Positions 1 through 64,000 of a stretch of DNA of 64,000 nucleotides are shown piece after piece. The notes beneath the pieces were generated by a model. That model did no database searches. It saw only the letters and a list, made by a program, of their open reading frames with translations, and was not told the DNA's origin. The translations under genes and the position numbers were made by a program. Origin of the DNA: Spirochaetota bacterium (GTDB taxonomy: Bacteria; Spirochaetota; UBA4802; UBA5368); NCBI GenBank assembly GCA_035477215.1, contig DATIKU010000030.1, positions 22,299-86,298 of the forward strand. The letters run 5' to 3'. How positions within the stretch are numbered: position 1 is the first letter of the stretch; every line of letters starts with the position of its first letter.

Positions 1-621
<621 letters not shown>

Positions 622-675
622 TTATTTCCATTTAGCCTTTCGCATAATACAAAGGCCGAACTGGATTTTCATTCT

Positions 676-1464
676 TCAATTCATGGATTCGTTGGTCTGC
701 GATCCATTCTGCAAACCACAGCCTTCGCATCCATCCTTCCCCGCACGGCGCTCCGGACGACTCACCCTCACCTTTGCCGCGCGAACTACTGACTCGCCCA
801 TCTTAAAGCCTTTCCGATAGACCCTGGTGATGGTGTCGCGTTCGACTTCCGCGCTCTCATCTATCTCAACCGCCTCATTGAAGGCGGGATCGAACTCCCT
901 GTTGAGTGATTCAATCTCCTCGATTCCATACTTCTTCAACACTTCCTCAACCTGCTTCGAGATCATCGAGATCCCCTCCAGGAAGGAGGCCCGCGCCTCG
1001 GCGACGGTGCAGTTCTCGCTTACCGCGCCCGCGGCCTCAACGGCGCGAAGGAGATCGTCGTTAATGTTGATGATGTCCCGGGACATATCACGTATGGCGA
1101 GGTTCCTGTACTCGTCCTGCGATTTCACCACGCGCTTCTTGTAATTCTCGAAGTCCGCCTGCCGCCTTGTTAATATGTCCTTCAGCGCAGCTATCTCTTC
1201 GTTTTTCTTCACTATCTCCTCATCTTTCTTTCTGATCACTTCGGCCAGATCTTCCGGGCCAAGGCGGATCATTTCGTCTTCCGCGTTTACTGTCCCGGGA
1301 GGGCCTTCCACTCCCTTGAGATGTCCGTTCATTTCGTCTTCGCCGCCCGAACCGCCCTCCTGCGGCCGCGATGCGTCAGCAGCCTGCTGAGTTTCCCGTC
1401 TCTTCCCGTCGGTTTCTCTGGCGTCGTTTTTTGAGTCCCGTATCATCCTCTCTCCTCCCCGCAA
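676..1464 (-). CDS. grpE: Nucleotide exchange factor GrpE
   Basis: 262-aa ORF with the GrpE-type FENYKKRV motif and a coiled-coil N-terminus. It sits between hrcA and dnaK on the same strand. Confidence 0.85.
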   Translation of the reverse strand: MRGGERMIRDSKNDARETDGKRRETQQAADASRPQEGGSGGEDEMNGHLKGVEGPPGTVNAEDEMIRLGPEDLAEVIRKKDEEIVKKNEEIAALKDILTRRQADFENYKKRVVKSQDEYRNLAIRDMSRDIININDDLLRAVEAAGAVSENCTVAEARASFLEGISMISKQVEEVLKKYGIEEIESLNREFDPAFNEAVEIDESAEVERDTITRVYRKGFKMGESVVRAAKVRVSRPERRAGKDGCEGCGLQNGSQTNESMN

Positions 1465-1495
1465 TGCTCTCCAATCAGCAACAACGAGACTGATT

Positions 1496-2554
1496 TCATT
1501 TCGACATTTTCGTTAAAAATTCAGAAAATATCTTTCCAGTATAATCCACGAGCGGGACCACCTTTTTATAATCCATCCTGGTTGGACCGATAATGCCGAC
1601 GACGCCCACCCGCTTGTTTCCAATTTTATACGATGATGTCACTATACTGCAGCCGGACACCTCGACCTCGGTTATCTCCTCGCCGATAAGCGTTTGCACG
1701 CCATCACGCTCCATGGTCTTCTCGATGATCCCCCGAAGCACCTTCTTTTCCTCGATAAGGCGCAATAGTCCCTTTAGACGGTCGGCCTCTATCATCTCGG
1801 GAATGTGGAGAAGGTTCTGCACCCCGTCTATATAGAGATCGGGGTCGTTACTTTCCGACAGTGCGAGCTCCGCTATATCCAGCGCCATTGCCCTGTTTAT
1901 TTCCGTCCCCTTCACCTCGCGCAGCGACTCGAACATGTCCTTTTTGATCTCGAAGAGCGAATAGCCGCCCAGCTCGCCGGTAAGGAACTTGCTGAACCTG
2001 TACAGTTCGTCTTGTGTGATGTTGGTCGATACCACCACCTTTTTGTTGATTACGATACCGTTTCGCGTTACCAGGATCGCCAGTATCTCGTTGTTGTCCA
2101 GGAGGACGAGCTCGATGTGCTTGAGCACCGTAAAATCAGGTCGCGGCGTAAGGACCACACCTGCATACTGGGACGCCAGCGACATGGTTTTTGTGAGCGA
2201 ACTGAATATTTTATCAAGCTGCATCTCGCGCTTGATCATCTCATCCCGAACGCTCACCTTTTCATTCATCACGAACTCGTAGGTGTCCAGAAGGGAATCG
2301 ACGTAGTAACGATAGCCTTTGTCGGTCGGCACCCGCCCTGCCGACGCATGGGGCTGCATGAGGTATCCCATCATTTCGAGGTCGTACATCACGTTCCTCA
2401 TGGTCGCCGGCGACAGGGTGAAGGAATACTTATGCACGAACGACCTCGAGCCAACCGGTTTACCGGTGGTGATATATTCATAAACAATGGCGCCGAGAAT
2501 CGCCGCCTCTCGTTCGTTCAAAGACTTGTCTATTCTTTCTTCGGTATCCATCAA
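1496..2554 (-). CDS. hrcA: Heat-inducible transcription repressor HrcA
   Basis: 352 aa, N-terminal winged-helix LNEREAAILGAIVYEYITTGKPVGSR. A CIRCE operator lies immediately upstream, and the hrcA-grpE-dnaK order is conserved. Confidence 0.9.
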   Translation of the reverse strand: MMDTEERIDKSLNEREAAILGAIVYEYITTGKPVGSRSFVHKYSFTLSPATMRNVMYDLEMMGYLMQPHASAGRVPTDKGYRYYVDSLLDTYEFVMNEKVSVRDEMIKREMQLDKIFSSLTKTMSLASQYAGVVLTPRPDFTVLKHIELVLLDNNEILAILVTRNGIVINKKVVVSTNITQDELYRFSKFLTGELGGYSLFEIKKDMFESLREVKGTEINRAMALDIAELALSESNDPDLYIDGVQNLLHIPEMIEADRLKGLLRLIEEKKVLRGIIEKTMERDGVQTLIGEEITEVEVSGCSIVTSSYKIGNKRVGVVGIIGPTRMDYKKVVPLVDYTGKIFSEFLTKMSK

Positions 2555-2564
2555 GTTACCGTTA

Positions 2565-2591
2565 TTAGCACTCTATGCGATTGAGTGCTAA
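2565..2591. promoter_or_regulatory. CIRCE operator (HrcA binding site): TTAGCACTC-N9-GAGTGCTAA. Extended arms gttattagcactc/gagtgctaataac span 2561-2595.
   Basis: Perfect 9-9-9 inverted repeat matching the CIRCE consensus, located ~10 nt upstream of the hrcA start on the minus strand. A TTGACT-N17-TTATGT-like promoter lies just upstream on the minus strand. Confidence 0.9.
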
Positions 2592-2662
2592 TAACGTACA
2601 TAAAATAATCCACGACGTCAAGTCAAAAAAAATGAAAATGCGAAAGAGAGGGTGCTGGAGGA

Positions 2663-3484
2663 CTACTTTTTACCGCTTTTTTTCTCTTTTTCTTTTTCTT
2701 TTTCTTTCTCATCGGCCTCAAGCCGCGCCCGCATTGCGTCAATCGCCGTTTTGAGCCTGGAAGCCTCATCGGACTCACCGAAGAGAATGTGTATGCGCCT
2801 GAGGACCGACAGGAATTCGATCGATTTCAACATGTCCCCGGGGACCTTGGTTGACTGTTCATATTTGGTGCGGTACTGCTGGGCCGCGTCGCGCAGGCTC
2901 AGCTTGCACAGCGTCATTAATTGCTGGCGCTCCCGGTAAAACTCGGTGCGGGGATCCCGGTATTTCTGCACTTCCGAAAAATTTATGCCGTTCTTGGTCA
3001 CCGCCGCGACCCGTCCCTGCAGGTCGACGAAGGACCATTTCCACTTGGATGTTTCACCGATCCTGTCTATAAGCGTTGAGAGAACGTAATTGATGCGCTG
3101 AATGATTTTCAGCATCTGCTGCGGATTAATGCGGTCGATCGCCGCAAGGTATTCCTCGTTCTCTTTGAGGGAGCGGTCCACCTGGTCGCCGACCAGTTCC
3201 TCCATCTTCTGTAAAACGGCGAAAAATTCCTTGCGGGCGTTTTTTAACGCCGCCTCGTTCTTGATTTTCAGAATCTCGAACGATGCGTCGTTCATGTTGA
3301 GATCCAACATGATAATCTTCAAAAGCTCGATCACGGTTTCCACCGCGAGGTAGCCTTTGATCCGGGGCATTTCCTTCCTTTTCTTTTCGAGCTCGGTGAT
3401 CCGTTTATACGATGCGTCTTTCTGTGTTTTGAAGTCTTTGGTGTAATCGTTATAAACGGATTTTTCCGCCTTGGTTATGGCCAT
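2663..3484 (-). CDS. Hypothetical coiled-coil protein with C-terminal (EK)n low-complexity tail
   Basis: 273-aa ORF with good coding periodicity and no recognisable catalytic motif. It ends ...EADEKEKEKEKEKKSGKK. Confidence 0.5.
   Translation of the reverse strand: MAITKAEKSVYNDYTKDFKTQKDASYKRITELEKKRKEMPRIKGYLAVETVIELLKIIMLDLNMNDASFEILKIKNEAALKNARKEFFAVLQKMEELVGDQVDRSLKENEEYLAAIDRINPQQMLKIIQRINYVLSTLIDRIGETSKWKWSFVDLQGRVAAVTKNGINFSEVQKYRDPRTEFYRERQQLMTLCKLSLRDAAQQYRTKYEQSTKVPGDMLKSIEFLSVLRRIHILFGESDEASRLKTAIDAMRARLEADEKEKEKEKEKKSGKK
2676..2710. repeat. Short tandem (CTTTTT/TTTCTT)n microsatellite inside the 3' end of the preceding CDS; encodes the EK repeat on the minus strand
   Basis: ctttttttctctttttctttttctttttctttctc is visible directly in the sequence. 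Confidence 0.6.
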
Positions 3485-3737
3485 TCCACTACCCTACGCA
3501 TAAGCATCAATAACGGCGCCTCTGCCCTCAACCCGCGTCTCTGTCCGCTCCTCCCGCCGTTCCTCGACGGGTTCCGAAGCGACGGGCGTTTCGCTGCGCG
3601 CCGAAAAGCCGCGCGGAATTATGTCCGGACCGGTAATAGCCTGAGCCTCCATGACTCCCTCCCGCACATTTCAGTCGGGTTTATAGTACTACACTTCGAC
3701 ATTTTACACAAGTAAAAGTTGCTATTTTTCACCCTCG

Positions 3738-4505
3738 TCAAGACAGCGATCCGCCGTCGACCACGAGCACCTGGCCCGTAATGAATGCCGCTTTGTCCGA
3801 ACACAAAAAGAGCACCGGATGGATCACGTCGTCCACCTCCGCTATTCTGCCCATGGGTATCCCTTTTTCTATCTGCGATCGCAGGGCGTCGTTTGACCAG
3901 AAGGGCCTGCTGAAATCGGTCTTCACCATGCAGGGCGCGACCGCGTTTACCTGAATGTTAAACTGCGCCAGTTCGAACGCCAGCACCCTGGTGAGCATAT
4001 CGATTCCGGCCTTGGCGATGCCGTATATGCCCATTGCGGGCGCGGCCTTTCTTCCGGCGATCGACGATATGCTAATAATGCGCCCGTGCTTCTGTTCGCG
4101 CATAATCATAGCCGCCTTTCTGGAGCACAGGAAGGTACCGGTAAGGTTAGACTCTATTATTTTAGTCCAGGTCGCCGGTTCCGTATCGATAACTGAAGCG
4201 GTAAGCAGGTTCATCCCTACGTTATTTACGAGTACATCCACCCGACCGAAGGTATTGACGGCAGACTCGAAAAGCGTGTTGACGTCCTCTTCCTTCGCTA
4301 TATGCGCGGGCAGTGCGAGTACCCTGTCGCCTCCGTTGATCGCGGCCACGGCCGCGTCCAGGCCCTCCTTCTTGCGTCCGCAGATTACAACCTTCGCCTT
4401 CTGGGCCGCAAGCGCCTTCGCGAGCTCCAGGCCTATCCCGCGGCTGCCGCCGGTAACGACCACGACCTTGTCCTCAAGTCCATACCATACCGTACTCATT
4501 GGCAA
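3738..4505 (-). CDS. Short-chain dehydrogenase/reductase (SDR) family oxidoreductase, FabG-like
   Basis: N-terminal VVVTGGSRGIGLELAKAL Rossmann TGxxxGIG motif. 255 aa, typical SDR length. Confidence 0.8.
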   Translation of the reverse strand: MPMSTVWYGLEDKVVVVTGGSRGIGLELAKALAAQKAKVVICGRKKEGLDAAVAAINGGDRVLALPAHIAKEEDVNTLFESAVNTFGRVDVLVNNVGMNLLTASVIDTEPATWTKIIESNLTGTFLCSRKAAMIMREQKHGRIISISSIAGRKAAPAMGIYGIAKAGIDMLTRVLAFELAQFNIQVNAVAPCMVKTDFSRPFWSNDALRSQIEKGIPMGRIAEVDDVIHPVLFLCSDKAAFITGQVLVVDGGSLS

Positions 4506-4637
4506 TCTCCATAAATATTCAAAGTTTTATCGGGCCGTCGTGCGAGCGGTATAACGATTTGCCGCACACTGCGCGATCGCCTCTGTTATGCTGTTTTTCG
4601 CGGCGGATACGACATTTAAGTTCTTTACGCCCCCGCG

Positions 4638-4976
4638 TTATCGCCCCCTGGGTTCGGGAGCGATACGCGGTATCGTTTTAATTATCTCGCTGCTTTTTTC
4701 ACGCACCAACTCCACGCGTTCCCACAGGTGCTTCAGCGTCTCGCCTCCGTTCCATGGAAGTTTCTCTCCCGTGTACGAAAGATATCCCGCATAAAGGAGC
4801 AGGAGCAGCAGCACGATGGCCGCCAGCTTTATTATGCCCTTTATGATATAGTAGATGATGAACAGCACAATCGCCGCCGCGGCGACCGCCATCACCGTAT
4901 TAATAAACTGCGCAGTCAGCATACGCCGCATCTCCCAACGGGCCTGACGCGGCAAACGGTCGTCAACCGAGCGCAT
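4638..4976 (-). CDS. Small hypothetical membrane protein (two hydrophobic helices)
   Basis: 112-aa ORF with the AVAAAAIVLFIIYYIIKGIIKLAAIVLLLLLLYAGYL hydrophobic segments. No known motif. Confidence 0.4.
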   Translation of the reverse strand: MRSVDDRLPRQARWEMRRMLTAQFINTVMAVAAAAIVLFIIYYIIKGIIKLAAIVLLLLLLYAGYLSYTGEKLPWNGGETLKHLWERVELVREKSSEIIKTIPRIAPEPRGR

Positions 4977-5006
4977 GGTGAGTATTTCAATCCGTTCAAC
5001 ATTATT

Positions 5007-5621
5007 TTACAACCGGATTTTTTCGGCGTCGCCGGTAAGGCAGCCTATTTTCATCATGAAATGCGACATGCCGACGGGGATGCCCGCCAGTTTAGTTTCG
5101 ATAAATTCGGCGATGATATTTCCCGGCCCGCCCGTTTCGTAATACGCGTAGCGCGTCACCGCACCGCCGCGGCTGCGTATCTCTCCGCTCTGGATCGGTT
5201 CTATGCCCGTTTTTCGGAGCACGTCGAGTTTTTTATCCAGGTTTGAAACGAAAAAGCCCACATGATGTAGTCCTTCGCCCCTGGCGGCAAGCTGTTCGGC
5301 ATAAATGCCTCCCGACCCGGCGCGGCTTTCAATGAGCTCCACCTGGACGCTGCCCATATACGCGAGGTAAATTTCCACGTCTATGATGGTCTTTTCCCCG
5401 CGTACTGTCACTTCGAGCGGGCCGATGCTGTTCGCCCTGTACCATTGACGAATGCCGAGCGTTTCGGCATAGCGGCTCATCGCTTTGGCCGCGTCGTGTA
5501 CGACTATACCGAGCTGGTTTACTTTCCCGCGGCAGACCATTCCGCCGCCAACGTTTTTTGCAGTGTCAGTTTCCATTGGCGCTCTCCACGATAAGGTGCT
5601 TCGATCATGCATTGTTTTCAA
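5007..5621 (-). CDS. VOC (glyoxalase/bleomycin-resistance/dioxygenase) superfamily protein. True start probably internal, near MVCRGKVNQLGIVVHD.
   Basis: LGIVVHD...HHVGFFV pattern typical of glyoxalase-fold / methylmalonyl-CoA-epimerase-like proteins. Confidence 0.65.
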   Translation of the reverse strand: MKTMHDRSTLSWRAPMETDTAKNVGGGMVCRGKVNQLGIVVHDAAKAMSRYAETLGIRQWYRANSIGPLEVTVRGEKTIIDVEIYLAYMGSVQVELIESRAGSGGIYAEQLAARGEGLHHVGFFVSNLDKKLDVLRKTGIEPIQSGEIRSRGGAVTRYAYYETGGPGNIIAEFIETKLAGIPVGMSHFMMKIGCLTGDAEKIRL

Positions 5622-5865
5622 CGAATGTCAATCCAATTATATCCCATGTTGCCGCTCGGTTTTTAACCCTGAGCCCGCCTCCCCATCTTTTTAATAAATT
5701 CACACATGATGACAAGACACGCCTGTACCGCGTCGGCGGCGCCGACTGCCGGGGGGATACCCCCCGAACAATCATCGCGTTCGATTGTTATTGTTTGACA
5801 AGAAGAAATCACTATGATCCACTGCATTCGGCCGTTTAACTCATGCCTTCCCTCAATTAGGCGAG

Positions 5866-6678
5866 GTGAACAGAATGGGAGCCTTCGTAAAAAAACATCT
5901 TAGCATTTTTTCCCTGCTCGTCGCGGCATCATTCGTTCTTGCTACGTTAGACACGGCATCGCCCGGCGAAAAGGCCGGCAATGCCAGACTGCCATCCCTG
6001 CTTAAAAAAGGCTACATCGGCGAGCTGACCTGGTGGGAAGGAAAAAACATCGGGGAATATTCCCGCAACTGGAGCACGTCACACCTTAAAGCGACCGGCA
6101 CAGGCCCCGCAAAGCCTGTCCCGACCGCAGATCAGGACCCCGATGATGTTGAAAGGGAATACTATAGGGATTTGGAAAATTGGGAGTGCATGTACAGCGC
6201 CTGGAGCGCCATGGACGGTAATTACAAAACAGCATGGTGCGAGGGGAAGCAGGACGAGGGGATCGGGGAAATCCTGATCGTAAAGGCGGACACGAGAAAG
6301 CCCGTGCAAATATGGAACGGACTGGGCGCGAGCGACAGCCTGTATAAGGCCAACAACCGTGCCCAGAAAATCCGGGTATGGGCCTTACAGGCCGGAAAGG
6401 CACAAAAGGCGATCGGCCAGTACGATATAGGTATTGCTTACGAAGACATAACCGTGGTGGGCTCCCATGAAATCACCTTGAAGGACCTGAACGGCTGGCA
6501 ACCACTCCCCCTTCCGGCCCGCAGAAGGCCGGCCTTCCAGTCCGTTATCGAAAACGGGCAACCTGCTTTAAAATATGAAGGCAGCACGTTTCTTGCCATT
6601 GAGATTCTGTCCGTGTACAAGGGGACAAAGTATAACTATACCTGTATTTCGGAAATAAACGCAGACAAGGGCAAATAG
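5866..6678 (+). CDS. Secreted protein with F5/8 type C (discoidin-like) carbohydrate-binding-type domain
   Basis: N-terminal signal peptide (KKHLSIFSLLVAASFVLA). AWSAMDGNYKTAWCEG...EILIVKAD resembles the discoidin A-DGN-T-W signature. Confidence 0.45.
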   Translation: MNRMGAFVKKHLSIFSLLVAASFVLATLDTASPGEKAGNARLPSLLKKGYIGELTWWEGKNIGEYSRNWSTSHLKATGTGPAKPVPTADQDPDDVEREYYRDLENWECMYSAWSAMDGNYKTAWCEGKQDEGIGEILIVKADTRKPVQIWNGLGASDSLYKANNRAQKIRVWALQAGKAQKAIGQYDIGIAYEDITVVGSHEITLKDLNGWQPLPLPARRRPAFQSVIENGQPALKYEGSTFLAIEILSVYKGTKYNYTCISEINADKGK

Positions 6679-6839
6679 GGCGGATATTCCATCGGCCCGC
6701 CCCATTGCGACAGGAGACACCGGATACCCGGCGGCGTTATCGGGATTTAATATTTGCTCAGGCGAGCGGTTTGCGTTATCATGATTCCAGTGATGACCAT
6801 CAAACAGCGGACCCATCAGTCCGCGGAGGAAGGGTTGTC

Positions 6840-9206
6840 GTGTACGATGACAGTACGGTAGTCGTCGATTATCGTTCCGCACGGTTCCAGCGGATAAAAA
6901 GCGGGCTTCTTGCCGAGCCCATGCATCTGTGCCCCGAGCGGGCATATCTTATCACCGATTATTTTAAAAAGCACGATTCGCCCGCCGAGGCTATGATAGT
7001 CCGCAAGGCGAAAGCGTTCCGGTACCTCATGCGGTCCAAGTCGGCGATCATCTTCCCCGACGAGCTGATAGCGGGAAACATGGGGACCCGCAGAAAATCC
7101 GCCATAATCCAGCCGGAGCTCTCGGGCGTTATTTCGATGATCACAGACCTCGCTCGCATCGAGAAAAGAAGCACCAACCCCATGCGGATATCCCGGCGCG
7201 ACCGTCTTAAACTATTTACCCGTGTGGTTCCGTACTGGAGCTTCCGCAACCTGGTGTTCCGCGCTTTCTACCCGCGTTTTGGCCGTTTCCTGCGCTACGC
7301 GGCCGAACAGCTCAACGCGACGTATTACCTGATAAACGAGGCCGGTGGCATAGGGCATTTCCTTCCGAACTATGAGCGAATTCTAAAGACAGGTATCAGA
7401 GGATATCTCGAGGAACTCGGGAAAGGCGGAACTGACTTTCATCGCGCGGCGATAATCGCGTGCGATGGGATCGTTGCCTTCGCGGGTAAACTCGCGGCGG
7501 AAGCCGGGCGCCTTGCCGAAACCGAATGCGACGCGGAGCGCCGGGCCGAACTGAAGGAGATCGGGCGTATATGCGCGAAGGTCCCGCTCGAGCCCGCCGG
7601 AACATTCCACGAGGCGCTCCAGTCCCTCTGGCTGGCCCACATGGGCGTCTGCCTCGAAAGCATCAACTCGGCGATTTCATTCGGCAGGATGGACCAGTAT
7701 CTCTATCCCTATTACCGCGACGACCTTGAAGCGGGAAGGATCACCCCGGAGCGTGCGCGCGAACTGCTCCTGTGCTTTTCGGCCAAGACGACGGAACACG
7801 TCTTTCTTCTCTCCGAGCGCACCAGCGAATATCACGGTGGATATCTCGTGGTGCAGGCGGCGATTGTCGGCGGGGTTGATAAAAACGGGAATGACGCGGT
7901 CAACGATCTCACATACCTCTTTCTTGACGTGATGGAGGAATCGGGGCTCCGCGACCCTAATTACCAGGCGCGCATCCATCCGAAAGCCCCCGAGCGCTAC
8001 GTCCGACGAACCATGGACGTGGCAAGAAAGGGAAACGGCGTTCCGGCCCTCTTTAACGATGAAGCGTCGATATCGGCGCTGCTGCGCCATGGTTATCCGC
8101 TGAATGAAGCGCGTAATTACGGCGTGGTCGGCTGCGTGGAGCTGGCCCTTCCGGGAAAGAGTTTCTTTTCAACCGATGCCGCGCTTTTCAATCTGCCGGT
8201 TTGCCTCGAGCTCGCGCTCAACCGTGGAAGGCGTCTGCGCGGAGGCGCCCGCGTCGGCGCGAAGACGCCGGCCCCTGAAAGCCTCGCCGGTATCGAAGAC
8301 GTAATCGGCGCGTTCCGGTTACAGGTGTCCCATATGGTTGAACGGTTTATCACCGATATTCAGGTCATCGAACGCGGCAACCGCGATCATCACCCCACCC
8401 CGTTTTCTTCAATGCTGGTTGACGGCTGCATCGAGTCCGGCAGTGACACGACCGCCGGCGGGGCGCTGTATAATTCCAGCGGCATCCAGGGAGTGGGCGT
8501 CGCGGATACCGCGGACTCCCTGGCGGCGCTGGATTACGTCGTATATCGCAAACGCCGCTATGCGCTGACGCAGATTATCCGCGCCATGCGGACAAACTTC
8601 GCTTCGGATCCCGTTATGCGGGCCGAGCTGCTTAACGCGCCCAAATACGGAAACGACCTCGAACTTCCCGACGGGTACGCAGCCATGGTGGTACAGATTT
8701 TTCACACGGCTCTCGCGCAATACCGGAATACCCGCGGCGGCCCGTACGTGCCCGGTTTTTATTCATCGACATCGCACGTGGGGTTCGGACGTCGTACCGG
8801 CGCGCTGCCCGGGGGCCGGCCGGCCGGAGCGCCTTTTGCCGCAAGCCTCGATCCGGCCCATGGGCGGGACCGCCTCGGCCCCACCGCACTGCTCAATTCC
8901 GCATCGAAGGTCGATTCCGACCTCGCGCCAAACGGGTACGCCCTCAATCTGCGCTTCGATCCCAATACCGTCGCCGGGGACAGGGGATTGAGCCTTCTTA
9001 CGGCCCTGATGAAGGGATTCTTCATTTCCGGGGGGATGGAGATGCAATTCAATATACTGGACCCCGAAACACTGGAGGAAGCCCGTCGCAATCCCGGCTC
9101 CCACCCTGGGCTGGTGGTGCGGGTGGCGGGATATTGCGCATATTTTGACGATTTGCCCGACTCGGCGAAGGGCGAGATCATCGCACGAACACGGCTTGTA
9201 TTATAA
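6840..9206 (+). CDS. Glycyl radical enzyme of the glycerol dehydratase / choline TMA-lyase (CutC) / HypD class; substrate unknown. The ORF is open from 6705 but the likely start is GTG at 6840, preceded by GGAGGA.
   Basis: C-terminal glycyl-radical motif VVRVAGYCAYFDDL...IIARTRLVL. Catalytic GCVE loop (YGVVGCVELALPGK) rather than the PFL CC. Also SFGRMDQYLYPYY, SGIQGVGVADTADSL and NAPKYGND. Collinear by eye with B12-independent glycerol dehydratase. Confidence 0.9.
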   Translation: MYDDSTVVVDYRSARFQRIKSGLLAEPMHLCPERAYLITDYFKKHDSPAEAMIVRKAKAFRYLMRSKSAIIFPDELIAGNMGTRRKSAIIQPELSGVISMITDLARIEKRSTNPMRISRRDRLKLFTRVVPYWSFRNLVFRAFYPRFGRFLRYAAEQLNATYYLINEAGGIGHFLPNYERILKTGIRGYLEELGKGGTDFHRAAIIACDGIVAFAGKLAAEAGRLAETECDAERRAELKEIGRICAKVPLEPAGTFHEALQSLWLAHMGVCLESINSAISFGRMDQYLYPYYRDDLEAGRITPERARELLLCFSAKTTEHVFLLSERTSEYHGGYLVVQAAIVGGVDKNGNDAVNDLTYLFLDVMEESGLRDPNYQARIHPKAPERYVRRTMDVARKGNGVPALFNDEASISALLRHGYPLNEARNYGVVGCVELALPGKSFFSTDAALFNLPVCLELALNRGRRLRGGARVGAKTPAPESLAGIEDVIGAFRLQVSHMVERFITDIQVIERGNRDHHPTPFSSMLVDGCIESGSDTTAGGALYNSSGIQGVGVADTADSLAALDYVVYRKRRYALTQIIRAMRTNFASDPVMRAELLNAPKYGNDLELPDGYAAMVVQIFHTALAQYRNTRGGPYVPGFYSSTSHVGFGRRTGALPGGRPAGAPFAASLDPAHGRDRLGPTALLNSASKVDSDLAPNGYALNLRFDPNTVAGDRGLSLLTALMKGFFISGGMEMQFNILDPETLEEARRNPGSHPGLVVRVAGYCAYFDDLPDSAKGEIIARTRLVL

Positions 9207-9435
9207 GATTACAGCGCTTTCATCGCCCCGGCGATGGTAAATGAATTCCTGAGCCTTTTGATGAAAGAATCGACGCTTATCCTGAAAGACGCCGCGTGGC
9301 GGATAGTTCGGGGAAACCCCGCACTAAGTGGTGGCGCTTTTAATTCGGGAGAATTCCCGGCTCCAGACGCGAAGTGCGGCCGTCATCAAGTCGATAAACA
9401 TGCCGAAGCCGATCGCATTTGCCGCGCTGATGAAT

Positions 9436-10227
9436 TCACATCAGCCCCCTGTACGCCCCGCCGTCGATGAGGATGGTCTCGCCGGTGATATACCCCGCCC
9501 TCTCTGACGAAAGGAACGCGACAAGCGCGCCGAATTCCTCCGGGGAGCCGATGCGCCCCGCCGGGATTCCCGCCGTGATCTCGCGCTCGGCCGCGTCATA
9601 CGCCATCCCATCCTTCAAACTTTTATTTTTTATAAGGCTTTCGACCCGGTCGGTCATGATATAGCCGGGCGCGACGGTGTTGCAGGTTATATTGAAAGGG
9701 GCGAGTTCGCCCGCCAGCGTCTTCATAAAGGCCACCACGCCCACGCGCGCCACGTTTGAAAGCGCGAGGTTCGGAACGGGCTGTTTCACCGTGATGGATG
9801 TGGAGGCGATGATACGGCCCCACTCCTGTAGCCTGATGGCCGGAAGGAAGGCATGCACCAGGCCGATCACGCTGAGCAGGTTGAGGCCTATGGCCTTTTC
9901 AAAATCGGCCGGGGCGAAATCCGCTATAGTCCCCGGCGGCGGGCCGCCTGCGTTGGCGAAGAGTATATGCACCGCACCGAAACGCTCCCGCACCTCCGCG
10001 GCGAAAGCAGCGATTCGGGCCCGGTCCTCGACGTCGCAGGGGGCGGAAAAGGTCTCGACCCCGTATTTTTTGCGCAGTTCATCGGCGGTTGCACCGACGG
10101 CTTCGGCGTTTCGGGAGCAGAGCGCGAGCTTCGCGCCTTCGGCCGCCAGCGCCCCGGCCACGGCGCGGCCGAGCCCCCTGCTCGATGCCGTTACGACCGC
10201 CACTTTGCCCTTCAGTCCAAGGTCCAT
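9436..10227 (-). CDS. SDR family oxidoreductase
   Basis: KGKVAVVTASSRGLGRAVAGALAAEGAKLALCSRN Rossmann motif, 263 aa. Confidence 0.8.
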   Translation of the reverse strand: MDLGLKGKVAVVTASSRGLGRAVAGALAAEGAKLALCSRNAEAVGATADELRKKYGVETFSAPCDVEDRARIAAFAAEVRERFGAVHILFANAGGPPPGTIADFAPADFEKAIGLNLLSVIGLVHAFLPAIRLQEWGRIIASTSITVKQPVPNLALSNVARVGVVAFMKTLAGELAPFNITCNTVAPGYIMTDRVESLIKNKSLKDGMAYDAAEREITAGIPAGRIGSPEEFGALVAFLSSERAGYITGETILIDGGAYRGLM

Positions 10228-10293
10228 ACCGATACCTCCAGCAAGATTAAAACGTAAAGGAATGGGACGGCGTTGTCAAGTCCGCGATAATGA

Positions 10294-12744
10294 CTATTCA
10301 ATCTCCTCGAGACCGCTGTCCGTCCTGCGAAACTGTCGCAGGCGCGTAAGTCGTATTCGATGAAGCCCTTCCATTGGCATCTCCGCGAGCGCCATGACGG
10401 CCCTGTCGATACGAAGCGAATGCTCGTCGCCCGCCGGAAGAACCAGTGTTACGTTTGCGCCGTCGATACGGGCATCGAGGATCGCCTCGCCGAACTCGAT
10501 CGTCGAGTGGCCCTTCTTGGTCTCCTTTTGAAAGGGGATGCGCGCTTCGATACCGCGTTTCATCGTTTCAACAATTTCCGTATCGTCAGTTTCGACCGAA
10601 TACTCCATGGCGCGGGTTATGGCCATCAGCGATTCCTTTGTTGCGATAAGGCGGGCCGACTCGACTCGTACCCCCCGGGGGAGGCGGTCGTTCATCCTTC
10701 CCGGTAATTCCACGATATCAACATCATCATACAGATCGACGTCAAGCATCTCGCAGGCGCTTTCGATGCCGAGCGGCAGGGGATAGCCCGCCGCGATGCG
10801 CTCCCGCTTGTTGAATCCCTGCGAGAAGGAAACGGGAATTCCGGCCATGCGCAGAGAGCGCTTTACGATCTCGATAAAATCGATGTGCGGAATGTAGCGT
10901 GCGAAACCGTTCTTTGACAGGCGAAGCCGCACCCGCAGCACAACCGCGTATTTCCGTTCGAACGCGTCGACCGAACGGTCATCGACGGTCAGGACGCCCG
11001 CGGGGCGCGGGAATTTTTTCTTTAATACCGACGTATCCGCGGGCGCCTTGCGCTGGAGCCCAACGAGACGCTCGAAGCCCGTTTCGACCGCGCTCCACGG
11101 AAAGACCTCGTCTTCGCGGCGAGAATCCAACAGGGACCTCCATCCCGGTAAATCCTCGTTCAGCCGTTTCTCCCATGTCCCGTAATTGAAATGCTCGCTC
11201 CACGAATCGAGCCGCGCGCCGTCGCGGTATGCACCGAGTATGACCGTAGCGAGGCGCTCATCGCCGCGGGCGAGCACACCTTCCAGGACCGACGATTCAA
11301 CATTATGGTTCTTTATCGTTACCGATCGCGGCACTCCCCGCTTGAGGCGACGGACGATATCGTAAAAATACGCCGCGTCCATCTGTCGCGCCCACTGAAA
11401 AGGAGTCAGCGGCTTGGGCACGAAGGGCGAGACGGTGACATTGATCTCCTTTTTGCCTTTCGAGAGCGATGCGATCCTTTTAAGCAGGGCGATCATCGCC
11501 TCGGCCTCGTCGACACTTTCGCAGCCTGGGAGCCCTATCATGAAATAGAGCTTCAGCGTCCGCCAGCCGCGCTCGAATACGTGCGCCACGATCGAAAGCA
11601 GATCGTCGGTGGATATCCTCTTGTTGGCCAAAGCGCGTATCTCCTCCGAGGCCGACTCGACGGCGAAGGTAAGCGAGGCTTTTCTCAGCGAGGAGATTCT
11701 CTCGATTATCGGGAGGGTGCCCATGTCCACGCGAAGCGACGGAAGCGAGATCGAGACTCCGCGCTCATTGAGGCGCGGAAGGATGTCGTTTAAGAGCTCG
11801 GCCAGGTGCCGGTAATCGCCGATGGAAAGCGACGCGAGGGTAAGCTCGTCGTATCCGGAGTTTTCGAGCACCGTCGTGATGCCGTCGGAAAGAAGTTGCG
11901 GCGAATACTCCCTACAGGGGAGGTCGTAATAGCCCGCATGGCAGAAGCGGCACATGTTCGAACAGCCCCGGCTGACCTCGACGATCGCCCTGTCCTGGGC
12001 CACGCGAATGTTCGGAACGATGGGCCGCAGCGGAAAGTGCGGCACCGGCGCCCGGTACGACCGTTTTCGAACGAGCTTCCCCTCGATCGCGGCAAGTCTG
12101 CCGTCTTTGCGGACGACGCGATGCAGCGACGGGACGTACACGCCCTCGATTTCTTCGAGTAGCGCGAGCTTTTCGTTTCGGCGGAGGTTTCGCCTTTTTG
12201 CCGCCAGCAGGCATTCGGCGATCTCCACTATGCCCTCCTCGCCGTCGCCCAGGAAAAATGCGTCGACGAAATCCCCCATCGGCGCCGGGTTGCAGGACGC
12301 CTCGCCCCCGGCAATCACGAGCGGCTGCGAACCGTCCCGTTCGCGTGCCATAAACGGAATCCCACCGAGATCCAGGACTTGAAGAACATTCGTATAAAGA
12401 AGATCGTGCGACAGATTAAATGCGAGCATATCGAGCTCGCCAAGCGGGGTGCGGCTTTCGAGCGTGAAAAGCGGAAGGCCGAGTTCGCGCAGGCGCTTTT
12501 CAAAGCCCGTATCGACCGAAAAGACTCGTTCGCATGCCACGCCCTCGATCGAATTGGCGATATCGTACAGTATGCGTATCCCGTGGTTCGACATCCCTAC
12601 CTCGTAGAGGTCGGGATAGCAGACGGCCATCCGGAGGTCCGCGCCGGATTTTATCACCTGGTTGTATTCGCCGCCGGTATATCGGGCTGGCTTCTGCACC
12701 GCGGCGACGAGTTCGGTTATGACTGAATCCTTAATTGCCGGCAC
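10294..12744 (-). CDS. Large radical SAM protein: B12-binding-like N-domain, radical SAM core and C-terminal DUF2344-like domain (TIGR03960/TIGR03936-type fusion)
   Basis: CSNMCRFCHAGY CxxxCxxC cluster motif. 816 aa. Overlaps the ksgA stop by 14 nt, so probably an operon. Confidence 0.75.
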   Translation of the reverse strand: MPAIKDSVITELVAAVQKPARYTGGEYNQVIKSGADLRMAVCYPDLYEVGMSNHGIRILYDIANSIEGVACERVFSVDTGFEKRLRELGLPLFTLESRTPLGELDMLAFNLSHDLLYTNVLQVLDLGGIPFMARERDGSQPLVIAGGEASCNPAPMGDFVDAFFLGDGEEGIVEIAECLLAAKRRNLRRNEKLALLEEIEGVYVPSLHRVVRKDGRLAAIEGKLVRKRSYRAPVPHFPLRPIVPNIRVAQDRAIVEVSRGCSNMCRFCHAGYYDLPCREYSPQLLSDGITTVLENSGYDELTLASLSIGDYRHLAELLNDILPRLNERGVSISLPSLRVDMGTLPIIERISSLRKASLTFAVESASEEIRALANKRISTDDLLSIVAHVFERGWRTLKLYFMIGLPGCESVDEAEAMIALLKRIASLSKGKKEINVTVSPFVPKPLTPFQWARQMDAAYFYDIVRRLKRGVPRSVTIKNHNVESSVLEGVLARGDERLATVILGAYRDGARLDSWSEHFNYGTWEKRLNEDLPGWRSLLDSRREDEVFPWSAVETGFERLVGLQRKAPADTSVLKKKFPRPAGVLTVDDRSVDAFERKYAVVLRVRLRLSKNGFARYIPHIDFIEIVKRSLRMAGIPVSFSQGFNKRERIAAGYPLPLGIESACEMLDVDLYDDVDIVELPGRMNDRLPRGVRVESARLIATKESLMAITRAMEYSVETDDTEIVETMKRGIEARIPFQKETKKGHSTIEFGEAILDARIDGANVTLVLPAGDEHSLRIDRAVMALAEMPMEGLHRIRLTRLRQFRRTDSGLEEIE

Positions 12745-13570
12745 GGATCGCCTCCTGAATGCGCGCGGTCAAAATCGTGTATTCCGCAACGGACATGTTT
12801 TCCCCCCGTATCCTCTCATCCATTCCCATTTCACCTAAAACACCGAGCACCACTTTACGGTCCAGATCGATATGAGGTGAGTCCGCCAGCGCCTTCGACA
12901 GCGTTTTCCTGCGGCCCCAGAACGCCGATTTCACCAGCAGGTGGAACAATGCAAGCCCCTCTTCGTCGAGACCGACGTCGTCCCTCATCGCAAGCTCTAT
13001 AAATACCGAAACGACATCCGGTCGTGGATAAAAGCACTCCGGCCGTATGCCAAACAGCGACCTTGCCCGGTAATATATCCCGAGTGCGACCGAGAGCGCT
13101 CCGTACTGCGCTGTTCCCGGAGCCGCCACGATCCGCCCGGCCATCTCCTTCTGCAGCATGACATATACCGACGGTATGCGGTATTCCGTCGCAAGTTTAA
13201 AGAGGACTTCCGAGGAACAATAGTATGGAAGGTTCGATACGGCCTTCGTAAAAACGCCGGAAGGAGCGATCTTAATAAAATCGCCATGGATAAGCCGCAA
13301 CTTCCCGTTTCCTGAAAAACGGTCCGAAAGATATCGCACAAAGCCGGCGTCGATCTCCACCGCCGTCACCGAGCCGGCACGTTCAAGCAAGCCTCCGGTG
13401 AGCGCGCCAAGCCCCGGGCCTATCTCGAGGACGGTATCGGTCACCGCAACGCCGGCCGCGCCGAGGATCTTTCCAACAGTGCCGGTGTCGCACAGAAAAT
13501 TCTGCCCGAGCTTCTTATTAGGTGAAAGCCCCAGCGCCCGGGCCGTTTCTATTATTTCACTTCTGTTCAT
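12731..13570 (-). CDS. rsmA: 16S rRNA (adenine1518/1519-N6)-dimethyltransferase RsmA/KsgA
   Basis: KLGQNFL motif, VLEIGPGLGALT SAM-binding motif, 279 aa. Confidence 0.85.
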   Translation of the reverse strand: MNRSEIIETARALGLSPNKKLGQNFLCDTGTVGKILGAAGVAVTDTVLEIGPGLGALTGGLLERAGSVTAVEIDAGFVRYLSDRFSGNGKLRLIHGDFIKIAPSGVFTKAVSNLPYYCSSEVLFKLATEYRIPSVYVMLQKEMAGRIVAAPGTAQYGALSVALGIYYRARSLFGIRPECFYPRPDVVSVFIELAMRDDVGLDEEGLALFHLLVKSAFWGRRKTLSKALADSPHIDLDRKVVLGVLGEMGMDERIRGENMSVAEYTILTARIQEAIRAGN

Positions 13571-14000
13571 TCGATGCGTCCATATCCCCTCGATCCGGTT
13601 CGTGGGACGGTGGCTCAGAAGATTATTTTACACCGCCGCAACAAAGTAAATATATTTACTCAAACCATAGCCTGAACCGATTGGCCCAGAAGCGCAGGAT
13701 ATTGTCAACCACTCTCGCCAAAGTCCATTTCCGTTTCGGCCGTGTAAAATTCCCGCCCCAATGGCCTTCCGGGTCGCGCCGACTGTTGACCGCCCGCCTG
13801 GAAGAGGTTGGATGAGTATCAGGATATTCTTTGATAAGAATGAGCGCATACGGGATGCTTGCGACCGTACGTTTATATGGGCAATTTATATTAAATCAAT
13901 GTTAAATAAGTCTTTTAAATCGGGTTTTAAGGCTGTACTTGTTTGACAAATTTGTACCGGGGAATTTAGCTAACGCAGATAACCATTCTTCGGAGGAACC

Positions 14001-16169
<2,169 letters not shown>

Positions 16170-16200
16170 TTTCCGATAATCAAAGCGGTAAAAAAACGAA

Positions 16201-16229
16201 AAGCGCTCCATTCATGGGGCGCTTTTTTT
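16201..16229. terminator. Bidirectional intrinsic terminator shared by convergent glnN and the HDAC-like gene
   Basis: Hairpin AGCGCTCC-attcat-GGGGCGCT followed by T8 on the plus strand and preceded by an A7 run (U-run on the minus strand). Confidence 0.65.
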
Positions 16230-16246
16230 TCGCGCAGCGAGTAGCA

Positions 16247-17557
16247 TCAAAACCTGAGGTATTCCCGGTCCCTCCTGTTGATAAACTGGATATGCGAATG
16301 CCTGCCCTTTTCACGCGACTCTTCGAGGATGCGATAGCCCTCGCTTTTACACCTGTCGCAGGCCCCCAGCGGGACCTCGACACCGAGGCAGAGCGGGTTG
16401 ACCGACGATATCGTCTCGATCTTTAAAACGCCGCCGCAGTCGTCGCAGACCATGATCGACTCGACCTGGTTTTCATGAATGCCGTCGGTGTCGTAGTAGA
16501 TCGACTTTTTGCGCACGAAATAATTGCCCGGCATTGTGCGCATCACCAGATCGCGCGCGCGTCGGTGCCGGTCGAGTATTTCTCGGGAGAGCTTTTTTAT
16601 GTACTGCGTTACCTCAGCCCCCTGGCGGATCGCCTCTTTGTCGAAGTCGGGTTCGCGCACGTAGGAATAATCCAACCCCGCCATGGCGAGTACTATTCCG
16701 AGGTTTACGTAGGGAAGCGCGCCCTGTATGGAATAGCCTCCCTCGAGCACCGCGATATCCGGCTTTAGCAGCTCGTTCAACCGGGCGTAACCCTGGGCGG
16801 AGAAGTGCATATTGGTGATCGGATCGGAATAATGGTTGTCCTGGCCCGCCGAGTTGATGACCAGATCGGGCTTAAATTCGTCGAGGATCGGCAGGATCAC
16901 CTTCTCCAGAACGTACAGAAAGCCCTCGTCGGAGGTTTCGGGCGGCAGGGGGATGTTTACGGTCTTCCCGATGGCGTTGGGGCCTCCCTGTTCTTCGATA
17001 AAGCCGCTGCCCGGATACAGCGTCCTTCCGTCCTGGTGCACCGAAATAAACAGCGTATCGGGGTCGTGCCAGTAGACGTCCTGGGTGCCGTCGCCGTGAT
17101 GGCAGTCGGTGTCGACGATGGCGATGCGCTTCCTCCCACAGTGTTCGCGGATGTGCTCGATCATAACGGCCTCGATGTTGATGTTGCAGAAGCCGCGGGA
17201 ACCGTGCACCACCTTCATGGCATGGTGTCCGGGCGGGCGCACGAGCGCGAATGCACGGTCCTCGCGCTTTTCCATCACCAGCTTCGCCGCCTTGATGGCG
17301 CCTCCGGCCGAGACGAGGTGCGACTCGGTCAGGATACTTTTTACGTCGGGAAAGCAGAAATGCGTGCGTTCCACATCTTCTATCGTCGCGATATCCGGCT
17401 TGTATTCCTTGATTCCGGGGATGTCAAACACGCCCTCCTCCACCAGCTGGTCCTGCGTATACAAAAGGCGCTCCTGACGCTCGGGATGCGTCGGACTTAT
17501 CGCCCAGTCGAAGGCCGGGAAGAAAATGAGACCCAGTTTGTTCTTCGCCTTCAGCAT
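16247..17557 (-). CDS. Histone deacetylase (HDAC)/acetoin-utilisation AcuC-family amidohydrolase with C-terminal Cys4 zinc-ribbon extension
   Basis: DTDCHHGDGTQDVYW and RPPGHHA HDAC active-site motifs. C-terminal CDDCGG...CDRCK. Confidence 0.8.
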   Translation of the reverse strand: MLKAKNKLGLIFFPAFDWAISPTHPERQERLLYTQDQLVEEGVFDIPGIKEYKPDIATIEDVERTHFCFPDVKSILTESHLVSAGGAIKAAKLVMEKREDRAFALVRPPGHHAMKVVHGSRGFCNINIEAVMIEHIREHCGRKRIAIVDTDCHHGDGTQDVYWHDPDTLFISVHQDGRTLYPGSGFIEEQGGPNAIGKTVNIPLPPETSDEGFLYVLEKVILPILDEFKPDLVINSAGQDNHYSDPITNMHFSAQGYARLNELLKPDIAVLEGGYSIQGALPYVNLGIVLAMAGLDYSYVREPDFDKEAIRQGAEVTQYIKKLSREILDRHRRARDLVMRTMPGNYFVRKKSIYYDTDGIHENQVESIMVCDDCGGVLKIETISSVNPLCLGVEVPLGACDRCKSEGYRILEESREKGRHSHIQFINRRDREYLRF

Positions 17558-19227
17558 GATTGGCGCACCCCCTTTCCGTATTCCTCCAGTATGCCCGGCT
17601 TTACCTGACAGCGCACCCTGATGTTTTTTCCGGTGGTGAAATGCCCCTTCACCATGTTGAAGGAGGCCGCGTCGACCACCTCGGCCTGTACGCGCTCTCC
17701 GGGGGCGGTTTTGCCGAGATGTTCGATGAGGTATCGCCGAGCGTCTTCCCCCGCCTGTTCAAGTGAATACGAACCCGGAATTTCGCGCGATACGCTTATC
17801 TCGGGGATGATGAGCATGCCCTTCTCGGTATCGGCGAGGAGCTCGATACTCATGGTCGTTCGCGCAAGCGCGGCGCCGATCGCGTTTGCAACCGAATAAT
17901 TGCGCGGCACCGTCACCCCGAGCGAAAAGACCGCGGCCAGGGCCTGACCGAAGGCCTCGGCCGGCCCCCCCACGGCATACATCCGTCCGGGCGTGATTTT
18001 TCTTCCCTCGAGCATTTCGTGTATGGTATACACCGGCCTTTGATTTATTTCATCGACAAGCGTATCGACCGCCGATTTGATGGCGGCAATGGCCCGCGAT
18101 ACGGCGGCTTCAGCAAGGGCGTCCGCCGGCATCCCCGACTTTTTCGCAAGCTCTGCAATCGCATTTTTCGACGATTCAACGTCCCCGTGTGTGACGCTCC
18201 CCCTGAAGTTGAAGGCGTCGATCAGGGTCGCAAAAACCCCGCCGTCGGCCACCGCCGGGCCCAGCCGCTCGGGACCCACATCGACGGCGCCGTTGTTCAC
18301 CCTGAGGAGTGAGTCGCCGCCTATCCCTATCGAGCGCGTTCTCAGCGCCCGCACCAGCGTGGGTCTTCCGTTAAGCGCGATCCCATCCGGTTCGATGATC
18401 GGGGCCCCCGACGCGAATACGGCGATGTCGGTGGTCGTACCGCCGATGTCCATGACCACCGAATCGGTGGAGATATCGCAGAGCGCGAGTATCCCCATCA
18501 CGCTTGCCGCCGGCCCCGAAAGAATGGTCTCAACCGGCAGTATGCGCGATACGGCCAGCGGCATGGTGCCGCCGTCAGCTTTAAGCACGTTTACGGAAGC
18601 GTTGACTCCGTATGCGGCCAGCGCTTTCTCCACGGCGTCGGCGAACCGGTTGTAGAGACGCCACACCGCTGAATTATAATAGGCCGTGGCTATGCGCCGT
18701 GGAAAGTTAAGGTGACCCGAAAGTGTGTGCCCCATGGTGATATAATCGGAATCGCCCGACAGCGAGTCCCTTATCGCGTTCTCGTGGGAGGGGTTGCGCG
18801 GTGAAAACTTCGAGACCGCGGCGAAAGACCTGATTCCGGATTTCCTGCACGCCGCGACCGCCTTTTCCAGCTGTCGCCGGTCGAGCTGAAGAATCTCGGT
18901 ACCCCGGTGGTCAAGCGCGCCATCGACACGATGATAGTGCTCCCCGATTTTAAAAAGATTCGGTTCGATTCCGGGCCCCGCACTTACGACCATACCGACC
19001 TTTTCGGTCGTGCCTTCCACGATTGCGTTCGTCGAGAGCGTTGTGCTGAGGTTGATACGGTGGATATCGGCGGCGCCGACCTCGCGAAGCATAGCCGCTA
19101 TTCCGTCGTTCACCGACTCGAAGAGGTTCTCATGGTTGGTTGCCACCTTGGCGGCCGCACGCACGCCACCGGCGTCGATAACGACCACGTCGGTATGGGT
19201 GCCTCCCACGTCAATACCAAGCAGCAT
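17551..19227 (-). CDS. Hydantoinase_A / oxoprolinase family (ASKHA ATPase) protein. ORF open to 19260; the likely start is MLLGIDVGG.
   Basis: LLGIDVGGTHTDVVVID, NLSTTLSTNAIVEG. 7-nt overlap with the downstream HDAC-like gene. Confidence 0.6.
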   Translation of the reverse strand: MLLGIDVGGTHTDVVVIDAGGVRAAAKVATNHENLFESVNDGIAAMLREVGAADIHRINLSTTLSTNAIVEGTTEKVGMVVSAGPGIEPNLFKIGEHYHRVDGALDHRGTEILQLDRRQLEKAVAACRKSGIRSFAAVSKFSPRNPSHENAIRDSLSGDSDYITMGHTLSGHLNFPRRIATAYYNSAVWRLYNRFADAVEKALAAYGVNASVNVLKADGGTMPLAVSRILPVETILSGPAASVMGILALCDISTDSVVMDIGGTTTDIAVFASGAPIIEPDGIALNGRPTLVRALRTRSIGIGGDSLLRVNNGAVDVGPERLGPAVADGGVFATLIDAFNFRGSVTHGDVESSKNAIAELAKKSGMPADALAEAAVSRAIAAIKSAVDTLVDEINQRPVYTIHEMLEGRKITPGRMYAVGGPAEAFGQALAAVFSLGVTVPRNYSVANAIGAALARTTMSIELLADTEKGMLIIPEISVSREIPGSYSLEQAGEDARRYLIEHLGKTAPGERVQAEVVDAASFNMVKGHFTTGKNIRVRCQVKPGILEEYGKGVRQSC

Positions 19228-19369
19228 GCAACACCTCACCGGTAGAAAGTGCCCGAGCATAGCTCAGGTACAGTCCTCTGTCAAGAATGATATGCCACCC
19301 CGAATGGGGCATTTTCATTGTTTACAAAATTCGAGAACTTTACCAGAATGAATCACAACAGGTTCAGTC

Positions 19370-21379
19370 ATGCGTGAGAACCACAGACCATTGATAAAAA
19401 CCATACCTCTGACACTTGCGACAGCGGCCGTTTTATTGGCCGCCACAGTGCATCTGCGCGCGAACGCCCCGGAGCCACCGCGCGCGGTCGGCGGCGTGAT
19501 GGATCTGCGCTCGTATGACCTGGAGCGCATGAAACCCGTCAGACTGGACGGTGAATGGGAGTTCTACTGGCGGCAGATACTGGAGCCCGCCTACTTCCGA
19601 ACCGGCAATCGCGGGGCCCCAGGTGAATTCTTCACCGTTCCCGGCGTCTGGAACAATCGTTCGGCCGGAGATACGATCATCGATGGAGACGGGTACGCCA
19701 CCTTTCGCCTCACTATCCTGACCGACGGCCGCGAGGGCATACGCACTTTGAAGATACCGGTTATGGCAACTTCATATCGGTTATACGCCAACGGACTCCT
19801 TCTTGCCGTCAACGGAATCGTTTCAACATCCCCCGAGTCCACAAGAGCGGAGTACAATCCGAAAACCGCTTCGTTCGAACTCACCGGAAACATGATCGAG
19901 ATGGTAATGCACATCTCCAACTTCAGCTCGGACAAGGGAGGCCCCTGGAACTCCATCCACCTGGGGACGGAAACCGAAATCATGATGCTCCGGGACCGCC
20001 GGCTTTTATACGAGTATGTTCTGCTGGGCGGGCTCATCGTGATGGGCCTCTATCACCTGGGTCTTTTTCTCCTGCGGCGTAACGAACGGTCCGCTCTCTA
20101 TTTCGGGGTCTTCAGCCTGATCATCGCGCTCAGGCTGACACTTACGGGGGAGTTCATGCTCGTACGGTTCTTCCCCGGAATCGACTGGGAACTGGAGATG
20201 AAGATCGAATTTCTCACCATCTATGTGGGGCTGCCGGTATTCGCCGGATTCATCCGTTCGCTCTTTCCGTCCGAAATGCCCGGGATCGCGCGTTACATCT
20301 ATTTCGCGATAGGTCTTTTATTCTCCATCCCCGTATTGATATTTCCATTGCGCGTTTACAGCCATTTCCTGACGCCGTTTCATATCGTGAGCCTGGCCGC
20401 GTTTGCCCACCTCCTCTTCACGGCATGGCGGGCCGTTCTCCGCAGGCGCGCTGACGCGATGCTCGTACTCGTCGGGCTGCTGATCCTGATGGGTACCGCG
20501 ATCAACGACATCCTCGACGCCAATCTGGTCATACGAACGGGCTACATGCTGCCCACGGGACTTTTCATTTTCGTATTGCTGCAATCCTTCATACTCTCCC
20601 GACGGTCCACGGGCGCGTTCGCTGACGCGTTGATCCTGGCAGATCTTCGCCAGGAGCTCGAGGTCGCCCGTCGCATCCAGAAATCGATCCTGCCCGTGTC
20701 GCCGGCCGTCATGGACGGTATGGACATGCATATTTTCACCCTTCCTCCCGAGGGCATAAGCGGCGATTATTACGACTGGCACATTATCGACAGTCGGCGT
20801 ATCGGCATACTGTCCGCCGACATAGTGGGACACGGCGTTTCCGCCGCCATGATCGCGTCCACGCTGAAGGTCCTCTTTTCGTTCGTCAGGGACAGGGCCG
20901 ACTCACCGGCCACGCTGCTGCAGGCCATGAACGACATGCTGGTGGGCAGGAACATAAGTCAGTTCATTACGGCTTCGTACTCGTACATTGATCTCGATGC
21001 CCGGAAAATCGTGTACGCGAACGCGGGCCATCCACCTTTTTTCATCCTGCCCCGCGACGCCGCCGAACCGATCGTGGCCGATGCCGAAGGCCGGGCAATG
21101 GGCTGGACGAACGACATCCGCTGTGCACAGCACACCCTTCCGCTTCGACCGGGAGACAGGCTGGTTATTTACACCGACGGAATAACGGAATGCCGGAGCG
21201 CGCGGGGGGAGCTTTTCGGCGAGAAGCGTTTCGCCTCGTGCCTCCGCGAGTGGAGGGATCTGCCCGGGGGAGAACTCGCGAGACTGCTCGGGGTACGGCT
21301 TACGGCCTGGCGCAAACCCGCCATTGACTTCGAGGACGATATTACACTGCTGATTATCGGTCTCGATGGAAACGAATAG
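19370..21379 (+). CDS. Membrane receptor: periplasmic 7TMR-DISMED2-like domain, 7TM region and C-terminal PP2C/SpoIIE-type serine phosphatase
   Basis: Signal peptide, a block of ~7 hydrophobic helices (residues ~210-400), then GISGDYYDW...ILSADIVGHGVSAAMIAS...VIYTDGITE. Confidence 0.75.
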   Translation: MRENHRPLIKTIPLTLATAAVLLAATVHLRANAPEPPRAVGGVMDLRSYDLERMKPVRLDGEWEFYWRQILEPAYFRTGNRGAPGEFFTVPGVWNNRSAGDTIIDGDGYATFRLTILTDGREGIRTLKIPVMATSYRLYANGLLLAVNGIVSTSPESTRAEYNPKTASFELTGNMIEMVMHISNFSSDKGGPWNSIHLGTETEIMMLRDRRLLYEYVLLGGLIVMGLYHLGLFLLRRNERSALYFGVFSLIIALRLTLTGEFMLVRFFPGIDWELEMKIEFLTIYVGLPVFAGFIRSLFPSEMPGIARYIYFAIGLLFSIPVLIFPLRVYSHFLTPFHIVSLAAFAHLLFTAWRAVLRRRADAMLVLVGLLILMGTAINDILDANLVIRTGYMLPTGLFIFVLLQSFILSRRSTGAFADALILADLRQELEVARRIQKSILPVSPAVMDGMDMHIFTLPPEGISGDYYDWHIIDSRRIGILSADIVGHGVSAAMIASTLKVLFSFVRDRADSPATLLQAMNDMLVGRNISQFITASYSYIDLDARKIVYANAGHPPFFILPRDAAEPIVADAEGRAMGWTNDIRCAQHTLPLRPGDRLVIYTDGITECRSARGELFGEKRFASCLREWRDLPGGELARLLGVRLTAWRKPAIDFEDDITLLIIGLDGNE

Positions 21380-21408
21380 AGGGCCCGAAGGCCCCCTATA
21401 TTCCAGGA

Positions 21409-23136
21409 TCAGTCTCCCGCGTATTGTCCCGCCGCGCGGAGTTTAGCCTTTTCTTCCTCTTCAAGCGTATTGAACGCGATCTTGCCCACAAGTGTCTTGG
21501 GAAGATCGTTGCGGAACTCGACCTCGCGCGGACAGCTCCACTTGAGCAGGTGCTCGGCGCAGTGGTTGATGAGTTCGTTCGCGAGCTCTGTTGAGGCCCT
21601 GGACTTGTCTTTCAGCACGATAAACGCTTTAACGCGCGAAATCTGCGCTTTGTCGGGGACACCGATGACGCATGCCATGTCCACCGCCGGGTGCTGGCGC
21701 AGAATATCCTCCACCTGGCCAGGATAGACGTTGACACCTGAAGATTTTATCATGCGCTTGATACGCTGTTTGAAGTACATGAAGCCGTCCTCGTCCATGT
21801 TCGCCATGTCGCCGGTGTGCAGCCACACCCGGCCGTCGGAATGCTTTTTCAAAACGCTCGCCGTTTCCTCGGGCTGGTCGAGATACCCCAGCATCACCGC
21901 CGGGCCGTACAGGCATATCTCGCCCTCCTCTCCCGGGGCGCATTCCTCGTCGGTACCCATCTTTACGATCTTCGCGTCCATGTCAGGGAACGGCACCCCG
22001 ATGCTTCCCTCGCGGTACTCGTTTATGGGCATGGCCCCGATCGCCGTAACGGCCTCGGTGAGGCCGTATCCCTCCAGGAGCTTCACGTTGCCGCCCTGCC
22101 GGCTGACTATCGCTTCGAATTCTTCTTTCACGACTCGGGGCAGCGTGTCCGCGCCGCTGAAACAGCCCTTGAGACATGAAAGGTCGGTCTTTTTGAATTT
22201 CTCGTTATTGGAAAGGGCCATGAAGAGCGTCGGCACGCCCACCACGAAGGATGGACGCTTGGATTTAATCAGTTTCGCGACCTCCTCCGGAGTGAAGGTG
22301 GGGACGAGGATGCTCTTGCCGCCGCCCATAAACGCCGCGTTCACGCAGACGCCCAGGCCGAAACCGTGGAAGATGGGCATAATCGCGAGTATCGAGCTGG
22401 TACGGTCCAGCCCGCCCCAATGCGCGACCATAAGGCCTTCGCTTATGAAGTTATAGTTGGAAAGCATGATCCCCTTGGGAACGCCGGTGGTCCCGCCGCT
22501 GTAAAGAACGACCGCCATCTCGTCCGGGCCCATTTCGGCCGGTTGTACCGACGGGTACGAGCCGTTCATCATTTCGTTCCACCATATCACGCGATCGTCC
22601 TTGGGCACCTTGGGAATCTTGCGCCCCTTGGTGAGGTTGAAGCCGATCTTCTTGACCAGGCCCAGGTAGTCGGGAATGCGCGCGAGGATGAGCTTCTTGC
22701 AGTCTGTCTTGTGCATGATCTGGTTGAAGTTGCCGTAGAACGCGTCGATGGTGAGCGCCATGACGCTCTTGCTTATATTGAGGTAAAATTCGATCTCCTT
22801 CGGCGGCGAGAGAGGATGAATCATGCTCGCCACGGCCCCGAGCTTGTTCACACCATAGAAGCAGATGATACCCTGCGGGCTGGTGGGCATCGAGATCGTG
22901 ACGCGGTCTCCCTTTTTAAGCCCCATTGCCGCGAGCGCGTCCGCGCACCTGTCGATCTCCTCGGCGAAACGCCGGTAGGTCGACGTGTATCCCAGAAAAT
23001 CGTAGGCTATCGTATCGGGGTATTTGTCCGCGGTGTCCATCACCGCCCGGTACATGCTTACCCTCGGATAATCGATCGATTCGGGAACATTGCCATAGAA
23101 CTTGAGCCACGGTTTCTTCTCGTACATGGTGAGCAC
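21409..23136 (-). CDS. AMP-dependent synthetase/ligase (acyl-CoA ligase, FadD-like)
   Basis: LYSGGTTGVPKG AMP-binding motif, LEGYGLTE, 575 aa. Confidence 0.85.
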   Translation of the reverse strand: MLTMYEKKPWLKFYGNVPESIDYPRVSMYRAVMDTADKYPDTIAYDFLGYTSTYRRFAEEIDRCADALAAMGLKKGDRVTISMPTSPQGIICFYGVNKLGAVASMIHPLSPPKEIEFYLNISKSVMALTIDAFYGNFNQIMHKTDCKKLILARIPDYLGLVKKIGFNLTKGRKIPKVPKDDRVIWWNEMMNGSYPSVQPAEMGPDEMAVVLYSGGTTGVPKGIMLSNYNFISEGLMVAHWGGLDRTSSILAIMPIFHGFGLGVCVNAAFMGGGKSILVPTFTPEEVAKLIKSKRPSFVVGVPTLFMALSNNEKFKKTDLSCLKGCFSGADTLPRVVKEEFEAIVSRQGGNVKLLEGYGLTEAVTAIGAMPINEYREGSIGVPFPDMDAKIVKMGTDEECAPGEEGEICLYGPAVMLGYLDQPEETASVLKKHSDGRVWLHTGDMANMDEDGFMYFKQRIKRMIKSSGVNVYPGQVEDILRQHPAVDMACVIGVPDKAQISRVKAFIVLKDKSRASTELANELINHCAEHLLKWSCPREVEFRNDLPKTLVGKIAFNTLEEEEKAKLRAAGQYAGD

Positions 23137-23188
23137 TCCTTTTATTGAATGGTTATGGCGCGTCCTGACGGTCGCGTCGATCGGTTGT

Positions 23189-24436
23189 TCATCCCTTTTT
23201 CTGTTTGATGATCTCCATGAACGCGTCGATGCGGGTTTCGATCTGGCTTTCGCTCCAGGCGCGTTCGTCGACCATGTCGGCCTCGATCATAAGACTGGGC
23301 AGGCCCGTATCGCGCTGCAGGGATTTCATGATGTCGTACTGGCCCAGCGAGTACGGCTTGCAGCTGCGGTTTGAATGCATAACGATCCCGTCCACGTCGT
23401 ACTTTTTGATCATTTTCTTGATGATCTTGAGCATCTCGTCCACGCCGATATTGAGATAGATACGCGTGTAGCCTTCGACCATGGAGCCGAGGAAATCGTT
23501 CTCGTCGAGGTATTCGAGCGAGCCGCACCACGCGGAGGTGTAGGTATCGGCGACCAGGCACGCGTCGTACGAGGCGAACTTATCGGAGAGCCACTTGGTC
23601 TTGAACCATACCGGCAGGTTGTCCCACAGCAGGCGGTAGCGTTCGTTCGGGACGGCGCCGATCTTTTGCGCCGCGCGCTCCTTCATCTCTTCGAGCAGCA
23701 TCGTATAGTAGTCCACCGCCGTCTGCGTCCCCCGGAGCGTCACGATGAGGGCAAGGTGGAAAAACGCGTCGAAGGCCGACATGGGCGCCGGTTTGTTCAT
23801 TGTAGTGTCAAGCACGTCCTGCCAGAGGCGCTGGCCCTGCAGGGAAAGCCTGCCGACCTCCTTCATTTTATCCATATCGAACTTTTTACCGCATACCACC
23901 TCGAGGAATTTTATATACTCATCGATCTGGCTGCGGACGTACTTCCTTGCTTCGCTCGAAAACTCGGTGTGGCAGAACGGCGTGTCGAAGATGAAAAGCG
24001 GCACCTTGTAGTAGCGGGCCTGCACCTCGTACCATTTGAGCACCGTGCCGCAGATGTTGTTGCAGCACACCAGGAAATCCGGGGCGGGGAGCCCCCCTAT
24101 GGGACCGCCGTTTACCGTGGAGGCCGCGATGTCCGAGCGGGCGTACGAACAGATGTCGCGGCAATATCCCATGTCCTCGGCCTTCTCGCAGAGGTCCACT
24201 CCCATCTTGGAAGCGCCGATCATGGCACCGTGGTTTTCCGGGTAGACCGGTATTGCGTCCATAACGATGAGTGGCTCTACGGGACCGCCGCTGGTGATCC
24301 AGGCGACCTTCTTTCCGTTCTGCGCGGCGGTTTTTGCGTCTATATAGTACGCGGTCATTATCTCCTTCATTTTCTTGATGGATTTGACCTTCATCTTTTC
24401 CTTCTCGGGGTCCTTCTTTAAATGTTCTTCAGACAT
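23189..24436 (-). CDS. 2-hydroxyacyl-CoA dehydratase / BcrBC-BadDE family component (HgdA/HgdB-like). ORF open to 24535; likely start MSEEHLKKD at 24436 with a GGAGA RBS.
   Basis: Cys-rich HgdAB-family regions (YCRDICSYARSD, FLVCCNNICGT). Adjacent to a paralogous component. Confidence 0.7.
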   Translation of the reverse strand: MSEEHLKKDPEKEKMKVKSIKKMKEIMTAYYIDAKTAAQNGKKVAWITSGGPVEPLIVMDAIPVYPENHGAMIGASKMGVDLCEKAEDMGYCRDICSYARSDIAASTVNGGPIGGLPAPDFLVCCNNICGTVLKWYEVQARYYKVPLFIFDTPFCHTEFSSEARKYVRSQIDEYIKFLEVVCGKKFDMDKMKEVGRLSLQGQRLWQDVLDTTMNKPAPMSAFDAFFHLALIVTLRGTQTAVDYYTMLLEEMKERAAQKIGAVPNERYRLLWDNLPVWFKTKWLSDKFASYDACLVADTYTSAWCGSLEYLDENDFLGSMVEGYTRIYLNIGVDEMLKIIKKMIKKYDVDGIVMHSNRSCKPYSLGQYDIMKSLQRDTGLPSLMIEADMVDERAWSESQIETRIDAFMEIIKQKKG

Positions 24437-24506
24437 GATTTTTCTCCTCGATTGATATCGAACGACATCCGGCCAGCCGCCGCCCGGAAGCGGCTTATGA
24501 TTTTGC

Positions 24507-25628
24507 CTAACGCAGCATCTCGATAAAGGCCTCAAAGCGCGTCGAGAGCTGTCCCTCAGAAGGAAGGTCCTGCTCGATCTCCATCAGCATGCTCGGGACG
24601 CCCTCCCGGTCCAGCATCTCCTTCATGTACGGATAGTCGAAGGAGTGCGGATCGCAGAATTTCAACAGCAAAAAGATGACGCCCGACGCGCGGTGCTCCT
24701 TCGCGATGCCCACTATACCGTCGCCCCTGGCCGTGATGGACGAATGCTTCGCCGGGCACACGACGCGTTCGGTAAACCGGTCCGCGAGCGCTTCGATGGG
24801 ATCGCCGCCCTCGGACACCAGGCCCTCAAAATAGCGCGACCCTGTGCAAAGGTCGTCCCAGACCACCGCGCCGCCCGATTTTTCGATTATCGAATAGATG
24901 TCGGCATGGTCGCAGAGCCCGCCGCTTAAAACGATACGCTTCCCTGAATCGGCCCCCGCGGCCTTCGTTTTTTCCAGTTGGTCAGCAACGGCCGTAAGCT
25001 TTTCCGCGGCGTCCGCCCGGTCCATGATCATTGCACTCTTTACGAGCGCGTAGACGTCCGCTCCCGCTATCAGCCCGGGATTCGCGCTTCGCAGACGGTA
25101 TATTTTCCCGAGCGCGCGCTTTATCGTGTTGAAGGTTTTGATCGACTTTGAGAGCTGCGCGTCGGTAATACTGAGGCCAAGGTCCATTTCGAGCTCGCGT
25201 TTGAACTTGCGCAATACATCCCCCATGTATTGCCTCGCGCTCGACGTATCAAGCTTCACCGGCAGCACCACGTCGGAATGAAAACTGAACTTCAGATTGA
25301 GACGCCAGATGTCCGAGAGTCGCTGGATTGAATCGCAGGTATGGGGGAACACCGCACCGTCGAGGAACTCGAGTCTTCCCGCAAGGGCCTCCTCGAGTAC
25401 GCCGCGCACCAGCGAACAACTGTATGCCTGCAAATGGGCGTCCGCGTGGGCGATGGCCGAGCGGGTCCCGAAAAGCCTGAGTGGATGAATCCCCGCGGCG
25501 TGAATGATCTCCTCGGGCGTATATGAGCAGAAGTATCCGAGGATCTTTTTCCCCGAGTCGTTTTTAAGACGCCGTGCGTATCCGTCGCTGTCGTTGATTA
25601 CGTCGTGAAATTGCCGGATCGTATTCAT
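24507..25628 (-). CDS. 2-hydroxyacyl-CoA dehydratase family component (HgdB/HgdA-like), first gene of the operon
   Basis: ILGYFCSYTPEEIIHAAGIHPLRLFG N-terminal HgdAB-family signature. 373 aa. Confidence 0.7.
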   Translation of the reverse strand: MNTIRQFHDVINDSDGYARRLKNDSGKKILGYFCSYTPEEIIHAAGIHPLRLFGTRSAIAHADAHLQAYSCSLVRGVLEEALAGRLEFLDGAVFPHTCDSIQRLSDIWRLNLKFSFHSDVVLPVKLDTSSARQYMGDVLRKFKRELEMDLGLSITDAQLSKSIKTFNTIKRALGKIYRLRSANPGLIAGADVYALVKSAMIMDRADAAEKLTAVADQLEKTKAAGADSGKRIVLSGGLCDHADIYSIIEKSGGAVVWDDLCTGSRYFEGLVSEGGDPIEALADRFTERVVCPAKHSSITARGDGIVGIAKEHRASGVIFLLLKFCDPHSFDYPYMKEMLDREGVPSMLMEIEQDLPSEGQLSTRFEAFIEMLR

Positions 25629-25726
25629 GCATTCTCACCCTTTCGTTTGGAATTACGAGGACGCCGACCGCACCGGCTCCGGGCGTGCCATCCCGGCAAC
25701 AGTATGGCGACGAAATTTCGTACTTG

Positions 25727-25753
25727 ACAGTGTACGATAATATCGTACACTGT
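25727..25753. promoter_or_regulatory. 27-bp perfect palindrome ACAGTGTACGATA-A-TATCGTACACTGT overlapping a TTGACA(25724-25729)-N16-TACACT sigma70-like promoter; candidate IclR operator
   Basis: Arms are exact reverse complements with a 1-nt spacer. Located in the divergent intergenic region between the dehydratase operon and the IclR gene. Confidence 0.6.
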
Positions 25754-25840
25754 TCTATTGTTTTCGCATCTCTGCTAATATGTCAATAAGATAAGCGCAT
25801 TAAAATAAAAATATTTCCTGCGGGCGGAGGAAGGGCGTCT

Positions 25841-26611
25841 ATGACGTTAAAGCAAAGAAGGCTCATTCAATCCATCAAGAGGGCCTCGGACATACTCGGC
25901 ATTTTTATCCAGGAGAAGCGTACAATGGGTATTACGGATTTCGCCCACCGCCTCGCGCTGCCTAAAACCACCATCTCGAGCATCGTCCGGACCCTGGAGG
26001 CGCTGAAGTTCCTTGAAAAGGACCACATCACCTCCAAATACCGCCTTGGCCCCGCGCTTTTCCAACTGGGGATGAAATACGCCACCAACATGGACCTGGT
26101 CATCATCGCGCGGGCTTGGATGGAACGGTTGTGCTTTCAGTTCATGGAGCCGGTGAACGTCGGCATGCTGGTCGGAGACAAGGTGATCGTGGTGCTCAGG
26201 GTCGAACCTGAAAACCGATTTATGGTCTTTCCGCAGGCCGGCTCGGTAATACCCGTCCATACCACCTGCATCGGGAAGCTTCTCCACGCCCATCTGTCTC
26301 CAGACGAGCGAGGCGCCCTCCTCAAGAATTACTCCTTCGAGAAGCTTACGGCGAATACAATCGATGATCGCGAGCGCTTTATTGCGGAGCTTGACCGGGT
26401 GAAACACGAAGGTGTCGCGTTCGACAACGAGGAGTCGATAGTGGGACTGGCGGGCATCGGCGGGCCGATTTTCAATTACACAGGACAGGCCGTGGCCGCT
26501 TTTGTCATCACCGGCAAAGCGGAAAATATCCGGAAAAATCGCGAAAAGATGATAACCGCCGTACGCTATACGACCGGCCAGGTTTCGGCACAGTTGGGAT
26601 ATTCGCCTTAA
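25841..26611 (+). CDS. IclR family transcriptional regulator
   Basis: N-terminal HTH (SIKRASDILGIF...ITDFAHRLALPKTTISSIVRTLEA) and C-terminal IclR effector-domain-like region. 256 aa. Confidence 0.8.
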   Translation: MTLKQRRLIQSIKRASDILGIFIQEKRTMGITDFAHRLALPKTTISSIVRTLEALKFLEKDHITSKYRLGPALFQLGMKYATNMDLVIIARAWMERLCFQFMEPVNVGMLVGDKVIVVLRVEPENRFMVFPQAGSVIPVHTTCIGKLLHAHLSPDERGALLKNYSFEKLTANTIDDRERFIAELDRVKHEGVAFDNEESIVGLAGIGGPIFNYTGQAVAAFVITGKAENIRKNREKMITAVRYTTGQVSAQLGYSP

Positions 26612-26722
26612 AACAGCAGAAAAACAGCTTTGCCTTAACTCAGAACAAGGGGCTGCACCCCCTTGTTCGGCCGATTGTTGCGCCTACGTACTAACCAGTC
26701 TGCGCATATCAATAAAAAATGC

Positions 26723-26751
26723 TTGCCGAATGTCCAGAAATTGGGTATAGT
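26723..26751 (+). promoter_or_regulatory. Sigma70-like promoter TTGCCG-N17-TATAGT directly abutting a CIRCE element
   Basis: Spacing and -10 are visible in the sequence. Its arrangement relative to CIRCE mirrors the hrcA promoter. Confidence 0.4.
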
Positions 26752-26754
26752 TTA

Positions 26755-26781
26755 TTAGCACTCAGCACCAGTGAGTGCTAA
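26755..26781. promoter_or_regulatory. Second, orphan CIRCE operator TTAGCACTC-agcaccagt-GAGTGCTAA
   Basis: Perfect 9-N9-9 match to CIRCE, with extended arms ttattagcactc/gagtgctaata shared with the hrcA copy. No chaperone gene lies downstream. Confidence 0.85.
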
Positions 26782-26820
26782 TATCAGGCGGGCTGATGCC
26801 GGCTGATATACTTCAAGCAC

Positions 26821-26848
26821 ATCCCCATGGCGACATGGGGATTTTTTT
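26821..26848 (+). terminator. Intrinsic terminator, plus-strand orientation
   Basis: 9-bp stem ATCCCCATG/CATGGGGAT with GCGA tetraloop followed by T6-7. It overlaps the stop of the convergent lipoprotein gene. Confidence 0.65.
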
Positions 26849-27389
26849 ACAGCCGCCATTGGTCGCGGAGGACCTCCATTTCAAGTTCGTAATAATACTC
26901 CGCTACGGCCTCTTCGATCGAGGCGTGTAATTTCGGCAGTCGCGGCTCTATCAAAGGGTTTTTCGCAAGCAGTTGCTTTCTGATATGGCCGGTAAAGGTA
27001 TCAAGAGGGGGGATCAGATAGTTTTTGACATAGGTATACTGCTTCCAGTCTCTTTCAATCTCGTATGCGGACATTCTGTGACGCATCATCGCCCCGAGGC
27101 GGTATAGCTTTTTATAGAACTCCAGGATATCGTCCGGACTAAAATCCTGGAGCGCCGCCGCCAGCGCCTTCTCCCTTGCCGGCATGTTCGTTTCGCTGAA
27201 CGAATGCGAGTGGATGTAATCGATCTCTATCTCATCATCGAAGCCGAATCCGTAATCGAGCGCCTCGCTGGTTTTCTCGAGCATCTTTTTTTGCGCCGGC
27301 GAAAAAATCGAGTCGTCGCGGACGGGCATTAACGCACACCCTCCCGCGAATATCAGCACCAACGGCAATAACACCCATTTCATGTTCAT
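26847..27389 (-). CDS. Hypothetical lipoprotein
   Basis: Signal peptide plus lipobox (LIFAGGC), 180 aa, no other motif. Confidence 0.5.
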   Translation of the reverse strand: MNMKWVLLPLVLIFAGGCALMPVRDDSIFSPAQKKMLEKTSEALDYGFGFDDEIEIDYIHSHSFSETNMPAREKALAAALQDFSPDDILEFYKKLYRLGAMMRHRMSAYEIERDWKQYTYVKNYLIPPLDTFTGHIRKQLLAKNPLIEPRLPKLHASIEEAVAEYYYELEMEVLRDQWRL

Positions 27390-27406
27390 CTCTCGATCAA
27401 TATCCT

Positions 27407-28444
27407 TTATTCGAAATCTTCCAGACGCAATGGGAAGTCTTCCGGGATGTCACGCCGGCTCGTGCGGCCCAGCATTCGCCTCAGATCCGCGACCGGCATT
27501 CCCACGCCGGGTCGCTTGACCGCAACCGCGTCCCGGTCCAGCGCTTCGCCGGCGCGAAGGGGCCTTCTGCTAAAGAGGCTTCTGCGTGCCGAATTTGCAA
27601 CCTCTTTTTCAGAAAAGTCATAGTCGATGCGCCCATCGCCCATCATTTCCATCGCCGTCTCGACATCGCCCCTCATGCGGCGAAACTCCGCCGGGGAAAG
27701 CGACACGGCCGCATCCGGGCAGTCATACCCCTCTTCCGGCATGAAGTGCTTCTCGAAAACGCGCGCACCGAGCATCGCGGCGAGCGCGCAGCCCCTCCCG
27801 TCGGTTGAATGATCCGAAAATCCCACCGGAATGCCGAAGCGTTCGCGAAGCGACGATATCCGCGAAAGGTTGGCCTTGTCGCAAGGGAGCGGATATAGAG
27901 CGACGCAGTGAAGCAGGATGATGCCGCTCGTTCCGCCCCGCCGGAGTGTGTCGATGGCACGCCCGATCTCATCGCCGGTGGATATTCCGGTGGACATGAT
28001 GACGGGTTTGCCGGTGGCGGATACGCGCTCGAGGAGCGGAGTGTTCGTTACCTCCGAAGAGGCGAGCTTGTACAGGGGGATGCCGACCCGCTCGAGCATT
28101 TCGACAGATTGAATATCGAAGGCGGAGGAAAAAAAGACAAGGTTCGCCGCCTCCGCCGCTCTTTTAAGCTCATGATAGTCATCCTCTCCCAGAACGAAGC
28201 GTCGGAAAAAATCGATTTGCGCGGTATCCGCCACGAGGTTTTTTTCTCCCCGCAGCATCGAGTTCGTGTAACGTGAGTACATCTCCTCCGGAACAAAGGT
28301 CTGGAGTTTGACGGCGTCGGCCCCGGCCCCCGCGGCCGCTTCGATCATGGAGAGCGCTTCGTCGCGGTTTCCGTTGTGATTAATACCGATTTCCGCGATA
28401 AAAAACGTCGCGTCTCCTTTATGCACTTTCTCCATTCGGTTCAT
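27407..28444 (-). CDS. NeuB family sialic/nonulosonic acid synthase-like protein (N-acetylneuraminate / pseudaminic acid synthase family) with C-terminal SAF domain
   Basis: FIAEIGINHNGN hallmark. TIM-barrel NeuB core. 345 aa. Confidence 0.75.
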   Translation of the reverse strand: MNRMEKVHKGDATFFIAEIGINHNGNRDEALSMIEAAAGAGADAVKLQTFVPEEMYSRYTNSMLRGEKNLVADTAQIDFFRRFVLGEDDYHELKRAAEAANLVFFSSAFDIQSVEMLERVGIPLYKLASSEVTNTPLLERVSATGKPVIMSTGISTGDEIGRAIDTLRRGGTSGIILLHCVALYPLPCDKANLSRISSLRERFGIPVGFSDHSTDGRGCALAAMLGARVFEKHFMPEEGYDCPDAAVSLSPAEFRRMRGDVETAMEMMGDGRIDYDFSEKEVANSARRSLFSRRPLRAGEALDRDAVAVKRPGVGMPVADLRRMLGRTSRRDIPEDFPLRLEDFE

Positions 28445-28635
28445 CCCGCCTCCCCGCCTTTCCCCGGCAATGCCTTATCGTTCATGCGTGTACTGGACAG
28501 CCCCAGGTGATTCAAAGACCCTACTGTATTTTTCGGCATCGGGCCGGTATTTTTAATTGACACAGACCAAAAACAAGTTAATCTTCCATGGCGCTCTGGT
28601 CCAGTCGAAATATCATAAATTCTCGGGGTTTGCGC

Positions 28636-30120
28636 ATGGGTAAGAAGTTTATCATCGCTCTTGATTTGGGCACCACCGGAAACCGCGTATTCTGCTTCGA
28701 TGAGGCTGGCTATCCCCTTTCGAGCGCCTACCGCGAGTTCACCCAGTACTTTCCACGCCCCGGATGGGTCGAGCACGATCCCGAGGAAATCTGGTCATCC
28801 ATCGCGGGTCTGATCACCGAGGCCATCGCCGGGGGAAATCTCGACCCGGCCGACGCTCTGACCATCGGCATAACCAACCAGCGCGAGACCGCCGTCCTCT
28901 GGAACAAGGACACCGGAAAGCCCGTATACAACGCCATCGTATGGCAGTGCCGGAGGACGACCGAAATCTGCAACGATTTAAAGAGTGGGGGCCTCGAGGA
29001 AAGCTTCAAGAAAAAAACGGGCCTCTTGGTGGATGCCTATTTTTCCGGCACAAAGATAAAGTGGATGCTCGACAATGTCTCCGGCGTCAAAGAGCTCGCC
29101 AAATCGGGCAAACTCTTCTTCGGCACCATCGATACCTGGATCCTATGGAAACTCACCGGAGGAAAATCGCACAAGACCGATTATACCAACGCCTCCCGAA
29201 CGCTCGTCTTCAATATAGTCGACAAACGCTGGGACCGCGAGCTGCTCGAGATACTCGGCATCCCCGTGAACATCCTTCCCGAAGTGCGCGATTCGTCCTC
29301 GTTCTTCGGTGAAACGCTCGGCGCCCCCGGTATTCCCGACGGTGTCCCGATCGGCGGAATCGCCGGTGATCAGCAGGCAGCCATGGTGGGTCAAAACTGC
29401 GTTTTCGAGGGGACCATCAAGAACACCTACGGCACCGGTTGTTTTATGCTGCTGAACACGGGCGACTCCTTCATTCTTTCCGACAAGGGCCTCCTCACCA
29501 CGATCGCCTGCAACCCGCTCGGCAAGCCGGCTTATGCATTCGAGGGCTCCGTCTTCGTCGCCGGGGCCGTGGTGCAGTGGCTGCGCGATTACATGAAATT
29601 TTTCGAGCAAAGCCCGGATTCCGACAGGCTCGCCATGTCCTTCGAGAAGGACGACGAGGTGGTAATGATCCCGGCCTTCGTTGGGCTGGGAGCGCCGTAC
29701 TGGAAGATGGACGCGCGCGGTGCCATCTTCGGTCTCACCCGCGACACCACGCGCGAGCAGATCATACGCGCCGCCCTGCGGTCCATCGCGTTCCAGTCCA
29801 TGGACGTCATCGAGGTGATGCAGCAGGACTCGGGTAAGACCATTCACGAACTGCGCGCGGACGGCGGGGCGACGAGAGGGTCGTACCTGATGCAGTTTCA
29901 GGCCGACATACTGGGCATCCCGGTCCTTCTGCCGGAGGTGATCGAGTCGACCGCGCTCGGCGCGGCGTACCTCGCGGGGCTTTCGGCCCGACTGTATAAT
30001 TCGATCGACGAGGTCGCCAAGCAGAACCGGATCGTTACGCGATACATTCCTCAATATTCCGAAAAGGAACGATCAGCCCAGAGAAAGCTCTGGAAAGACG
30101 CCGTTAATCGATTATTGTAA
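28636..30120 (+). CDS. glpK: Glycerol kinase. ORF open from 28588; likely start MGKKFIIALDLGTTG.
   Basis: FIIALDLGTTGNRVF, WVEHDPEEIW, FGTIDTWILWKLTGG: classic GlpK motifs. Confidence 0.9.
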   Translation: MGKKFIIALDLGTTGNRVFCFDEAGYPLSSAYREFTQYFPRPGWVEHDPEEIWSSIAGLITEAIAGGNLDPADALTIGITNQRETAVLWNKDTGKPVYNAIVWQCRRTTEICNDLKSGGLEESFKKKTGLLVDAYFSGTKIKWMLDNVSGVKELAKSGKLFFGTIDTWILWKLTGGKSHKTDYTNASRTLVFNIVDKRWDRELLEILGIPVNILPEVRDSSSFFGETLGAPGIPDGVPIGGIAGDQQAAMVGQNCVFEGTIKNTYGTGCFMLLNTGDSFILSDKGLLTTIACNPLGKPAYAFEGSVFVAGAVVQWLRDYMKFFEQSPDSDRLAMSFEKDDEVVMIPAFVGLGAPYWKMDARGAIFGLTRDTTREQIIRAALRSIAFQSMDVIEVMQQDSGKTIHELRADGGATRGSYLMQFQADILGIPVLLPEVIESTALGAAYLAGLSARLYNSIDEVAKQNRIVTRYIPQYSEKERSAQRKLWKDAVNRLL

Positions 30121-30143
30121 GAACACAACCTGGAGGAAATACT

Positions 30144-30341
30144 ATGGCAAAGCCGCTGCTGGGAGAAATGCTGCTCGAAAACGGGGAGATAACCCGCGAG
30201 CAGCTCGACAAGGCGCTCGAGGTGCAGAAAAAAGAAGGCGGACTCATGGGCATCATTCTCGTCAACATCGGCTTTATCTCCGAGAAGACGCTGGTCAAAT
30301 TTCTCGCGGTGCAGGCCGAGCGTGTGGTGAAATCGGAGTAG
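30144..30341 (+). CDS. Small standalone protein resembling the T2SSE_N / MshEN domain (c-di-GMP-binding fold found at the N-terminus of GspE/MshE ATPases)
   Basis: LLGEMLLENGEITREQLDKALEVQKKEGGLMGIILVNIGFISEKTLVKFLAVQ matches the tandem L..L...GlIt.eqL..AL..Q-type MshEN motif. Strong RBS GGAGGA 7 nt upstream. Confidence 0.45.
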   Translation: MAKPLLGEMLLENGEITREQLDKALEVQKKEGGLMGIILVNIGFISEKTLVKFLAVQAERVVKSE

Positions 30342-30343
30342 TA

Positions 30344-31990
30344 CTATATCCGCTTGTGATTTATTCTTTTGTAAATCAGGTCGTTGGTAACTTTTAGTAT
30401 TTTGTCTATCTTGAACGGCTTTTTAAGAATATAAGCCAGCCCCTGGTCGAGCAGCGTGTTCACGCCGGGAATTTCGTCGACCCCGGTGATGAAGACGATG
30501 TCGGTCGAGGGGCTCACCTTTTTTATCATCTCGAAAACCTTGTCACCTTTTATACCGGGCATGAGGTAATCCAGAAACACAATATCGATGTCTTCGAACC
30601 CGCACATCTCGACGGCCTCCTCTCCGCTTGATACGGCAATTACCTGGTAGCCCGCCGCGTCGAACGCCCGCGAGAGGAATTCGCGTATGGGATCCTCGTC
30701 GTCGACTATGAGAATCCGCGTATCCCCGAAGAACACCACTTCGCTTTGCTCGTATCGCGCGCCCTTATCGTCGCCCAGTTCGGTGCGCGGAAACACAAGG
30801 TATATCTCCTTGCCGTTATCCTTATCGCTCGCGATGGTGAGCAGACCTCCGTGGCTCTGCATGATGCCATACGCCACTGCGAGCCACAAGCCGGTGGCCT
30901 CCTTCCCGCCGCGGATGTCGCGCCCGTCCGTAGGTGTTAATCCGCCCATAAATGGATGTATCGCCATGTCGACCTGATCGCGGGTCATGCCGCTTCCATT
31001 GTCCCGAATGGTCAGAACCACCTTCTCGTCCAGGTATTCGGTCGAGATCTCAATGAGACCGGGCTCGTCCCGGTCCAGGGTGTGAATGGAGTTTTGCAGT
31101 ACGTTGAGTATTGCTTCCTTCACCTGTTCGCGGTCGACGAGGACCCGGGGGATATGTCCGTTTCGTACGGTTATCTCGATCCCCTCCTTTTCCATGACTG
31201 ACCTCTGCATCGAAACGACCTCGCCCACGATCTCGCCAAGCTGGTGGTGCTGCAACTTCGCGTTTTTGCCTTTTACAAAGACATTGAGGCTCTCGATGAG
31301 CCGGGCGCCCCGCTCGGTCTGGTTGTCGATAACCGAGACGGCGTTTTGAATCGATTTCGATTCCGGGCTCTGCATGTTGATGAGCTCGGCATATCCCTGA
31401 ATCACCGCGAATATATTGTTGAACTCGTGTGCGACGCTCGAGGAGAGCACTCCGAGGCTCGTAATTTTTTCGGAATACATCTCTTCGGGATTCACCTTTT
31501 CCATCCCCTGCAGCTCCGCGATCTGCTCCCTGAAGAGCGCCGATGAACCGATGATTCTGCCCGACAGCTGATAAAAATTGACGTTCTGTCTCTGCCGTGC
31601 GAGCTCACCGATATCGAACACTACTCCGATCATGCCCATTGTTTTATCACCGCCGACCAGCGGCACGAGAACCGCCGTTACTGCGAGGCCTTCGCGTGCT
31701 TCGGCCTCGGACGCGGGGAGATATATGACGCTCTTTTTCTTGATGGCCCTGCGCACCATGAGCGAGAAGTTGGGGAATGCGCCGATATGCCGGTCGAAAT
31801 TACCGCCCGCCTCCCCCACCAGCACCAGTTTTTCCTCGGACTCTATGGATATGTACCCAGCCGTTGAAAGCGGCGACATCTCCTTCTGGATGGCATCGAC
31901 GCAAGTTTTCAGATAGTCGTCGACGTCCTTAGCCTTCGAGGCCCCGCCAAGGAGGGCCATTGCAAGCTCGAATTGCGGTTTTGTAAGCAT
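30344..31990 (-). CDS. Hybrid sensor histidine kinase (GAF-like sensor, HisKA, HATPase_c, C-terminal REC)
   Basis: SVAHEFNN H-box, G-boxes (DNGSGM, GLWLA), C-terminal receiver ILIVDDEDPIREFL...FLDYLMPG. Confidence 0.8.
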   Translation of the reverse strand: MLTKPQFELAMALLGGASKAKDVDDYLKTCVDAIQKEMSPLSTAGYISIESEEKLVLVGEAGGNFDRHIGAFPNFSLMVRRAIKKKSVIYLPASEAEAREGLAVTAVLVPLVGGDKTMGMIGVVFDIGELARQRQNVNFYQLSGRIIGSSALFREQIAELQGMEKVNPEEMYSEKITSLGVLSSSVAHEFNNIFAVIQGYAELINMQSPESKSIQNAVSVIDNQTERGARLIESLNVFVKGKNAKLQHHQLGEIVGEVVSMQRSVMEKEGIEITVRNGHIPRVLVDREQVKEAILNVLQNSIHTLDRDEPGLIEISTEYLDEKVVLTIRDNGSGMTRDQVDMAIHPFMGGLTPTDGRDIRGGKEATGLWLAVAYGIMQSHGGLLTIASDKDNGKEIYLVFPRTELGDDKGARYEQSEVVFFGDTRILIVDDEDPIREFLSRAFDAAGYQVIAVSSGEEAVEMCGFEDIDIVFLDYLMPGIKGDKVFEMIKKVSPSTDIVFITGVDEIPGVNTLLDQGLAYILKKPFKIDKILKVTNDLIYKRINHKRI

Positions 31991-32955
31991 TACATCTTTC
32001 CGCTGGAGCCGAGCACGCTAATGTTCTTCTGTTTGATCATCTTTATAAGCTCCTCACGCGCCGGCGCCAGGTATTTGCGGGGATCGAAATTGGACGGATC
32101 CTTCGCCAAAGCCTCGCGGATCCTGGCCGTCATGGCGAGACGGCCGTCGGAGTCGATGTTGATCTTGCACACGGCCGAGGCCGCGGCCCTGCGCAGCTGT
32201 TCCTCCGGCACGCCGAGCGCGTCCTTTATCTTCCCTCCGTACCGGTTGATCATTTCGACATATTCCTGCACTACCGAAGACGCCCCGTGCAGCACAATAG
32301 GAAAGCCCGGAATGCGCCGCTCGACCTCCTCGAGGATGTCAAACCGCAGTTCCGGGACGCCGGCGCCCGGCTTGAACTTGTACGCGCCGTGGCTTGTCCC
32401 GATCGATATTGCCAGGGAATCGACTCCGGTCTTTTGTACGAAGTCCTCGACCTCGTCGGGCTTCGTATAGTGCGTAACCTCCGACGAGACCTCGTCTTCT
32501 ATTCCGGCGAGCACGCCGAGCTCGCCTTCCACGGTGACGTCATACCGGTGGGCGTATTCCACGACACGCGTGGTAAGCTCGACGTTCTTTTCGTACGGCA
32601 GGTGCGAGCCGTCAATCATCACCGAGGAAAAACCGTTTTCTATGCACGACACACACAACTCATAGCTGTCCCCGTGGTCGAGGTGCAGAGCGATCGGGAG
32701 GCGCACGCCCATATCCTCCGACATTTTCACGGCGCCGAGAGCGAGGTAGCGCAACAGAGTCTCGTTGGCATATTCCCTTGCTCCCTTGGACACCTGAATG
32801 ATCACCGGGGAGCGTGTCTGCGCGCACGCGATGACTATCGCCTGCAGCTGTTCCATGTTGTTGAAATTATACGCGGGGATGGCGTATCCGCCCTTTACGG
32901 CCGCCTTGAACATATCGCGGGTGTTTACGAGTCCCAACTCTTTATAGTTGACCAT
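31990..32955 (-). CDS. fba: Fructose-bisphosphate aldolase class II. ORF open to 33033; start MVNYKEL at 32955 with GAGGTGG RBS.
   Basis: PVIIQVSKGAREYAN, HLDHGDS, GTSHGAYKF class II FBA motifs. Confidence 0.85.
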   Translation of the reverse strand: MVNYKELGLVNTRDMFKAAVKGGYAIPAYNFNNMEQLQAIVIACAQTRSPVIIQVSKGAREYANETLLRYLALGAVKMSEDMGVRLPIALHLDHGDSYELCVSCIENGFSSVMIDGSHLPYEKNVELTTRVVEYAHRYDVTVEGELGVLAGIEDEVSSEVTHYTKPDEVEDFVQKTGVDSLAISIGTSHGAYKFKPGAGVPELRFDILEEVERRIPGFPIVLHGASSVVQEYVEMINRYGGKIKDALGVPEEQLRRAAASAVCKINIDSDGRLAMTARIREALAKDPSNFDPRKYLAPAREELIKMIKQKNISVLGSSGKM

Positions 32956-33340
32956 AGCCACCTCATTAGTTCTCTTTATATTTACCGCGATCGGCAACCG
33001 TTGACCATGCCCGTCTTCCGTAAAACCGATCATCGCGGTATCTCTACTTGAAACGCCCTATGCCGACGGGTGTCAAGAAAGAAACCTGAACTTTTAGTTC
33101 GTTTTGTGTAAATTTTATGGCTCGGGACATGCAGGCTTTAAAATCAAAGAAAACGGTTTATTTTCATCGCGTCGGTTGTCGAATCGGTCTTCGGACATGC
33201 AGAGCATAAGCGGGGGTCCGAAGATTTCTGCTTCGTGATATTGAAAAAGCAGGCATGGAGTGAGGGTTGATTTCCATAGCCCGCAATTTCCCGAAAATGA
33301 ATAGAGCGCCGGCCTTTAAAAAACTGAAAGACAGAAAAAG

Positions 33341-33364
33341 GGCCGACCCTGTTTCGAGTCGGCC
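33341..33364. terminator. Bidirectional terminator-like hairpin downstream of PFOR
   Basis: GGCCGAC-N10-GTCGGCC flanked by an A-rich run upstream and a T-rich run downstream. Confidence 0.5.
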
Positions 33365-33393
33365 TGTCTTTTTATCTGCAGGAAATATCCGGT

Positions 33394-36300
33394 TTAACTC
33401 GAATAATCGAGAGCGGCAAGACGACTGTATGTCTTGTACCGCCAGCGCGCGTTATCCTCCGCCGCCTTGAAGAGATCTTCGGCAGCGGCCGGGAATTCGT
33501 GTTGGAGCGAGGAATAACGGATTTCGCCCATGAGAAACTCCCGGAACTGCTCAAATTTGGGCTCCTTCGAATCGAGTACGAACGGGTTCTTGCCTTCTTT
33601 TTCGAGCATCGGATTGTAACGGTAGAGCTGCCAGTAACCGGATTCAACCGCACGTTTGGACTCCTCCTGCGACTTGCTCATACCGGCGCGAAGTCCGTGG
33701 CTGATACAGGGCGAATAGGCTATAATCACCGATGGTCCCGGGTAGGCCTCGGCCTCCACCAGCGCTTTTATAAACTGGTTCTGGTTTGCCCCCATGGCCA
33801 CCTGGGCTACATACACATATCCGTAGCTCATTGCCATAAGGCCCAGGTCTTTTTTGCGAGTGCGCTTTCCCGCCGCGGCGAACTGTGCCACTGCCGCCGT
33901 CGGTGTCGCCTTCGACGACTGGCCGCCGGTGTTGGAATATATCTCGGTATCCATTACCAGCAGATTGATGTCATCGCCGGAGGCGATGACATGATCAAGA
34001 CCGCCGAAACCGATGTCGTAAGCCCAGCCGTCTCCGCCAAACACCCATATTGAGCGTTTTACCAGGTAATCTTTAAAAGAAAGCATCTCGGCGGCAAGCT
34101 CGCCGCCGTCTTTTTCCAGAAGAGGAACCAGTTTTGCGGCGGCGGCCTTCGATTTCTCGGCGTCGTCCTTTCCCTCCATCCATTCCTTAAGCGCCGATTT
34201 AAGTTCCGCCGAGGCCCCGCCGGCCAGATATTTTTCGGCGGCGATAACGATCCTGTTGCGCATCTTGCCCACCCCGAGGAACATCCCGTACCCGTACTCG
34301 GCGGCATCTTCGAAGAGCGAACTGGCCCATGACGGACCGCAGCCGTCGGCATTGACACAGTAGGGCGTTGCCGGCGCCGAGCCCCCGTAAATTGAGGAAC
34401 AGCCGGTGGCGTTGGCGATCATCATCCGATCTCCGTAGAGCTGGGTGATGAGTTTGATATAGGGAGTCTCGCCGCACCCCGCGCACGCGCCCGAAAACTC
34501 GAACAGGGGCTTGGCAAACTGGCTGCCCTTCACGGTGGTCTTACTCATCAGATTGTCCTTGATTGAGACTTTGTGCGCAAAGTATTCCCATCGTGGAGCC
34601 TCGGCGAGCTGCGTTTCGAGCGGCTTCATGATGAGGGCCTTCTGCTTTGAAGGGCAGACATCCGCGCAGACTCCACAGCCCGTGCAGTCGAGCGGGCTTA
34701 TCTGGATTTTATAGTGAAGTCCGTCGAGTTCCTTGCCCTTCGCTTCGATTGTCACCGTGCCCACGGGCATATTTTTCAGCTCTTTTTCATTAAGGAGGAA
34801 GGGGCGGATGACCGCGTGCGGACAGACGTAGGCGCACTGGTTACACTGTATGCAATGCTCGCTCTGCCATTCCGGGACATTGACGGCAATCCCCCGTTTC
34901 TCGTACGCCGAGGTACCGGGCGGAAACGTACCGTCTGCACGGTCAATAAAAGCGCTGACCGGCAGCAGATCGCCCTCCAGACTGTTCATGGGATAGACGA
35001 TTTTCTCGATGAATTCGGGGAGTTGCTCATCCGACTGCTTTTTCTTCGGAACGATGTTCTTCCATTCCGCGGGGATTTGGACCTCCATCACCTTTTCTCC
35101 GCCTTTTTCGACCGAGGCGTTGTTGAGGTTGACGATATCATCGCCTTTCTTGCCATAGGTTTTTTTAATGGCATTCTTCATGTCCGTTACGGCCTTCTCA
35201 TAGGCGATTACGTTGGCCACTTTGAAAAACGCCGCCTGCATAATCGTATTGGTGCGACCAGACATGCCGAGATCCTCGGCGATCTGTGTTGCGTTGATTA
35301 TAAAAAACCGTATTTCATTCTCCGCGAGCGTTCTTTTGACCGTATCGGGAAGGCGATTTTTTGTCTCCTCGGCGTCCCAAATGCTGTTCAGTAAAAACGT
35401 GCCGCCCTTCTTGATCCCGCGCAGCATATCGTACTTTTCCATGTATGCCGAAACATGGCAGGCCACGAAATCGGGCCTGGTGACCAGATATGTGGACCTG
35501 ATGGGCTTTTCCCCAAAACGCAGGTGGGATACCGTGACGCCGCCGGATTTCTTCGAATCGTATGCGAAATAGGCTTGTGCGAAAAGATTTGTGTTGTCAC
35601 CGATGATTGTGATGGAATTTTTGTTCGCGCTGACGGTGCCGTCCGAACCTACCCCGTAAAAGCGCGCGCTGAATGTTCCTTCCGGGACCACGTCCACATC
35701 GTCCGTGACCGGAAGCGACTTAAAGGTGACGTCATCGACAATACCGATGGTAAACCCGTCCTTTGGATCGGAGTGCTTGAGGTTCTCGAATACCGCAAGT
35801 ATCTGACCGGGGGTGGTGTCCTTGGAACTGAGACCGTAACGCCCGCCAACGATAACCGGGGCGTCCTTCTTTTGATAAAACAGGTTTTTAACGTCAAGGT
35901 AAAGGGGTTCGCCCATGGCGCCCGGTTCTTTCGTGCGATCGAGGACGGCTATGCGTTTTACCGACTTAGGAATGGCCTTGGAAAAATATTTTTCGGAGAA
36001 CGGCCGGTACAAATGAACCTTGAGAAGTCCAACTTTCTCACCCTTCGATACGAGGTGGTCTATTACGTCATGGATCGTTTCGGTGACCGATCCCATTGCA
36101 ATCAGTACATGCTCGGGATTATCCGCCCCATAATAAACGAAGGGATGGTACTGGCGGCCCGTTAAGCGGCTTATATGCTGCATGTATTCATCGACTATGT
36201 CCGGGATGGCGTCGTACCACCGGTTGGAGGCCTCGCGAACCTGGAAGTAAATGTCAGGGTTCATGGCCGTTCCGCGCGTCACCGGTTTATTCGGATTGAG

Positions 36301-36936
36301 GGCGTTTTTTCTGAACCGCTCGAGAGCGTCTTTATCGAGGAGGCCGGCCAGTTCGTCGAATTCGAGAACTTCGATCTTTTGTATCTCGTGCGATGAACGG
36401 AACCCATCGAAAAAATGCATAAATGGAACCCGGCCCTTTATGGCGGAGAGATGCGCCACCGCACCGAGGTCCATTATCTCCTGGATGCTTCCTGTGGCAA
36501 GCATGGCGAAACCGGTCTGCCTCGTTGCGTAAACGTCGGCATGGTCGCCGAAAATAGAGAGGGCGTGCGCCGAGAGGGATCGAGCGCTCACGTGGAAAAC
36601 GCCCGGCAGAAGCTCGCCGGAGATCTTATACATGTTCGGGATCATGAGCAGCAATCCCTGAGATGCCGTATAGGTTGTCGTGAGCGCCCCGGCCTGGAGC
36701 GATCCGTGCATGGCAGCGGCGGCCCCGGCCTCGGACTGCATCTCTACGACATGCACCTGGTCGCCGAAAATATTCTTCATGCCGTAGGCCGCCCACTTGT
36801 CGGTATTCTCCGCCATCGGCGTCGACGGAGTGATCGGATATATCGCGGCGACCTCGGTAAAGGCATAGGCTACATGAGCCGCGGCCATATTGCCGTCCAT
36901 GGATTTCATAACCCGCTTTTTTGTCATTGAAGCCAT
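33394..36936 (-). CDS. nifJ: Pyruvate:ferredoxin (flavodoxin) oxidoreductase, single-polypeptide NifJ/PorA type
   Basis: 1180 aa. N-terminal MDGNMAAAHVAYAF, two 4Fe-4S ferredoxin motifs (CIQCNQCAYVCPHA, CTGCGVCADVCP) and a TPP-binding C-terminal domain. Confidence 0.9.
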   Translation of the reverse strand: MASMTKKRVMKSMDGNMAAAHVAYAFTEVAAIYPITPSTPMAENTDKWAAYGMKNIFGDQVHVVEMQSEAGAAAAMHGSLQAGALTTTYTASQGLLLMIPNMYKISGELLPGVFHVSARSLSAHALSIFGDHADVYATRQTGFAMLATGSIQEIMDLGAVAHLSAIKGRVPFMHFFDGFRSSHEIQKIEVLEFDELAGLLDKDALERFRKNALNPNKPVTRGTAMNPDIYFQVREASNRWYDAIPDIVDEYMQHISRLTGRQYHPFVYYGADNPEHVLIAMGSVTETIHDVIDHLVSKGEKVGLLKVHLYRPFSEKYFSKAIPKSVKRIAVLDRTKEPGAMGEPLYLDVKNLFYQKKDAPVIVGGRYGLSSKDTTPGQILAVFENLKHSDPKDGFTIGIVDDVTFKSLPVTDDVDVVPEGTFSARFYGVGSDGTVSANKNSITIIGDNTNLFAQAYFAYDSKKSGGVTVSHLRFGEKPIRSTYLVTRPDFVACHVSAYMEKYDMLRGIKKGGTFLLNSIWDAEETKNRLPDTVKRTLAENEIRFFIINATQIAEDLGMSGRTNTIMQAAFFKVANVIAYEKAVTDMKNAIKKTYGKKGDDIVNLNNASVEKGGEKVMEVQIPAEWKNIVPKKKQSDEQLPEFIEKIVYPMNSLEGDLLPVSAFIDRADGTFPPGTSAYEKRGIAVNVPEWQSEHCIQCNQCAYVCPHAVIRPFLLNEKELKNMPVGTVTIEAKGKELDGLHYKIQISPLDCTGCGVCADVCPSKQKALIMKPLETQLAEAPRWEYFAHKVSIKDNLMSKTTVKGSQFAKPLFEFSGACAGCGETPYIKLITQLYGDRMMIANATGCSSIYGGSAPATPYCVNADGCGPSWASSLFEDAAEYGYGMFLGVGKMRNRIVIAAEKYLAGGASAELKSALKEWMEGKDDAEKSKAAAAKLVPLLEKDGGELAAEMLSFKDYLVKRSIWVFGGDGWAYDIGFGGLDHVIASGDDINLLVMDTEIYSNTGGQSSKATPTAAVAQFAAAGKRTRKKDLGLMAMSYGYVYVAQVAMGANQNQFIKALVEAEAYPGPSVIIAYSPCISHGLRAGMSKSQEESKRAVESGYWQLYRYNPMLEKEGKNPFVLDSKEPKFEQFREFLMGEIRYSSLQHEFPAAAEDLFKAAEDNARWRYKTYSRLAALDYSS

Positions 36937-37406
36937 AGTATTCTCCTTTTAGATCAAGGTGATGACGGAGTCTTCAAAAACCGTCTTGTTGTGAGTCCCG
37001 GGGAGTACGCGTTATTTCCCGGCAAGGTATAATCGAATTCGCATCGCCAAAGTTTAGCGTTCCGAATTATAATCGTGTTCTTCTCTTATTACGCCACTAT
37101 AATCGTAGCAACTGGAAAATTCAAATCTAAAATGCATCCACCCCACGCAGACTGTATCGAAGGTCATGCACTTTTGACTGTCCCGACAACCAGTCCCGGT
37201 ATGACCATACATCCTTGACCTGCCAGTCGGGGTAGGCCATCCTAAAACAATGTATTTTATCAAAACTATTTTTAGTCCGTTCCTTTTTTTAGAGTGGGGT
37301 ATTCCCGGAAGCTATTTTCCGATTCCGGTTTTTTTCCGCGAAAATCGTAAAATCACGAGTCTGCAAATCTATTGACTTTTCTCCCGCCCGGTAACAATAT
37401 ACGCGT

Positions 37407-38249
37407 ATGATGGATGTGAGCATGGGCGGCGCCGCCAGGGATCGTCTGGCGGAATACGAAAAGCATCGGGAGTTCTGGCAAAATGGCCTGCAGGTAGTAG
37501 AGGAGGTTTCGGCCTCGCTCGAATCATCCCTGGCACTCCTTGAAAAAAAGTACGCGGATTTCGATTCGCTGTACAACGAGGCAATGGACCGAATCGATAC
37601 GCTGGCCGCCATTTACGCCGGGGTCAATACAATACAGGGACGGGAATATGTCCTGCGGCTTAAGGCGCTCATGCGCGAATACAAGAACCGGTATTCCCTG
37701 GAGGGAATCAATTTCAATGCGCTCTACTTTCTTCATTCGAAGATAAAGGATCTTCGCAATACAAGTTTCAGCGGATTTCCGAGTCTCGACCATTCGTCCT
37801 GTGACAGGGACGCAGGTGCAGCGGTCACCGGACAGACCATAACGGTAAAACATCGATGGGTTACCTTCGAGCGGAATGGCTCGTGTTTTATCGTACCGTA
37901 CGACAGACTCGAAATAATCGAGTACCGCAAGGCCGATTTAAGGAACGATCCCGGGATGAACGGTTTCTCGCTACACCGCGACGGTGCGCCGCTTGAAGTG
38001 AGGGACATCTTCGCGTCGACGACGTCGGCAAAGACCAGGCCGGCATTTTTCGTCATCGTCGGGTTGGACGGCATCCCCGCGTGTTACGCGGCCTCCGGTA
38101 TCGGTAAAAAGATACTGTCGAGGCGGGACATCATCTCGCCGGCGCTAAGGAACGTGTCTCGCGGCGGGCTCTCGCGCGGCTCCCTCCGGCTTTTCGGACG
38201 AAACCACCTTTTTATTCATCCGAACGGTCCGGCGCGCCTGTTGCTTTAA
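37407..38249 (+). CDS. Hypothetical protein, no recognisable domain
   Basis: 280-aa ORF divergent from PFOR with adequate coding periodicity. Confidence 0.35.
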   Translation: MMDVSMGGAARDRLAEYEKHREFWQNGLQVVEEVSASLESSLALLEKKYADFDSLYNEAMDRIDTLAAIYAGVNTIQGREYVLRLKALMREYKNRYSLEGINFNALYFLHSKIKDLRNTSFSGFPSLDHSSCDRDAGAAVTGQTITVKHRWVTFERNGSCFIVPYDRLEIIEYRKADLRNDPGMNGFSLHRDGAPLEVRDIFASTTSAKTRPAFFVIVGLDGIPACYAASGIGKKILSRRDIISPALRNVSRGGLSRGSLRLFGRNHLFIHPNGPARLLL

Positions 38250-38932
38250 AACTCCTCGTCTTCATTTTTTCGAAGAAAGAAAAGCGATTTTATCTCTTCG
38301 ACCGATACGCGCCCCGCCCGCACGACCGAGATACCCTGACCGCTGATATCGATGACGGTTGCCGGAGGATGCTTCCTGCACAATTCATCTACGATGAGCG
38401 CCCGATCAACGTGGCCCTTGCATGCCTTCTCGATGTCCTCACGTTTATATAGCGCTCCCTTCGTAAAAGTCCGGTACAGATGCGAGAAGATGAGTGGGGC
38501 GTCCACAGTCGTAATTATTGACTGAAGGAACCTGCTTTTCGGGAAGCGGACCCCGATCGTTTCACCGACCCGTTCGGCGTTTTTTCTTTTCAATATGACG
38601 GTTATCTCGCCCGGCCATACACGGTTTAAAAAATCGTAATCCTTTTTCGAAAGACTCGCCATGTCGTCGAGCATTCTAAAGGACGATATAAGTCTTACGT
38701 AGAGTTTGTGCGGGTTTTTAACCGCCCGGGAGATTCTCTTTTCATTTTCGGGGGAAGCAATCGCCGCTATGGCGTAAATATTGTCGACCGGTAAAAGAAC
38801 CAGCGCGTTGGCGCTGAGCGATTCCGTTATCCTGCCGATTACCTCGCCGGGGAGGGAGCCGTTTTTTTTAAGCTTTTTTAAAAAGATGGTGCCTGATTCT
38901 CTATATTGCATTTCGGCAACGCACCTCTCCAC
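38246..38932 (-). CDS. tsaC: L-threonylcarbamoyladenylate synthase TsaC/YrdC family
   Basis: LLPVDNIYAIAAIAS (cf. YPTDTVYGLG), WPGEITVIL, GVRFP..., C-terminal PATVIDISG...VVRAGRVS pattern. Confidence 0.55.
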   Translation of the reverse strand: MERCVAEMQYRESGTIFLKKLKKNGSLPGEVIGRITESLSANALVLLPVDNIYAIAAIASPENEKRISRAVKNPHKLYVRLISSFRMLDDMASLSKKDYDFLNRVWPGEITVILKRKNAERVGETIGVRFPKSRFLQSIITTVDAPLIFSHLYRTFTKGALYKREDIEKACKGHVDRALIVDELCRKHPPATVIDISGQGISVVRAGRVSVEEIKSLFFLRKNEDEEF

Positions 38933-39451
38933 AATTGAACCGGTCGTCCAGCAACCGTGCCGTTACCAGGCCGGCAATGTTGTCTGAGCAAATACGGTGA
39001 TGGCAGAAATGGGCGTGGAGACACTTCAACGAACCCGTGTCCCGCGCCCCGCCCACGCCCGCGTTCATTACGCGGCGCATCTCTTCCGGGAACGTTGCTT
39101 TGGGCCGTGAATGGCATACGCGCTTCCGTAAAAAGAACATCTGTGCGTTGGCGCTCTCCATCTTCATTTTAAGCGAATTGTTTTGCAGTATAAAGTTCCC
39201 GATTTTTTCTATATATCCGGCCTGCTCGATATCGTGGATGCGCTCGTTGAGACACGGACAGGTCAGCCAGAGCATGTTGGAAACCGCATCGTAATTCCAT
39301 TCGCCGCCGCCGGCATCCGGGTTGAGGAGCATTATCCGTGGATATCCGTAATCACAGCGCTCTACAATTCCTTCAGCGTAAATATTTTCTCTTCCTATCT
39401 GGCGGCGAATTGCGCCTATATCCTCATCACTGTAAGAATAATCGACCACGG

Positions 39452-41171
<1,720 letters not shown>

Positions 41172-41371
41172 TTAACCGGTTGATATACCGCGAATGCGGC
41201 GCCGAAAAACTTAAAGATTGTATTTAACAGAACCTTGCAGGGCGTTGAAAATGCCCTTTCCGATTATGCATGGACTAAATAGACCACGGCTGCATGGTTT
41301 TATAAACTTTCGTTTTAGGCAAGTAAATTTTAGCGGCTCCTTCCCCGTAGTTTCTTGACATAAAGCGGCTC

Positions 41372-41986
41372 TTGAATCGTAATCAGCGCATGGACAACCG
41401 AAGCGAAAGAATCCGGCGGCGTATCGATCGATACAAACAGGGACTTCCTTCCGAAGAAACTGCCAAAAAGCGCAAGTTTTCCCGCGCACTGGTTTTGATC
41501 AATATCATACTCCTGGTGGTTATGATATTCTTTTTCAAGCGTCCGGTCGATCGCACCTACCACACCACCAGCATCGAGTTCGACGGTGCGCTGTACCGGC
41601 TGTCCATGGTCCGCGACACCAGGGGCGGCGGTTATAACGCCTCTCTCAGCGTCGAATCGGCGTCCGGCGAGCACAGAACCATCGTATTCGGACGACCCCT
41701 CGCCGAGCTCTCTATTTTGCATGACGACGGCGTAGTCGACCGATTCGATCTCGGAGAGTCCACGACCCGCCTCGCGCTTCATCCCGGCGAAACAAGAAAC
41801 TTCGTAAAACGAATCTCCGACGCGAAACTGCTCGAATTCAGCAAGGCGAACCCCGAAACGCTGGTTCCGCCGAGAAGGACCATTTTTTCCCGCGAACAAT
41901 TCATCCCGCTGAAGGCCCGGCTTACGATCAATACCGGGCGAAAGATATCGACGACGCTCAATTTTAACTACGAGGTCGAACGGTGA
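41372..41986 (+). CDS. Hypothetical single-pass membrane protein
   Basis: 204 aa with one TM segment ([16 protein letters not shown]). The downstream dCMP deaminase gene starts 4 nt inside its 3' end. Confidence 0.4.
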
Positions 41987-42432
41987 CCGCCAGACCGTCG
42001 TGGGACGAGTATTTCATGAAGATCGCCGATGATGTATCCACGCGGGCGACCTGTGTGCGCCGCCGCGTGGGGGCTATTATAGTCAAGGACCGGCGCATGC
42101 TTACGACCGGCTACAATGGGGTGCCGGCCGGCATCACCCACTGCACTCCCGAAACCTGCCTGCGCACCATCTACAACGTTCCATCGGGCGAGCGCCACGA
42201 GCTGTGCCGCGGACTCCATGCCGAGCAGAACGCCATCATTCAGGCGGCGTACCATGGAGTATCGATAAAGGACGCCGTGATTTACATCACCAACCAGCCC
42301 TGTTCCATATGCACCAAGATGCTCATCAACAGCGGAATCCGCACATTCATCATTCGAGACCCGTACGACGACGCACTCGCGCAGGATATGATCCGTGAAG
42401 CGGGAGTCGAGATGATCATCTTTAAGGGTTAA
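41983..42432 (+). CDS. dCMP deaminase / CMP-dCMP-type cytidine deaminase (ComEB-like)
   Basis: HAEQNAI and PCSICTKML zinc-ligand motifs, 149 aa. Confidence 0.8.
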
Positions 42433-43520
42433 GGCAGCCGTATCCGCACAAGGTACGGCTGGTACTCCAGCGGGTGCATGTAAACGGCGTAGAGGTCCCG
42501 ACCCTCCGAAAATATCTCTTTCCCCGAATAGTACCATGCCCGCGGACCGCCTTCCCCGCCCGGTAGCGCGGGCGGATCATAGACGGTTAATGCCGGCGCC
42601 GAAACGATTGAAGCGAATTCCCTGAACCTCACCACCACGATGGCGCCGGTCCCAGTTCGAGAATATACGATGATGTATTCACCCGTGTTTTCGTTGTACG
42701 ACAGCGAACACTCGCCCGCCACATCGCCGAAAAAGCCGTGCGCGCGGTCAATAGCGCGGACCCATGAGCCATCGGCGGCGAGGAACTCGTACGCGCGCGG
42801 ATCGTCGATACCTTCAAGCGGCGAGCGGGCCAGCTTGACCGGCGAGCTGCCGTCCCTGTCTATATACTGACCGATCGTATACGCCATTCCGGAGCGTTCA
42901 ATCACGCTCGCGCCGAAGGCCGGATAACCGCCCGCGAAGAGGTCGGGGAGTCGCCGGAATTCTATCGCCTGCCCCGGTCTCCACGCCGGCGGGACGCTCC
43001 AGTGCGCGATCCCGACCCCTTCCATCCTGAAGCCGAACGGCTTCCCCGGTTCAGTGATGCGTATGCGGAAATAATAAACGTACAGGTCTTCACCCCTCCG
43101 CAGGCCGTCAACGGCCCACAGGCGGTCCCGCTCCGGTCGTTCACCCGGCCTTAATTTTAAAAACTGCGCGACACGTCCGTCCTCGCGATGAAAACTGAAT
43201 CGAAGATCGCGCACGTTTTCGTTCGAAATTGAAGGGGAGAACGCGAGCGAGTTGGAGATCATTGAATGCACGTCGGCCTTTTCGGAAAAGGTGGCCGACG
43301 CGGAAACCCGGCCTTTCCACTGACCGAGTATCGTATCGCCGAATGTCCACATCGTGAGAGTGTCGTTGAAGGGGATCGGCGTAACGCCGTCCTGGCCGAG
43401 GACCGATTCCATCCTCGACGCTCCGAATACGCCCAGACTCTCCGTGCCGCGTGAGCAGGCGAAAAGAAAAAACAACGACACCGATATAATCGCGAAGGCC
43501 CTTGATCGGCGATGAGTCAT
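42429..43520 (-). CDS. Hypothetical lipoprotein, possibly DUF4185-like
   Basis: Signal peptide with lipobox (FLFAC). [10 protein letters not shown] motif reminiscent of DUF4185 WxFGD. Start abuts the pcm stop. Confidence 0.4.
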
Positions 43521-44261
43521 TTAACGCTCCTTCTCCCCGCGCACCATCGGTACGAAACGCACATACGTGATGGTTCTACGAGTTATCGACCCTCCGCGCT
43601 TTTCAATGACGACAAGCTCCTGATTGAATTCCCCCTCGGGGGCGACAAGGATGCCCCCTTCAGCAAGCTGGTCGATGAGTGTCTGAGGTATCTTCGGAGG
43701 ACTGGCCGTAAGCATTATAGCGTCGAACGGCGCCTTTTCGGGCCAACCGGCGTACCCGTCTCCGATGAGCACACTCACGTTGGCGTAACCCAGGTTCTTC
43801 AGGCGCAGGGCCGAGGCTTTTCCGAGCGGCTCGACGATTTCTATCGTATAAACCTCCTTCGCGAGCAGCGACAGTACCGCCGCCTGGTAGCCCGACCCGG
43901 TTCCAATCTCCAGCACCTTTTCGTTTCCGCCGAGGCGGCACAGCTCGCTCATCAACGCGACGATATACGGCTGGGAGATGGTCTGTCCGTATCCTATGGG
44001 CAGAGGATGGTCCTCATACGCGGCCCCGATCTGCCCATCCGGCACAAAACGGTGGCGCTCCACCGAGCGCATGGCCGCAAGGACGCGTTTATCGGTCACC
44101 CCCCTCGACTCTATCTGTTTTTTCACCATAGCGTCCCTGAGATTCTCCAACGAAGCCTCCTTCCCCGCGCTGCAGACGAAGCATATGCAGACAGAAAGCG
44201 CCAGCAGGCGGGAACCGCCTAATTTCAGTATCTTTTCCAATAATTGCATAATGTCACCCAA
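43521..44261 (-). CDS. pcm: Protein-L-isoaspartate O-methyltransferase with N-terminal signal/anchor extension
   Basis: GYGQTISQPYIVALM, VLEIGTGSGYQAAVL. The N-terminus is hydrophobic with Cys (LLALSVCICFVCSAG). Confidence 0.85.
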   Translation of the reverse strand: MGDIMQLLEKILKLGGSRLLALSVCICFVCSAGKEASLENLRDAMVKKQIESRGVTDKRVLAAMRSVERHRFVPDGQIGAAYEDHPLPIGYGQTISQPYIVALMSELCRLGGNEKVLEIGTGSGYQAAVLSLLAKEVYTIEIVEPLGKASALRLKNLGYANVSVLIGDGYAGWPEKAPFDAIMLTASPPKIPQTLIDQLAEGGILVAPEGEFNQELVVIEKRGGSITRRTITYVRFVPMVRGEKER

Positions 44262-44678
44262 CCATCGTTTCGAAAGAATGCTCCTCGCGCCTTATTTCCG
44301 CGCCGCATATCCACCCATCCATCCCGGGCATACGGCAGTCCCTTCGCCTCGTGCAGACGTCGCCGTAGCTTCCGCCCGAACAACAAGCATAATGTAAACA
44401 TTCATATCGCTCGTATCAATGATAAAACCATTACGAAAACGAAACGCCGGCATAAAAAAGCGACTATCGGGACACTTCCGACGGCAAAAGCGTCGCTCGG
44501 GCGCGATATTTTACTCTTGACATTACATTCGCTTTGCGGCTAATAGCTGAAAAATAGGCGTGTGCAAAACGCTGGAATAAGCGGCATATTCACGAATGTT
44601 CCGAGAATGTCCGCAACCCTCCGGTAATGAGGTAAATATCATTCGCGGCCGCCATTCTCTCGAATATAGAGTCCAGCA

Positions 44679-46421
44679 ATGCAACAGATCATCACCGGCA
44701 TCATAGCCTCCCCCGGAATAAAGATCGGCAAAGCCTATGTTTATCACGGCACCAATCTCATAATACCCAAATATACCGTCGAACCCGACCAGGTCGATGA
44801 CGAACTGGACAGGTACAGGCAAACGCTTGCAAAGACGAAAGCCGACATTAAATCCATACAAGTGCAGATTTCAAAAAGCCTCTCCCGTGATATGGCCGAT
44901 ATTTTCTCGAGCCACCTGATGGTGCTCGAGGATCCCATGATAACCGAAAAGGTGGTGCGCAACATCCGCGAAAACCGCCGCAATGTCGAATGGGTCATAA
45001 ACGATATTTCGATGGAGCTGATCCGGAGCCTTTCGTCCATTGAGGACGTTTACCTCAGGGAGCGCATCGTCGACATCTCGGACATCCACAAGCGCCTCAT
45101 TAATAATCTTCAGAATGCCAGCGCACCGTCCCTGCCCAACATCGAGAAGGAGGTCATACTGTTCTCGGCCGACCTTACCCCTTCCGATACGGCCATGATG
45201 AATAAAAAGTATGTGCTCGCTTTCGTCACCGATATGGGGGGCCGCACCTCGCATACCGCCATCATGGCGCGGGCGCTCGAGATACCGGCGATCGTCGGCA
45301 CCCTCAACGGCACCTCCATGGTCAAGGACGGACAGATGGTGATCGTCGACGCCCTTCATGGCAAGGTCATAATCGCGCCCACCGCCGAACAGATCGATGA
45401 ATACAAAAGATACCAGGAGGACCTCCTTTTACTTGACGCGGAACTGGCCAAGCTCACGCACCTGCCGGCCACAACGCTCGACAACGAGGTCTGCCACATA
45501 TACGGCAACATCGAGATGCCGGAAGAGATGAAGGTGTTGAAGGAGCACGGGGCGCAGGGTATCGGCCTTTACCGCTCGGAGTTCCTCTTTCTCGACCGGG
45601 CGCTTCCCGACGAGGACAAACAGTACGCGGCCTATAAAAAGGTTCTGGAATTTTTCAAGCCCATGCCGGTAACCATACGCACGCTGGACGTGGGGGGCGA
45701 CAAGATCTACGCCTACTATAAGACCGTTAAGGAGCGCAATCCCTTCCTCGGATGCCGTGCGATCCGTTTCAGCCTTGAAAACGTGCCGCTGTTTCGCACC
45801 CAGCTCCGCGCCATACTTCGGGCGAGCGTGTACGGGAACACCCGGCTCATGTTCCCCATGATTTCCACCGTCGAGGAGATCATCAAATCGCGGAACATCC
45901 TTTACGAGACCATGGACGATTTGCGCAGGGAGAAAAAGGAGTTCGATGCCGAAATTCCCATAGGTATAATGATAGAGGTCCCTTCGGCCGCCATAAACGC
46001 GGACCGCCTCGCCGCCCACTCGGACTTTTTTTCGGTGGGCACCAACGACCTCGTCCAGTACACAATCGCCGTCGACAGGCTTTCCGAAAAAATAGCCTAC
46101 CTGTATAATCCCCTCAACCTGTCGGTGCTGCGCCTTCTCAAGCATATAGTCGACACTTCGACAAAATACGAGATACCTCTTTCCATCTGCGGCGAGATGG
46201 CCGGCGAACCCCGCTATACGGTCCCGCTCCTTGGGCTCGGTTTCAGGAATTTTTCCATGGGAACGGCATTCATGTACCAGACCAAGCGCATTATCCGCTC
46301 CGTAAATATAAGCGAATGCGAAGAGGTGGTCGAGGAGATGATGAAGCACGACATTACCGAGGAGATAGAAAAAACCCTGCTCGATTATCTCGGCCGGAAA
46401 TTCCCGACCATGCTTATCTGA
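44679..46421 (+). CDS. ptsI: Phosphoenolpyruvate-protein phosphotransferase (PTS enzyme I)
   Basis: GGRTSHTAIMARAL phospho-His region, GIGLYRSEFLF, CGEMAG. 580 aa. Confidence 0.9.
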   Translation: MQQIITGIIASPGIKIGKAYVYHGTNLIIPKYTVEPDQVDDELDRYRQTLAKTKADIKSIQVQISKSLSRDMADIFSSHLMVLEDPMITEKVVRNIRENRRNVEWVINDISMELIRSLSSIEDVYLRERIVDISDIHKRLINNLQNASAPSLPNIEKEVILFSADLTPSDTAMMNKKYVLAFVTDMGGRTSHTAIMARALEIPAIVGTLNGTSMVKDGQMVIVDALHGKVIIAPTAEQIDEYKRYQEDLLLLDAELAKLTHLPATTLDNEVCHIYGNIEMPEEMKVLKEHGAQGIGLYRSEFLFLDRALPDEDKQYAAYKKVLEFFKPMPVTIRTLDVGGDKIYAYYKTVKERNPFLGCRAIRFSLENVPLFRTQLRAILRASVYGNTRLMFPMISTVEEIIKSRNILYETMDDLRREKKEFDAEIPIGIMIEVPSAAINADRLAAHSDFFSVGTNDLVQYTIAVDRLSEKIAYLYNPLNLSVLRLLKHIVDTSTKYEIPLSICGEMAGEPRYTVPLLGLGFRNFSMGTAFMYQTKRIIRSVNISECEEVVEEMMKHDITEEIEKTLLDYLGRKFPTMLI

Positions 46422-46430
46422 AAAACGGCG

Positions 46431-47183
46431 ATGAGGCTCTACCGTCAACTGGCGGAATACTATTTCGCCATAGAGAGCAACCACAGGGACATTCTGGACG
46501 ATGTCGACATCATAGGCGGACTGCTTTCCGGCAAAACCGATCCGTCGCTCCTCGACCTCGGCTGCGGCACGGGGGAACATCTTGCAATTCTGGCGAAACG
46601 CGGAGTCCGCTGTACGGGCATCGACTCCAGCGCTGAAATGCTGAAGATAGCGCGTCTGCGCTTCCCTTCCGGAATAGAATTCACCGAAATGAACATGCTT
46701 CGTTTCGATTATTTCGAATCCTTCAGCATGGCGGTTTCTCTTTTCGGTTCGTTCAATTACATGATAGAGGACGGCGATGTGGACAGGGTCTTCTGGAACA
46801 CATGGAGGGCGCTCGTTCCCGGTGGCATCGGACTCTTCGAAATCTGGAACGCGATCCCGGTGCGCTGGATAGAAAAAAAGGACATGGACCTCGTCTCGAA
46901 AACATCATACGGAGGGTCCATTATCGAGCGCCGCCGGGGATTCGCCATTCACGGCACCCGCGGCAAAACGGTCGTCGACGTTAATTATAACTACACCATA
47001 ACGCGCATGGGGGCGACGGAAACTTTTCGAGACCGGCACGTGATGAGGGCCTTTACCATAGACGAAATCTCCGCCTTCATAACCGGAAACGGCTTCGTGA
47101 TGAAGAATTTCTATTCCAACTCGCGTAAAGAGCCTTATAAAGAGACTTCCAACAAGATCCTCATACATTTCGAAAAGCCCTGA
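46431..47183 (+). CDS. Class I SAM-dependent methyltransferase
   Basis: LLDLGCGTGEHL motif I. 250 aa. Confidence 0.7.
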   Translation: MRLYRQLAEYYFAIESNHRDILDDVDIIGGLLSGKTDPSLLDLGCGTGEHLAILAKRGVRCTGIDSSAEMLKIARLRFPSGIEFTEMNMLRFDYFESFSMAVSLFGSFNYMIEDGDVDRVFWNTWRALVPGGIGLFEIWNAIPVRWIEKKDMDLVSKTSYGGSIIERRRGFAIHGTRGKTVVDVNYNYTITRMGATETFRDRHVMRAFTIDEISAFITGNGFVMKNFYSNSRKEPYKETSNKILIHFEKP

Positions 47184-47187
47184 ACGC

Positions 47188-47221
47188 ACAGAGGGCGCAC
47201 TTTACGCCGGGCGCCCTCTGT
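47188..47221. terminator. Bidirectional terminator-like hairpin between convergent methyltransferase and lon
   Basis: 11-bp stem ACAGAGGGCGC/GCGCCCTCTGT, visible directly in the sequence. Confidence 0.5.
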
Positions 47222-47248
47222 AGTTAAATACGGGTTGTCACGACCGCT

Positions 47249-49702
47249 TTATGCCTGCGCGGTCCCCTCACGGCTCCAATTTGCCTCTTCGACAATATCG
47301 ACCTTTTTCTCGTCCATGGTCTCTTTCCACTTATCGTAAAGCATCTTTGTGGTTTCCGGGTTCTTGAAAAAATCCGCCGGATTCTCCAGCGCCAGGAAGA
47401 GGACCTCCTCCATGCTGCTCACGGGATGAAAGACCATGAGCTTGCGGACATATTCAGGTATCTTTTCCAAATCCTTTTCGTTTTCCTTGGGGATGACGAC
47501 GTGCTTGATGTCCGCGCGATGGGCGGCAAGTATCTTTTCCTTGAGCCCGCCTATCTGGAGCACCTTGCCGCGCAGGGTGATCTCCCCCGTCATGGCGACG
47601 TCGCAGCGAACCGGAAGATTGGAAAGAAGCGACGCCATCACGACCGCCATGGTTATACCCGCCGAAGGCCCGTCCTTTGGAATGGCGCCCTCCGGGACAT
47701 GCAGGTGTATGTCGTTACGCTTGATGGTCTCTTCTTCGATCGTAAAAAATTGCTGATTGGCTTTAACATAGGTAAAGGCCGCCCTGGCGGACTCCTGCAT
47801 CACGTCCCCGAGCTGGCCAGTAAGCATGAGCGTTCCCTTCCCTTTGATGAGCGACGCCTCCACCTGGAGTATGTCGCCGCCCACTTCGGTCCAGGCCAGA
47901 CCGTTCGCCAGGCCGACCTCGTTCTTTAGCTCCTTCTTGCCGTACTTGAACTTTTTCGCGCCGAGATACATGACAATGGACGCCTCGTCCAGGACCTTCC
48001 TGTATTCCTTGCCGAATCGTACGACATCGCGGGCAACCTTTCGGCAAACCTTGGCCAGCACACGTTCGAGACTCCTGACGCCGGATTCCCGGGTGTAATG
48101 CCGTATCGTGAAGAGCATAACGTCTTCCGAGTACTCTATGTTTTCGGGGTGCAGGCCGTTCTCGATTATCTGCTTGGGCAGCAGGAATTTGAGCGCTATG
48201 TTGAGCTTTTCAGGCTCGGTATAGCTGGTGATCTCGATGATTTCCATGCGGTCCAAAAGCGGCAGCGGTATGCGGTGCTGCACGTTGGCCGTGGTGATGA
48301 AAAGCACGTCGGAAAGGTCGTATGACACTTCCATATAGTGGTCGACGAAAGTGTTGTTCTGCTCCGGGTCGAGCACCTCGAGGAGTGCCGAAGACGGGTC
48401 ACCGCGGAAATCCATTGACATCTTGTCGATCTCGTCGAGCAGAAAGACCGGGTTTACGGTACCGGCCTTTTTCATCATCTGGATGATGCGGCCCGGCAGT
48501 GCGCCGACGTACGTGCGGCGGTGTCCGCGAATCTCGGCCTCGTCGCGCACTCCGCCAAGCGACATCCGGACGAATTTCCTTCCCAGTGCTCGCGCCACCG
48601 AACGGCCGAGCGACGTCTTTCCGACGCCCGGAGGCCCGACGAAACACAGAATGGGCCCTTTCAGTTTTTTGGAAAGGTGCCGCACTGCGATAAACTCGAT
48701 TATGCGTTCCTTGACTTCATCGAGACCATAGTGGTCCTCGTTTAGAACGTCCAGGGCGTGGTCGATATCGCGGTTGTCCACGGTTTTCTTGTGCCAGGGC
48801 ACGTCGCGCAGCCATTCGATATAGGTGCGCACCACCGCGGACTCGGCCGAAAGCGGCGGCATCTTCTCGAGGCGTTTGACCTCCTTGATTGCCTTGGCCT
48901 TGGCCTCCTTGCTCATCCGCGCATCTTCGATCGATTTGGTGAACTCCTCTATTTCATCCGCCGTGTCGTCGTTCTGGCCCAGCTCCTTCTTGATTACCTT
49001 CATCTGTTCGTTGAGGTAATATTCCTTCTGGGTTTTTTCCATCTGCTTGCGGACTTTACCCTGGATCTTCTTCTCTATGTACATGATGTCGATCTCGCCG
49101 TTGATGAGCTCGATCAGTTTTTCTATCCGCTCGTCGGCCTTGCCTATCTCGAGGAGCGACTGCTTGAGGTCGAGGCGCATATTTATGTACGACGCCACGA
49201 CGTCCGCCAGATGCGACAGGTCTTCGATGCCGTTTACCGTGGTGAGCGCCTCCTGGGGAACCTTCTTGTTGAGCTTGATGTATTTCTCGAAGGTTTCGAG
49301 AAGTGCGCGTTTGAGAGCCGCCGTCTCCTTGTCGGCGTCGATCGGCCTCTCTATGTCTTTGACTCCAACATCGAAAAAATCACCCTTGTCCTCGAAATCG
49401 GCCAGGTATCCGCGTGAAAGCCCTTCTACGAGAACCTTGATGGTGCCGTCGGGAAGCTTGAGGAGCTGGAGGATCTCCGATATTGTGCCAACCTCATAGA
49501 GATCACCCTTCGCCGGAACGGTAATCTGTGCGTCCGTTTGAGTGACAAGCACGATGAGACGGTCGCCCTTCATCGCCGCGTCGAGCGCGCTTATCGATTT
49601 CTCACGGCCGACGAAAAGCGGAATTACCATATGTGGATACACCACCACGTCCCTCAGGGGAAGCAACGGGTACTTTTTATTATAATCGATGATACGCTTC
49701 AT
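47249..49702 (-). CDS. lon: ATP-dependent Lon protease (La). ORF open to 49732; likely start [18 protein letters not shown].
   Basis: [17 protein letters not shown]-domain, Walker [10 protein letters not shown], protease Ser motif [11 protein letters not shown]. Confidence 0.9.
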
Positions 49703-49792
49703 GTGAACCTCGTAGTTTGTGCAATGGACCACGGAACAAAACTTCCGCCGGCTTTTTGTCTGTAAGCCGGGTGTGCCGCTGGTCGACCGAGT

Positions 49793-51055
49793 TTAAGCCG
49801 TTTTCTCTTCCCCCACCTTGTAAACAACCTTTGCGTCGGCCGCGCCGCGCACCATTTCGTCGGTGATGATGATCTGGGAGATGCCCCCTTTGGACGGGAT
49901 TTCATACATGTGGTTTAACATGATCTTTTCAAGCACCGCCCGAAGCCCGCGAGCGCCCGATTCCTTCTGCATCGCGATGGTCGCGATCTCGAGTATCGCG
50001 CTTTCTGTGAACACAAGGTCCACGTCTTCGAACGAGAATATCTTCCTGAACTGTTTGATAAGCGCGTTCTTGGGCTCGGTTAGGATGCGCTTGAGCGCCT
50101 CGATGTCGAGCTCTTCGAGCACGGAGATTATCGGAATACGTCCGATGAACTCCGGGATCAACCCGAACTTTATGAGGTCTTCCGTGTGGAGTTCGCCGAG
50201 GATGTTGGCGATCTTGATTTCCTTTACGGACTGAATATTCGCCCCGAAGCCCATGCTCTTGTTGCCCACACGGGTCTGGACGAGCTTCTCGAGACCGACA
50301 AAGGCCCCGCCGCAGATGAACAGGATGTTCTTGGTGTTGATGGGGATGAATTCCTGGTGCGGGTGTTTTCTGCCGCCCTGGGGCGGAACACTGGCGACCG
50401 TCCCCTCGATGATCTTGAGGAGCGCCTGCTGAACGCCCTCGCCTGAAACGTCGCGCGTGATCGAAGGGTTCTCGGACTTTCGCGAGATCTTGTCGATCTC
50501 GTCGAGGTAAATTATGCCTATCTCCGCTTTTTTCACGTCGCCGTCGGCGTTCTGGATGAGGCGCAGGAGGATGTTCTCCACGTCCTCGCCAACGTACCCC
50601 GCTTCGGTAAGGGAGGTGGCGTCGGCTATGGCGAAGGGCACGCGCAGAATCCGCGCAAGCGTCTGCGCCAGCAGCGTCTTCCCCGAACCCGTGGGCCCGA
50701 TCAGCAATATGTTGCTTTTCTCGAGCTCCACGTCATCTTTATGGAGCCCGGTGTTGCTGGCAATGCGCTTGTAATGATTATAGACCGCCACGGCCAGCGT
50801 CTTTTTGGCCAGTTCCTGGCCGATGACGTACTGGTCGAGTATATCCTTGATCTGGTGCGGCTTGGGAAGGTTTCCGAAGTTCTTTTCGATGCTGTTGGAT
50901 TCCCAGTCCTCGGAAACGATCTCGTTGCAGAGCTCTATGCATTCATCGCAGATATAGACACCTGGTCCCGCGACGAGTTTCTTGACTATTTCCTGGCTTT
51001 TGCCGCAAAAAGAACAGCTCAGCTTTTCATTTCCTTCCTTCTTTTTGGTGGCCAT
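49793..51055 (-). CDS. clpX: ATP-dependent Clp protease ATP-binding subunit ClpX
   Basis: N-terminal zinc finger CSFCGKS...CDEC, Walker A GPTGSGKT. Confidence 0.95.
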
Positions 51056-51100
51056 TGTAACCTCGCTTTAAATCTATGCGCACCTCTCCCTCTTATTCCG

Positions 51101-51688
51101 TTACTTCTTCTTTTTTTCAATGATCTTGTCGATCAGTCCGTAATCGAGCGCGTCTTGCGGTGACATGAAGTTGTCCCTGTCGAGATCCTTGTCGACTTTC
51201 TCGGCTTTCTGCCCGGTGTGATACGCGTATATCTCGTTCAATCGCTGCTTGGTCTTAATGATTTCGTTCGCGTGGATCATGATATCGGTCGCCTGACCCT
51301 GAAAACCGGCCGACGGCTGATGTATCATGATGCGTGAATTGGGAAGCGTCGAGCGCTTGCCCTTCGCCCCGGCCGTCAGGAGCAGCGAGCCCATGGACGC
51401 CGCCTGCCCGATGCAGATGGTCGCAACGTCGGGCTTGATGTACTGCATGGTATCATAGATGGCAAGCCCCGAAGTGACGATCCCTCCCGGCGAGTTTATA
51501 TAGAGGAAGATGTCCTTGTCGGGGTCCTCCGCCTCCAGGAACAGAAGCTGGGCGATCACCAGGCTCGAAATATGGTCGTCTATGGCTTCGCCAAGAAAGA
51601 CGATACGGTCTTTAAGAAGGCGCGAGTATATGTCGTACGACCGCTCTCCCCGCGACGTCTGTTCTACGACTATCGGAACAAGGCTCAT
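51101..51688 (-). CDS. clpP: ATP-dependent Clp protease proteolytic subunit ClpP
   Basis: GQAASMGS catalytic Ser region, IMIHQP, 195 aa. Confidence 0.95.
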
Positions 51689-51822
51689 GGCGCAGATCTC
51701 CTCGATGGCATGCTTTACGGGACGGATTCAATATTAGTGTCGGCATTCCGCCGCCGGTTACACCAATCCTTTTTGGACCGGCATACGGTATATATAGCTC
51801 ATCCGCCGACAAAATTCAAATA

Positions 51823-53163
51823 TTATTCAGCTTTGATGAATTCGTCCAGTTTCTGGGGCCTGCCCTTCTCTATTTTTGCGTTTTCGTAAATGAAATCGAG
51901 CGCGCTCTCCATCACCAGATCAGACTCGATGCTTTCCCGCGAATTGTTTTCGTCGATTATCTTTTCAAGTTCCTCGACGCTCCGTTTGTTCCTTTTCGCG
52001 ATGCTTTCGAGCACCTCGCGATACTTGTCCTCGGGAACCTTAAGCTCCTCCTTCTCGGCTATCTTCGAGAGTACCAGCGTCGACTTGATATTGGAAGCGG
52101 CCTCGGCGCGCAGCCTGCCCGAAAACTCTTCCGCGTTGATCCCGATGGTCGAGCTGAACTCGTTGATGTCCTCCGAAAAATATCCGGTCCGCTCCTGGAC
52201 GCGCCTGAAAAGCGCCTCCATCTCCTTTTCGATCATGGAGAGCGGCAGGTCGAACGTGCTTTTTTCCACGACCTCTTTTAAGAGCTTTCCCTTGGCCTCG
52301 GATTTCGCCTTTTCGGCGACGAATTTCTCTATGTTCGCGCGGATCCCGTTTTTCATCTCCTCGAGTGAACCATATTCCCCCAGATCTTTGGCGAAATCAT
52401 CGTCAAGCGCGGGAAGGTCCATACGGTTGATCTCCTCGACCCGCACGATATAACGCGCGTTCTGCCCTGCGAGGTCCCTGACCTCGTAGTCTTTGGGATA
52501 CTTTATCTTTACTTCCTTCTCCTGGCCGGATTTCATGCCCATAACGTCGCCGTCGAAACCGTAGTCGGCCTTGCTCTTGCCGACGATCATGTTGTATTCC
52601 TTGAACTCAACGCCGTCGACCCGGTCAGGCTCCACGTCGTCGATCCGCTTGATCCTGATCTTCACCATGTCGCCCTTTGCCACGCGGGCGTCGTCGCCTT
52701 CCTTTTTCGATACGTTCGCGTGGCGCTCGCGAAGCGTTTCGATCTCGCGTTTAACGTCGTCGTCGGTGATCTTACATGCCCGCTCGGAGGCTTTGACGCC
52801 CTTGTAATCCCCGACCTCGACGACCGGCATCGTCTCGAAAACGGCGGTGAAGGCGAACGCGCCTCCGCGTTTTATCGAGTCAAAATCGAAACGCGGCGGC
52901 GCTATCGGCCTGTAGCCTTTTTCCGTCATCGCGTCCACGTAGACCGAACGCAGCAGGTTCTCGGCCACCTCCTGGTCCGCCATCGCTGCGAACTTGCGCT
53001 CTATGAGTTCAAGCGGGACCTTGCCTTTGCGGTACCCGTCGATCTTGGCATTACCGCGGATTTTTTCGTAAACGGACTTGTATTCAGTCTCCACGCGGTT
53101 TTCCGGCACCTCTACACGGATCTCCATTTGTGCGTTCTCAAGCTTCTTTTCCGAAATAATCAA
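51823..53163 (-). CDS. tig: Trigger factor
   Basis: 446 aa, PPIase-type central region, canonical tig-clpP-clpX-lon gene order. Confidence 0.9.
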   Translation of the reverse strand: MIISEKKLENAQMEIRVEVPENRVETEYKSVYEKIRGNAKIDGYRKGKVPLELIERKFAAMADQEVAENLLRSVYVDAMTEKGYRPIAPPRFDFDSIKRGGAFAFTAVFETMPVVEVGDYKGVKASERACKITDDDVKREIETLRERHANVSKKEGDDARVAKGDMVKIRIKRIDDVEPDRVDGVEFKEYNMIVGKSKADYGFDGDVMGMKSGQEKEVKIKYPKDYEVRDLAGQNARYIVRVEEINRMDLPALDDDFAKDLGEYGSLEEMKNGIRANIEKFVAEKAKSEAKGKLLKEVVEKSTFDLPLSMIEKEMEALFRRVQERTGYFSEDINEFSSTIGINAEEFSGRLRAEAASNIKSTLVLSKIAEKEELKVPEDKYREVLESIAKRNKRSVEELEKIIDENNSRESIESDLVMESALDFIYENAKIEKGRPQKLDEFIKAE

Positions 53164-53431
53164 GGTATGTTCTCCCTCACGCTATGGTTATGCCGAGGCG
53201 GCCGGGGGCCGCTTCCCTGTTCTCTTTCCACGCGGTATGTTCCGATATTGATGGCATAAAACGCCGGGATGGCTTTTATCGACTCCAGCTTACCGCAAAT
53301 CAACCGAAATCCACTATTTATACATCGGGATAATATTTCAATAAGAAAAATTTGAGGTTGAGCCTCTCATATTCAACATGCCGCCACGAGTATCAAAGAA
53401 TATTTGAAAGCATACTGGGGACTACTTTTCG

Positions 53432-53689
53432 ATGGAACCGCAGATCACAGGAAAAATCGAAGACTTCATCAAAACCCTCGGCGAAGAGGAATTGCGCTAT
53501 CTAAACCGGCCCGTTATCGAACGCCTCAACCCCGCCAGTCCGGGCCTGCGGTTTCACAAACTCGAAAAGGCGGAGGATAAGAATTTCCGGCCGGTACGGG
53601 TAAACAGCGATATCAGGATCATTGTTCATATTCAATCATTGCGCGGTTCGCTGCCGGAATACATCCGCTCGGTAAAAAGGGCCCAATAA
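53432..53689 (+). CDS. Possible solo RelE/ParE/HigB-superfamily toxin-like small protein
   Basis: LRFHKLEKAEDKNFRPVRVNSDIRIIVHIQ resembles the L-g-y-LRv-dyRiiY core of RelE/ParE. No antitoxin ORF is evident upstream. Confidence 0.3.
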   Translation: MEPQITGKIEDFIKTLGEEELRYLNRPVIERLNPASPGLRFHKLEKAEDKNFRPVRVNSDIRIIVHIQSLRGSLPEYIRSVKRAQ

Positions 53690-53719
53690 AAAAACCCCCG
53701 GTTTATCCAGGGGCTTCTG

Positions 53720-53791
<72 letters not shown>

Positions 53792-53797
53792 GTTGTT

Positions 53798-53879
53798 TGC
53801 GAGCGAAGGGACTTGAACCCCCACACCTTACGGTACCAGATCCTAAGTCTGGCGCGTCTGCCAGTTCCGCCACGCTCGC
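53798..53879 (-). tRNA. tRNA-Leu (anticodon TAG), long variable arm
   Basis: Reverse complement GCGAGCGTGGCGGAACTGGCAGACGCGCCAGACTTAGGATCTGG... Acceptor GCGAGCG/CGCTCGC pairs perfectly; anticodon loop is CT-TAG-GA. Confidence 0.85.
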
Positions 53880-53960
53880 CCTCCAGTCAAATATCGGCGC
53901 AAGGGTGTTATTTTCAACAACTTTTCTCCGTGCGCCCGGCCTGCCCGGGGAGAGGCGGAT

Positions 53961-54033
53961 TGGGTTGCCCGAGAATCGAACTCGGAACCTACTGATTAAG
54001 AGTCAGGTGCTCTGCCAGTTGAGCTAGCAACCC
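53961..54033 (-). tRNA. tRNA-Lys (anticodon CTT)
   Basis: Reverse complement GGGTTGCTAGCTCAACTGGCAGAGCACCTGACTCTTAATCAGTAGGTTCCGAGTTCGATTCTCGGGCAACCCA. Anticodon loop is CT-CTT-AA. Confidence 0.85.
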
Positions 54034-54158
54034 TCGGCGTCGCTTACAATAGGAGAAACGCGCGGCGGCTGTCAAGTTTTTTTCTGCCCAAAAACGTGTA
54101 CTGTAATAAACGCGCGCGCACCGGTACGCCGGCCGTGATTGTTTAAGAGTATCGCCTC

Positions 54159-56078
54159 TTACAGGCCGATACGGTGATGCTCCTCCTGCACGCGAACGCA
54201 CCAGTCGCCCACGTTCCAGTCGCCGAATACGCCCATGCCGCCCAGTTCGTTCTCGCCGCAGTACACGGGCACATGAATAACGGCAAGCCCGTCATGCGCG
54301 CGCGCACGCACAAGCGCCGCACGCAGCTCGCTTATCGATGTCCCACCGGAAATACTTAGCACGCCACGCACCGAATTCGCCATCGCGACATAGTCGACTT
54401 CGACCGAATCGGCCGTTTTGTACGTCTTTGAATACTGCGCGTTCTGCAGCCCCGAAATGGCTGCCATGCGCCGGTTGTCGAAGATCACCACGCATCCCCG
54501 CACGCCGTGCTCGATGCCGTCGATGAGTATTTGGGGATTCATCGTGAAACTGCCGTCACCGGAGAAGGCCACCGGATAAAACGGCCGCTCGGCCATTGCA
54601 GCGGCAAGCACCGCCGAGGCGGCGAAACCCATGAACGAGGAGCCGGTGTCGGTGAGCGTCTGTCCCTCGCGCTCGTCCCCGACAATCTGGAATGCGTTGG
54701 CCTGCACATCGCCGGCGTCGAAGAGCTTGACGGCGCCGGCTTCGTCGGCCCAGTCGCAGACCGCCTTGATGGCGGCCGGCTGGGTGAGTACTTCCTTTTT
54801 CCATACCACGTCGTACAGCGCGGGCGTGTCGTAGCGCGCACGCCTGAAGGCCTCCCATTCAGCACGTTTGCCGAAGACCGCCACCGCCCATTCCGAGCTC
54901 CCGTCGACCGGTCGGAACCCTTCGGCTTTCAGGTGATCGATCCAGGCGCGCAGGTTGCGCCGGGCGTCGCCGATAACCGCGACCGAACGGTTGTAGTGTG
55001 CGGCGTGCTGTGGTTCCATGTTGAAATTAATTACGGCATCGGCCTTTTTCCAGGCCGTTCCCGAACAGTCCCACTGGCACACCGCGCGCGCTCCGACCAC
55101 CACCGCGAGGTCCGCCTCGTTCATTGCGTAGTTGCCCGAGATCGAACCCTTCGACCCTCCGACGGTCATGTAGCGTGGCTCTGAATTGGGGACGATGCCC
55201 GAGGCGCTCGGACCGGCGACGATGGCCGCGTCGAGCAGCCCGGCGAGCTCGACCAGTTCCGGTCCGCAGCCCCTCGCCCCCTGACCGATCTTGATGGTTA
55301 CGCGCTTCGCCCTCCCGGCCAGCGCGCTCGCCCGTTCGAATACGCCCGCATCCGTACAGGCCGGCGGGCTCGATTCGAACCTTCCGGGAAATTCGAGAAC
55401 ATTACAGTCTTTAATAATCACCGGCTGGGTGTTCATCGGTGCCAGCAGAAAAAACGGACCGCTGAAACCAATTTGCCCTGTATGAACCGCCCCGCGTCTG
55501 AGCGCGGTAAAGATCGAACGCGGCTCTTGAAGAGAGTACGCGTTTCCCATGATTCCCGTCAGTTTCAAAAACTGGTACTGTTCGTCTCGGGGAATCTGCT
55601 GCATGTTGAAGCCTTCGTCGTGAGTGGTCTCGTCGCCGTAGATGTGGTACACTCCGACACCGTTGGACGCGGCGCAGAGCGAACCGGCGAACGCGTGCAA
55701 GGCCCCCGGGCCGATGGAAGTAATGACCGCGGCGGTCTCGCCGGTCAGCATCTTCAGCGCCGTCACGGCGTGAGCGGCGGCCGTTTCGTGACGCACGTTG
55801 AAGGTTTTTACCAGCCCCTCTTCCTCGTAAACACGCAGCACCTCGGCGATGTCGGTCGTGCCATGCCCGAATATCCCGACATATTTCCTCACTCCCTGGT
55901 TATAGAGGCCCAGCACGAGGGCTTCGGAGAGCGAAATATCCTGGAATTGCGGCATTGACCGCGACTCGACGGCGGCGGATATGGACCCGTGTTCAGCGAT
56001 CAATCGTGCACGATTCATTCGTTCGTTCATATCATTGCCTCGTTTTCCCCCAAACAACATGTCGTATGGTATTGCCAA
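54159..56078 (-). CDS. Thiamine-pyrophosphate-dependent enzyme, IolD-like (3D-(3,5/4)-trihydroxycyclohexane-1,2-dione hydrolase / acetolactate-synthase superfamily)
   Basis: Three-domain TPP enzyme layout, 639 aa (the IolD size class). YVGIFGHGTTDIAEVL resembles IolD FTIFGHGNVLG. C-terminal TPP-binding GDGSF motif (FSGDGSFTMN). Confidence 0.55.
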   Translation of the reverse strand: MAIPYDMLFGGKRGNDMNERMNRARLIAEHGSISAAVESRSMPQFQDISLSEALVLGLYNQGVRKYVGIFGHGTTDIAEVLRVYEEEGLVKTFNVRHETAAAHAVTALKMLTGETAAVITSIGPGALHAFAGSLCAASNGVGVYHIYGDETTHDEGFNMQQIPRDEQYQFLKLTGIMGNAYSLQEPRSIFTALRRGAVHTGQIGFSGPFFLLAPMNTQPVIIKDCNVLEFPGRFESSPPACTDAGVFERASALAGRAKRVTIKIGQGARGCGPELVELAGLLDAAIVAGPSASGIVPNSEPRYMTVGGSKGSISGNYAMNEADLAVVVGARAVCQWDCSGTAWKKADAVINFNMEPQHAAHYNRSVAVIGDARRNLRAWIDHLKAEGFRPVDGSSEWAVAVFGKRAEWEAFRRARYDTPALYDVVWKKEVLTQPAAIKAVCDWADEAGAVKLFDAGDVQANAFQIVGDEREGQTLTDTGSSFMGFAASAVLAAAMAERPFYPVAFSGDGSFTMNPQILIDGIEHGVRGCVVIFDNRRMAAISGLQNAQYSKTYKTADSVEVDYVAMANSVRGVLSISGGTSISELRAALVRARAHDGLAVIHVPVYCGENELGGMGVFGDWNVGDWCVRVQEEHHRIGL

Positions 56079-56098
56079 TGCCCCGGACCGCCGGGGAG

Positions 56099-56724
56099 CT
56101 ATGCAAGTTTCTTTATCGCGCTACTCAGTTCCCCGTTGGCAAGCGTGGCCGGGTCGAGCGTTTCCATCACGCGCGGAAACGAGAGGACCGTTTTTACTAT
56201 CTGTGCATCGAGTCGCCCGAGAATTTCGGCCATCGAATGATGCGTTCGCTTTGAGATGTCGAAAAGCGTTTTTCGGCTCTCGCGCTGCGAGGCCTGGCGG
56301 TGGGCGGGGTAACCGACTCCGGGCTCGACGCTGAAGATGCGGTCGAATATGAATCTGAAGTTGACGTCGCCCGCCCAGCCGAACTGGTAGAGCATGGGAA
56401 GCGAGACGCAGTTGCCGCCGTTGATCTGGGTAAAGAGCCAGGCCGCTATGGGATCGGCGACCAGGCCGCATACGATACCGGGGTACTGCACGACCGAATT
56501 GAGAAAACCAAGGCCCGTTCCACAGCCGCCGACCACGTAATCGACCCGGCCGGCGTTAATCAACAGGGCCGCGAGCAGGCCCGCGTGTATGTACGTAAGC
56601 TCGGGCTGTCCGCCGGTCTTCGTCATTCCGGCGTTTAGGATCTCGTGGCCCCTGCCCTCGAGCGCCGCCATAACGTCCGCATTGCGGTCGCCCGCGCTCG
56701 TTTCATTGATCACCGCTATCTTCA
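56099..56724 (-). CDS. RpiB/LacA/LacB family sugar-phosphate isomerase-like protein. ORF open to 56776; start MKIAVINE with GGAGGG RBS.
   Basis: VDYVVGGCGTGLGFLNSVVQYPGIVCG matches the RpiB/LacAB GxGxG active-site region. Confidence 0.6.
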
Positions 56725-56818
56725 TGATGCACCCTCCCCGGTATCCGGGCCGCTCGTACGGCCGTTGTGATTTCACCGCATCAGCACAAAAACGATCCGG
56801 CGCTACGACATGGAACCA

Positions 56819-57649
56819 TCACCGCTTCATTCCCAGTATCGCCCTTGCCTCGCCTGCGGTCGCGACCTCCCTTCCAAGCTCGCGCGCCAGTCTGACAATG
56901 CGCTCGACGAGTTGTGCGTTCGATTTTGCCGGCTCGCCCTTCCGGTAGTTTACGCAATCCTCCAGGCCCGTGCGCGCGTGGCCGCCGGAGAGGACCGCCA
57001 TCGTATTCATCGGCAACTGGGCCCGGCCGATTCCGGACACATTGAAGACCGAGCCCCGCGGCAGATGGTCGATCATTATCGCGAGATTTTTCAGTGTCCC
57101 CGGATAGCCGCCCATGCCGCCGACACCCATTACGAAGTTGATGTAATACGGCGCGGCGAGCAGCCCCTGTTTTATCAGGTTTTCGATCTCGCCGAACATC
57201 GATGGATTGTAGACCTCCATCTCGGGCTTGATGCCGCGCTCGAGCATCGCTTTCGCGAAGGCTTCGATCTCCAATCTGAGGTTGATGAAGGGCAGCTCTT
57301 TCCCCTGGTGGAAGAAGACGACCGAGCCCATGTTGAGCGAGGCCATCTCCGGGCCGGCGTCGAGGCTGGTGATGCGCTCGTTGATGGGAAGTCCCGGGCC
57401 GCCCGTTGTGTTCTGTATGATGATGTCGCAGCGCGCGCGGATGCCCTGGTTCATCTCGGCGAATATGCGCGCATCGGCCACTCCTTTCCCGGCCCCGTCG
57501 CGCGCGTGGAGATGGACCACGGCCGCGCCGGCCTCGTAACAACGGAGGGCCTCGCGGATGATCTCGTCGGGCTGCTCTGGCAGGGCCGGGTTCGCTTCCT
57601 TGCCGTGGATGCCGCCGGTGAGGGCGGCCGTTATTATCAGTTTATCCAT
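56819..57649 (-). CDS. Beta-keto acid cleavage enzyme (BKACE / 3-keto-5-aminohexanoate cleavage enzyme family, DUF849)
   Basis: MDKLIITAALTGG...NPALPEQPDEIIREALRCYEAGAAVVHLHARD is the canonical BKACE N-terminus. 276 aa, TIM barrel. Confidence 0.85.
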   Translation of the reverse strand: MDKLIITAALTGGIHGKEANPALPEQPDEIIREALRCYEAGAAVVHLHARDGAGKGVADARIFAEMNQGIRARCDIIIQNTTGGPGLPINERITSLDAGPEMASLNMGSVVFFHQGKELPFINLRLEIEAFAKAMLERGIKPEMEVYNPSMFGEIENLIKQGLLAAPYYINFVMGVGGMGGYPGTLKNLAIMIDHLPRGSVFNVSGIGRAQLPMNTMAVLSGGHARTGLEDCVNYRKGEPAKSNAQLVERIVRLARELGREVATAGEARAILGMKR

Positions 57650-57690
57650 GTCCGTACCCCTCTGTTGGTTTTACCGAACCATTTAAAATG

Positions 57691-59814
57691 TCAACGATTC
57701 CAAATCGTCCGTCCCCATTGGGCGAGCGCCGATGCCGCCGCCACCCAGCGAGCGACATCCGGGAACACGGGGACGCCGGCACTTCGAAGGGCGTCGGACA
57801 TCCTTTCCGTATAGCCGCCACCTGCGGCGCAACAGACGATGGGTTTTGCGCGTGTGGCGCTCAATGCGCCGATGCGCCCGACGATGCTTTCATCGAGCGG
57901 CGTGTCCTGAAATACGAAGAAGGGCATGATGATGTCCACTCTATCATCGTCCATGAGAGTTTTAATGACGTATTCGTAGTCGGCCGCCGTGGCCGAGCCG
58001 GTTACGTCGACCGGATTCTCCACTATATAAAAAAAGCTGAAATGCTCGCGCATGGCCTTTACCGAGTCGCGGCCGAGCGTTACAAGCTCGAGGCCCGTAC
58101 GCGGAAAATGGTCGAGCGCGTTTACCATGGGCCCCGCCCCGTTCGAGAGCATTGCGGCCCTGTTCCCCCGCGCCGGCGGCTGGAGCGCAAGCGCCTCGCA
58201 CGAGGCGTAGAGCTCGTGGAACGAATCGGCGAGCACGATTCCGTGCCTGCGCATCACGCCCTCGTACACCTCGTAGCTTCCGCCGAAGGCGCCAGTGTGC
58301 GAAACCGAGGCCTGGGCCGACTGCCTGTTGCGTCCCGTCTTAAAGACGACCACCGGCTTGCCCGCCCGCACGGCCATCGATGAGGCCTCGATGAATTTTC
58401 TCCCGTTCCCCAGTCCCTCGATATAGCTTCCGATCACCCTGGTTTCGGCGTCGTCCGCGAGGTGCGCGATGAGGTCGCCCTCGTCCACGTCAACGCGGTT
58501 GCCGTAGCTCACCATCTTCGAAACGCCGGTGATGCGCGCCTCCTCGAGAAAGACGCAGCCCCAGGTGCCGCTCTGAGTGATGAAGCTCATGGGGCCCGCC
58601 GGCGGGCGCGCGAGGCGCTCGTGGCTGTGGAAGAACGAGTCGAAGCGGCTCGCACCGTCGAACGACCCGATGCAGTTGGGGCCGATTAGCCGTATGTCGA
58701 GCGCGCGTGCCTTTCGTGCGATTTCGCGCTCCAGCTCCGCCCGCTCGCCGCCGAGCTCCTTGCCTCCTCCCGAAACGATGAGGGCGTTATGGCAGCCCAG
58801 GCGCGCCATCTCGTCTAGTATCTCAGGCATGCGCGCAAGGTCCACCACGACCACCACGAGCTCGGGCGTTTCGGGGAGCGCTGCGAGTTCGGGATAACTC
58901 CTGAGGCCCATGAGCGAATCGGAATTGGGATTGATGGGATACACTTTCCCCGCATACTCATAGTTGACGAGCGAATCGAGGATGACATTGCCGATTTTGC
59001 CCGGTGTCGATGACGCACCCATCACGGCGACCGAAGCAGGTTTGAAAAAAGACGCGAGCCTTTCGGTGCGCGGTTTTTCGTATTCCCCCTTTGTTCCCGC
59101 AACTTCCTTCACGAGCACCATCTTGGCGTCGACCACCGAAACGCCCGCGGCGGTGGCGATGATGGGATTGAAGTCGACCGATTCGTACAGCTCCGCCGCT
59201 TCGATACCGAGGTCGGCGATACGCACGACGGCGTCGACCAGCGCTTCCATTTTAATTGCCGCGGCGCCGCGGTAGCCGTCAAGCAGGGCGCGGCCTTTCA
59301 GGCCCGCAATCATCCCCTCGATCTCTCCGCGCGACACCGGCAGGTCCCGGAACGCGACGTCCTCCAATAGATCGGTGAAGACACCGCCGAGTCCCACCAT
59401 TATAAGCGGGCCGAATACCGGGTCGTTCTGCAGACCGACTATGATTTCGATCCCGCTTTCGGCCTGCTCCTCGATAAGGATGCCGAGATAGCCCGGTACT
59501 TTTTTCGAAACGAACATGCCATGCATCTCGTCGAAATTCTTGAGCAATTTTTCCTCGGAGCTTACTCCGGTGCGCACTCCGCCGAGCTCGGTCTTATGCA
59601 GCACGCCGTCCGAAGCGAGTTTGAGCACCAGCGGATACCTGAGCGTCTTCGCCGCGCCAAGCGCTTCTTTCCGTTCAGCGCAGAGAATACCTCTGGGGAC
59701 CGGCACTCCACGCCGGGCCAGCATGGCCTTCATCTCGTGTTCGGGCACAGCGCGCGCACCCCTCCCGGAGAGATCCCTGCAGCGCTCTGCGAAGGAATCC
59801 ATCATGTCATCCAT
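57691..59814 (-). CDS. ADP-forming acyl-CoA synthetase (ACD family), single fused polypeptide with ATP-grasp domain N-terminal to the CoA-binding / ligase-CoA domains
   Basis: N-terminal ATP-grasp (LKLASDGVLHKTELGGV), central CoA-binding (VAVMGASSTPGKIGNVIL), then IGPNCIGSF and SHTGAFGG phospho-His loop. Confidence 0.8.
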   Translation of the reverse strand: MDDMMDSFAERCRDLSGRGARAVPEHEMKAMLARRGVPVPRGILCAERKEALGAAKTLRYPLVLKLASDGVLHKTELGGVRTGVSSEEKLLKNFDEMHGMFVSKKVPGYLGILIEEQAESGIEIIVGLQNDPVFGPLIMVGLGGVFTDLLEDVAFRDLPVSRGEIEGMIAGLKGRALLDGYRGAAAIKMEALVDAVVRIADLGIEAAELYESVDFNPIIATAAGVSVVDAKMVLVKEVAGTKGEYEKPRTERLASFFKPASVAVMGASSTPGKIGNVILDSLVNYEYAGKVYPINPNSDSLMGLRSYPELAALPETPELVVVVVDLARMPEILDEMARLGCHNALIVSGGGKELGGERAELEREIARKARALDIRLIGPNCIGSFDGASRFDSFFHSHERLARPPAGPMSFITQSGTWGCVFLEEARITGVSKMVSYGNRVDVDEGDLIAHLADDAETRVIGSYIEGLGNGRKFIEASSMAVRAGKPVVVFKTGRNRQSAQASVSHTGAFGGSYEVYEGVMRRHGIVLADSFHELYASCEALALQPPARGNRAAMLSNGAGPMVNALDHFPRTGLELVTLGRDSVKAMREHFSFFYIVENPVDVTGSATAADYEYVIKTLMDDDRVDIIMPFFVFQDTPLDESIVGRIGALSATRAKPIVCCAAGGGYTERMSDALRSAGVPVFPDVARWVAAASALAQWGRTIWNR

Positions 59815-60217
59815 TGTTCTTTTCCCCCGCGGATTTTGCCGCCTTTACGCTTTCCATGATGTACGATGTATCGATCGCCGGCACGAATACGCAGGCGATG
59901 CGCACCGGTTCGCTTCCCGTGTTCAACGTCTTGTGTTCCACCCCGGGAGGCGCGTACATCGCCACACCGGGCTTCAATTCAAATTCCTTTCCATCCATCC
60001 AGGCCCTGCCGCTTCCGGACATGATGATCATGAGCTCGCCCGAAACGGGATGCGCGTGCAAATCGGTGCACCCCCCGTTGGGTGCGAGAATAGATTCGAT
60101 GAGCGAAAATCCCTGCACCGCCGCGTCCGTATCGGGCGACATGATCACCTTCAGCTCACGCTCGAACGGCTTATCGACTTTCGCCGACTGTATACTGTTC
60201 ATATCCACGATCGGCAT
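59807..60217 (-). CDS. Cupin-domain protein. ORF open to 60349; likely start MPIVDMNS with AAGAGGA RBS.
   Basis: G(C)TDLHAHP...GELMIIMSGSGRAW...PPGVEHKTLNTG two-motif cupin signature. Overlaps the acyl-CoA synthetase start by 8 nt. Confidence 0.7.
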   Translation of the reverse strand: MPIVDMNSIQSAKVDKPFERELKVIMSPDTDAAVQGFSLIESILAPNGGCTDLHAHPVSGELMIIMSGSGRAWMDGKEFELKPGVAMYAPPGVEHKTLNTGSEPVRIACVFVPAIDTSYIMESVKAAKSAGEKNNG

Positions 60218-60416
60218 GAGTGTTCCTCTTTCAAATTCGCCCCATCGTCGAAGGGGCGTAAGATATCCCTTAACATTGGGGGATTGGCGCGTGTGACCGT
60301 TTATTAAAAACGCCGCCCGCGTTTTGCGTAATATACATTTATATTGCATCTATGTCAACAATTTCACACTAATTTATTTTTTTTCTCCGCGCTATTTCTC
60401 GTTGACAATCGGGCAT

Positions 60417-60436
60417 GCACTATTATTGCATAGTGC
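60417..60436. promoter_or_regulatory. Inverted repeat GCACTAT-N6-ATAGTGC immediately upstream of the second IclR gene; candidate operator. TTGACA at 60402-60407.
   Basis: 7-6-7 inverted repeat seen directly in the sequence, in the divergent intergenic region between the cupin operon and the IclR gene. Confidence 0.4.
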
Positions 60437-60439
60437 GAA

Positions 60440-61198
60440 ATGGGCGCGACAATACAATCACTCGAGCGCGGCCTCGAAATAATGGGAGTGATCGCGCGGG
60501 CCGGACGCCCGCTCTCGCTTACCGAAATCTCGGAGAGCTTTTCGATTGACCGGTCCTCGGTTTTTCGCCTCTTAAGCACGCTGGCGAAGCACAATTTTGT
60601 GTTTCAAGACCCCGACACAAAGCGCTATTCGCTCGGTTTCCGAATGCTGGAGTATGCCGGCCTGTATGGTGAGCAGTCGCATCTGGAAAGCCTCATACGA
60701 CCCATCATGCGGCGGATCCTCGCGTCGACGAAGCAAAACACCCATCTGGCAATACTGGACGGCGCCGAGGTGGTCTTTGTCGCCGTTGAACAGCCAAGGG
60801 AATCGATTTCGCTCAATCTATCCGTCGGCATGCGCGAGCCCTCGACGGTCACGGCACTTGGCAGGGCACTCCTCGCGTTCAGAGACGCGGACACCGTCGA
60901 AAGCGCGCTTTCCGCCGCCGAATATCGCAGATATACCGAAAAATCGCCGCGTTCCGCCAAAGAGGTGATGCGCTCTCTCGACTCCGTCCGCGCTCGCAGG
61001 CTTGCCATCGATGACGGAGAATACAAGAAGGGTATCGTCTGTTTCGCCTCGCCGGTCCTCAATCACCGGAAGGAGGCGCTTTTTTCAATCGGAATATCCG
61101 GCCCGTCCGACCTCATACGGCCGCAGGCCGACAGTTATGCGGAGATCGTACGACAGTCGGGTATCGACGCGTCGCTGCTCCTCGGCTATCCCCAGTAA
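60440..61198 (+). CDS. IclR family transcriptional regulator (paralog of 25841-26611)
   Basis: SLERGLEIMGVIARAGRPLSLTEISESFSIDRSSVFRLLSTL HTH and IclR C-terminal domain. 252 aa. Confidence 0.8.
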   Translation: MGATIQSLERGLEIMGVIARAGRPLSLTEISESFSIDRSSVFRLLSTLAKHNFVFQDPDTKRYSLGFRMLEYAGLYGEQSHLESLIRPIMRRILASTKQNTHLAILDGAEVVFVAVEQPRESISLNLSVGMREPSTVTALGRALLAFRDADTVESALSAAEYRRYTEKSPRSAKEVMRSLDSVRARRLAIDDGEYKKGIVCFASPVLNHRKEALFSIGISGPSDLIRPQADSYAEIVRQSGIDASLLLGYPQ

Positions 61199-61243
61199 CC
61201 GGCTTTGGGACCGTCCGCTTCGAGTTGTTTTCTTTTTGGGCTT

Positions 61244-63484
61244 TTAACCGGCGGAAGGCAGGTAAATACTGAACCTCGAACCTGAACCCTCTTCCGAATC
61301 CAGCACAATGGTCCCGCCGTGTTTTTTTACTATCGAGTACACAATCGCAAGCCCCAGGCCGCTCCCCTTCCGCTTGGTAGAAAAATACGGATCGAACACG
61401 CGCTCTCGCAACATCCTCGGTATGCCTACTCCGGAATCCTCCACGGATATCCTTATATAATCTCCGGGGGCGAGCGCAAATGCGTCCCCCTCTCCGATTT
61501 TAACCCGCTGCGCGGCGAACCTCACCAGGCCGCCTGCGGGCATGGCCTGTTCCGCGTTGATGGCGAGGTTCTGTATCACCTGAATCAACTGACCACTGTC
61601 GGCCATTACGTCGCCAAGATCATCGGGTAAATCGAATTCGCAGAGCACGCCCCTGCCGTCCAGGCAGACATTGGCGGCTTCCCTGATAAGCGGACCGATT
61701 TCAATCTTTTCCCTTACCGGTTCGCCTCCGCGCGCGAAGGTGAGGAGCTGGCGGGTGAGATCGCGCGCCTGCGTTATCGCCCTTTCGGCGTTTTCGAGAT
61801 AACGGTACGTTTCCATCTTTTCGTCCGACCGGACTTTCGCAAGGGAGACATTCCCGAGAATGGTGGTCAACAGGTTGTTGAAATCGTGGGCAATACCGCC
61901 TGCCAGCTCGCCTATCGATTCCAGCCTCTGCGCTTTCCGCAGCTCATCCTCGAGCCTCACGCGCCCGGTAATATCGCGAATCACCAGTACCGCCCCGCCC
62001 GGCATGTCGAAACGCCCGCGAAGGGTCGTCGCCGAATATTCCACGATTTTCGCGGCGCCGTTCCGTGCGATGAGGCTCGCCCTGCGCAATGAGCCCGCGC
62101 CTTTTTCTCTATCCGGCATTTCTCCGAACGGGTCCGGTACGGGGTTGTCCGTCTGTTCGTCGATCATTGTAAGAATCTCGTCAACTGGCCTGCCCTCGGC
62201 TTCGCCCGAGGACCAGCCGGTAAACGATTCGGCGGCCGGATTGAAAAGAATCACGCGCCCTTCGCGGTCGACGGTAATAATGCCGTCGGCAATATCCCGT
62301 ATCGTAACCGCCAGCCTCGCTTTTTCGGCCTCAAGCGCCGTTTCCGCCACTTTGCGCTCTGTGATGTCCTGCACGGCGCTGACCAGTCGCACCACGCGCC
62401 GCTCTTTCTCGTCCCAATAGGGAAACACCGTGTCCCTGATCCACCTCAGGCTTCCATCGGCCGCGAAAATCCTTGCTTCCACCGTCCCGATATTGCCCTT
62501 CAATAGCTCTGGTATCGCTTTTTTAAAAAGGTGTATATCGTCGGGGTGAACTATTTCGAGCCATAAATCGAAGGAACCAAGGCGATCGAGCGGATAGCCC
62601 ATAGTTTGAATAAATTTACCCGCCGTCCACTCTCTCTCGAAACTTCCGTCGGAATTGAGCCGGAGACTGCTCGCCGCGTCGATGGCAATTTCCGAAAGTA
62701 TTCGGTACCTCTCCTCGGATTTACGGAGCGATTCTCTGGAGTCGACGATATCGGTTATATCGGTGAGTACCCCGCGTAACCCTGCAGCCTTCCCGTTAAC
62801 GCGCACCACGTTGTCGAAAATCCTTACCCAGCGGACATCGCCGCTCTTCGTGACGACCCGATACTCTCCCGGGCGGGATCTTCCCTCTAATGATTCGACG
62901 AAATCTTTGTTAACGCGGGAGATGTCCTCATCATGGAAAAAGCCCAGATAAGACGCCCCTGTGATCTCATCAGTTGAATAACCGAGTATCGCCTCGATAG
63001 CGGGGCTGATATAGGTCACCAGTCCTTCGTGGTCCACCTCGTAGATGACATCGCTGATATCCTCCACCATCCGGCGATATTTTTCCTCGCTCTCCTTCAG
63101 GCGCGTTTCGAGGCAGTGCCGCCGCATCGCCGTTTCGAGGGCCGAGAACAGGTCCAGGTCCCGTATCGGTTTCATTAAGATGCCGTAAGGGTCCGTCTCG
63201 CGGGCGCTTTTAAGCGTGTCGGGGTCCGCATGCGCAGTAATATAGACCACCGGAATCCCGCGCCGGGCGTACAGCTCCTCCGCCGCCTGGATGCCGCTCA
63301 TTTTACCGGAGAGGGTTATATCCATCAGCACTATATCGGGCTTCGTGCTTACGGACAACTCCAGCGACACTTCCCCGCTTACGGCGATACCGGAAACCTC
63401 ATATCCGAGATTATCGAGACGGGCCGCCAGATCCGCGGCAATGAGCGCTTCGTCCTCAACTATCAGTACGCGCTTTTTTGACAT
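61244..63484 (-). CDS. Signal-transduction protein: N-terminal REC, multiple PAS domains, HisKA and HATPase_c (response-regulator/histidine-kinase hybrid)
   Basis: RVLIVEDEALIAADL...DIVLMDITL receiver. HDFNNLL H-box. G-box DSGVGI...GSGLGL. 746 aa. Confidence 0.8.
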   Translation of the reverse strand: MSKKRVLIVEDEALIAADLAARLDNLGYEVSGIAVSGEVSLELSVSTKPDIVLMDITLSGKMSGIQAAEELYARRGIPVVYITAHADPDTLKSARETDPYGILMKPIRDLDLFSALETAMRRHCLETRLKESEEKYRRMVEDISDVIYEVDHEGLVTYISPAIEAILGYSTDEITGASYLGFFHDEDISRVNKDFVESLEGRSRPGEYRVVTKSGDVRWVRIFDNVVRVNGKAAGLRGVLTDITDIVDSRESLRKSEERYRILSEIAIDAASSLRLNSDGSFEREWTAGKFIQTMGYPLDRLGSFDLWLEIVHPDDIHLFKKAIPELLKGNIGTVEARIFAADGSLRWIRDTVFPYWDEKERRVVRLVSAVQDITERKVAETALEAEKARLAVTIRDIADGIITVDREGRVILFNPAAESFTGWSSGEAEGRPVDEILTMIDEQTDNPVPDPFGEMPDREKGAGSLRRASLIARNGAAKIVEYSATTLRGRFDMPGGAVLVIRDITGRVRLEDELRKAQRLESIGELAGGIAHDFNNLLTTILGNVSLAKVRSDEKMETYRYLENAERAITQARDLTRQLLTFARGGEPVREKIEIGPLIREAANVCLDGRGVLCEFDLPDDLGDVMADSGQLIQVIQNLAINAEQAMPAGGLVRFAAQRVKIGEGDAFALAPGDYIRISVEDSGVGIPRMLRERVFDPYFSTKRKGSGLGLAIVYSIVKKHGGTIVLDSEEGSGSRFSIYLPSAG

Positions 63485-64000
63485 GCTTTTCCCCTACGGC
63501 CGGCGGCATTTTATCGCATTAGTTTTTTTGAATTAAATTCGAAATACCAGTTTCGAGGAAAGTCAATTTTGCGCAAGAAGTTATTCCGTAAATTTCAAAC
63601 GGCATCCTGTGATGGGAAATTTGTCCACTTGATGCAACGAGACGTTTTAATCCGAACCTGATCGAACCCGGCGGGCATTTTGAGATTTAGCGAAGTCGGT
63701 ATCCTTTTATGGCGATCCCCATGTCGCAAACGCGAGACTAAGTACGACTGCAATGAGCATGCGAATTCCTTCCGCGATCCCCGATCGCCAATTGCCGCGT
63801 CGCTTATCCCGAATTCGAGGCGTATCGACGCAACCTCCGGGCCGACGGCCGTTATGCACGTGTAGCTTGAAAGTGGCGAGACCTGCGCGGAATGCGGGCG
63901 AAAGCGCGCACCCTCCCCAATCTACAGCTTGAAAACGTTCCTCAGTTTCAATCCCTCTTCCGCCCTGCCTTCCAGTTTGAGTTTGCCCTGTATCAGCGCC

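Follow-up and report, generated by a model that had tools for sequence, protein, structure and literature searches.

Results and Discussion

The gene at 6840..9206 (+) encodes a real and intact glycyl radical enzyme (GRE), which is a member of a large, uncharacterized family and not a new kind of system. The reading that we prefer, and hold to be reasonably probable, is that the protein is a functional GRE of the CXE class representing a discrete and widespread family, that it obtains its activating enzyme (AE) from an operon on another contig, composed of genes for GntR, a second GRE (GRE3), AE, and a PNPOx-like protein, and that the genes surrounding it are bystanders. The evidence comes from the window, i.e., the whole 64-kb stretch of DNA analyzed here, and from related loci in other genomes.

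An intact glycyl radical enzyme of the CXE class

The open reading frame begins with GTG, the same start as in public gene calls, and a Shine-Dalgarno-like GGAGGA (6825..6830, +), recognized by reading the sequence, lies 9 nt 5′ of it. Scans against Rfam and for promoters and terminators around the gene gave nothing above background. Its product (788 aa; HSV96502.1), which belongs to an uncharacterized clade of the eliminase/isomerase class, matched PF02901 (PFL-like; 575 bits) and PF01228 (Gly_radical; 90 bits) in Pfam and, thus, combines the PFL-like barrel with the C-terminal glycine-radical domain containing RVxG[FWY] that characterize the GRE superfamily. The translation and the clade alignment place the Gly loop, RVAGY, at residues 761–765 (9120..9134, +), with the predicted radical site Gly764 at 9129–9131. 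The Cys loop, GCVE, contains a single cysteine; C432-V-E434 (8133..8141, +), located by alignments and translation, provides the predicted thiyl-radical cysteine and the catalytic glutamate of the CXE motif. C432 aligned to C433 of glycerol dehydratase (GD) in the PDB alignment and was invariant in the clade alignment. The CXE motif defines the class of GRE 1,2-eliminases and isomerases (PMC13450708), to which the protein belongs by virtue of C432 and E434. The first-pass annotation had assigned it to the GCVE class and had read the Gly loop as RVAGYCAYF, both of which are confirmed by the domain scores and the translated motifs.

A discrete and widespread family

No class of radical enzymes is growing faster than the GRE eliminases, and whole clades of these are still without assigned function (PMC13450708). 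The clade considered here is cleanly defined: it forms one cluster at 50% identity, its closest neighbors in sequence do not exceed 48% identity, and a one-genome-per-species collection contained 184 stretches in which relatives were confirmed. These derive from Desulfobacterota, Chloroflexota, Spirochaetota, and other phyla, and the clade is frequent in Smithella, Syntrophales, and Desulfobacteraceae. Across phyla, mean column identity in an alignment of 21 clade sequences was 76%, and the Gly loop had the consensus RV[AS]GYCAYF.

None of the named NCBIfam models (CutC, HypD, HpsG/HpfG, PFL) was reached, and for all NCBIfam equivalogs, the score was less than half of the cutoff. The enzyme scored 477.6 bits with the CutC model (TIGR04394; cutoff 1050), 487.8 bits with that for HypD (NF043068; cutoff 1100), 473.7 and 454.3 bits with the sulfonate-enzyme models NF048011 and NF048009 (cutoff 1000), and 143 bits with the PFL model (TIGR01255; cutoff 994), the adjacent Cys-Cys also being absent. 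With TIGR01774, the model of the PFL2/glycerol dehydratase subfamily, it reached 619.3 bits (and the clade representative P0443, 620.7 bits), compared with a curated cutoff of 678.2. Neither the clade, nor orphan GREs, nor a GRE-PNPOx-GntR operon was described in the literature searched. A paper on a limonene GRE concerns an X-succinate synthase and is unrelated.

The active site suggests a substrate larger than glycerol

Pocket residues were mapped by sequence alignment to GD, 1,2-propanediol dehydratase (PD), CutC, and the PFL2 of Archaeoglobus fulgidus (AfPFL2). H173, C432, E434, D446, Y641, and G764 were invariant in 21 clade members of 65–82% identity. In the PDB alignments, His173 (7356..7358, +) takes the position of GD His164, the general acid for the hydroxyl leaving group, and Asp446 (8175..8177, +) that of GD Asp447, the latter also according to the clade alignment. 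Of the GD/PD pocket set (H164, H281, S282, Y339, D447, Y640), only the histidine H164, the aspartate, and the tyrosine Y640 are retained. GD H281 is replaced by S277, S282 by A278, and Y339 (Phe in PD, F344) by V338, and the three replacements are fixed throughout the 21-sequence alignment. The retention of H173, E434, and D446, together with the replaced pocket residues, suggests an eliminase that cleaves a C-O bond in a substrate larger than glycerol; as S277, A278, and V338 are smaller than their GD/PD counterparts, a vicinal diol or hydroxy compound of greater size is probable. Because His173 is retained, the leaving group would most likely be a second hydroxyl or an ether oxygen.

A sequence of steps can be drawn by analogy with GD, whose mechanism, like the role of CXE, is taken from the literature (PMC13450708). 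A canonical radical-SAM activase would put the radical on Gly764, from where it would move to Cys432. Glu434 would then deprotonate a hydroxyl of the substrate, the neighboring group—most likely the second hydroxyl or ether oxygen—would depart, and Cys432 would return the hydrogen atom to the product radical.

Comparison with characterized glycyl radical enzymes

The most obvious alternative is a B12-independent dehydratase of glycerol or 1,2-propanediol, i.e., a known function in an unusual context. GD of Clostridium butyricum (1R8W/1R9D) and PD (5I2A) have the same fold and length and were near the top of the PDB matches (472 and 453 bits, respectively); RVAGY, the CXE loop, and GD H164, E435, D447, and Y640 are all conserved and together make up the catalytic equipment for C-O elimination in vicinal diols (PMC13450708). 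However, identity to GD is only ∼35–40%, the TIGR01774 score stays under its cutoff, and the pocket replacements are clade-wide. Furthermore, unlike GD/PD, the enzyme has no adjacent AE, and the window contains neither 1,3-propanediol dehydrogenase or aldehyde dehydrogenase genes nor genes for a microcompartment. Thus, we regard this assignment as unlikely. The view that the enzyme matches no characterized one was implicit in the first-pass annotation and holds, given the low equivalog scores and the differing pocket residues.

An even less probable alternative, and in our estimation a very improbable one, is a hydrocarbon-activating enzyme resembling the X-succinate synthases. The homolog in the metagenome-assembled genome (MAG) ADurb.BinA120 is annotated as “benzylsuccinate synthase alpha subunit,” the top PDB match, AfPFL2 (2F3O; 494 bits), has been put forward as an alkylsuccinate synthase, and Smithella, Syntrophales, and Desulfobacteraceae are common hosts of the clade. 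On the other hand, the enzyme contains the CXE glutamate, which is the mark of eliminases and isomerases (PMC13450708), its similarity to BssA/MasD is low (207–211 bits with 4PKC and 9O8U, vs. 333–494 bits with eliminases and isomerases), and no small open reading frame that could encode an accessory subunit is conserved next to the gene across the loci. AfPFL2 itself shares the mapped pocket H, A278, D, and Y, and GCVE, with the window enzyme. However, it is archaeal and of debated function (PMC13450708), it carries Q and N in place of S277 and V338 of the clade, and it is a distant relative, since even the closest cluster representatives beyond the clade do not exceed 48% identity.

The other members of the CXE eliminase class, CutC, HypD, and IslA/IseG/HpsG/HpfG, gave overall scores of 333–493 bits. 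Where CutC has the aspartate that binds the trimethylammonium group of choline, the window enzyme has His173. The position that probably corresponds to HypD D278 is, in the aligned segments as read by eye, occupied by alanine. IslA, IseG, and HpsG contain an Arg/Gln/Arg triad for sulfonate binding (PMC13450708); no Arg or Gln is present in the corresponding segments GIGHFLPNY and PGFYSSTSHVGFG of the window enzyme, as read by eye in the alignments with GD, PD, CutC, and AfPFL2.

The activase is rarely linked to the enzyme

The first-pass annotation had noted that no activase is encoded within reach of the GRE, and this applies to the whole window. CxxxCxxC occurs in a single open reading frame of at least 100 aa across the 64 kb (10294–12744, −; see below), and when the six-frame translation was searched with an HMM for GRE activases (--max), the best E-value was only 0.9. 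Neither the window borders nor the assembly account for the orphan state: an AE was present in 6 of 86 related loci and in 3 of the 43 that have at least 5 kb on each side. Thus, separation of the enzyme from its AE is typical of the clade, and the lack of a neighboring activase gene hardly marks a system as unusual. As the partner of the clade enzyme is usually encoded elsewhere, methods relying on genome neighborhood would miss it.

The AEs linked to members of the clade are, without exception, of the TIGR02494 type. An activase encoded beside the enzyme in relatives, the finding that the first-pass annotation had named as speaking against an orphan enzyme, was encountered in one subclade, in which the AE gene lies upstream in the same operon, separated from that of the GRE by the PNPOx-like gene. 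That the activase is truly missing is not supported, given this shared operon and a canonical AE on another contig of ADurb.BinA120. The AE near the clade GRE in L026 and in two loci of the Chloroflexota type (L004, L012) is that of another GRE family, GRE2; as relatives of this AE usually adjoin the non-CXE enzyme GRE2, it is not specific to the clade and was rejected as the cognate partner, although its linkage implies that the partner AE may differ among lineages. A 352-aa open reading frame directly following the GRE gene in L039, with weak similarity to AEs, encodes only a ferredoxin-domain protein.

The absence of an AE within 64 kb could also be read as the sign of a relic, either in decay or independent of a radical, for which an activase is no longer needed. 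We consider this extremely unlikely, as the reading frame is intact, all catalytic residues are invariant at the mean column identity given above, and the family is confirmed in as many as 184 genome stretches.

The operon of a second glycyl radical enzyme as the candidate source of the activase

In the subclade mentioned, the operon order is GntR, GRE3, AE, PNPOx-like protein, and, last, the clade GRE, with a single AE (L075, L092/L093, L061/L068, and 11 metagenome loci). The linkage is confined to this one monophyletic subclade and, therefore, counts as a single evolutionary event. The nearest genome examined, ADurb.BinA120 (GCA_002069125.1), contains a GRE 87% identical to that of the window and shares synteny with it; its GRE is an orphan on MVZN01000001.1, and GntR-GRE3-AE(364 aa)-PNPOx is encoded on MVZN01000033.1. 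The AE of L094, from closely related Spirochaetes, contains CxxxCxxC and two ferredoxin-type motifs. As to the genome of the window itself, a GRE3 protein, HSV98192.1, falls within the accession block of its MAG (window proteins HSV96501–96543; locus tags VLM75_*) and is 89% identical to GRE3 of ADurb.BinA120. The enolase and ClpX clusters contained one HSV accession apiece. From the accession block and the arrangement in ADurb.BinA120, we infer that an AE is encoded beside HSV98192.1. Thus, the most likely place of the gene for the activase of the window GRE is elsewhere in the genome, next to that of the second GRE, and the GntR-GRE3-AE-PNPOx-like operon on another contig would probably supply the protein.

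A single AE would then serve two GREs. For this, a precedent exists, as PFL-AE also activates TdcE, but documented cross-reactivity of AEs is limited to GREs whose Gly loops are nearly identical (PMC13450708). PflB and TdcE of Escherichia coli share PflA, so that a GRE is encoded apart from the activase that it uses, as proposed here. However, they are close paralogs with identical Gly loops, whereas the clade GRE and GRE3 are only ∼30% identical and their Gly loops are merely similar (RV[AS]GYCAYF vs. R[VI]TGYNAYF). Unlike PflB and TdcE, the clade GRE and GRE3 are both found, in one lineage, in an operon with a PNPOx-like protein.

A wider proposal, which we put forward tentatively and as possible, though short of probable, is an undescribed pathway in anaerobes of sediments and digesters with the clade GRE and GRE3 as its two radical enzymes, which would share one activase and a dedicated PNPOx-like flavoprotein; the clade GRE would catalyze an elimination on a substrate new for GREs and would have become unlinked from its activase in most lineages. 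If true, the clade would be the first large GRE family routinely activated in trans. The partner set for co-expression, the GRE3-linked AE and the PNPOx-like protein, can be named, which makes the family experimentally tractable.

The neighboring genes are probably bystanders

Upstream of the GRE gene lies that for a discoidin-like protein of 267 aa (5875..6678, +; ATG at 5875; HSV96501.1, VLM75_06135), matching PF25302 (NADase_transloc; 68 bits) and NF047619 (85 bits), i.e., of the NADase_transloc/F5-8 type C kind. Its N-terminus, MGAFVKKHLSIFSLLVAASFVLA, resembles a Sec signal by inspection, so that its description as a secreted discoidin-like protein in the first-pass annotation stands. The accompanying idea that it may capture the substrate is not supported. 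According to this idea, protein and GRE would be a functional pair, the former binding a glycan or polyol whose breakdown product feeds the latter. The two genes share one strand and are separated by 162 bp, the pair is retained in L002, L010, and L021, and a gene for an MFS transporter follows that of the GRE in L002 and L010. However, the MFS gene is absent from the window, and the homolog adjoins the GRE only in the window locus (L001) and these three loci, all closely related Spirochaetota, where the GRE is at least 81% identical; in the two with long flanks, L002 and L010, the genes all around are syntenic. L003 (82% identical), L020 (Leptospirales; 69%), and all other loci lack the pair. 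A functional pair is, therefore, quite improbable, and the discoidin-like protein probably plays no role in the enzyme system.

The only radical-SAM gene in the window, at 10294..12744 (−), encodes a fused TIGR03960 + TIGR03936 (DUF2344) protein (HSV96504.1; TIGR03960 score 539 bits, cutoff 462). It lies 1.1 kb from the GRE gene and is kept in the two closest syntenic loci, and it might, therefore, be suspected of being a noncanonical activase. This can hardly be so: the gene forms a run with rsmA on the other strand, the protein gave no match whatever with the activase HMM, the AEs linked to the clade are of another type, and proximity of TIGR03960 to the GRE is limited to 3 of 89 loci (the window, L002, and L010), close Spirochaetota with identical gene order. 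Thus, the protein is unrelated to activases, as had been annotated, and the co-occurrence with the clade that had been proposed for checking amounts to synteny. Both neighbors, the discoidin-like and the TIGR03960 protein, belong to a lineage-specific syntenic region and are probably bystanders.

No universally conserved neighbor hinting at the substrate was found across the related loci. Recurrent neighbors were considered as clues, namely SDR (15 loci), AMP-binding (13), and HdrD-like proteins (∼6), but lineage synteny or commonness suffices to explain them. The SDR oxidoreductase of the window (9436..10227, −; HSV96503.1; Pfam/NCBIfam profiles) is context only; in the 15 related loci, an SDR gene is at most 10 kb from that of the GRE, and in one of them, it is directly adjacent.

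Gene context and active site

The product of the gene at 6840-9206(+) (788 aa; GTG start, with GGAGGA ahead of it at 6825-6830(+)) is a genuine glycyl-radical enzyme (GRE). It scored 575 bits with the Pfam family PFL-like and 90 bits with Gly_radical, and translation verified the two motifs named in the first-pass annotation, the Gly loop RVAGY (residues 761-765; G764 at 9129-9131(+)) and the Cys loop GCVE (C432/E434; 8133-8141(+)). The identical public protein HSV96502.1 ("MAG TPA Spirochaetota bacterium") has the same start codon. Upstream, at 5875-6678(+), lies an ATG-initiated gene for an NADase_transloc protein (PF25302 and NF047619, "NADase-type glycan-binding domain"), formerly described as discoidin-like, whose N-terminus looks by inspection like a Sec signal. 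Downstream, SDR (9436-10227(-)), a fused TIGR03960+TIGR03936 radical-SAM protein (10294-12744(-); 539 bits versus a cutoff of 462) and rsmA are encoded on the opposite strand. The remaining genes of the window are those of an ordinary chromosome (dnaK/grpE/hrcA, glutamine synthetase III, PFOR, enolase, Lon, ClpX, trigger factor and others); microcompartment or aldehyde-processing genes were not found among them.

The active site was mapped by HMMER alignment onto glycerol dehydratase (GD; native numbering). GD H164 corresponds to H173 (motif GIGHFLPNY), the position of the choline-binding Asp in CutC; C433/E435 correspond to C432/E434 (Cys-X-Glu, or CXE, motif), and D447 and Y640 are kept as D446 and Y641. 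Smaller residues are found in place of GD H281/S282 (S277/A278) and of Y339, which is F in propanediol dehydratase (PD) and V338 here. The mapped positions (H173, S277, A278, V338, C432, E434, D446 and Y641) are invariant in the alignment of the family, whose members are called clade GREs below. In GD, Glu435 deprotonates the C1-OH and His164 protonates the leaving C2-OH, and CXE is retained by all eliminases and isomerases (2026 review, PMC13450708). Because His, Glu and Asp are kept, the sequence argues for C-O cleavage, by a dehydratase or by isomerase-type ring or ether opening; because three pocket residues are smaller, the substrate is probably bulkier than glycerol or propanediol. Neither a sulfonate-binding Arg/Gln/Arg triad nor a HypD-type Asp was seen by eye in the segments aligned with GD, PD, CutC and AfPFL2. 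The protein matches no characterised enzyme.

An uncharacterised family

The TIGR01774 score (619) was under the cutoff of 678, those of the HypD, CutC, HpsG, HpfG, PflD-type and PFL equivalogs were each less than half their cutoffs, and no named family among the NCBIfam models tried accepted the protein. Its top PDB match was Archaeoglobus fulgidus PFL2 (2F3O; 494 bits), followed by the full-length Klebsiella pneumoniae CutC entry 9F3W (493 bits as the sum of three aligned stretches; catalytic domain alone, 417), GD (472) and PD (453). Other CutC entries gave 408-419 bits, and the X-succinate synthases just 207-211. Among 1.84 billion 50%-identity representatives, the family was covered by a single full-length sequence (63% identity, 1112 bits); the nearest ones outside it (48, 43 and 45%; 740-700 bits) included no named equivalog. 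Among ∼5.8 billion proteins, clusters sharing 65-89% identity numbered more than 120, and relatives were confirmed in 184 stretches by a one-genome-per-species scan. The 80 loci retrieved were all from MAGs (Syntrophales/Smithella, Desulfobacteraceae, Desulfosalsimonadaceae, Dehalococcoidia/Chloroflexota, Spirochaetota/Leptospirales, Bacteriovoracaceae and Geothermincola), and mean column identity of 21 members from different phyla was 76%. Given the single representative, the 184 stretches, this column identity and the lack of a named model, the family is discrete, widespread, strongly constrained and uncharacterised.

That the enzyme is GD or PD proper is unlikely, considering the pocket substitutions, the sub-cutoff TIGR01774 score and the lack of pathway genes in the window. 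An X-succinate-synthase-like activity is very improbable: AfPFL2 has been proposed elsewhere as an alkylsuccinate synthase, and in the Spirochaetes MAG ADurb.BinA120 (GCA_002069125.1), the nearest genome read, the clade GRE OPZ39728.1 and a second CXE enzyme (GRE3, OPZ37226.1) are both labelled "Benzylsuccinate synthase alpha subunit", but the CXE Glu is kept and similarity to BSS and MasD is low. The label is almost certainly a mis-annotation, which could inflate hydrocarbon-degradation gene counts.

Two further readings have adjacency as their sole basis. All-versus-all clustering of the neighbours in 86 non-redundant clade loci revealed no universal partner gene. The NADase_transloc gene adjoined a clade GRE only in the window and three other loci (L002, L010 and L021), all from Spirochaetota with GRE identity of at least 81%, and in the two that have long flanks, L002 and L010, the surrounding gene order was conserved. 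The TIGR03960 gene, whose co-occurrence the first-pass annotation had asked to test, lay nearby only in the window, L002 and L010. With adjacency confined to few closely related Spirochaetota loci, the upstream protein is decidedly unlikely to capture the substrate, as had been proposed, and the TIGR03960 protein is extremely unlikely to be the activase.

An activase probably encoded elsewhere

CxxxCxxC occurs in just one ORF of at least 100 aa in the 64-kb window, the TIGR03960 gene, and an activase HMM (--max, six-frame translation) gave nothing better than E = 0.9, confirming that no activating enzyme (AE) is nearby. When ORFs were called in the 86 clade loci and searched with this HMM, an AE was present in only 6, and in 3 of the 43 flanked on each side by 5 kb or more. 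The orphan state is thus typical of the family and not, as had been considered, a window effect, except that one subclade has an AE in its operon.

In that operon (L075 and L061/L068; same order in the relatives L092/L093), the gene order is AE, PNPOx-like gene (280-286 aa), clade GRE. In L075, L092 and L093, a GntR regulator and the 837-838-aa GRE3 precede the AE; the L061 and L068 contigs end before that point. GRE3 (Cys loop VGCLEN) is ∼30% identical to clade GREs; its best PDB match is HypD with just 305 bits, and no NCBIfam equivalog was found for the L075 copy. As each L075/L092/L093-type operon has two GREs and a single AE, at least one lineage must have a shared AE. When metagenomes were scanned with the PNPOx-like gene as anchor, 155 stretches were confirmed, and in the 80 loci kept, GRE3, AE and PNPOx were almost invariably together. 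A clade GRE directly followed PNPOx in 11 of them (7 of ∼45 whose downstream flank is 2.5 kb or longer). The in-operon clade GREs grouped as a single monophyletic subclade in an NJ tree, every other subclade being orphan, and Spirochaetes MAG loci L094-L099 contained GntR-GRE3-AE-PNPOx without a clade GRE. The operon (regulator of GntR/FadR type) is located at L094:6639-11950, L098:9225-14523, L093:1971-9530, L075:1090-8938 and in ∼80 metagenome loci (L100-L179). This system is the modestly novel part, and no account of it was found in the searchable literature. The PNPOx-like protein, for which no PDB sequence relative was found, might, speculatively, be the electron donor for the AE.

Because L010 (MVZN01000001.1) and L098 (MVZN01000033.1) are both from GCA_002069125.1, the nearest genome combines the window's orphan arrangement (clade GRE 87% identical, same gene order) with a canonical 364-aa AE on a different contig, which has domains of the radical-SAM and ferredoxin types. 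CGLSCAWC and two CxxCxxCxxxC motifs are present in the AE of the closely related locus L094. In the window's own MAG (prefix VLM75), GRE3 HSV98192.1 and, presumably, an adjacent AE appear to be encoded, on indirect but consistent grounds. HSV98192.1 ("MAG TPA Spirochaetota bacterium") represents the GRE3 90%-cluster; the window's proteins are HSV96501-96543, and locus tag VLM75_06135 puts its GRE close to gene 1228. In the 90% clusters of enolase and ClpX, just one HSV accession each is listed, so a second MAG of the species group was not apparent in this series. HSV98192.1 and the ADurb GRE3 share 89% identity, in line with the 87% between the orphan GREs, and the pairing of accession series recurs (HPO45407/HPO46712, MGV7928281/MGV7931241). 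With a canonical AE on another contig of ADurb.BinA120 and in the operon of one subclade, the idea of a truly missing activase is not upheld and the puzzle largely dissolves: the window's enzyme appears to be an uncharacterised eliminase with a canonical AE, normally encoded apart from it.

The Gly764 radical would be generated in trans by an AE of the TIGR02494 type, most probably the one linked to GRE3, and catalysis may proceed via Cys432, Glu434 and His173 by analogy with the direct elimination of GD. The Gly loops of clade GREs (RV[AS]GYCAYF) and GRE3 (R[VI]TGYNAYF) are alike; such similarity is associated with AE cross-reactivity, the cited case being activation of TdcE by PFL-AE (PMC13450708).

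Additional loci

In L004 and L012, the AE goes with a second GRE (GRE2; Cys loop NNCMVPT, no CXE Glu, Gly loop RVAGFAAYF); L026 has the same AE type 6 kb from the clade GRE, and the usual neighbour of relatives of this AE is GRE2. GRE2 (798-803 aa; L004:13836-17196, L012:13796-17159, L089:7577-10930, L090:7593-10960) is an uncharacterised family with its own AE. Recurring neighbours (NMO, enoyl-CoA hydratase, acyl-CoA dehydrogenase, a 499-aa FAD oxidoreductase plus Fer2 reductase, DUF1302/DUF1329) give the locus the look of a cluster for catabolism of a substrate that is hydrophobic or a CoA ester.

In a Chloroflexota subclade (L035, L046, L051, L054, L060, L062, L063, L069, L077, L081), the clade GRE is tightly flanked by a DUF4389 protein upstream (∼206 aa, median gap 29 bp) and a carboxymuconolactone-decarboxylase/AhpD-family protein downstream (∼110 aa, 41 bp). 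An HdrD/GlpC-like Fe-S protein (two Fer4 plus CCG, ∼460 aa) adjoins it in several Desulfobacterota loci (L068:4223-5617, L075:8988-10364, also L025, L032, L038 and L084). Two MAGs carry paralogous pairs of clade GREs, L061 and L068 (Zod_Metabat.965) and L023 and L071 (Grevelingen_8MPa_metabat2.60). The clade GRE of the NCBI MAG contig L092 is split (11930-14292; 533-aa and 254-aa ORFs), and the copy that Logan assembled from this locus is intact (L093:7167-9530; 787 aa); the split reflects a frameshift error or a pseudogene.

In the window, the ORF at 109-792(+) matches PF10712 ("NAD-GH"), a Pfam family known to be a shadow-ORF artefact rather than a real gene; the ORF is antisense to the dnaK/grpE region according to the gene calls of the syntenic L002. 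An AMP-binding CoA ligase and, after it, two HGD-D family subunits (2-hydroxyacyl-CoA dehydratase/benzoyl-CoA-reductase type) are encoded at 21409-25628(-), with no ATP-dependent activator (HgdC/BcrAD-type) seen among the window ORFs scanned; an IclR regulator lies beside them (25841-26611). Three tRNA genes are clustered at 53720-54033(-).

Follow-up and report, generated by a model that had tools for sequence, protein, structure and literature searches.

A putative IclR-regulated operon for an acyl-CoA ligase and an HGD-D family radical enzyme in a Spirochaetota bacterium, with its activase probably encoded elsewhere

Organization of the locus

The window, that is, the whole 64-kb stretch of DNA that was analysed, contains an operon in which two genes of the HGD-D family, β and α, are followed by a gene for an AMP-forming acyl-CoA ligase, with an IclR-family regulator encoded divergently (Table 1). 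An earlier note, made from the sequence alone, had placed both proteins in the HgdAB/HadBC/BcrBC (HGD-D) family and in one operon with the ligase, and this was borne out: Pfam searches and a repeat check recovered the pair, the ligase, the divergent IclR gene and a perfect palindrome, each where it had been described.

Table 1. Coordinates of the features discussed in the text.
Feature	Position	Strand	Remarks
IclR-family transcriptional regulator gene	25841..26611	+	divergent from the operon; Pfam HTH_IclR (8e-10) and IclR_C (8e-38)
27-bp perfect palindrome, probable IclR operator	25727..25753		inverted repeat, 13+1+13 nt
Sigma-70-like promoter facing the operon	25757..25786	-	TTGACA, 18 nt, AACAAT; 10/12 matches in consensus scan
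Sigma-70-like promoter facing iclR	25724..25751	+	TTGACA, 16 nt, TACACT; 10/12 matches in consensus scan
β (BzdN/HadC-like) subunit, 373 aa	24507..25628	-	Pfam HGD-D, E 1.2e-87
α (HadB/BzdO-like) catalytic subunit, 415 aa	23189..24436	-	Pfam HGD-D, E 2.5e-80
AMP-forming acyl-CoA ligase, FadD-like fatty-acid type, 575 aa	21409..23136	-	AMP-binding and AMP-binding_C
Unlinked SDR, possible accessory enzyme	3738..4505	-	probable ortholog of the operon SDR of relatives
Hydantoinase-A-like ASKHA ATPase	17551-19260		near the operon
PFOR	33394-36936		possible low-potential ferredoxin source in an alternative reading

The β-α pair belongs to a tight and widespread orthologous group. The ligase falls below every NCBIfam cutoff, its top matches being models of long-chain fatty-acid ligases and its best PDB match FadD-1 (3g7s). 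Orthologs of this ligase precede β or follow α in about 25 related loci and, across loci, the β-α pair is accompanied by one or another of three fatty-acid-type ligases that are not orthologous to each other.

Sequence features of the α and β subunits

The best PDB match of α is HadB (E 1.2e-78, 34.8% identity), from the (R)-2-hydroxyisocaproyl-CoA dehydratase HadBC of Clostridioides difficile (3o3m), whose activase is HadI. It is followed by MbdO (3e-45) and BzdO (8e-42), from the class I benzoyl-CoA reductases MbdNO (9g87) and BzdNO (8s02), to which α is only distantly related (147-158 bits, as against 268 bits for HadB). The predicted three-cysteine [4Fe-4S] site of α (C96, C129 and C359), invariant in 36 orthologs, is shared with HadB, as are the conserved glutamate of the YPEN motif and the CCNNIC motif. 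BzdO His131 and Trp46 are replaced in α by Val and Gly, where HadB has Val and Phe. We retrieved 5499 homologs of α at E < 1e-20, including a 100% identical deposited protein that comes from a Spirochaetota MAG; identities between the window and orthologs from Syntrophaceae, Desulfobacterales and Leptospirales are about 65-81%, compared with 35% to HadB. At the level of equivalog models, the pair stays far under the NCBIfam cutoffs for Had (315 vs 750 and 227 vs 700) and far under those of all benzoyl-CoA reductase models. JGI labels orthologs 'bcr-type benzoyl-CoA reductase subunit B'.

The β subunit is as near to BzdN (2e-55) as to HadC (5.5e-54). It carries all six cysteines that ligate the [8Fe-9S] double cubane of BzdN (C34, C71, C98, C261, C291 and C325), together with Arg53, Arg267, Arg290 and His330 of the basic surroundings of that cluster, for which an accumulation of two or more electrons has been proposed (PMC11971306). 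The six cysteines and three arginines are invariant in every ortholog covering the position (28-31), and His330 is conserved in 29 of 31 β orthologs and replaced by Gln in the other two. HadC, which binds a [4Fe-5S] cluster, lacks five of these ten positions, namely, two of the six cysteines (36 and 263), Arg53, Arg290 and His330. Thus, β is predicted to hold a double cubane of the BzdN type. It matches the NCBIfam double_cubane model with 200.8 bits, under the cutoff of 350.

With these, β carries the six coordinating cysteines of the double-cubane proteins, a class that includes DCCP of Carboxydothermus hydrogenoformans (6eno) and YjiM/YjiL of E. coli; in a further likeness to the window system, DCCP works with an HgdC-like ATPase that is a homodimer (PMC7317905). 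However, DCCPs are built from two identical subunits, each with its own double cubane, and have no CoA-ester channel, whereas the window encodes a heterodimer of a predicted double-cubane subunit and a three-cysteine catalytic subunit, alongside a CoA ligase. The six-cysteine signature is typical of BzdN and DCCP but not of characterised dehydratases and, since it is combined here with a HadB-like α, the clade matches the canonical form of neither dehydratases nor benzoyl-CoA reductases. The earlier label of an HgdA/HgdB-like dehydratase pair is therefore right as to family, but too plain as a dehydratase assignment. This signature is the new point about the locus, an unusual predicted cluster in an otherwise largely ordinary system.

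A conserved palindrome between the iclR gene and the operon

The palindrome, ACAGTGTACGATA-A-TATCGTACACTGT, has 13-nt arms that are 100% complementary, and its core, GTACGATAATATCGTAC at 25732-25748, is a single-copy motif in the 64-kb window. IclR-bearing loci from three phylum-level groups have a core, GTWCGAYAWTRTCGWAC, at the corresponding position. The palindrome is very probably the IclR operator, as predicted in the earlier note, since this core is conserved in the iclR-operon intergenic regions of Spirochaetota, Syntrophaceae and Leptospirales. With its cross-phylum core, GTACGAYAWTRTCGTAC, the palindrome overlaps both divergent promoter-like sites, which are called from consensus matches only. 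On the plus strand, TTGACA at 25724-25729 overlaps the palindrome, placing the iclR-facing site inside the operator; on the minus strand, the operon-facing site runs from TTGACA at 25786 to AACAAT ending at 25757, and the operator begins 4 nt downstream of this -10 box. The order -35, -10, palindrome is identical in the intergenic regions of relatives, and TGTCAA beside the palindrome is kept in close relatives and in locus L013.

IclR orthologs, 58-89% identical, divergently adjoin the β-α genes in the 16 related loci that bear an IclR gene. The best NCBIfam matches of the window protein are BhcR, PcaR/PcaU and KdgR, all under cutoff. It shares a two-domain architecture with IclR repressors of divergent catabolic operons (PcaR/PcaU, KdgR, AllR), which likewise have a palindromic site over divergent promoters; unlike them, it is an equivalog of no named regulator, and repression is its putative mode of action. 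No copy of the conserved operator lies upstream of either the relocated activase described below (L136) or the unlinked SDR, and so, by operator motif, operon, activase and SDR do not form one IclR regulon.

The activase gene is unlinked in the lineage of the window

Pfam scans of the approximately 46 long open reading frames covering the window gave no BcrAD_BadFG match above cutoff. We also translated the window in six frames and searched all stop-to-stop segments of 30 aa or longer, with filters off, using an HMM derived from 18 operon-linked activators; its best match had an E value of 0.49, which means that not even an activase remnant is present. The earlier statement that no HgdC-type activator lies within the 64 kb is thereby upheld. 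In contrast, about 22 sister loci have a canonical HgdC-type activase immediately 3' of α. In 18 genome loci this is a gene of 254-293 aa, and the linked activase scores 217-234 bits on BcrAD_BadFG and 287 bits on TIGR00241 ('acyl-CoA dehydratase activase'; cutoff 125). The α subunits of these operons are 65-78% identical to that of the window, and locus L042 has the complete arrangement, with IclR divergent from ligase-β-α-activase. No activase was found within ±10 kb in 13 related loci. In a neighbour-joining tree the unlinked state is derived: it appears in a clade that unites the window clade with L001 and again, separately, in L012 and L034. Linkage of the activase is the ancestral condition, lost in the Spirochaetota clade of the window.

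The closest public relative of the window is the MAG ADurb.BinA120 (MVZN01), whose operon (L008, MVZN01000001.1) is syntenic with and about 80% nucleotide-identical to the window. On another contig of this MAG, MVZN01000012.1, stands an activase (P0300) that scores 417.5 bits on the family-specific HMM, is 70-77% identical to the linked activases and keeps both cluster-cysteine motifs, with no HGD-D gene within 7 kb. Stand-alone activases of the same orthologous group occur in further Spirochaetes loci (L054, which is RBG_13_51_14, and L056). The ortholog standing alone in ADurb.BinA120 indicates that the activator was relocated rather than lost; this relocation is that of a congener-level relative only, and the window's own genome would, by extension, encode an activase as well. 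Linkage seems dispensable because the activase works substoichiometrically, the activator being catalytic, with each activation supporting 1000 turnovers or more (PMC8473912). The earlier note had implied that the missing activator was unusual, a view it weighed against co-localisation in relatives; with the activase directly after α in orthologous operons and an unlinked ortholog in MVZN01, this no longer holds, and the 'missing' activator is simply encoded elsewhere in the lineage.

Functional interpretation and alternatives

Overall, we give a probability of about 0.72 to an IclR-regulated operon in which an acid is converted to its CoA ester and then transformed by an HGD-D radical enzyme, with the activase elsewhere. 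The region would be an inducible catabolic module of the Spirochaetota bacterium, where IclR would bind the palindrome over both divergent promoters and most likely repress the β-α-ligase operon, as well as its own gene, as long as no organic-acid effector is present. The FadD-like ligase would turn a carboxylic acid, probably aliphatic, into a CoA thioester for the β-α heterodimer, a member of the class I benzoyl-CoA reductase/2-hydroxyacyl-CoA dehydratase radical enzymes. A low-potential electron, injected by a homodimeric HgdC/HadI-type ATPase ('archerase'), would pass from the β cluster to the three-cysteine [4Fe-4S] cluster of α. The activase gene lay directly after α in the ancestor and would since have moved elsewhere in the chromosome.

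As to the reaction, we lean somewhat towards a ketyl-radical dehydration of a 2-hydroxyacyl-CoA to a 2-enoyl-CoA, followed by β-oxidation, on the basis of the HadB-like α, including the positions of BzdO His131 and Trp46, of the single activase gene, of the fatty-acid-type ligases, and of the MaoC hydratase, SDR and thiolase genes neighbouring the operons of relatives. Against it, characterised 2-hydroxyacyl-CoA dehydratase pathways, HadBC included, use CoA-transferases rather than AMP-forming ligases, and the gene order β, α, ATPase is closer to that of bzdNOPQ than to hadIBC or hgdCAB. The lineage of the window differs from HadBC/HadI in its unlinked activase. Substrate activation by an AMP-forming ligase and the order of the genes resemble the BzdNO-type systems and would suit an ATP-dependent two-electron acyl-CoA reductase, like class I benzoyl-CoA reductase, in which the β double cubane stores two ATPase-delivered electrons and the acyl-CoA supplied by the ligase, whether unsaturated, aromatic or recalcitrant in some other way, is reduced by α. 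The cluster residues of β make such a multi-electron reduction possible, and the JGI label points the same way. We nevertheless consider this reductase unlikely, though worth keeping in view, given the distance of α from BzdO/MbdO and the scores on the benzoyl-CoA reductase equivalog models. Complete operons, moreover, have one ATPase gene, as for the HadBC heterodimer with its homodimeric ASKHA activase, where Bzd and Bcr each have a pair of distinct ATPase subunits; the ligases are not of benzoate type; and ferredoxin, dienoyl-CoA hydratase and ring-cleavage genes are absent from all loci.

Two further explanations start from the missing activase gene. The enzyme of the Spirochaetota lineage might do without an HgdC-type activase, being charged through the double cubane by a low-potential ferredoxin, for example from the PFOR, or by the hydantoinase-A-like ATPase as a surrogate. 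Absence of an activase around the operon agrees with this, as does the presence, after the ligase or α in loci of the window clade, of a hydantoinase_A protein that shares the ASKHA superfold and gives a faint BcrAD_BadFG match (19 bits). However, the adjacency carries little information, since the neighbouring GS-III, NeuB and GlpK are equally syntenic, and the gene is missing beside the operon in L011, L001, L012 and L034, all without a linked activase. The protein has only two invariant cysteines, no archerase cluster motifs and no score on the activase HMM, and translational coupling of its gene to an HDAC-like amidohydrolase suggests a function of its own. With the orthologous activase of ADurb.BinA120 added, charging without an activase becomes very improbable. 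Still less credible is a decaying, non-functional remnant left by loss of the ancestrally linked activator: no reading frame is disrupted, the cluster ligands are all invariant, and operator and promoters are conserved. In two unsaturated comparisons within the unlinked clade (window against L010 and L008), dN/dS is 0.05-0.12 for α, β, ligase and IclR at a substantial dS of 0.3-1.4, which argues that these genes are functional there.

Returning to the dehydration followed by β-oxidation, the MaoC hydratase, SDR and thiolase fit a route from enoyl-CoA through 3-hydroxyacyl-CoA to 3-oxoacyl-CoA, and a BASS/PanS-like transporter is also present in relatives. Counting against this reading, the operon has no linked 2-hydroxyacid dehydrogenase of the usual D-2-hydroxyacid type and no linked Etf/acyl-CoA dehydrogenase set. 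The genomic context points to an aliphatic acid, possibly a 2-hydroxy acid, destined for β-oxidation; as to its identity, we agree with the earlier note that the substrate cannot be read from sequence. The SDR, which in the operons of relatives lies between α and the activase, has a probable ortholog in the window, which shares 59% identity with the operon SDR of L021 and scores 409 bits on an operon-SDR HMM whose true members score 405-510.

The β-α pair belongs to the BCR-I/HAD superfamily

The three enzyme genes of the operon are co-directional, with intergenic gaps of 70 and 52 nt, and both they and the IclR gene and palindrome that the earlier note had described were confirmed by Pfam and a repeat search at the positions given in the table below. 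The HGD-D domain (IPR010327) is essentially full length in the two subunits, β and α, which places the enzyme, by its sequence, in the BCR-I/HAD superfamily and upholds the proposed membership of the HgdAB/Bcr family. α is 100% identical to a protein from a Spirochaetota metagenome-assembled genome (MAG). Its homologs with E < 1e-20 number 5499, and the 120 best all share at least 77% identity with it and come from MAGs of Spirochaetota, Syntrophaceae/Syntrophales and Desulfobacterales. Orthologs of other phyla are about 65-81% identical to the window α, and the nearest characterised protein is HadB, a subunit of 2-hydroxyisocaproyl-CoA dehydratase, at 34.8%. The pair thus belongs to an orthologous group that is tight, widespread and so far uncharacterised; a literature search found no paper on this clade.

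Features of the window and of related loci (positions are those of the locus named).
Feature	Locus	Position	Strand	Description
β	window	24507-25628	-	373 aa; Pfam HGD-D, profile 1-342 of 342, E 1.2e-87
α	window	23189-24436	-	415 aa; Pfam HGD-D, profile 5-342 of 342, E 2.5e-80
Ligase	window	21409-23136	-	575 aa; AMP-binding + AMP-binding_C; beside β-α
IclR regulator	window	25841-26611	+	N-terminal HTH_IclR, C-terminal IclR_C effector domain
Palindrome	window	25727-25753		perfect 13+1+13 inverted repeat, 27 bp; predicted IclR operator
iclR-facing TTGACA	window	25724	+	overlaps palindrome
Operon-facing promoter-like site	window	25786 (TTGACA) to 25757 (AACAAT end)	-	palindrome 4 nt downstream of -10
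SDR	window	3738-4505	-	ortholog of operon SDR, 59% identity; about 19 kb from operon
273-aa gene	window	2663-3484		charged-residue-rich
Hydantoinase-A-like ASKHA protein	window	17551-19260	-	569 aa
Hydantoinase_A/HDAC-like pair	window	16247-19260	-	HDAC-like amidohydrolase 436 aa; 7-nt overlap
7TMR-DISM/SpoIIE-phosphatase	window	19370-21379	+	between ligase and hydantoinase-like gene
Glycyl-radical enzyme	window	6705-9206	+	PFL-like + Gly_radical
NAD-GH ORF	window	109-792	+	PF10712
dnaK N-terminus	window	about 559-582	-
Organic-acid module	window	54159-61198		operon and second IclR gene
Second IclR gene	window	60440-61198	+	divergent from organic-acid operon
Ligase	L001	11255-13102		AMP-forming; beside β-α
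Ligase	L045	3663-5474		AMP-forming; beside β-α
α/β-hydrolase before ligase	L045	2705-5474		Syntrophales
Relocated activase	L136	6114-7774		of ADurb.BinA120, 18 nt after lipoprotein-like PF00756 esterase; positions span both genes
Stand-alone activase	L142	4751-7332		preceded by 601-aa acyl-CoA dehydrogenase; positions span both genes

At a finer level, the pair falls outside both canonical sub-kinds, the HadBC-type dehydratases and the benzoyl-CoA reductases. It scores far below the NCBIfam equivalog cutoffs of the former (HadB, 315 bits against 750; HadC, 227 against 700), and likewise of the latter (BzdO, 153 against 449; BcrB, 187 against 487; BzdN, 193 against 454; BcrC, 178 against 421).

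Predicted cluster ligands of the two subunits

α matches HadB with 268 bits; its scores with MbdO and BzdO, both subunits of class I benzoyl-CoA reductases, are 158 and 147. The α residues C96, C129 and C359, which do not vary among 36 orthologs, align with C95, C128 and C380 of BzdO and with the cysteines of HadB, and would form a three-Cys [4Fe-4S] site with one open iron site. The Glu of the YPEN motif is kept. In contrast with benzoyl-CoA reductase, the positions of the BzdO active-site residues Trp46 and His131 are occupied by Gly and Val in α (Phe and Val in HadB); MbdO also lacks the His, which is thus not universal.

β is equidistant from BzdN and HadC in PDB matches. In the BzdNO structure the [8Fe-9S] cluster is held by Cys36, Cys73, Cys100, Cys263, Cys293 and Cys327 of BzdN (PMC11971306), to which C34, C71, C98, C261, C291 and C325 of β correspond in the alignment. 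These six cysteines are invariant in every ortholog covering the position (28-31), as are Arg53, Arg267 and Arg290 around the distal sub-cluster; the His330 position carries His in 29 of the 31 orthologs, Gln in the other two. HadC, the one dehydratase subunit with which the β cluster was compared directly, lacks Cys36 and Cys263 (Pro and Ala at these positions), Arg53, Arg290 and His330. β is accordingly unlike the HadBC type, with its single three-Cys [4Fe-4S]/[4Fe-5S] β cluster, and in the dehydratases characterised so far each subunit has one [4Fe-4S]-type cluster (PMC8473912, PMC11971306). Instead, β is predicted to hold a double cubane of the kind found in BzdN and the double-cubane cluster protein (DCCP), a six-Cys signature shared with the electron-storing subunit of class I benzoyl-CoA reductase. 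In the enzyme a catalytic subunit of dehydratase type would then be paired with an [8Fe-9S] subunit like those of BCR and DCCP, so that the name of HgdA/HgdB-like dehydratase pair given by the earlier note calls for qualification as regards β. We know of no characterised family member with this combination, nor of a double-cubane cluster in proteins other than DCCP and BzdN.

A linked activase in relatives, none in the window

Among the approximately 46 long ORFs spanning the whole window, none matched BcrAD_BadFG at the Pfam cutoff. An activase HMM, built from 18 activators linked to β-α orthologs and run with filters off on all reading-frame segments of at least 30 aa in the six frames, had a best match of E 0.49 and revealed no activase pseudogene or remnant. 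Since both searches came out empty, it is real that the 64 kb lack an activator, as previously claimed, and remnants are lacking too. The same holds for 13 unlinked loci, where weak ASKHA or activase matches were sought and none reached E <= 0.01. Two candidate substitutes were considered. The hydantoinase-A-like ASKHA protein is unlikely to serve: it does not match the activase HMM, has only two invariant Cys, and is missing beside the operon in four loci (L011, L001, L012 and L034), and within the narrow clade the whole neighbourhood is syntenic. The 273-aa gene, as a divergent activator, was rejected for its lack of a Pfam family or HMM signal and its charged-residue-rich sequence.

Thirty-four related loci came from species-representative genomes, contig look-ups added more, and these were compared by ORF clustering and family-specific HMMs. 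β precedes α in all loci compared, an AMP-forming ligase lies before β or after α in about 25, and a divergent orthologous IclR gene (58-89% identity) is found in 16, with TetR in its place in Desulfobacterales. Directly downstream of α, 18 genome loci have a gene of 254-293 aa, sometimes preceded by an SDR and/or BASS-type transporter. This gene matches Pfam BcrAD_BadFG (217-234 bits) and the 'acyl-CoA dehydratase activase' model TIGR00241 (287 bits; cutoff 125), carries the motifs GIDIGS, NDKCAAGTGRF and SxCTVFAESE, and is thus predicted to encode an HgdC/HadI-type activase. Altogether, an activase directly follows α in about 22 orthologous loci, L042 showing the complete arrangement of IclR divergent from ligase-β-α-activase, and for the Leptospirales-type activase all seven close homologs looked up had HGD-D genes beside them. 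Because a canonical activase follows α in relatives, the β-α family would be activator-dependent in the ordinary way. Each complete operon has a single activase gene, which does not reach the cutoffs of the equivalog models for BCR ATPases and is predicted to yield a homodimeric, catalytic protein as in the HadBC/HgdAB type; the Bzd and Bcr enzymes, in contrast, have two different ATPase subunits (BzdP/Q or BcrA/D).

Probable relocation of the activase gene in the window's lineage

In a neighbor-joining tree of α rooted on HadB, the linked activase characterises the basal and sister lineages, and the window, L004-L011, L014 and the Syntrophaceae-like L001 form an unlinked clade; the unlinked state also appears separately in L012 and in L034/L037. 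Purifying selection on α, β, the ligase and IclR is strong within the unlinked clade, with dN/dS of 0.05-0.12 in the two unsaturated comparisons (window against L010 and L008). Stand-alone activase copies were seen only when metagenomes were scanned with the activase alignment. Two of them, L054 and L056, lie among unrelated genes, and the 15-20 kb around them contain no HGD-D gene. The L054 activase is a protein of 'Spirochaetes bacterium RBG_13_51_14' with several Spirochaetota among its homologs, one of which, P0300, is encoded on contig MVZN01000012.1 of assembly GCA_002069125.1. This is the MAG Spirochaetes bacterium ADurb.BinA120, which also contains L008 (MVZN01000001.1), a locus fully syntenic with window positions 13991-32964 and about 80% identical in nucleotides (α 92%, β 84%, ligase 89%). 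P0300 reaches 417.5 bits with the family-specific HMM, within the 401-467 of linked orthologs, is 70-77% identical to linked activases and keeps both cluster-Cys motifs; no α, β, ligase or IclR gene occurs within 7 kb of it.

Given this unlinked ortholog in the same MAG as L008, we conclude that the activase in the window's lineage was relocated rather than lost, which for the window's own genome we infer. That the enzyme there might be activated without any archerase agrees with the empty searches of the window, and is highly improbable in view of P0300. Gene relocation would thus explain why the window has no activator: the activator is linked in some 22 orthologous loci, unlinked in the MAG of the nearest public relative, and the window system would work like other archerase-dependent HGD-D enzymes. 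An unlinked activase gene is not surprising, since one activation suffices for about 1000 or more turnovers (PMC8473912). The 'radical enzyme without activator' would then be a matter of gene arrangement, and, as a caution, little can be read from a neighbourhood that lacks an activator, since archerases act catalytically and their genes can sit far from client enzymes. The unlinked SDR of the window is likewise what one would expect if the ancestral operon had come apart in this lineage; in Desulfobacterales and Leptospirales the operon SDR sits between α and the activase. In the window the SDR is followed by an unrelated charged-residue-rich protein of 273 aa.

Reaction and substrate

What remains of interest is mainly the predicted hybrid cluster complement and the question of the substrate. 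We favor a ketyl-type dehydration of a 2-hydroxyacyl-CoA, to which we give a probability of roughly 55%. It is supported by the affinity of α to HadB and the single activase gene, and by the genes that accompany the pair in relatives, namely, a MaoC-type enoyl-CoA hydratase with a nearby thiolase (L045/L050), the SDR between α and activase in at least 10 loci, and, in L013 and L015, a BASS/PanS-like transporter of a family that carries 2-oxo and 2-hydroxy acids. Moreover, depending on the lineage, the same β-α pair has recruited one of three non-orthologous AMP-forming ligases of fatty-acid type (FadD1/steroid-22-oyl-CoA-synthetase-like, FadD11-like and that of the window), and genes for ferredoxin or of the ring pathway (Dch/Had/Oah-type) are absent from every locus examined.

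Against dehydration speak the double-cubane signature of β, the β-α-ATPase gene order, which resembles that of bzd, and an AMP-forming ligase where characterised dehydratase pathways, to our knowledge, use a CoA-transferase. A reductase-type reaction would suit these three features, and we regard it as rather unlikely given the same HadB affinity, single activase and missing ring-pathway genes. The hybrid of HadB-like α and BzdN-type electron store could also point to a reaction class new to the family and served by one trans-encoded archerase, for example the ATP-driven transfer of several electrons to an aliphatic acyl-CoA, or its reductive dehydroxylation; we consider this quite unlikely. 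To name the substrate from NCBIfam and PDB matches of the ligase, SDR and IclR proved unworkable, as all fell below equivalog cutoffs and were generic, fatty-acid-type or FabG-like. Hydrolases and acyl-CoA enzymes near parts of the module, as in L045, L136 and L142 (see table), are a possible hint that the acid comes from an ester. The clade is strongly conserved and occurs very widely in sediments and anaerobic digesters (Spirochaetota, Syntrophales, Desulfobacterales), and its characterisation would reveal an organic-acid catabolic route in syntrophic and fermenting anaerobes and test the evolutionary path from DCCP through BCR to HAD proposed in PMC11971306.

A conserved operator

The IclR-bearing loci have in common an intergenic 17-bp inverted repeat, GTWCGAYAWTRTCGWAC, just downstream of an operon-facing TTGACA...TAnAAT-like promoter. 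It reads GTACGATAATATCGTAC in the Syntrophaceae-like L001, GTACGGTAATGCCGTAC in Leptospirales and GTTCGACATTATCGTAC in L042, and is lengthened to 23-27 bp in the window clade. This phylogenetic footprint, a core conserved across three phylum-level groups, and its co-inheritance with the regulator support the palindrome as the IclR operator, as had been supposed from the perfect repeat. Since the predicted operator lies over the operon transcription start and inside the iclR promoter, repression together with autoregulation by IclR is suggested. Allowing up to three mismatches, the motif occurs once in the window, with no copy before or near the unlinked SDR, and is not found before the relocated activase in L136. 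A search of window positions 21000-27000 against Rfam (E <= 1) gave no riboswitch or other known RNA.

Other genes of the window

Throughout the window clade, and not elsewhere, the gene after the ligase or α belongs to the hydantoinase_A/HDAC-like pair, whose function is probably unrelated to the operon. The 7TMR-DISM/SpoIIE-phosphatase gene, on the opposite strand, is an insertion/deletion polymorphism among close relatives, being present in the window, L005, L007, L008, L014 and L033, and absent from L004 and from L010, whose α is 95% identical. The ORF matching NAD-GH is antisense to the 5' part of dnaK and most likely a shadow ORF rather than a gene. The glycyl-radical enzyme, next to a NADase_transloc-like protein and an SDR, is another radical enzyme without an adjacent activase, as no adjoining GRE-activating enzyme was recognised. 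Finally, the operon divergent from the second IclR gene is a further uncharacterised module for an organic acid, encoding a cupin, an ADP-forming acyl-CoA synthetase (ATP-grasp/CoA-ligase), a BKACE β-keto-acid cleavage enzyme, an RpiB-like isomerase and a TPP enzyme.

Follow-up and report, generated by a model that had tools for sequence, protein, structure and literature searches.

What does a heat-shock operator control when no heat-shock gene lies behind it? Few heat-shock switches are as widespread among bacteria as HrcA and its operator CIRCE, to which most descriptions assign just a few chaperone operons. In the 64,000-nucleotide stretch of Spirochaetota DNA analysed here (contig DATIKU010000030.1; hereafter the window), a CIRCE search tolerating up to three mismatches returns two matches against 0.01 expected. 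One is canonical: a perfect match at 2565–2591 on the minus strand, 10 nt upstream of the start of hrcA (1496–2554, minus strand; Pfam HrcA, E 4e-54), which is followed on the same strand by grpE (676–1464) and then dnaK (from about 595). The first-pass annotation needs correcting here, in that this copy serves the minus-strand hrcA–grpE–dnaK operon; as it fronts that operon, the repressor HrcA expected at CIRCE is present, encoded within the window itself. The second copy is the puzzle. Lying at 26755–26781 on the plus strand (TTAGCACTC-N9-GAGTGCTAA), it is likewise matched perfectly by the pattern search, as had been claimed, and its flanks are also as previously described: an IclR gene upstream (25841–26611, plus strand) and a convergent lipoprotein–NeuB operon beyond, comprising a lipoprotein ORF with an FAGGC lipobox (26847–27389, minus strand; no Pfam or NCBIfam match) and NeuB (27407–28444, minus strand). 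On the plus strand the first gene beyond is that for glycerol kinase (glpK), about 1.7 kb on and past these two minus-strand genes, so no chaperone gene (groES, groEL or dnaK) follows the orphan CIRCE, in keeping with the original observation; nor is there any nearer same-strand ORF past the terminator described below that a 5′ leader or attenuator could serve.

The orphan operator is embedded in a compact set of transcription signals, most of them anticipated by the first-pass annotation and now called by consensus scans. An A-tract resembling an UP element (26714–26719, plus strand) stands just 5′ of the −35 hexamer TTGCCG (26723–26728, plus strand; conserved context TGCTTGCCGA), which is separated by 17 nt from the −10 hexamer TATAGT (26746–26751, plus strand). 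Together the hexamers match the consensus at 9 of 12 positions, the −35 being the weak match. CIRCE begins 3 nt after the −10 box, over the predicted start site, and such close succession of promoter and CIRCE is the norm (PMC6212727). Approximately 40 nt past the operator lies a strong intrinsic terminator (26821–26848, called on the plus strand only), with a 9-bp stem and GCGA loop of the GNRA class spanning 26821–26842 and a U7 run ending at 26848. The earlier comparison of the two CIRCE copies holds for their common extended arms (ttattagcactc/gagtgctaata) and fails for equal spacing to the −10 box: at the hrcA copy the scan calls no minus-strand promoter, and the possible −10 boxes found by eye end 1 or 5 nt away, versus 3 nt at the orphan. 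Two other promoter readings of the orphan site were rejected, a minus-strand promoter built from GTGCTTGAAG, which has no −10 box at 16–18 nt, and a sigma-32-like promoter from CTTGAA and CCCCAT, whose order and spacing are both wrong.

We propose, with a probability of roughly 0.65, that this locus is an independent non-coding RNA gene of ~90 nt within the HrcA heat-shock regulon, repressed by HrcA and acting by base pairing in trans. Placing the start 6–7 nt past the −10 hexamer and the end in the U-run, the predicted RNA occupies 26757–26848 of the plus strand. A short plus-strand transcript had already been forecast; its length is revised from ~95 to about 90–92 nt. The components of the proposal differ in strength: that a small plus-strand transcript is gated by HrcA we consider highly probable, while trans base pairing as its mode of action comes just short of even odds.

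Comparison with relatives provides the main support. We assembled 15 close-group sequence variants from metagenome-assembled genomes (MAGs) and metagenomes, all uncultured, plus two deep outgroups (L089 and L092) in which the proteins flanking the unit share only about 50% identity. Lineages L009, L010 and L050 come from anaerobic digesters or biogas reactors. The CIRCE–RNA unit is present in every syntenic related Spirochaetota locus with enough DNA. Mean pairwise identities across seven close lineages are 1.00 for the −35 hexamer and the CIRCE arms (the latter unchanged in 14 of the 15 variants), 0.93 for the RNA body and 0.82 for the −10 hexamer, falling to 0.54 for both the promoter spacer and the N9 loop of CIRCE. 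Upstream intergenic DNA scores 0.30–0.47. Four-fold degenerate sites of NeuB and the lipoprotein gene stand at 0.49 (0.74 over the whole coding sequences), so that the body is conserved beyond the neutral rate (0.93 versus 0.49); divergence is near saturation in the spacer between the hexamers, in the loop of CIRCE, in the intergenic DNA upstream and at neighbouring synonymous sites. Variation in the −10 hexamer (TATAGT, TATACT, TATAAT, TATTGT, TATTTT and TATATT, close group and outgroups combined) always preserves TATnnT, and the 3-nt gap to CIRCE is identical in every locus compared. Both outgroups keep TTGCCG-17-TATATT, this gap, a CIRCE (perfect in L089, one mismatch in L092) and a homologous terminator whose stem sequence is retained; the AAAAA of the A-tract, invariant in the alignment of all 15 close-group variants, is lost in them. 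Such a distribution of conservation is what a functional promoter, operator and RNA gene would show.

The same loci suggest how self-contained the unit is. Its upstream neighbour differs by lineage, being either a co-directional IclR gene or, in divergent orientation, a DUF6290 gene or a PAS histidine kinase, and the unit's own orientation and structure are constant beside all three. This constancy argues for a transcription unit of its own rather than the 3′ UTR of an upstream gene, as does the enclosure of the short body by a promoter and an intrinsic terminator that are both conserved. No copy of the RNA body without a CIRCE came up when the pattern of the body alone was searched for. One sister lineage (L088, L090) has no CIRCE at the corresponding position, which makes the unit dispensable. 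Searches further afield produced two sets of candidates that we discarded. CIRCE combined with TTCAAGCAC occurs at 42 loci elsewhere (Woeseiaceae, Chitinibacteraceae, Burkholderiales, Clostridia and others), none of which (0/42) resembles the RNA body or terminator; in those groups inspected, TTCAAGCAC read on the opposite strand is the −35 region (gtgcTTGAAa) of an ordinary CIRCE promoter. Viral contigs gave one chance match, GC-rich, coding-looking and without CIRCE.

A 98-nt stretch covering the unit folds into three hairpins (z = −6.4 versus shuffles). L089 and L092 share this layout, and z for the three-hairpin fold ranges from −5.6 to −6.4. The central hairpin (26781–26809, plus strand) pairs AUAUCAG with CUGAUAU around an inner GGC/GCC stem and holds a 10-nt tandem duplication (GCGGGCTGAT/GCCGGCTGAT; direct-repeat family D4). 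Within the close group, the RNA varies at unpaired bases or GNRA loop positions, or else by substitutions that give G–U pairs, and the terminator loop varies only among GCGA, GAGA, GCAA and GAAA. None of 27 pairs shows a compensatory change and 3 of 27 show one-sided changes to G–U; the close group is too alike and the outgroup bodies are too diverged to align, L089 offering a possible double compensation that depends on a non-MFE hairpin judged by eye. When a covariance model was trained on the close group, it matched L089 with 45 bits (E 2e-9) and L092 with 38 bits (E 2e-7). The body also contains the conserved motif CUGAUAUACUUCAAGCAC (26803–26820, plus strand), identified from the close-group alignment as a candidate seed: its portion UUCAAGCAC (26812–26820) is single-stranded in the fold and invariant across the close group, and the 12-mer CUGAUAUAUUUC recurs exactly in L092 and several close-group variants despite divergence of the remaining body, with CUGAAUUAUUC as its counterpart in L089. 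We take CUGAUAUAYUUC as the conserved RNA motif and candidate seed. No family matched at the RNA when the whole window was scanned against Rfam with gathering thresholds, and a permissive Rfam 15 scan of 26650–26900 gave nothing at the gathering threshold, the best sub-threshold match being NsiR1 (20 bits versus a gathering score of 39, E 0.07), which covers the hairpin and terminator part only.

The position of the unit invites a different reading, in which the HrcA-gated promoter fires against the neuB–lipoprotein operon and alters its expression under stress, either because polymerases collide or because the short RNA or its read-through product base-pairs with the 3′-terminal part of the lipoprotein mRNA. 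The lipoprotein gene is indeed the constant neighbour, adjacent and convergent in every locus, even where the other neighbour changes. The terminator U-run overlaps its stop codon by 2 nt here, and in L092 the terminator sits within its last nine codons. The lipoprotein gene also has no minus-strand intrinsic terminator called for it, so its mRNA probably runs into the small RNA gene. Against this, overlap with the coding region varies from locus to locus, amounting to about 30 nt in L092 and 2 nt in the window and giving way to a ~75-nt gap in L089; L088 and L090 keep the lipoprotein gene where CIRCE is absent; and the 93% conservation of the body between CIRCE and terminator is left unexplained. 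Read-through faces a terminator that looks strong and constitutive, and no conserved antiterminator was found: pairing of GGGCUGAUG with CAUCCCC was considered and rejected as weak and broken by close-group substitutions at 26821. An antisense or collision switch of this kind is unlikely.

Improbable to a further degree is a role at the level of DNA alone, with CIRCE acting as a decoy or buffer for HrcA, or as a roadblock that, together with several hairpins, stops IclR and lipoprotein transcripts, the RNA itself being functionless. Perfect conservation of the CIRCE arms suits such a role, as does a location where two convergent genes meet, neither of them with a good terminator. A decoy requires no promoter, however, yet both hexamers are conserved, along with the distance between them and the 3-nt gap; neither function needs a 67-nt conserved body or a strand-specific U-run; and the unit exists where the upstream gene is divergent, leaving nothing to terminate from that side. 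Very improbable indeed is a groESL or dnaK promoter decaying after a rearrangement, which would explain the chaperone-operon geometry of promoter and CIRCE and the extended arms identical to those of the hrcA copy, but not the strong purifying selection on the unit beside saturated neutral sites or the conserved terminator of its own, and downstream of the unit no relative examined carries groES or any other chaperone gene; the first-pass view of a functional operator, as opposed to a chance match or promoter remnant, is upheld by this selective conservation and by persistence in two deep outgroups. Equally hard to sustain is a small protein gene under HrcA control, since the frame opened by ATG 26796 (or GTG 26775) in the window, paralleled by a 27-codon frame in the same register in L089, encounters no stop codon ahead of the terminator and reads across it, has no clear Shine–Dalgarno sequence, meets a stop after five codons and has no ATG in L092, and changes amino acid at six of seven close-group substitutions, leaving reading frames that are not conserved.

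For the favoured reading, an HrcA-repressed RNA acting in trans, the geometry suggests the following scheme. Transcription would depend on the sigma-70-type promoter TTGCCG-17-TATAGT, followed after 3 nt by the perfect CIRCE. By analogy with CIRCE elsewhere, bound HrcA would cover the transcription start and keep the gene off in unstressed cells; once HrcA is inactive, through heat or through unfolded proteins titrating GroEL, transcription would begin within the left arm of CIRCE. The transcribed palindrome would then form a 7–8-bp stem-loop at the extreme 5′ terminus of the RNA, probably a stabiliser; CIRCE at an RNA 5′ end is reported to affect RNA stability in references as quoted in PMC3207917. 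On its 3′ side would follow the central hairpin, an 11-nt single-stranded linker and the GNRA-looped intrinsic terminator. The sequence CUGAUAUAYUUC(AAGCAC) most likely pairs with mRNAs elsewhere in the genome. Within the window, a duplex scan of the RNA against 50 crude gene starts gave energies all within background, and a seed-complement search found nothing above background; in a lineage-by-lineage scan of the syntenic glpK, neuB, lipoprotein, iclR and two HGD-D genes, likewise, nothing beats background. A match at the glpK start codon was set aside as a target, there being no co-variation in L009 or L089.

If the proposal is right, a regulon of chaperones acquires a post-transcriptional output through which expression of other genes could be lowered, or raised, on failure of protein folding. 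We would go further only tentatively, with rather less than even confidence, and see here the first non-coding member of an HrcA regulon: an ancient, clade-wide RNA of uncultured Spirochaetota (Leptospirales-like MAGs), whose seed would reprogramme non-chaperone genes post-transcriptionally during proteotoxic stress. A repressor-based heat-shock system would thereby gain a repressing arm like that provided by the enterobacterial sigma-E small RNAs. A single palindrome would then serve both as the DNA operator of a chaperone repressor and as a protective 5′ stem-loop, a clean and testable case of one sequence with two tasks, protein operator at the DNA level and structural element once transcribed. 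In practical terms, target prediction can start from a defined RNA candidate of 90 nt, its candidate seed and a set of MAGs: the one that holds this window, GCA_018263175.1, GCA_964510075.1, GCA_041306645.1, GCA_004297825.1 and ADurb.BinA120 (contig MVZN01000001.1). Genome scans for CIRCE followed by a terminator could expose similar hidden regulon members in other phyla.

The literature that we searched contains no HrcA/CIRCE-dependent or HrcA-controlled small RNA. Mycobacterium tuberculosis F6 is linked to the circuit of HrcA, GroEL and GroES (PMC8557902; quoted in PMC13435591) and is SigF-dependent and lies upstream of hrcA and chaperonin expression, whereas the RNA here is predicted to be an output of HrcA; the two share no sequence relationship. 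The chaperone CIRCE promoters of groESL and hrcA–grpE–dnaK resemble the orphan in their identical operator, placed directly after a sigma-70-type −10 box and overlapping the start site, in having hrcA in the genome and in carrying CIRCE into the 5′ end of the mRNA. The predicted RNA differs from those transcripts in that no chaperone gene or ORF follows, and its own terminator arrives ~90 nt on; a chaperone or protease operon under the orphan copy is found neither in the window nor in any relative. Stress-regulon small RNAs form the other point of comparison. Escherichia coli MicA, RybB and MicL are sigma-E-dependent. Helicobacter pylori Nrr1, Nrr2 and NikS are repressed by NikR (PMC9696931). 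As is proposed for this locus, each is encoded by a dedicated gene that has a promoter and an intrinsic terminator to itself and answers to the master regulator of a stress response, and at NikS the repressor operator overlaps the −10 box or start site, as is predicted here for the start. What would distinguish the present RNA is its predicted regulator, HrcA, and an operator that doubles as a structural element of the transcript that it controls.

A consensus scan of the window called both a promoter and a plus-strand terminator, and the sequence of 26700–26860 resolves into a compact plus-strand unit (about 26719–26849). An A-tract (AAAAAA, then TGC) leads into the −35 hexamer TTGCCG (26723–26728), a 17-nt spacer and the −10 hexamer TATAGT (26746–26751), which is followed by TTA and by a perfect match to CIRCE, the inverted-repeat operator of the chaperone repressor HrcA (TTAGCACTC-AGCACCAGT-GAGTGCTAA, 26755–26781); allowing up to three mismatches, the 64 kb contain only two matches to this pattern, where chance would give 0.01. 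Beyond CIRCE lie a central hairpin (26781–26809), a linker ACUUCAAGCAC (26810–26820) and the intrinsic terminator (ATCCCCATG-GCGA-CATGGGGAT plus T-run, 26821–26848), giving three hairpins in the predicted RNA fold (z = −6.4 versus shuffles). A loose mirror symmetry on a larger scale surrounds CIRCE: 26720–26734 and 26805–26819 (TGCTTGCCGAATGTC / GATATACTTCAAGCA) are 73% complementary, and AAAAAAT (26714–26720) mirrors ATTTTTT (26841–26847), which may be chance or the trace of an ancestral two-way promoter.

The first-pass annotation had described an orphan promoter–CIRCE–terminator unit flanked by IclR, lipoprotein and NeuB genes, and both the observation and the neighbourhood hold. The IclR gene (25841–26611, plus strand) lies upstream; the minus strand carries a 180-residue lipoprotein without family match (26847–27389), whose stop codon is overlapped by 2 nt of the terminator's T-run, and NeuB (27407–28444). 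The divergent promoter region that separates the IclR gene from the 2-hydroxyacyl-CoA dehydratase genes holds a 13-bp perfect inverted repeat (GACAGTGTACGAT-AAT-ATCGTACACTGTT, 25726–25754). This repeat overlaps hexamers resembling promoter elements on each strand and is probably the IclR operator. A strong hairpin without T-run (GAACAAGGGGCTG/CACCCCCTTGTTC, 26643–26668), similar to one in the related locus L001, follows the IclR stop by ~30 nt; it may belong to a repeat family or terminate IclR transcription in a non-canonical way. The longest glycerol-kinase ORF spans 28588–30120, but its start is likelier at 28636, since homologues in L001, L006 and L009 begin MGKKFI/MGNKFI, matching the window ATG there, and GGGG precedes it. 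The minus strand also holds three clustered tRNA genes (53720–54033).

The second CIRCE copy (2565–2591, minus strand) lies 10 nt upstream of hrcA, with grpE and dnaK downstream, so that a canonical HrcA system is present in this organism. Both copies had been thought to share the same spacing to their −10 boxes; this is not confirmed, as the consensus scan called no promoter in front of hrcA and the −10 candidates visible on inspection leave gaps of 1 or 5 nt to CIRCE there, versus 3 nt at the unit. HrcA control of the unit is well supported by sequence, because a perfect operator stands in the standard position, the genome encodes the repressor and the arms are selectively conserved.

The lipoprotein and NeuB match proteins labelled uncultured Spirochaetota MAG. 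Contig look-up from eight lipoprotein homologue clusters (63–100% identity) gave 13 loci; those long enough to reveal neighbouring genes are syntenic, with NeuB, lipoprotein, IclR and two 2-hydroxyacyl-CoA-dehydratase genes, and CIRCE lies ~66 nt past the lipoprotein stop wherever there is enough DNA. In one metagenome assembly, L005, the left arm differs by one T-to-C substitution (~4635, ATCAGCACTC for ATTAGCACTC); L006 and L007, with an identical lipoprotein protein, carry the consensus arm, and the change is either polymorphism or assembly error. Scanning a genome collection for CIRCE followed by TTCAAGCAC located the unit in MAGs of Spirochaetes or Leptospirales, six at species level. When metagenomes were scanned for just the RNA body, CIRCE not being required, eight true copies emerged, and each of them has CIRCE together with an unchanged promoter and flanking sequence; a further 18 matches are chance, with no CIRCE or promoter upstream and mostly in coding-like DNA. 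The close group totals 15 distinct variants. Among the non-spirochaete matches (L015–L060), in the loci of Woeseiaceae and related gamma- and betaproteobacteria and in those of Clostridia, TTCAAGCAC near CIRCE proved to come from an ordinary CIRCE promoter on the opposite strand, being its −35 region gtgcTTGAAa in reverse complement; the proteobacterial layout in this set is TTGAAA, 17 nt, TATTAT, then directly TAGCACTC.

NeuB homologues at 57–62% identity led to four further lineages. Two deep relatives, L089 and L092, carry TTGCCG-17-TATATT, a 3-nt gap, CIRCE (perfect in L089, one mismatch in L092), a diverged body and a terminator (AAAUCCUCAUG-CGCG-CAUGGGGAUUU in L089; AUCCCCAU-GGAA-AUGGGGAU-U8 in L092), and score 45 and 38 bits, respectively, with a covariance model built from the close group only. 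CIRCE is absent at the equivalent position in the sister lineage (L088, L090/L091) despite kept synteny; L090 still has a sequence recognisable as related, AAAAAGTGTTCGCCG...TATATA, then a different inverted repeat and a different terminator. A C/G-rich 5′ hairpin replaces CIRCE there (ACACCC-N7-GGGTGT in L090/L091, ACCCCG-N5-CGGGGT in L088; stem kept, arm sequences differing), and the motif UUGAA and a conserved GCCGCC..GGCGGC terminator with a T-run come after it. This element (L090 4167–4325; L091 1965–2123; L088 6592–6755) could be a differently regulated small-RNA version, or merely the IclR 3′ UTR. In a neighbour-joining tree built on NeuB and the lipoprotein together, L088/L090 form the sister of the close group, and L089 and L092 branch outside both; parsimony on this tree, which is not robust at its deep branches (all ~50% identity), would make the CIRCE unit ancestral and remodelled once. 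A conserved 65-residue ORF without family match (L001 986–1183; equivalents in L002, L005, L009, L089 and L092) lies in all lineages between glpK and a hybrid histidine-kinase gene, whose place is taken in L092 by an aminotransferase gene.

Transcription would start at A26757 or G26758, 6–7 nt past the −10 box and within the left CIRCE arm, in agreement with mapped CIRCE-promoter architecture (PMC6212727; PMC2662882). The RNA would then begin with a flush 7–8-bp stem-loop, and published work connects a CIRCE at the 5′ end of an RNA with that RNA's stability (Homuth 1999; Jäger 2004; both as quoted in PMC3207917). The predicted folds of the window, L089 and L092 types share one layout, with the CIRCE hairpin at the 5′ end, structure in the centre and the terminator last; for the window and L089 types the central part is one hairpin and then a single-stranded linker. 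Among the 27 pairs of the consensus fold there are 0 compensatory changes and three one-sided A-to-G changes to G–U. Remaining variation falls in unpaired bases and the terminator's GNRA loop, and within the central hairpin a 10-nt sequence is duplicated in tandem. UUCAAGCAC (26812–26820) is unpaired and does not vary among close-group members. The 12-mer CUGAUAUAUUUC is identical in L092 and several close-group variants, even though their bodies have otherwise diverged from each other, and the L089 counterpart reads CUGAAUUAUUC; the best seed candidate is this stretch. Complementary sites do not rise above background in the 64-kb window or the orthologous translation-start regions of neighbouring genes, unsurprisingly given the small part of the genome covered. 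The unit matches no Rfam family and contains no conserved ORF in the window, close group or L092: the frame from ATG 26796 reads through the terminator, six of its seven close-group substitutions alter the amino acid, and the L092 reading stops after five codons.

Within the close-group alignment there is no variation in the A-tract, in TGCTTGCCGA, at the first two positions and last T of the −10 box (T, A, T) or in either CIRCE arm, and the RNA body and the terminator are mostly invariant; the promoter spacer, the nine-base CIRCE loop and DNA upstream of the A-tract vary freely. Mean pairwise identity over seven close lineages is 1.00 for the −35 hexamer and the CIRCE arms, 0.93 for the 67-nt RNA body, 0.82 for the −10 hexamer and 0.54 for both spacer and loop; NeuB plus lipoprotein give 0.49 at four-fold degenerate sites and 0.74 over the whole coding sequence. 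A sliding profile shows the RNA body (0.92–0.96) as the best-conserved part of the whole 1.6-kb region, with 0.30–0.47 in the intergenic DNA directly upstream of the unit. Conservation of this kind would be predicted for a promoter that works, an inverted repeat bound by protein and an RNA that has a function.

The RNA could act in cis as an antisense to the lipoprotein mRNA, since the lipoprotein gene lacks a minus-strand terminator of its own and truly overlaps the unit in L092, where the unit's terminator falls within its last nine codons; yet the overlap ranges from ~+30 nt to ~−75 nt across lineages and would leave conservation of the RNA body unexplained. The unit cannot simply be the terminator or 3′ UTR of the gene upstream, because that neighbour varies: a co-directional IclR gene in most loci, a divergent DUF6290 gene in L005–L007 and a divergent PAS histidine-kinase gene in L092, leaving the convergent lipoprotein gene as the only constant partner. 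In the single species represented by L005–L007, the 70-residue DUF6290 (antitoxin-like) gene (L006 5131–5343, for example) and ~600 nt of extra DNA separate IclR from the promoter, and the unit is intact despite the insertion. A decaying remnant is at odds with the conservation pattern. Selective conservation and independence from neighbours support in silico the earlier interpretation of a functional HrcA-gated non-coding unit.

The unit has every testable sequence property of a CIRCE operator bar the defining context, a chaperone operon, and those of an independent small RNA. In its predicted mode of working it resembles the stress-regulon small RNAs MicA, RybB and MicL, which are sigma-E-dependent, and also NikS, which is repressed by NikR (PMC9696931). 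The regulator differs from both systems, the operator here being that of HrcA. We found no HrcA- or CIRCE-controlled small RNA in the full-text literature searched, an absence that is no proof, as most subscription journals fall outside its coverage. The nearest item is the Mycobacterium tuberculosis small RNA F6 (PMC8557902, as quoted in PMC13435591), which acts on hrcA and chaperonin expression and, unlike the unit as read here, is not itself HrcA-controlled. On this in silico evidence the unit is a candidate small-RNA gene under a regulator, unusual in which regulator it is and in having an operator with two uses; predicted in uncultured organisms and apparently unreported, it would be a clear, testable extension of the classic regulon.

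What the first reader, a model, noticed from the sequence alone, without database searches (positions are those of the whole stretch)
30144..30341. Standalone 65-aa MshEN-like domain protein (putative c-di-GMP receptor) between glpK and a GAF hybrid histidine kinase
The ORF has an excellent RBS (GGAGGA-N7-ATG). It encodes only a domain resembling the N-terminal T2SSE_N/MshEN module of GspE/MshE ATPases, a fold shown to bind c-di-GMP through tandem L-x-x-L-x-x-G-x-I/L-x-x-x-Q-L-x-x-A-L motifs. Both halves of the motif are recognisable (LGEMLLENGEITREQLDKALEVQ; GGLMGIILVNIGFISEKTLVKFLAVQ). MshEN almost always occurs fused to an ATPase or other output domain; a free-standing copy would act as a small c-di-GMP adaptor, possibly modulating the adjacent hybrid kinase.
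Basis: partly seen in the sequence, partly recalled or inferred. Interest (0 to 1): 0.55.

Follow-up and report, generated by a model that had tools for sequence, protein, structure and literature searches.

The report
Free-standing 65-residue c-di-GMP receptor after glpK
A real, very strongly conserved 65-amino-acid gene of uncultured spirochaetes encodes only the c-di-GMP-binding four-helix module of MshE-type secretion ATPases, and it usually follows the glycerol kinase gene rather than the neighbouring sensor kinase, which suggests an untested link between this second messenger and glycerol use.

Summary
The ORF at 30144..30341 (+) is real. It has a GGAGGA ribosome site and third-codon-position-biased divergence. 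Homologues of 64-69 aa occur in at least 80 Spirochaetota species genomes, at a median 73% identity, which is higher than for the adjacent GlpK enzyme.

It is a single MshEN_N subdomain: two 24-residue c-di-GMP motifs joined by a 5-residue spacer.
- NCBIfam NF053729 scores 65 bits against a cutoff of 38.
- It matches V. cholerae MshE residues 9-62 with E 1e-8.
- It is 50% identical to the c-di-GMP-bound PilF GSPII-B domain.
- The AlphaFold model superposes on 5HTL at 0.7 Å.

The crystallised MshE and PilF motif segments fail it too.

[quoted passage not shown] Published PilF mutants show that this favours nanomolar binding, and isolated N-subdomains bind c-di-GMP on their own.

The conserved neighbour is glpK. 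It lies immediately upstream on the same strand in 69 of 80 species, with nothing ever in between. The hybrid kinase is adjacent in only 17 of 80.

Best reading: a trans-acting, high-affinity c-di-GMP receptor co-transcribed with glpK. Its target is unproven and GlpK is the leading candidate. It is a new variant of a known kind, of moderate interest.

The parts
30132..30137 (+). Shine-Dalgarno sequence GGAGGA, 6 nt upstream of the ATG
   Evidence: Read directly from the sequence. A GGAG/GAGG/AGGA core lies 4-18 nt upstream of the start codon in 80 of 80 related loci.
30144..30341 (+). Gene for the 65-aa stand-alone MshEN_N protein (stop codon 30339-30341)
   Evidence: ORF list. NF053729 scores 65 bits against a cutoff of 38. 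100% identical to a 'hypothetical protein' of a Spirochaetota MAG. AlphaFold2 pLDDT 89.7, four helices. Purifying selection.
30156..30227 (+). c-di-GMP motif I, residues 5-28 (LLGEMLLENGEITREQLDKALEVQ)
   Evidence: Aligns with MshE residues 9-32. It matches 10 of 11 consensus positions; the exception is E15 at position 11. L5, L6, G7 and Q28 are conserved in 80-81 of 81 sequences.
30228..30242 (+). Five-residue spacer KKEGG, residues 29-33
   Evidence: The length is exactly the 5 residues required by the MshEN_N definition. E31, G32 and G33 are invariant in this family, although this spacer is described as non-conserved in MshEN generally.
30243..30314 (+). c-di-GMP motif II, residues 34-57 (LMGIILVNIGFISEKTLVKFLAVQ)
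   Evidence: Aligns with MshE residues 38-61. It matches 10 of 11 consensus positions; position 2 is M35 here and Ile in 72 of 80 relatives. L34, G36, L50, L54 and Q57 are 80 of 80.
30315..30338 (+). Family-specific C-terminal extension of helix 4 (AERVVKSE)
   Evidence: A58, E59 and V61 are invariant or nearly so. In PilF, helix 4 is the only part of the N-subdomain that touches the C-terminal subdomain, and that subdomain is absent here. Its role as a docking surface is an inference.
28636..30120 (+). glpK, glycerol kinase, probably co-transcribed (the listed ORF starts at 28588; homologues begin at 28636)
   Evidence: FGGY_N and FGGY_C hits. E. coli GlpK matches with E 3e-179 over residues 3-493. 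It is immediately upstream on the same strand in 69 of 80 species, with a median gap of 63 nt. No promoter-like or terminator-like site lies in the 23-nt gap.
30344..31990 (-). GAF-HisKA-HATPase_c-REC hybrid histidine kinase, a convergent neighbour that is not a conserved partner
   Evidence: Pfam domains. Present downstream in only 17 of 80 related loci, at a median 44% identity.
26847..28444 (-). Divergent unit of NeuB/SAF (27407..28444) and a 180-aa predicted lipoprotein (26847..27389), part of the conserved block
   Evidence: Pfam NeuB and SAF; no Pfam family for the 180-aa protein. NeuB is found upstream in about 60 of 80 loci. Where glpK is absent, NeuB lies directly upstream and divergent (8 of 80, plus P0135).

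Best explanation
The gene encodes a minimal cytoplasmic c-di-GMP receptor, a single MshEN_N four-helix bundle with no output domain. By homology, its two tandem 24-residue motifs should clamp one extended c-di-GMP molecule. The two guanines would stack on Leu clusters (L6/L50/L54 and L21/L25/M35) and be capped by L5 and L34. They would be read by the backbone amides of G7-E8 and G36-I37, while Q28 and Q57 hold the ribose and phosphate. Leu at the first position of both motifs, plus Pro4 just before motif I, predicts nanomolar rather than micromolar affinity. The gene is translated from the glpK transcript. Having no effector domain, the protein must act in trans by ligand-dependent protein-protein contact. 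The contact surface is probably the family-specific invariant residues, namely the EGG spacer, E47, Y53 and the AERV tail of helix 4. The most likely target is glycerol kinase or glycerol catabolism, so that c-di-GMP level would gate glycerol use. Shown here in silico: the gene is real, the motif and predicted fold are intact, conservation is extreme, and the glpK linkage holds. Inferred: ligand binding, affinity class, action in trans, and the identity of the target. Sub-claim probabilities: binds c-di-GMP about 0.8; acts as a trans-acting adaptor about 0.7; the target is GlpK or glycerol metabolism about 0.3.
For: Profile and sequence: NF053729 'cyclic di-GMP-binding domain, MshE-related' gives E 3.8e-18 and covers model positions 2-53 of 53. 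All 23 family members tested match it. MshE 5HTL residues 9-62 match with E 1e-8, and PilF with E 5e-19. Fold: pLDDT 89.7. Foldseek finds 5HTL (MshE with c-di-GMP) at rmsd 0.7 Å over 54 residues, and c-di-GMP-bound PilF GSPII-B at 48-51% identity. Binding-site residues are invariant across 80 species. Published experiments support binding by such a module. Isolated MshE 1-62 binds c-di-GMP with KD 0.35 µM, and isolated PilF 159-221 with KD 54 nM. PilF K167L has KD 2 nM, against 6 nM for the wild type. Its native L196 caps the second guanine, and L196R binds 4-fold worse. The consensus was extended to (R/K/L)LG. A helix breaker placed before motif I (L166G) improves KD to 3 nM. Gene reality: codon-position bias and an RBS in 80 of 80 loci. 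Context: glpK is immediately upstream on the same strand in 69 of 80 species and nothing is ever inserted between them (gaps 11-375 nt, median 63), whereas the downstream junction is often broken. In 13 species a GDSL lipase follows on the same strand. The small protein is more conserved (73%) than GlpK (69%), NeuB (50%) or the kinase (44%). Single-domain PilZ genes in 10 related loci show that the clade uses c-di-GMP. Precedent in spirochaetes: in Borrelia, c-di-GMP controls the glp operon.
Against: No binding or interaction data exist. The motif deviates at two consensus positions. E15 replaces a core hydrophobic residue; the equivalent I19R is one of eight changes listed for the non-binder XpsE. 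M35/Ile replaces the Leu whose Ala mutant (L39A) loses more than 10-fold affinity. No GGDEF, EAL or HD-GYP gene was seen in the 64-kb window. glpK is absent from 11 of 80 loci, and the small protein is just as conserved there, so an adjacent glpK is not required. The whole block (lipoprotein-NeuB, then divergent glpK-small gene, then convergent aminotransferase) is syntenic across the clade, so part of the glpK linkage may be inherited gene order rather than function. No fusion of this module to GlpK was seen.
Confidence: 0.6

Rival explanations
1. One reading: the small receptor modulates the adjacent GAF-containing hybrid histidine kinase.
For: The two genes abut, with stop codons 2 nt apart. 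The same kinase follows the small gene in 17 related species, in two sub-clades. MshEN_N is known fused to REC and kinase modules elsewhere.
Against: The kinase is missing from 63 of 80 loci, yet the small protein is equally conserved there. The genes are convergent, so they are not co-transcribed. The kinase diverges quickly (median 44% identity) while the small protein does not (73%).
Confidence: 0.05
2. The receptor acts on the divergently transcribed NeuB/lipoprotein unit, that is, on synthesis of a sialic-acid-like sugar or a surface glycan, and glpK is a passenger in the locus.
For: NeuB and the roughly 180-aa lipoprotein are found upstream in about 60 and 50 of 80 loci. When glpK is missing, the small gene sits directly opposite NeuB and shares its intergenic region (8 of 80 loci, plus P0135). 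c-di-GMP commonly controls surface polysaccharides. The MshEN-containing glycosyltransferase NfrB is one example.
Against: The genes are on opposite strands, so they are not co-transcribed. NeuB is not detected within 5 kb in about a quarter of the loci. NeuB and the lipoprotein diverge much faster (50% and 28%) than the small protein.
Confidence: 0.1
3. It is a partner-less c-di-GMP buffer, a high-affinity sink that sets the free c-di-GMP level, rather than a specific adaptor.
For: There is no output domain, the predicted affinity is very high, and a strong RBS suggests abundant synthesis.
Against: Many invariant residues lie outside the ligand site and the core: E31-G32-G33, E47, Y53, and A58-E59 with V61. 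Overall conservation exceeds that of an essential enzyme. Both point to additional macromolecular contacts.
Confidence: 0.1
4. The fold is retained but the ligand is different or absent (for example 3'3'-cGAMP, or a purely protein-binding helical bundle).
For: MshEN_N also binds cGAMP weakly. Degenerate MshEN domains such as XpsE have lost binding. Two consensus positions deviate here. No cyclase was seen in the window.
Against: Twenty of 22 consensus positions are kept, including both Gly and both Gln residues and all Leu-cluster positions, and they are invariant in 80 species. The deviations at motif position 1 are experimentally favourable. XpsE differs at eight key positions, not two.
Confidence: 0.12
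5. It is the detached N-terminal piece of a split type II secretion or type IV pilus ATPase and supplies c-di-GMP control to that ATPase in trans.
For: JGI pipelines name it PilB, MshE or XagB. MshEN_N is most often fused to such ATPases.
Against: No secretion-ATPase gene is among the recurrent neighbours in 80 loci. Those neighbours are glpK, aminotransferase IV, NeuB, a lipoprotein, an ABC ATPase, RsgA, argininosuccinate lyase, the kinase and a GDSL lipase. The names are transfers from the shared 53-residue motif only.
Confidence: 0.03

Closest known systems
MshEN_N subdomain of Vibrio cholerae MshE (PDB 5HTL; Wang et al. 2016, PMC5013675)
   Same: Both have two 24-residue motifs, a 5-residue spacer and a four-helix bundle. 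Identity is 42%, and the model superposes at 0.7 Å over 54 residues. The isolated 1-62 fragment binds c-di-GMP on its own.
   Different: MshE continues into MshEN_C and a secretion ATPase, whereas this protein stops 8 residues after motif II. The capping residues R9 and R38 are Leu here, and the positive patch of MshE is missing.
N-terminal subdomain of Thermus thermophilus PilF GSPII-B (PDB 8PDK/8PE0; PMC11731258)
   Same: This is the closest solved relative, at 48-51% identity. It is the arginine-free, hydrophobic-cap type: native L196, and the K167L mutant at 2 nM. The 63-residue subdomain alone binds at 54 nM.
   Different: It is part of a 900-residue pilus ATPase with three such domains, whereas this is a separate gene product in a metabolic operon.
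Output-less tandem (MshEN_N)2 proteins, e.g. Cyanothece cce_1044 (Wang et al., Supplementary Table 4)
   Same: They consist of MshEN_N only, with no T2SSE_N1 and no effector domain. Many proteins of 122-166 aa with two modules score E 1e-18 to 1e-33 against this family's profile.
   Different: They carry two modules per chain, and this protein carries one. A single-module form is not listed in that catalogue. Only four clusters of about 65-68 aa appear among the top 150 representatives.
Single-domain PilZ adaptors (e.g. P. aeruginosa MapZ, Borrelia PlzA); comparison from my own knowledge
   Same: The working principle is the same: a small c-di-GMP-binding protein without an enzymatic domain that acts by ligand-dependent binding to another macromolecule.
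   Different: The fold is unrelated (a beta-barrel against a four-helix bundle) and so is the binding chemistry. This protein is not a member of that family.
Control of glycerol kinase and the glp operon: E. coli EIIA-Glc/FBP inhibition of GlpK (my own knowledge) and Borrelia Rrp1/PlzA control of glpFKD (PMC3128128, PMC9915621)
   Same: A small regulatory protein acting on GlpK has precedent. In spirochaetes, c-di-GMP governs glycerol catabolism. Borrelia also has a small unknown ORF, bb0242, directly after glpK.
   Different: Borrelia uses a PilZ protein acting on nucleic acid. Homology of bb0242 to this protein could not be tested. The residue of this GlpK that aligns with the FBP-binding Arg236 is Gly (the role of Arg236 is from my own knowledge).

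Membership tests
MshEN_N c-di-GMP-binding subdomain | Two copies of (R/K/L)LGxx(L/V/I)(L/V/I)xxG(L/V/I/F)(L/V/I)xxxxLxxxLxxQ | tested here: met
   Residues 5-28 and 34-57 match 20 of 22 specified positions. The exceptions are E15 (position 11 of motif I) and M35 (position 2 of motif II; Ile in most relatives).
MshEN_N c-di-GMP-binding subdomain | Exactly five residues between the motifs, giving a 53-residue unit | tested here: met
   The spacer KKEGG is residues 29-33. The NF053729 alignment covers model positions 2-53 of 53 without gaps.
MshEN_N c-di-GMP-binding subdomain | Significant match to a curated profile of the motif | tested here: met
   NF053729.1 scores 65 bits against a cutoff of 38, E 3.8e-18. 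All 23 of 23 family members match.
MshEN_N c-di-GMP-binding subdomain | Four-helix bundle superposable on ligand-bound MshE or PilF | tested here: met
   The AlphaFold2 model has pLDDT 89.7 and helices at 6-12, 18-31, 35-41 and 47-64. It superposes on 5HTL_B at rmsd 0.7 Å with TM 0.80, and on 8PDK and related entries at rmsd 1.0-1.2 Å. This is a predicted structure, not a solved one.
MshEN_N c-di-GMP-binding subdomain | Specific binding of c-di-GMP | not testable with these tools
   This needs ITC, DRaCALA or DSF. It is supported only by analogy with the isolated subdomains of MshE and PilF.
Full MshEN domain / Pfam T2SSE_N (PF05157) | MshEN_C (T2SSE_N1) alpha/beta subdomain following the helical bundle | tested here: not met
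   The protein ends 8 residues after motif II. There is no PF05157 hit at E <= 1. The Pfam model does not cover MshEN_N, and the control segments of MshE, PilF and PilB also give no hit.
GspE/PilB/MshE secretion ATPases (the names given by JGI) | T2SSE ATPase domain | tested here: not met
   The product is 65 aa with no ATPase domain. The TIGR02538 PilB match has E 0.038 and covers only residues 2-53 of that model.
(MshEN_N)2 output-less proteins | Two MshEN_N modules in one chain | tested here: not met
   There is one module only. All 80 orthologues but one are 64-69 aa; the exception is L081, which carries an in-frame stop.
glp (glycerol utilisation) operon member | Same strand as glpK, short gap, adjacency conserved across species | tested here: met
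   Adjacency holds in 69 of 80 species, with a median gap of 63 nt and 23 nt in the window. No promoter-like or terminator-like site lies in the gap. Co-transcription itself was not measured.

The most novel reading that the evidence does not exclude
The 65-residue protein is a c-di-GMP-gated allosteric regulator of glycerol kinase. It would be a second-messenger counterpart of EIIA-Glc, and it would place central carbon entry under direct post-translational c-di-GMP control in a large uncultured spirochaete lineage. It may also be functionally equivalent to the unexplained small ORF bb0242 that follows glpK in Borrelia.
Probability: 0.25. Interest if true: 0.7.

Novelty: new variant of a known kind. 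Interest (0 to 1): 0.5.

Why it matters
c-di-GMP networks have many enzymes that make and break the messenger but few identified receptors. A 65-residue single-module MshEN_N is probably close to the smallest possible protein receptor for c-di-GMP. It is invisible to Pfam and is annotated as 'hypothetical' or wrongly as PilB, MshE or XagB. It is conserved in about 100 species of uncultured Spirochaetota.

Its near-constant position behind glpK gives a concrete, testable hypothesis: c-di-GMP acts on glycerol catabolism at the protein level. That theme is already known genetically in Borrelia, but through a different receptor.

The protein is also an attractive minimal scaffold for biosensors or structural work. 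It has no arginine cap, its predicted affinity is nanomolar, and it is short enough for chemical synthesis.

Tried and rejected
- Pfam T2SSE_N search. It gave no hit. I rejected it as a test after reading that the model omits the binding helices and after a control with the MshE, PilF and PilB binding segments, which also gave no hit.
- Rfam scan of the window for a riboswitch near glpK. It found only three tRNAs.
- Promoter and terminator scan of 28300-30700. Nothing lies between glpK and the small ORF.
- Search for GGDEF, EAL, HD-GYP, PilZ or further MshEN genes in the window, by regex and by Pfam on 20 large ORFs. None was found. tblastn found no second copy.
- Foldseek against afdb50. The library was unavailable.
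- Retrieval of Borrelia bb0242 to test homology.
- Search for relatives of the distant stand-alone protein P0169. It is a singleton.
- P0161. Its contig was too short to give any context.
- A fused GlpK-linker-small-protein AlphaFold run. I did not attempt it, because the tool returns no inter-chain error or contact measure and would probably refuse a non-window sequence.
- Literature search for a described single-module stand-alone MshEN_N. None was found in the held library.

Full report
**1. The observation**

The + strand carries an ATG...TAG ORF of 65 codons at 30144..30341. GGAGGA lies at 30132-30137, 6 nt before the ATG.

The gene upstream, with its stop at 30118-30120, is a canonical FGGY glycerol kinase. 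It matches Pfam FGGY_N and FGGY_C, and E. coli GlpK aligns at E 3e-179 over residues 3-493. The listed ORF starts at 28588, but homologues and the E. coli alignment begin at 28636.

The gene downstream is convergent. It is a GAF-HisKA-HATPase_c-REC hybrid kinase at 30344..31990, and its stop codon is 2 nt from the stop of the small ORF.

**2. It is a real gene**

- The exact protein exists as a 'hypothetical protein' of a Spirochaetota MAG. At least 169 homologues were found, nearly all 64-69 aa and 69-92% identical.
- A scan of one genome per species found 106 relatives. The 80 loci kept are all Spirochaetota MAGs, many of them labelled Leptospirales or Leptospiraceae.
- All but one of those 80 encode an intact 64-69-aa product that starts with Met. 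The exception, L081, has an in-frame stop at codon 12.
- Among 49 orthologues of equal length, differences by codon position are 16970, 8782 and 46732 for positions 1, 2 and 3. Synonymous codon changes outnumber non-synonymous ones, although nucleotide identity is only about 68%.
- A Shine-Dalgarno core precedes the start codon in 80 of 80 loci.
- Median identity to the window protein is 73%. That is higher than for GlpK (69%), NeuB (50%), the kinase (44%) and the upstream lipoprotein (28%) in the same loci. A 65-residue non-enzyme under that much constraint almost certainly has more than one functional surface.

**3. What the protein is**

NCBIfam NF053729, 'cyclic di-GMP-binding domain-containing protein, MshE-related', is a 53-position model. 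It matches residues 6-57 at 65 bits against a cutoff of 38. All 23 family members tested also match it.

Against solved structures, the protein aligns without gaps to V. cholerae MshE residues 9-62 (E 1e-8). It also aligns to the GSPII domains of T. thermophilus PilF (E 5e-19).

An AlphaFold2 model has pLDDT 89.7 and four helices. It superposes on c-di-GMP-bound MshE (5HTL) at 0.7 Å over 54 residues, and on c-di-GMP-bound PilF GSPII-B at 1.0-1.2 Å with 48-51% identity.

I checked the motif against the published definition of two 24-residue motifs and a 5-residue spacer.
- Residues 5-28 and 34-57 match 20 of 22 specified positions, and the spacer is exactly five residues.
- Both backbone-donor glycines (G7, G36), both glutamines (Q28, Q57) and the Leu-cluster positions (L6, L21, L25, L50, L54) are present. 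All are invariant or nearly so across 80 species, except L25, which is Leu, Ile or Val.
- The two deviations are E15 at a core position and M35 (Ile in relatives) where MshE has L39.

**4. The missing arginines are not a defect**

The first residue of each motif is Arg in MshE. Here it is Leu: L5 in 80 of 81 sequences and L34 in 80 of 80.

In MshE that Arg stacks on guanine through its aliphatic chain, and mutating it changes affinity less than five-fold.

The PilF study is directly relevant.
- PilF naturally has Lys and Leu at these positions and binds at 6 nM.
- K167L binds at 2 nM, and a crystal structure shows the Leu stacking on guanine.
- L196R weakens binding 4-fold.
- The authors extended the consensus to (R/K/L)LG.
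- A helix breaker just before motif I (L166G) improves binding to 3 nM, because the first turn of helix 1 must unwind for the ligand to enter.

Here Pro4 occupies that position in 72 of 81 sequences, and the model leaves residues 1-5 non-helical.

Both isolated N-subdomains bind without the rest of the domain. MshE 1-62 binds at 0.35 µM and PilF 159-221 at 54 nM.

A free-standing 65-residue version is therefore expected to be a competent receptor, probably of high affinity. This is inference from homology. Nothing has been measured on this protein.

**5. Why the Pfam test fails**

There is none at E <= 1.

[quoted passage not shown] As a control, I scanned the ligand-binding segments of MshE, PilF GSPII-B and a PilB. 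None hits T2SSE_N. Two of them show the same sub-threshold DUF4388, FumaraseC_C or DUF2949 matches as the window protein.

So the negative result says only that MshEN_C is absent. The protein is MshEN_N alone. It is not a full MshEN domain and not a secretion ATPase, despite the JGI names 'PilB', 'MshE' and 'XagB'.

**6. Genomic context**

Across 80 species-level loci, the gene immediately upstream is glpK on the same strand in 69. The gaps are 11-375 nt, with a median of 63, and 60 of 68 measured gaps are 125 nt or less. Where glpK is present, no ORF of 90 aa or more lies between it and the small gene.

In the window the gap is 23 nt, with no promoter-like or terminator-like site.

The downstream junction is much less stable. 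The next gene is:
- a class IV aminotransferase in 34 loci;
- the hybrid kinase in 17;
- a GDSL/SGNH lipase lipoprotein on the same strand in 13;
- other genes in the remainder.

The kinase is thus a lineage-specific insertion, often accompanied by fructose-bisphosphate aldolase, and not the conserved partner.

Two cautions apply.
- The whole block is broadly syntenic in this clade: lipoprotein-NeuB, then divergent glpK-small gene, then a convergent aminotransferase. Inherited gene order therefore contributes to the linkage.
- In 11 of 80 loci, and in P0135, glpK is absent. The small gene then usually sits directly opposite NeuB and is just as conserved.

Adjacency to glpK is therefore the rule but not a requirement.

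**7. c-di-GMP signalling in the clade**

The 64-kb window contains no recognisable GGDEF, EAL, HD-GYP, PilZ or second MshEN gene.

Ten related loci, however, encode a single-domain PilZ protein two genes downstream of the small gene. It matches Pfam PilZ at E 1.6e-14 and has RxxxR and NxSxxG motifs.

A distant 68-aa stand-alone MshEN_N (P0169) lies next to an HD_5-type phosphodiesterase and chemotaxis genes.

Whether the source genome makes c-di-GMP could not be checked with the sequence available.

**8. Mechanism proposed**

With no output domain, the protein can only signal by binding something else.

Several family-specific invariant residues are explained neither by the ligand site nor by the core:
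- E31-G32-G33, in a spacer that is variable in other MshEN domains;
- E47 and Y53;
- the A58-E59-x-V61 extension of helix 4.

In PilF, helix 4 is the only part of the N-subdomain that packs against the C-subdomain. Here that face is free.

I therefore propose a c-di-GMP-dependent docking surface formed by the spacer, helix 4 and the bound nucleotide.

The best candidate target is GlpK. The two genes are probably co-transcribed, that junction is the most stable one in the block, and a lipase joins the same strand in 13 species. A small protein regulating GlpK has precedent in EIIA-Glc of E. coli (my own knowledge). The residue of this GlpK that aligns with the FBP-binding Arg236 of E. coli is Gly (the role of Arg236 is from my own knowledge).

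In Borrelia, c-di-GMP made by Rrp1 is needed for expression of the glp operon, and PlzA binds glpFKD nucleic acid in a c-di-GMP-dependent way. That operon also has a small ORF of unknown function, bb0242, directly after glpK. I could not obtain its sequence, so this is a positional parallel only.

I put c-di-GMP binding at about 0.8, action as a trans-acting adaptor at about 0.7, and GlpK or glycerol metabolism as the target at about 0.3.

**9. Novelty**

The 2016 catalogue of MshEN architectures lists MshEN_N-only proteins fused to REC, AAA_31, CheX and other domains. It also lists an output-less tandem (MshEN_N)2 in cyanobacteria. It does not list a single-module stand-alone form.

In a profile search of 1.84 billion cluster representatives there were 11,024 hits. 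The top 150 were dominated by multi-repeat and two-module proteins. Only four clusters were single modules of about 65-68 aa, and three of those belong to this spirochaete family.

I found no paper in the held library describing such a protein.

The binding module is well known and is already captured by an NCBIfam domain model. The free-standing single-module architecture, its extreme conservation in an uncultured lineage, and the glpK linkage are new. I file it as a new variant of a known kind, with moderate interest (0.5).

Noticed in passing
L018, L021-L024, L032, L044, L079, L080 (about 1.2-1.7 kb downstream of the small gene, e.g. L079:6425-6754) and L012:9901-10182: A single-domain PilZ protein of about 93-116 aa, with RxxxR and NxSxxG motifs and Pfam PilZ E 1.6e-14, lies two genes downstream of the small gene. 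It occurs mostly in the loci that lack glpK. This puts two different minimal c-di-GMP receptors in one neighbourhood.
   Followed up: partly
L035, L038, L041, L042, L048-L050, L053, L056, L060, L061, L064, L066 (e.g. L035:5243-5893): A GDSL/SGNH lipase with a lipoprotein signal follows the small gene on the same strand in 13 species. The resulting order, glpK, small gene, lipase, is consistent with a lipid and glycerol utilisation unit.
   Followed up: partly
L081:4727-4924 and L081:7595-8512: In this MAG the small gene has an in-frame stop at codon 12, which is either a pseudogene or a sequencing error. The same locus encodes a 305-aa multi-pass membrane protein whose N-terminus is another MshEN_N module (50% identity to the window protein).
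   Followed up: partly
L090:5001-5207 (protein P0169): A distant 68-aa stand-alone MshEN_N, with Pro at the second motif position, sits beside an HD_5/HD (HD-GYP-type) protein, two MCPs, single-domain REC genes and a PAS hybrid kinase. It is a singleton in the 5.8-billion-protein database.
   Followed up: partly
Literature: Borrelia burgdorferi bb0240-bb0243: The c-di-GMP-dependent glp operon of Borrelia has a small ORF of unknown function, bb0242, directly after glpK. This is the same position as the gene studied here. Its sequence could not be fetched, so homology is untested.
   Followed up: partly
window 30144-30338 and control peptides: The window protein and MshE residues 9-62 both give sub-threshold Pfam matches to DUF2949 (a cyanobacterial family of about 56 aa), DUF4388 and FumaraseC_C. 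The PilB segment gives DUF4388 only, and the PilF segment gives none. DUF2949 might be a remote stand-alone relative of MshEN_N.
   Followed up: no
window 30339-30346: The stop codons of the small ORF and of the convergent hybrid kinase are 2 nt apart, and no terminator-like site was found. Their transcripts must overlap at the 3' ends unless termination is unconventional.
   Followed up: no
window 28588-28635: The longest glpK ORF starts at 28588, but E. coli GlpK and all orthologues align from the Met at 28636. The extra 16 codons are probably not translated.
   Followed up: partly
window 6705-9206, 23189-25628, 33394-36936 and 44679-46421: The anaerobic metabolism genes include a PFL-like glycyl-radical enzyme, two 2-hydroxyacyl-CoA dehydratase D-components next to an IclR regulator (also conserved in relatives L006 and L007), and a 1180-aa pyruvate:ferredoxin oxidoreductase-like protein. 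PTS enzyme I lies at 44679-46421.
   Followed up: no
window 26847-27389 (-): A 180-aa protein with a lipoprotein signal (LIFAGGC) has no Pfam family. It is always paired with the NeuB/SAF gene in this clade and diverges quickly (median 28% identity).
   Followed up: no
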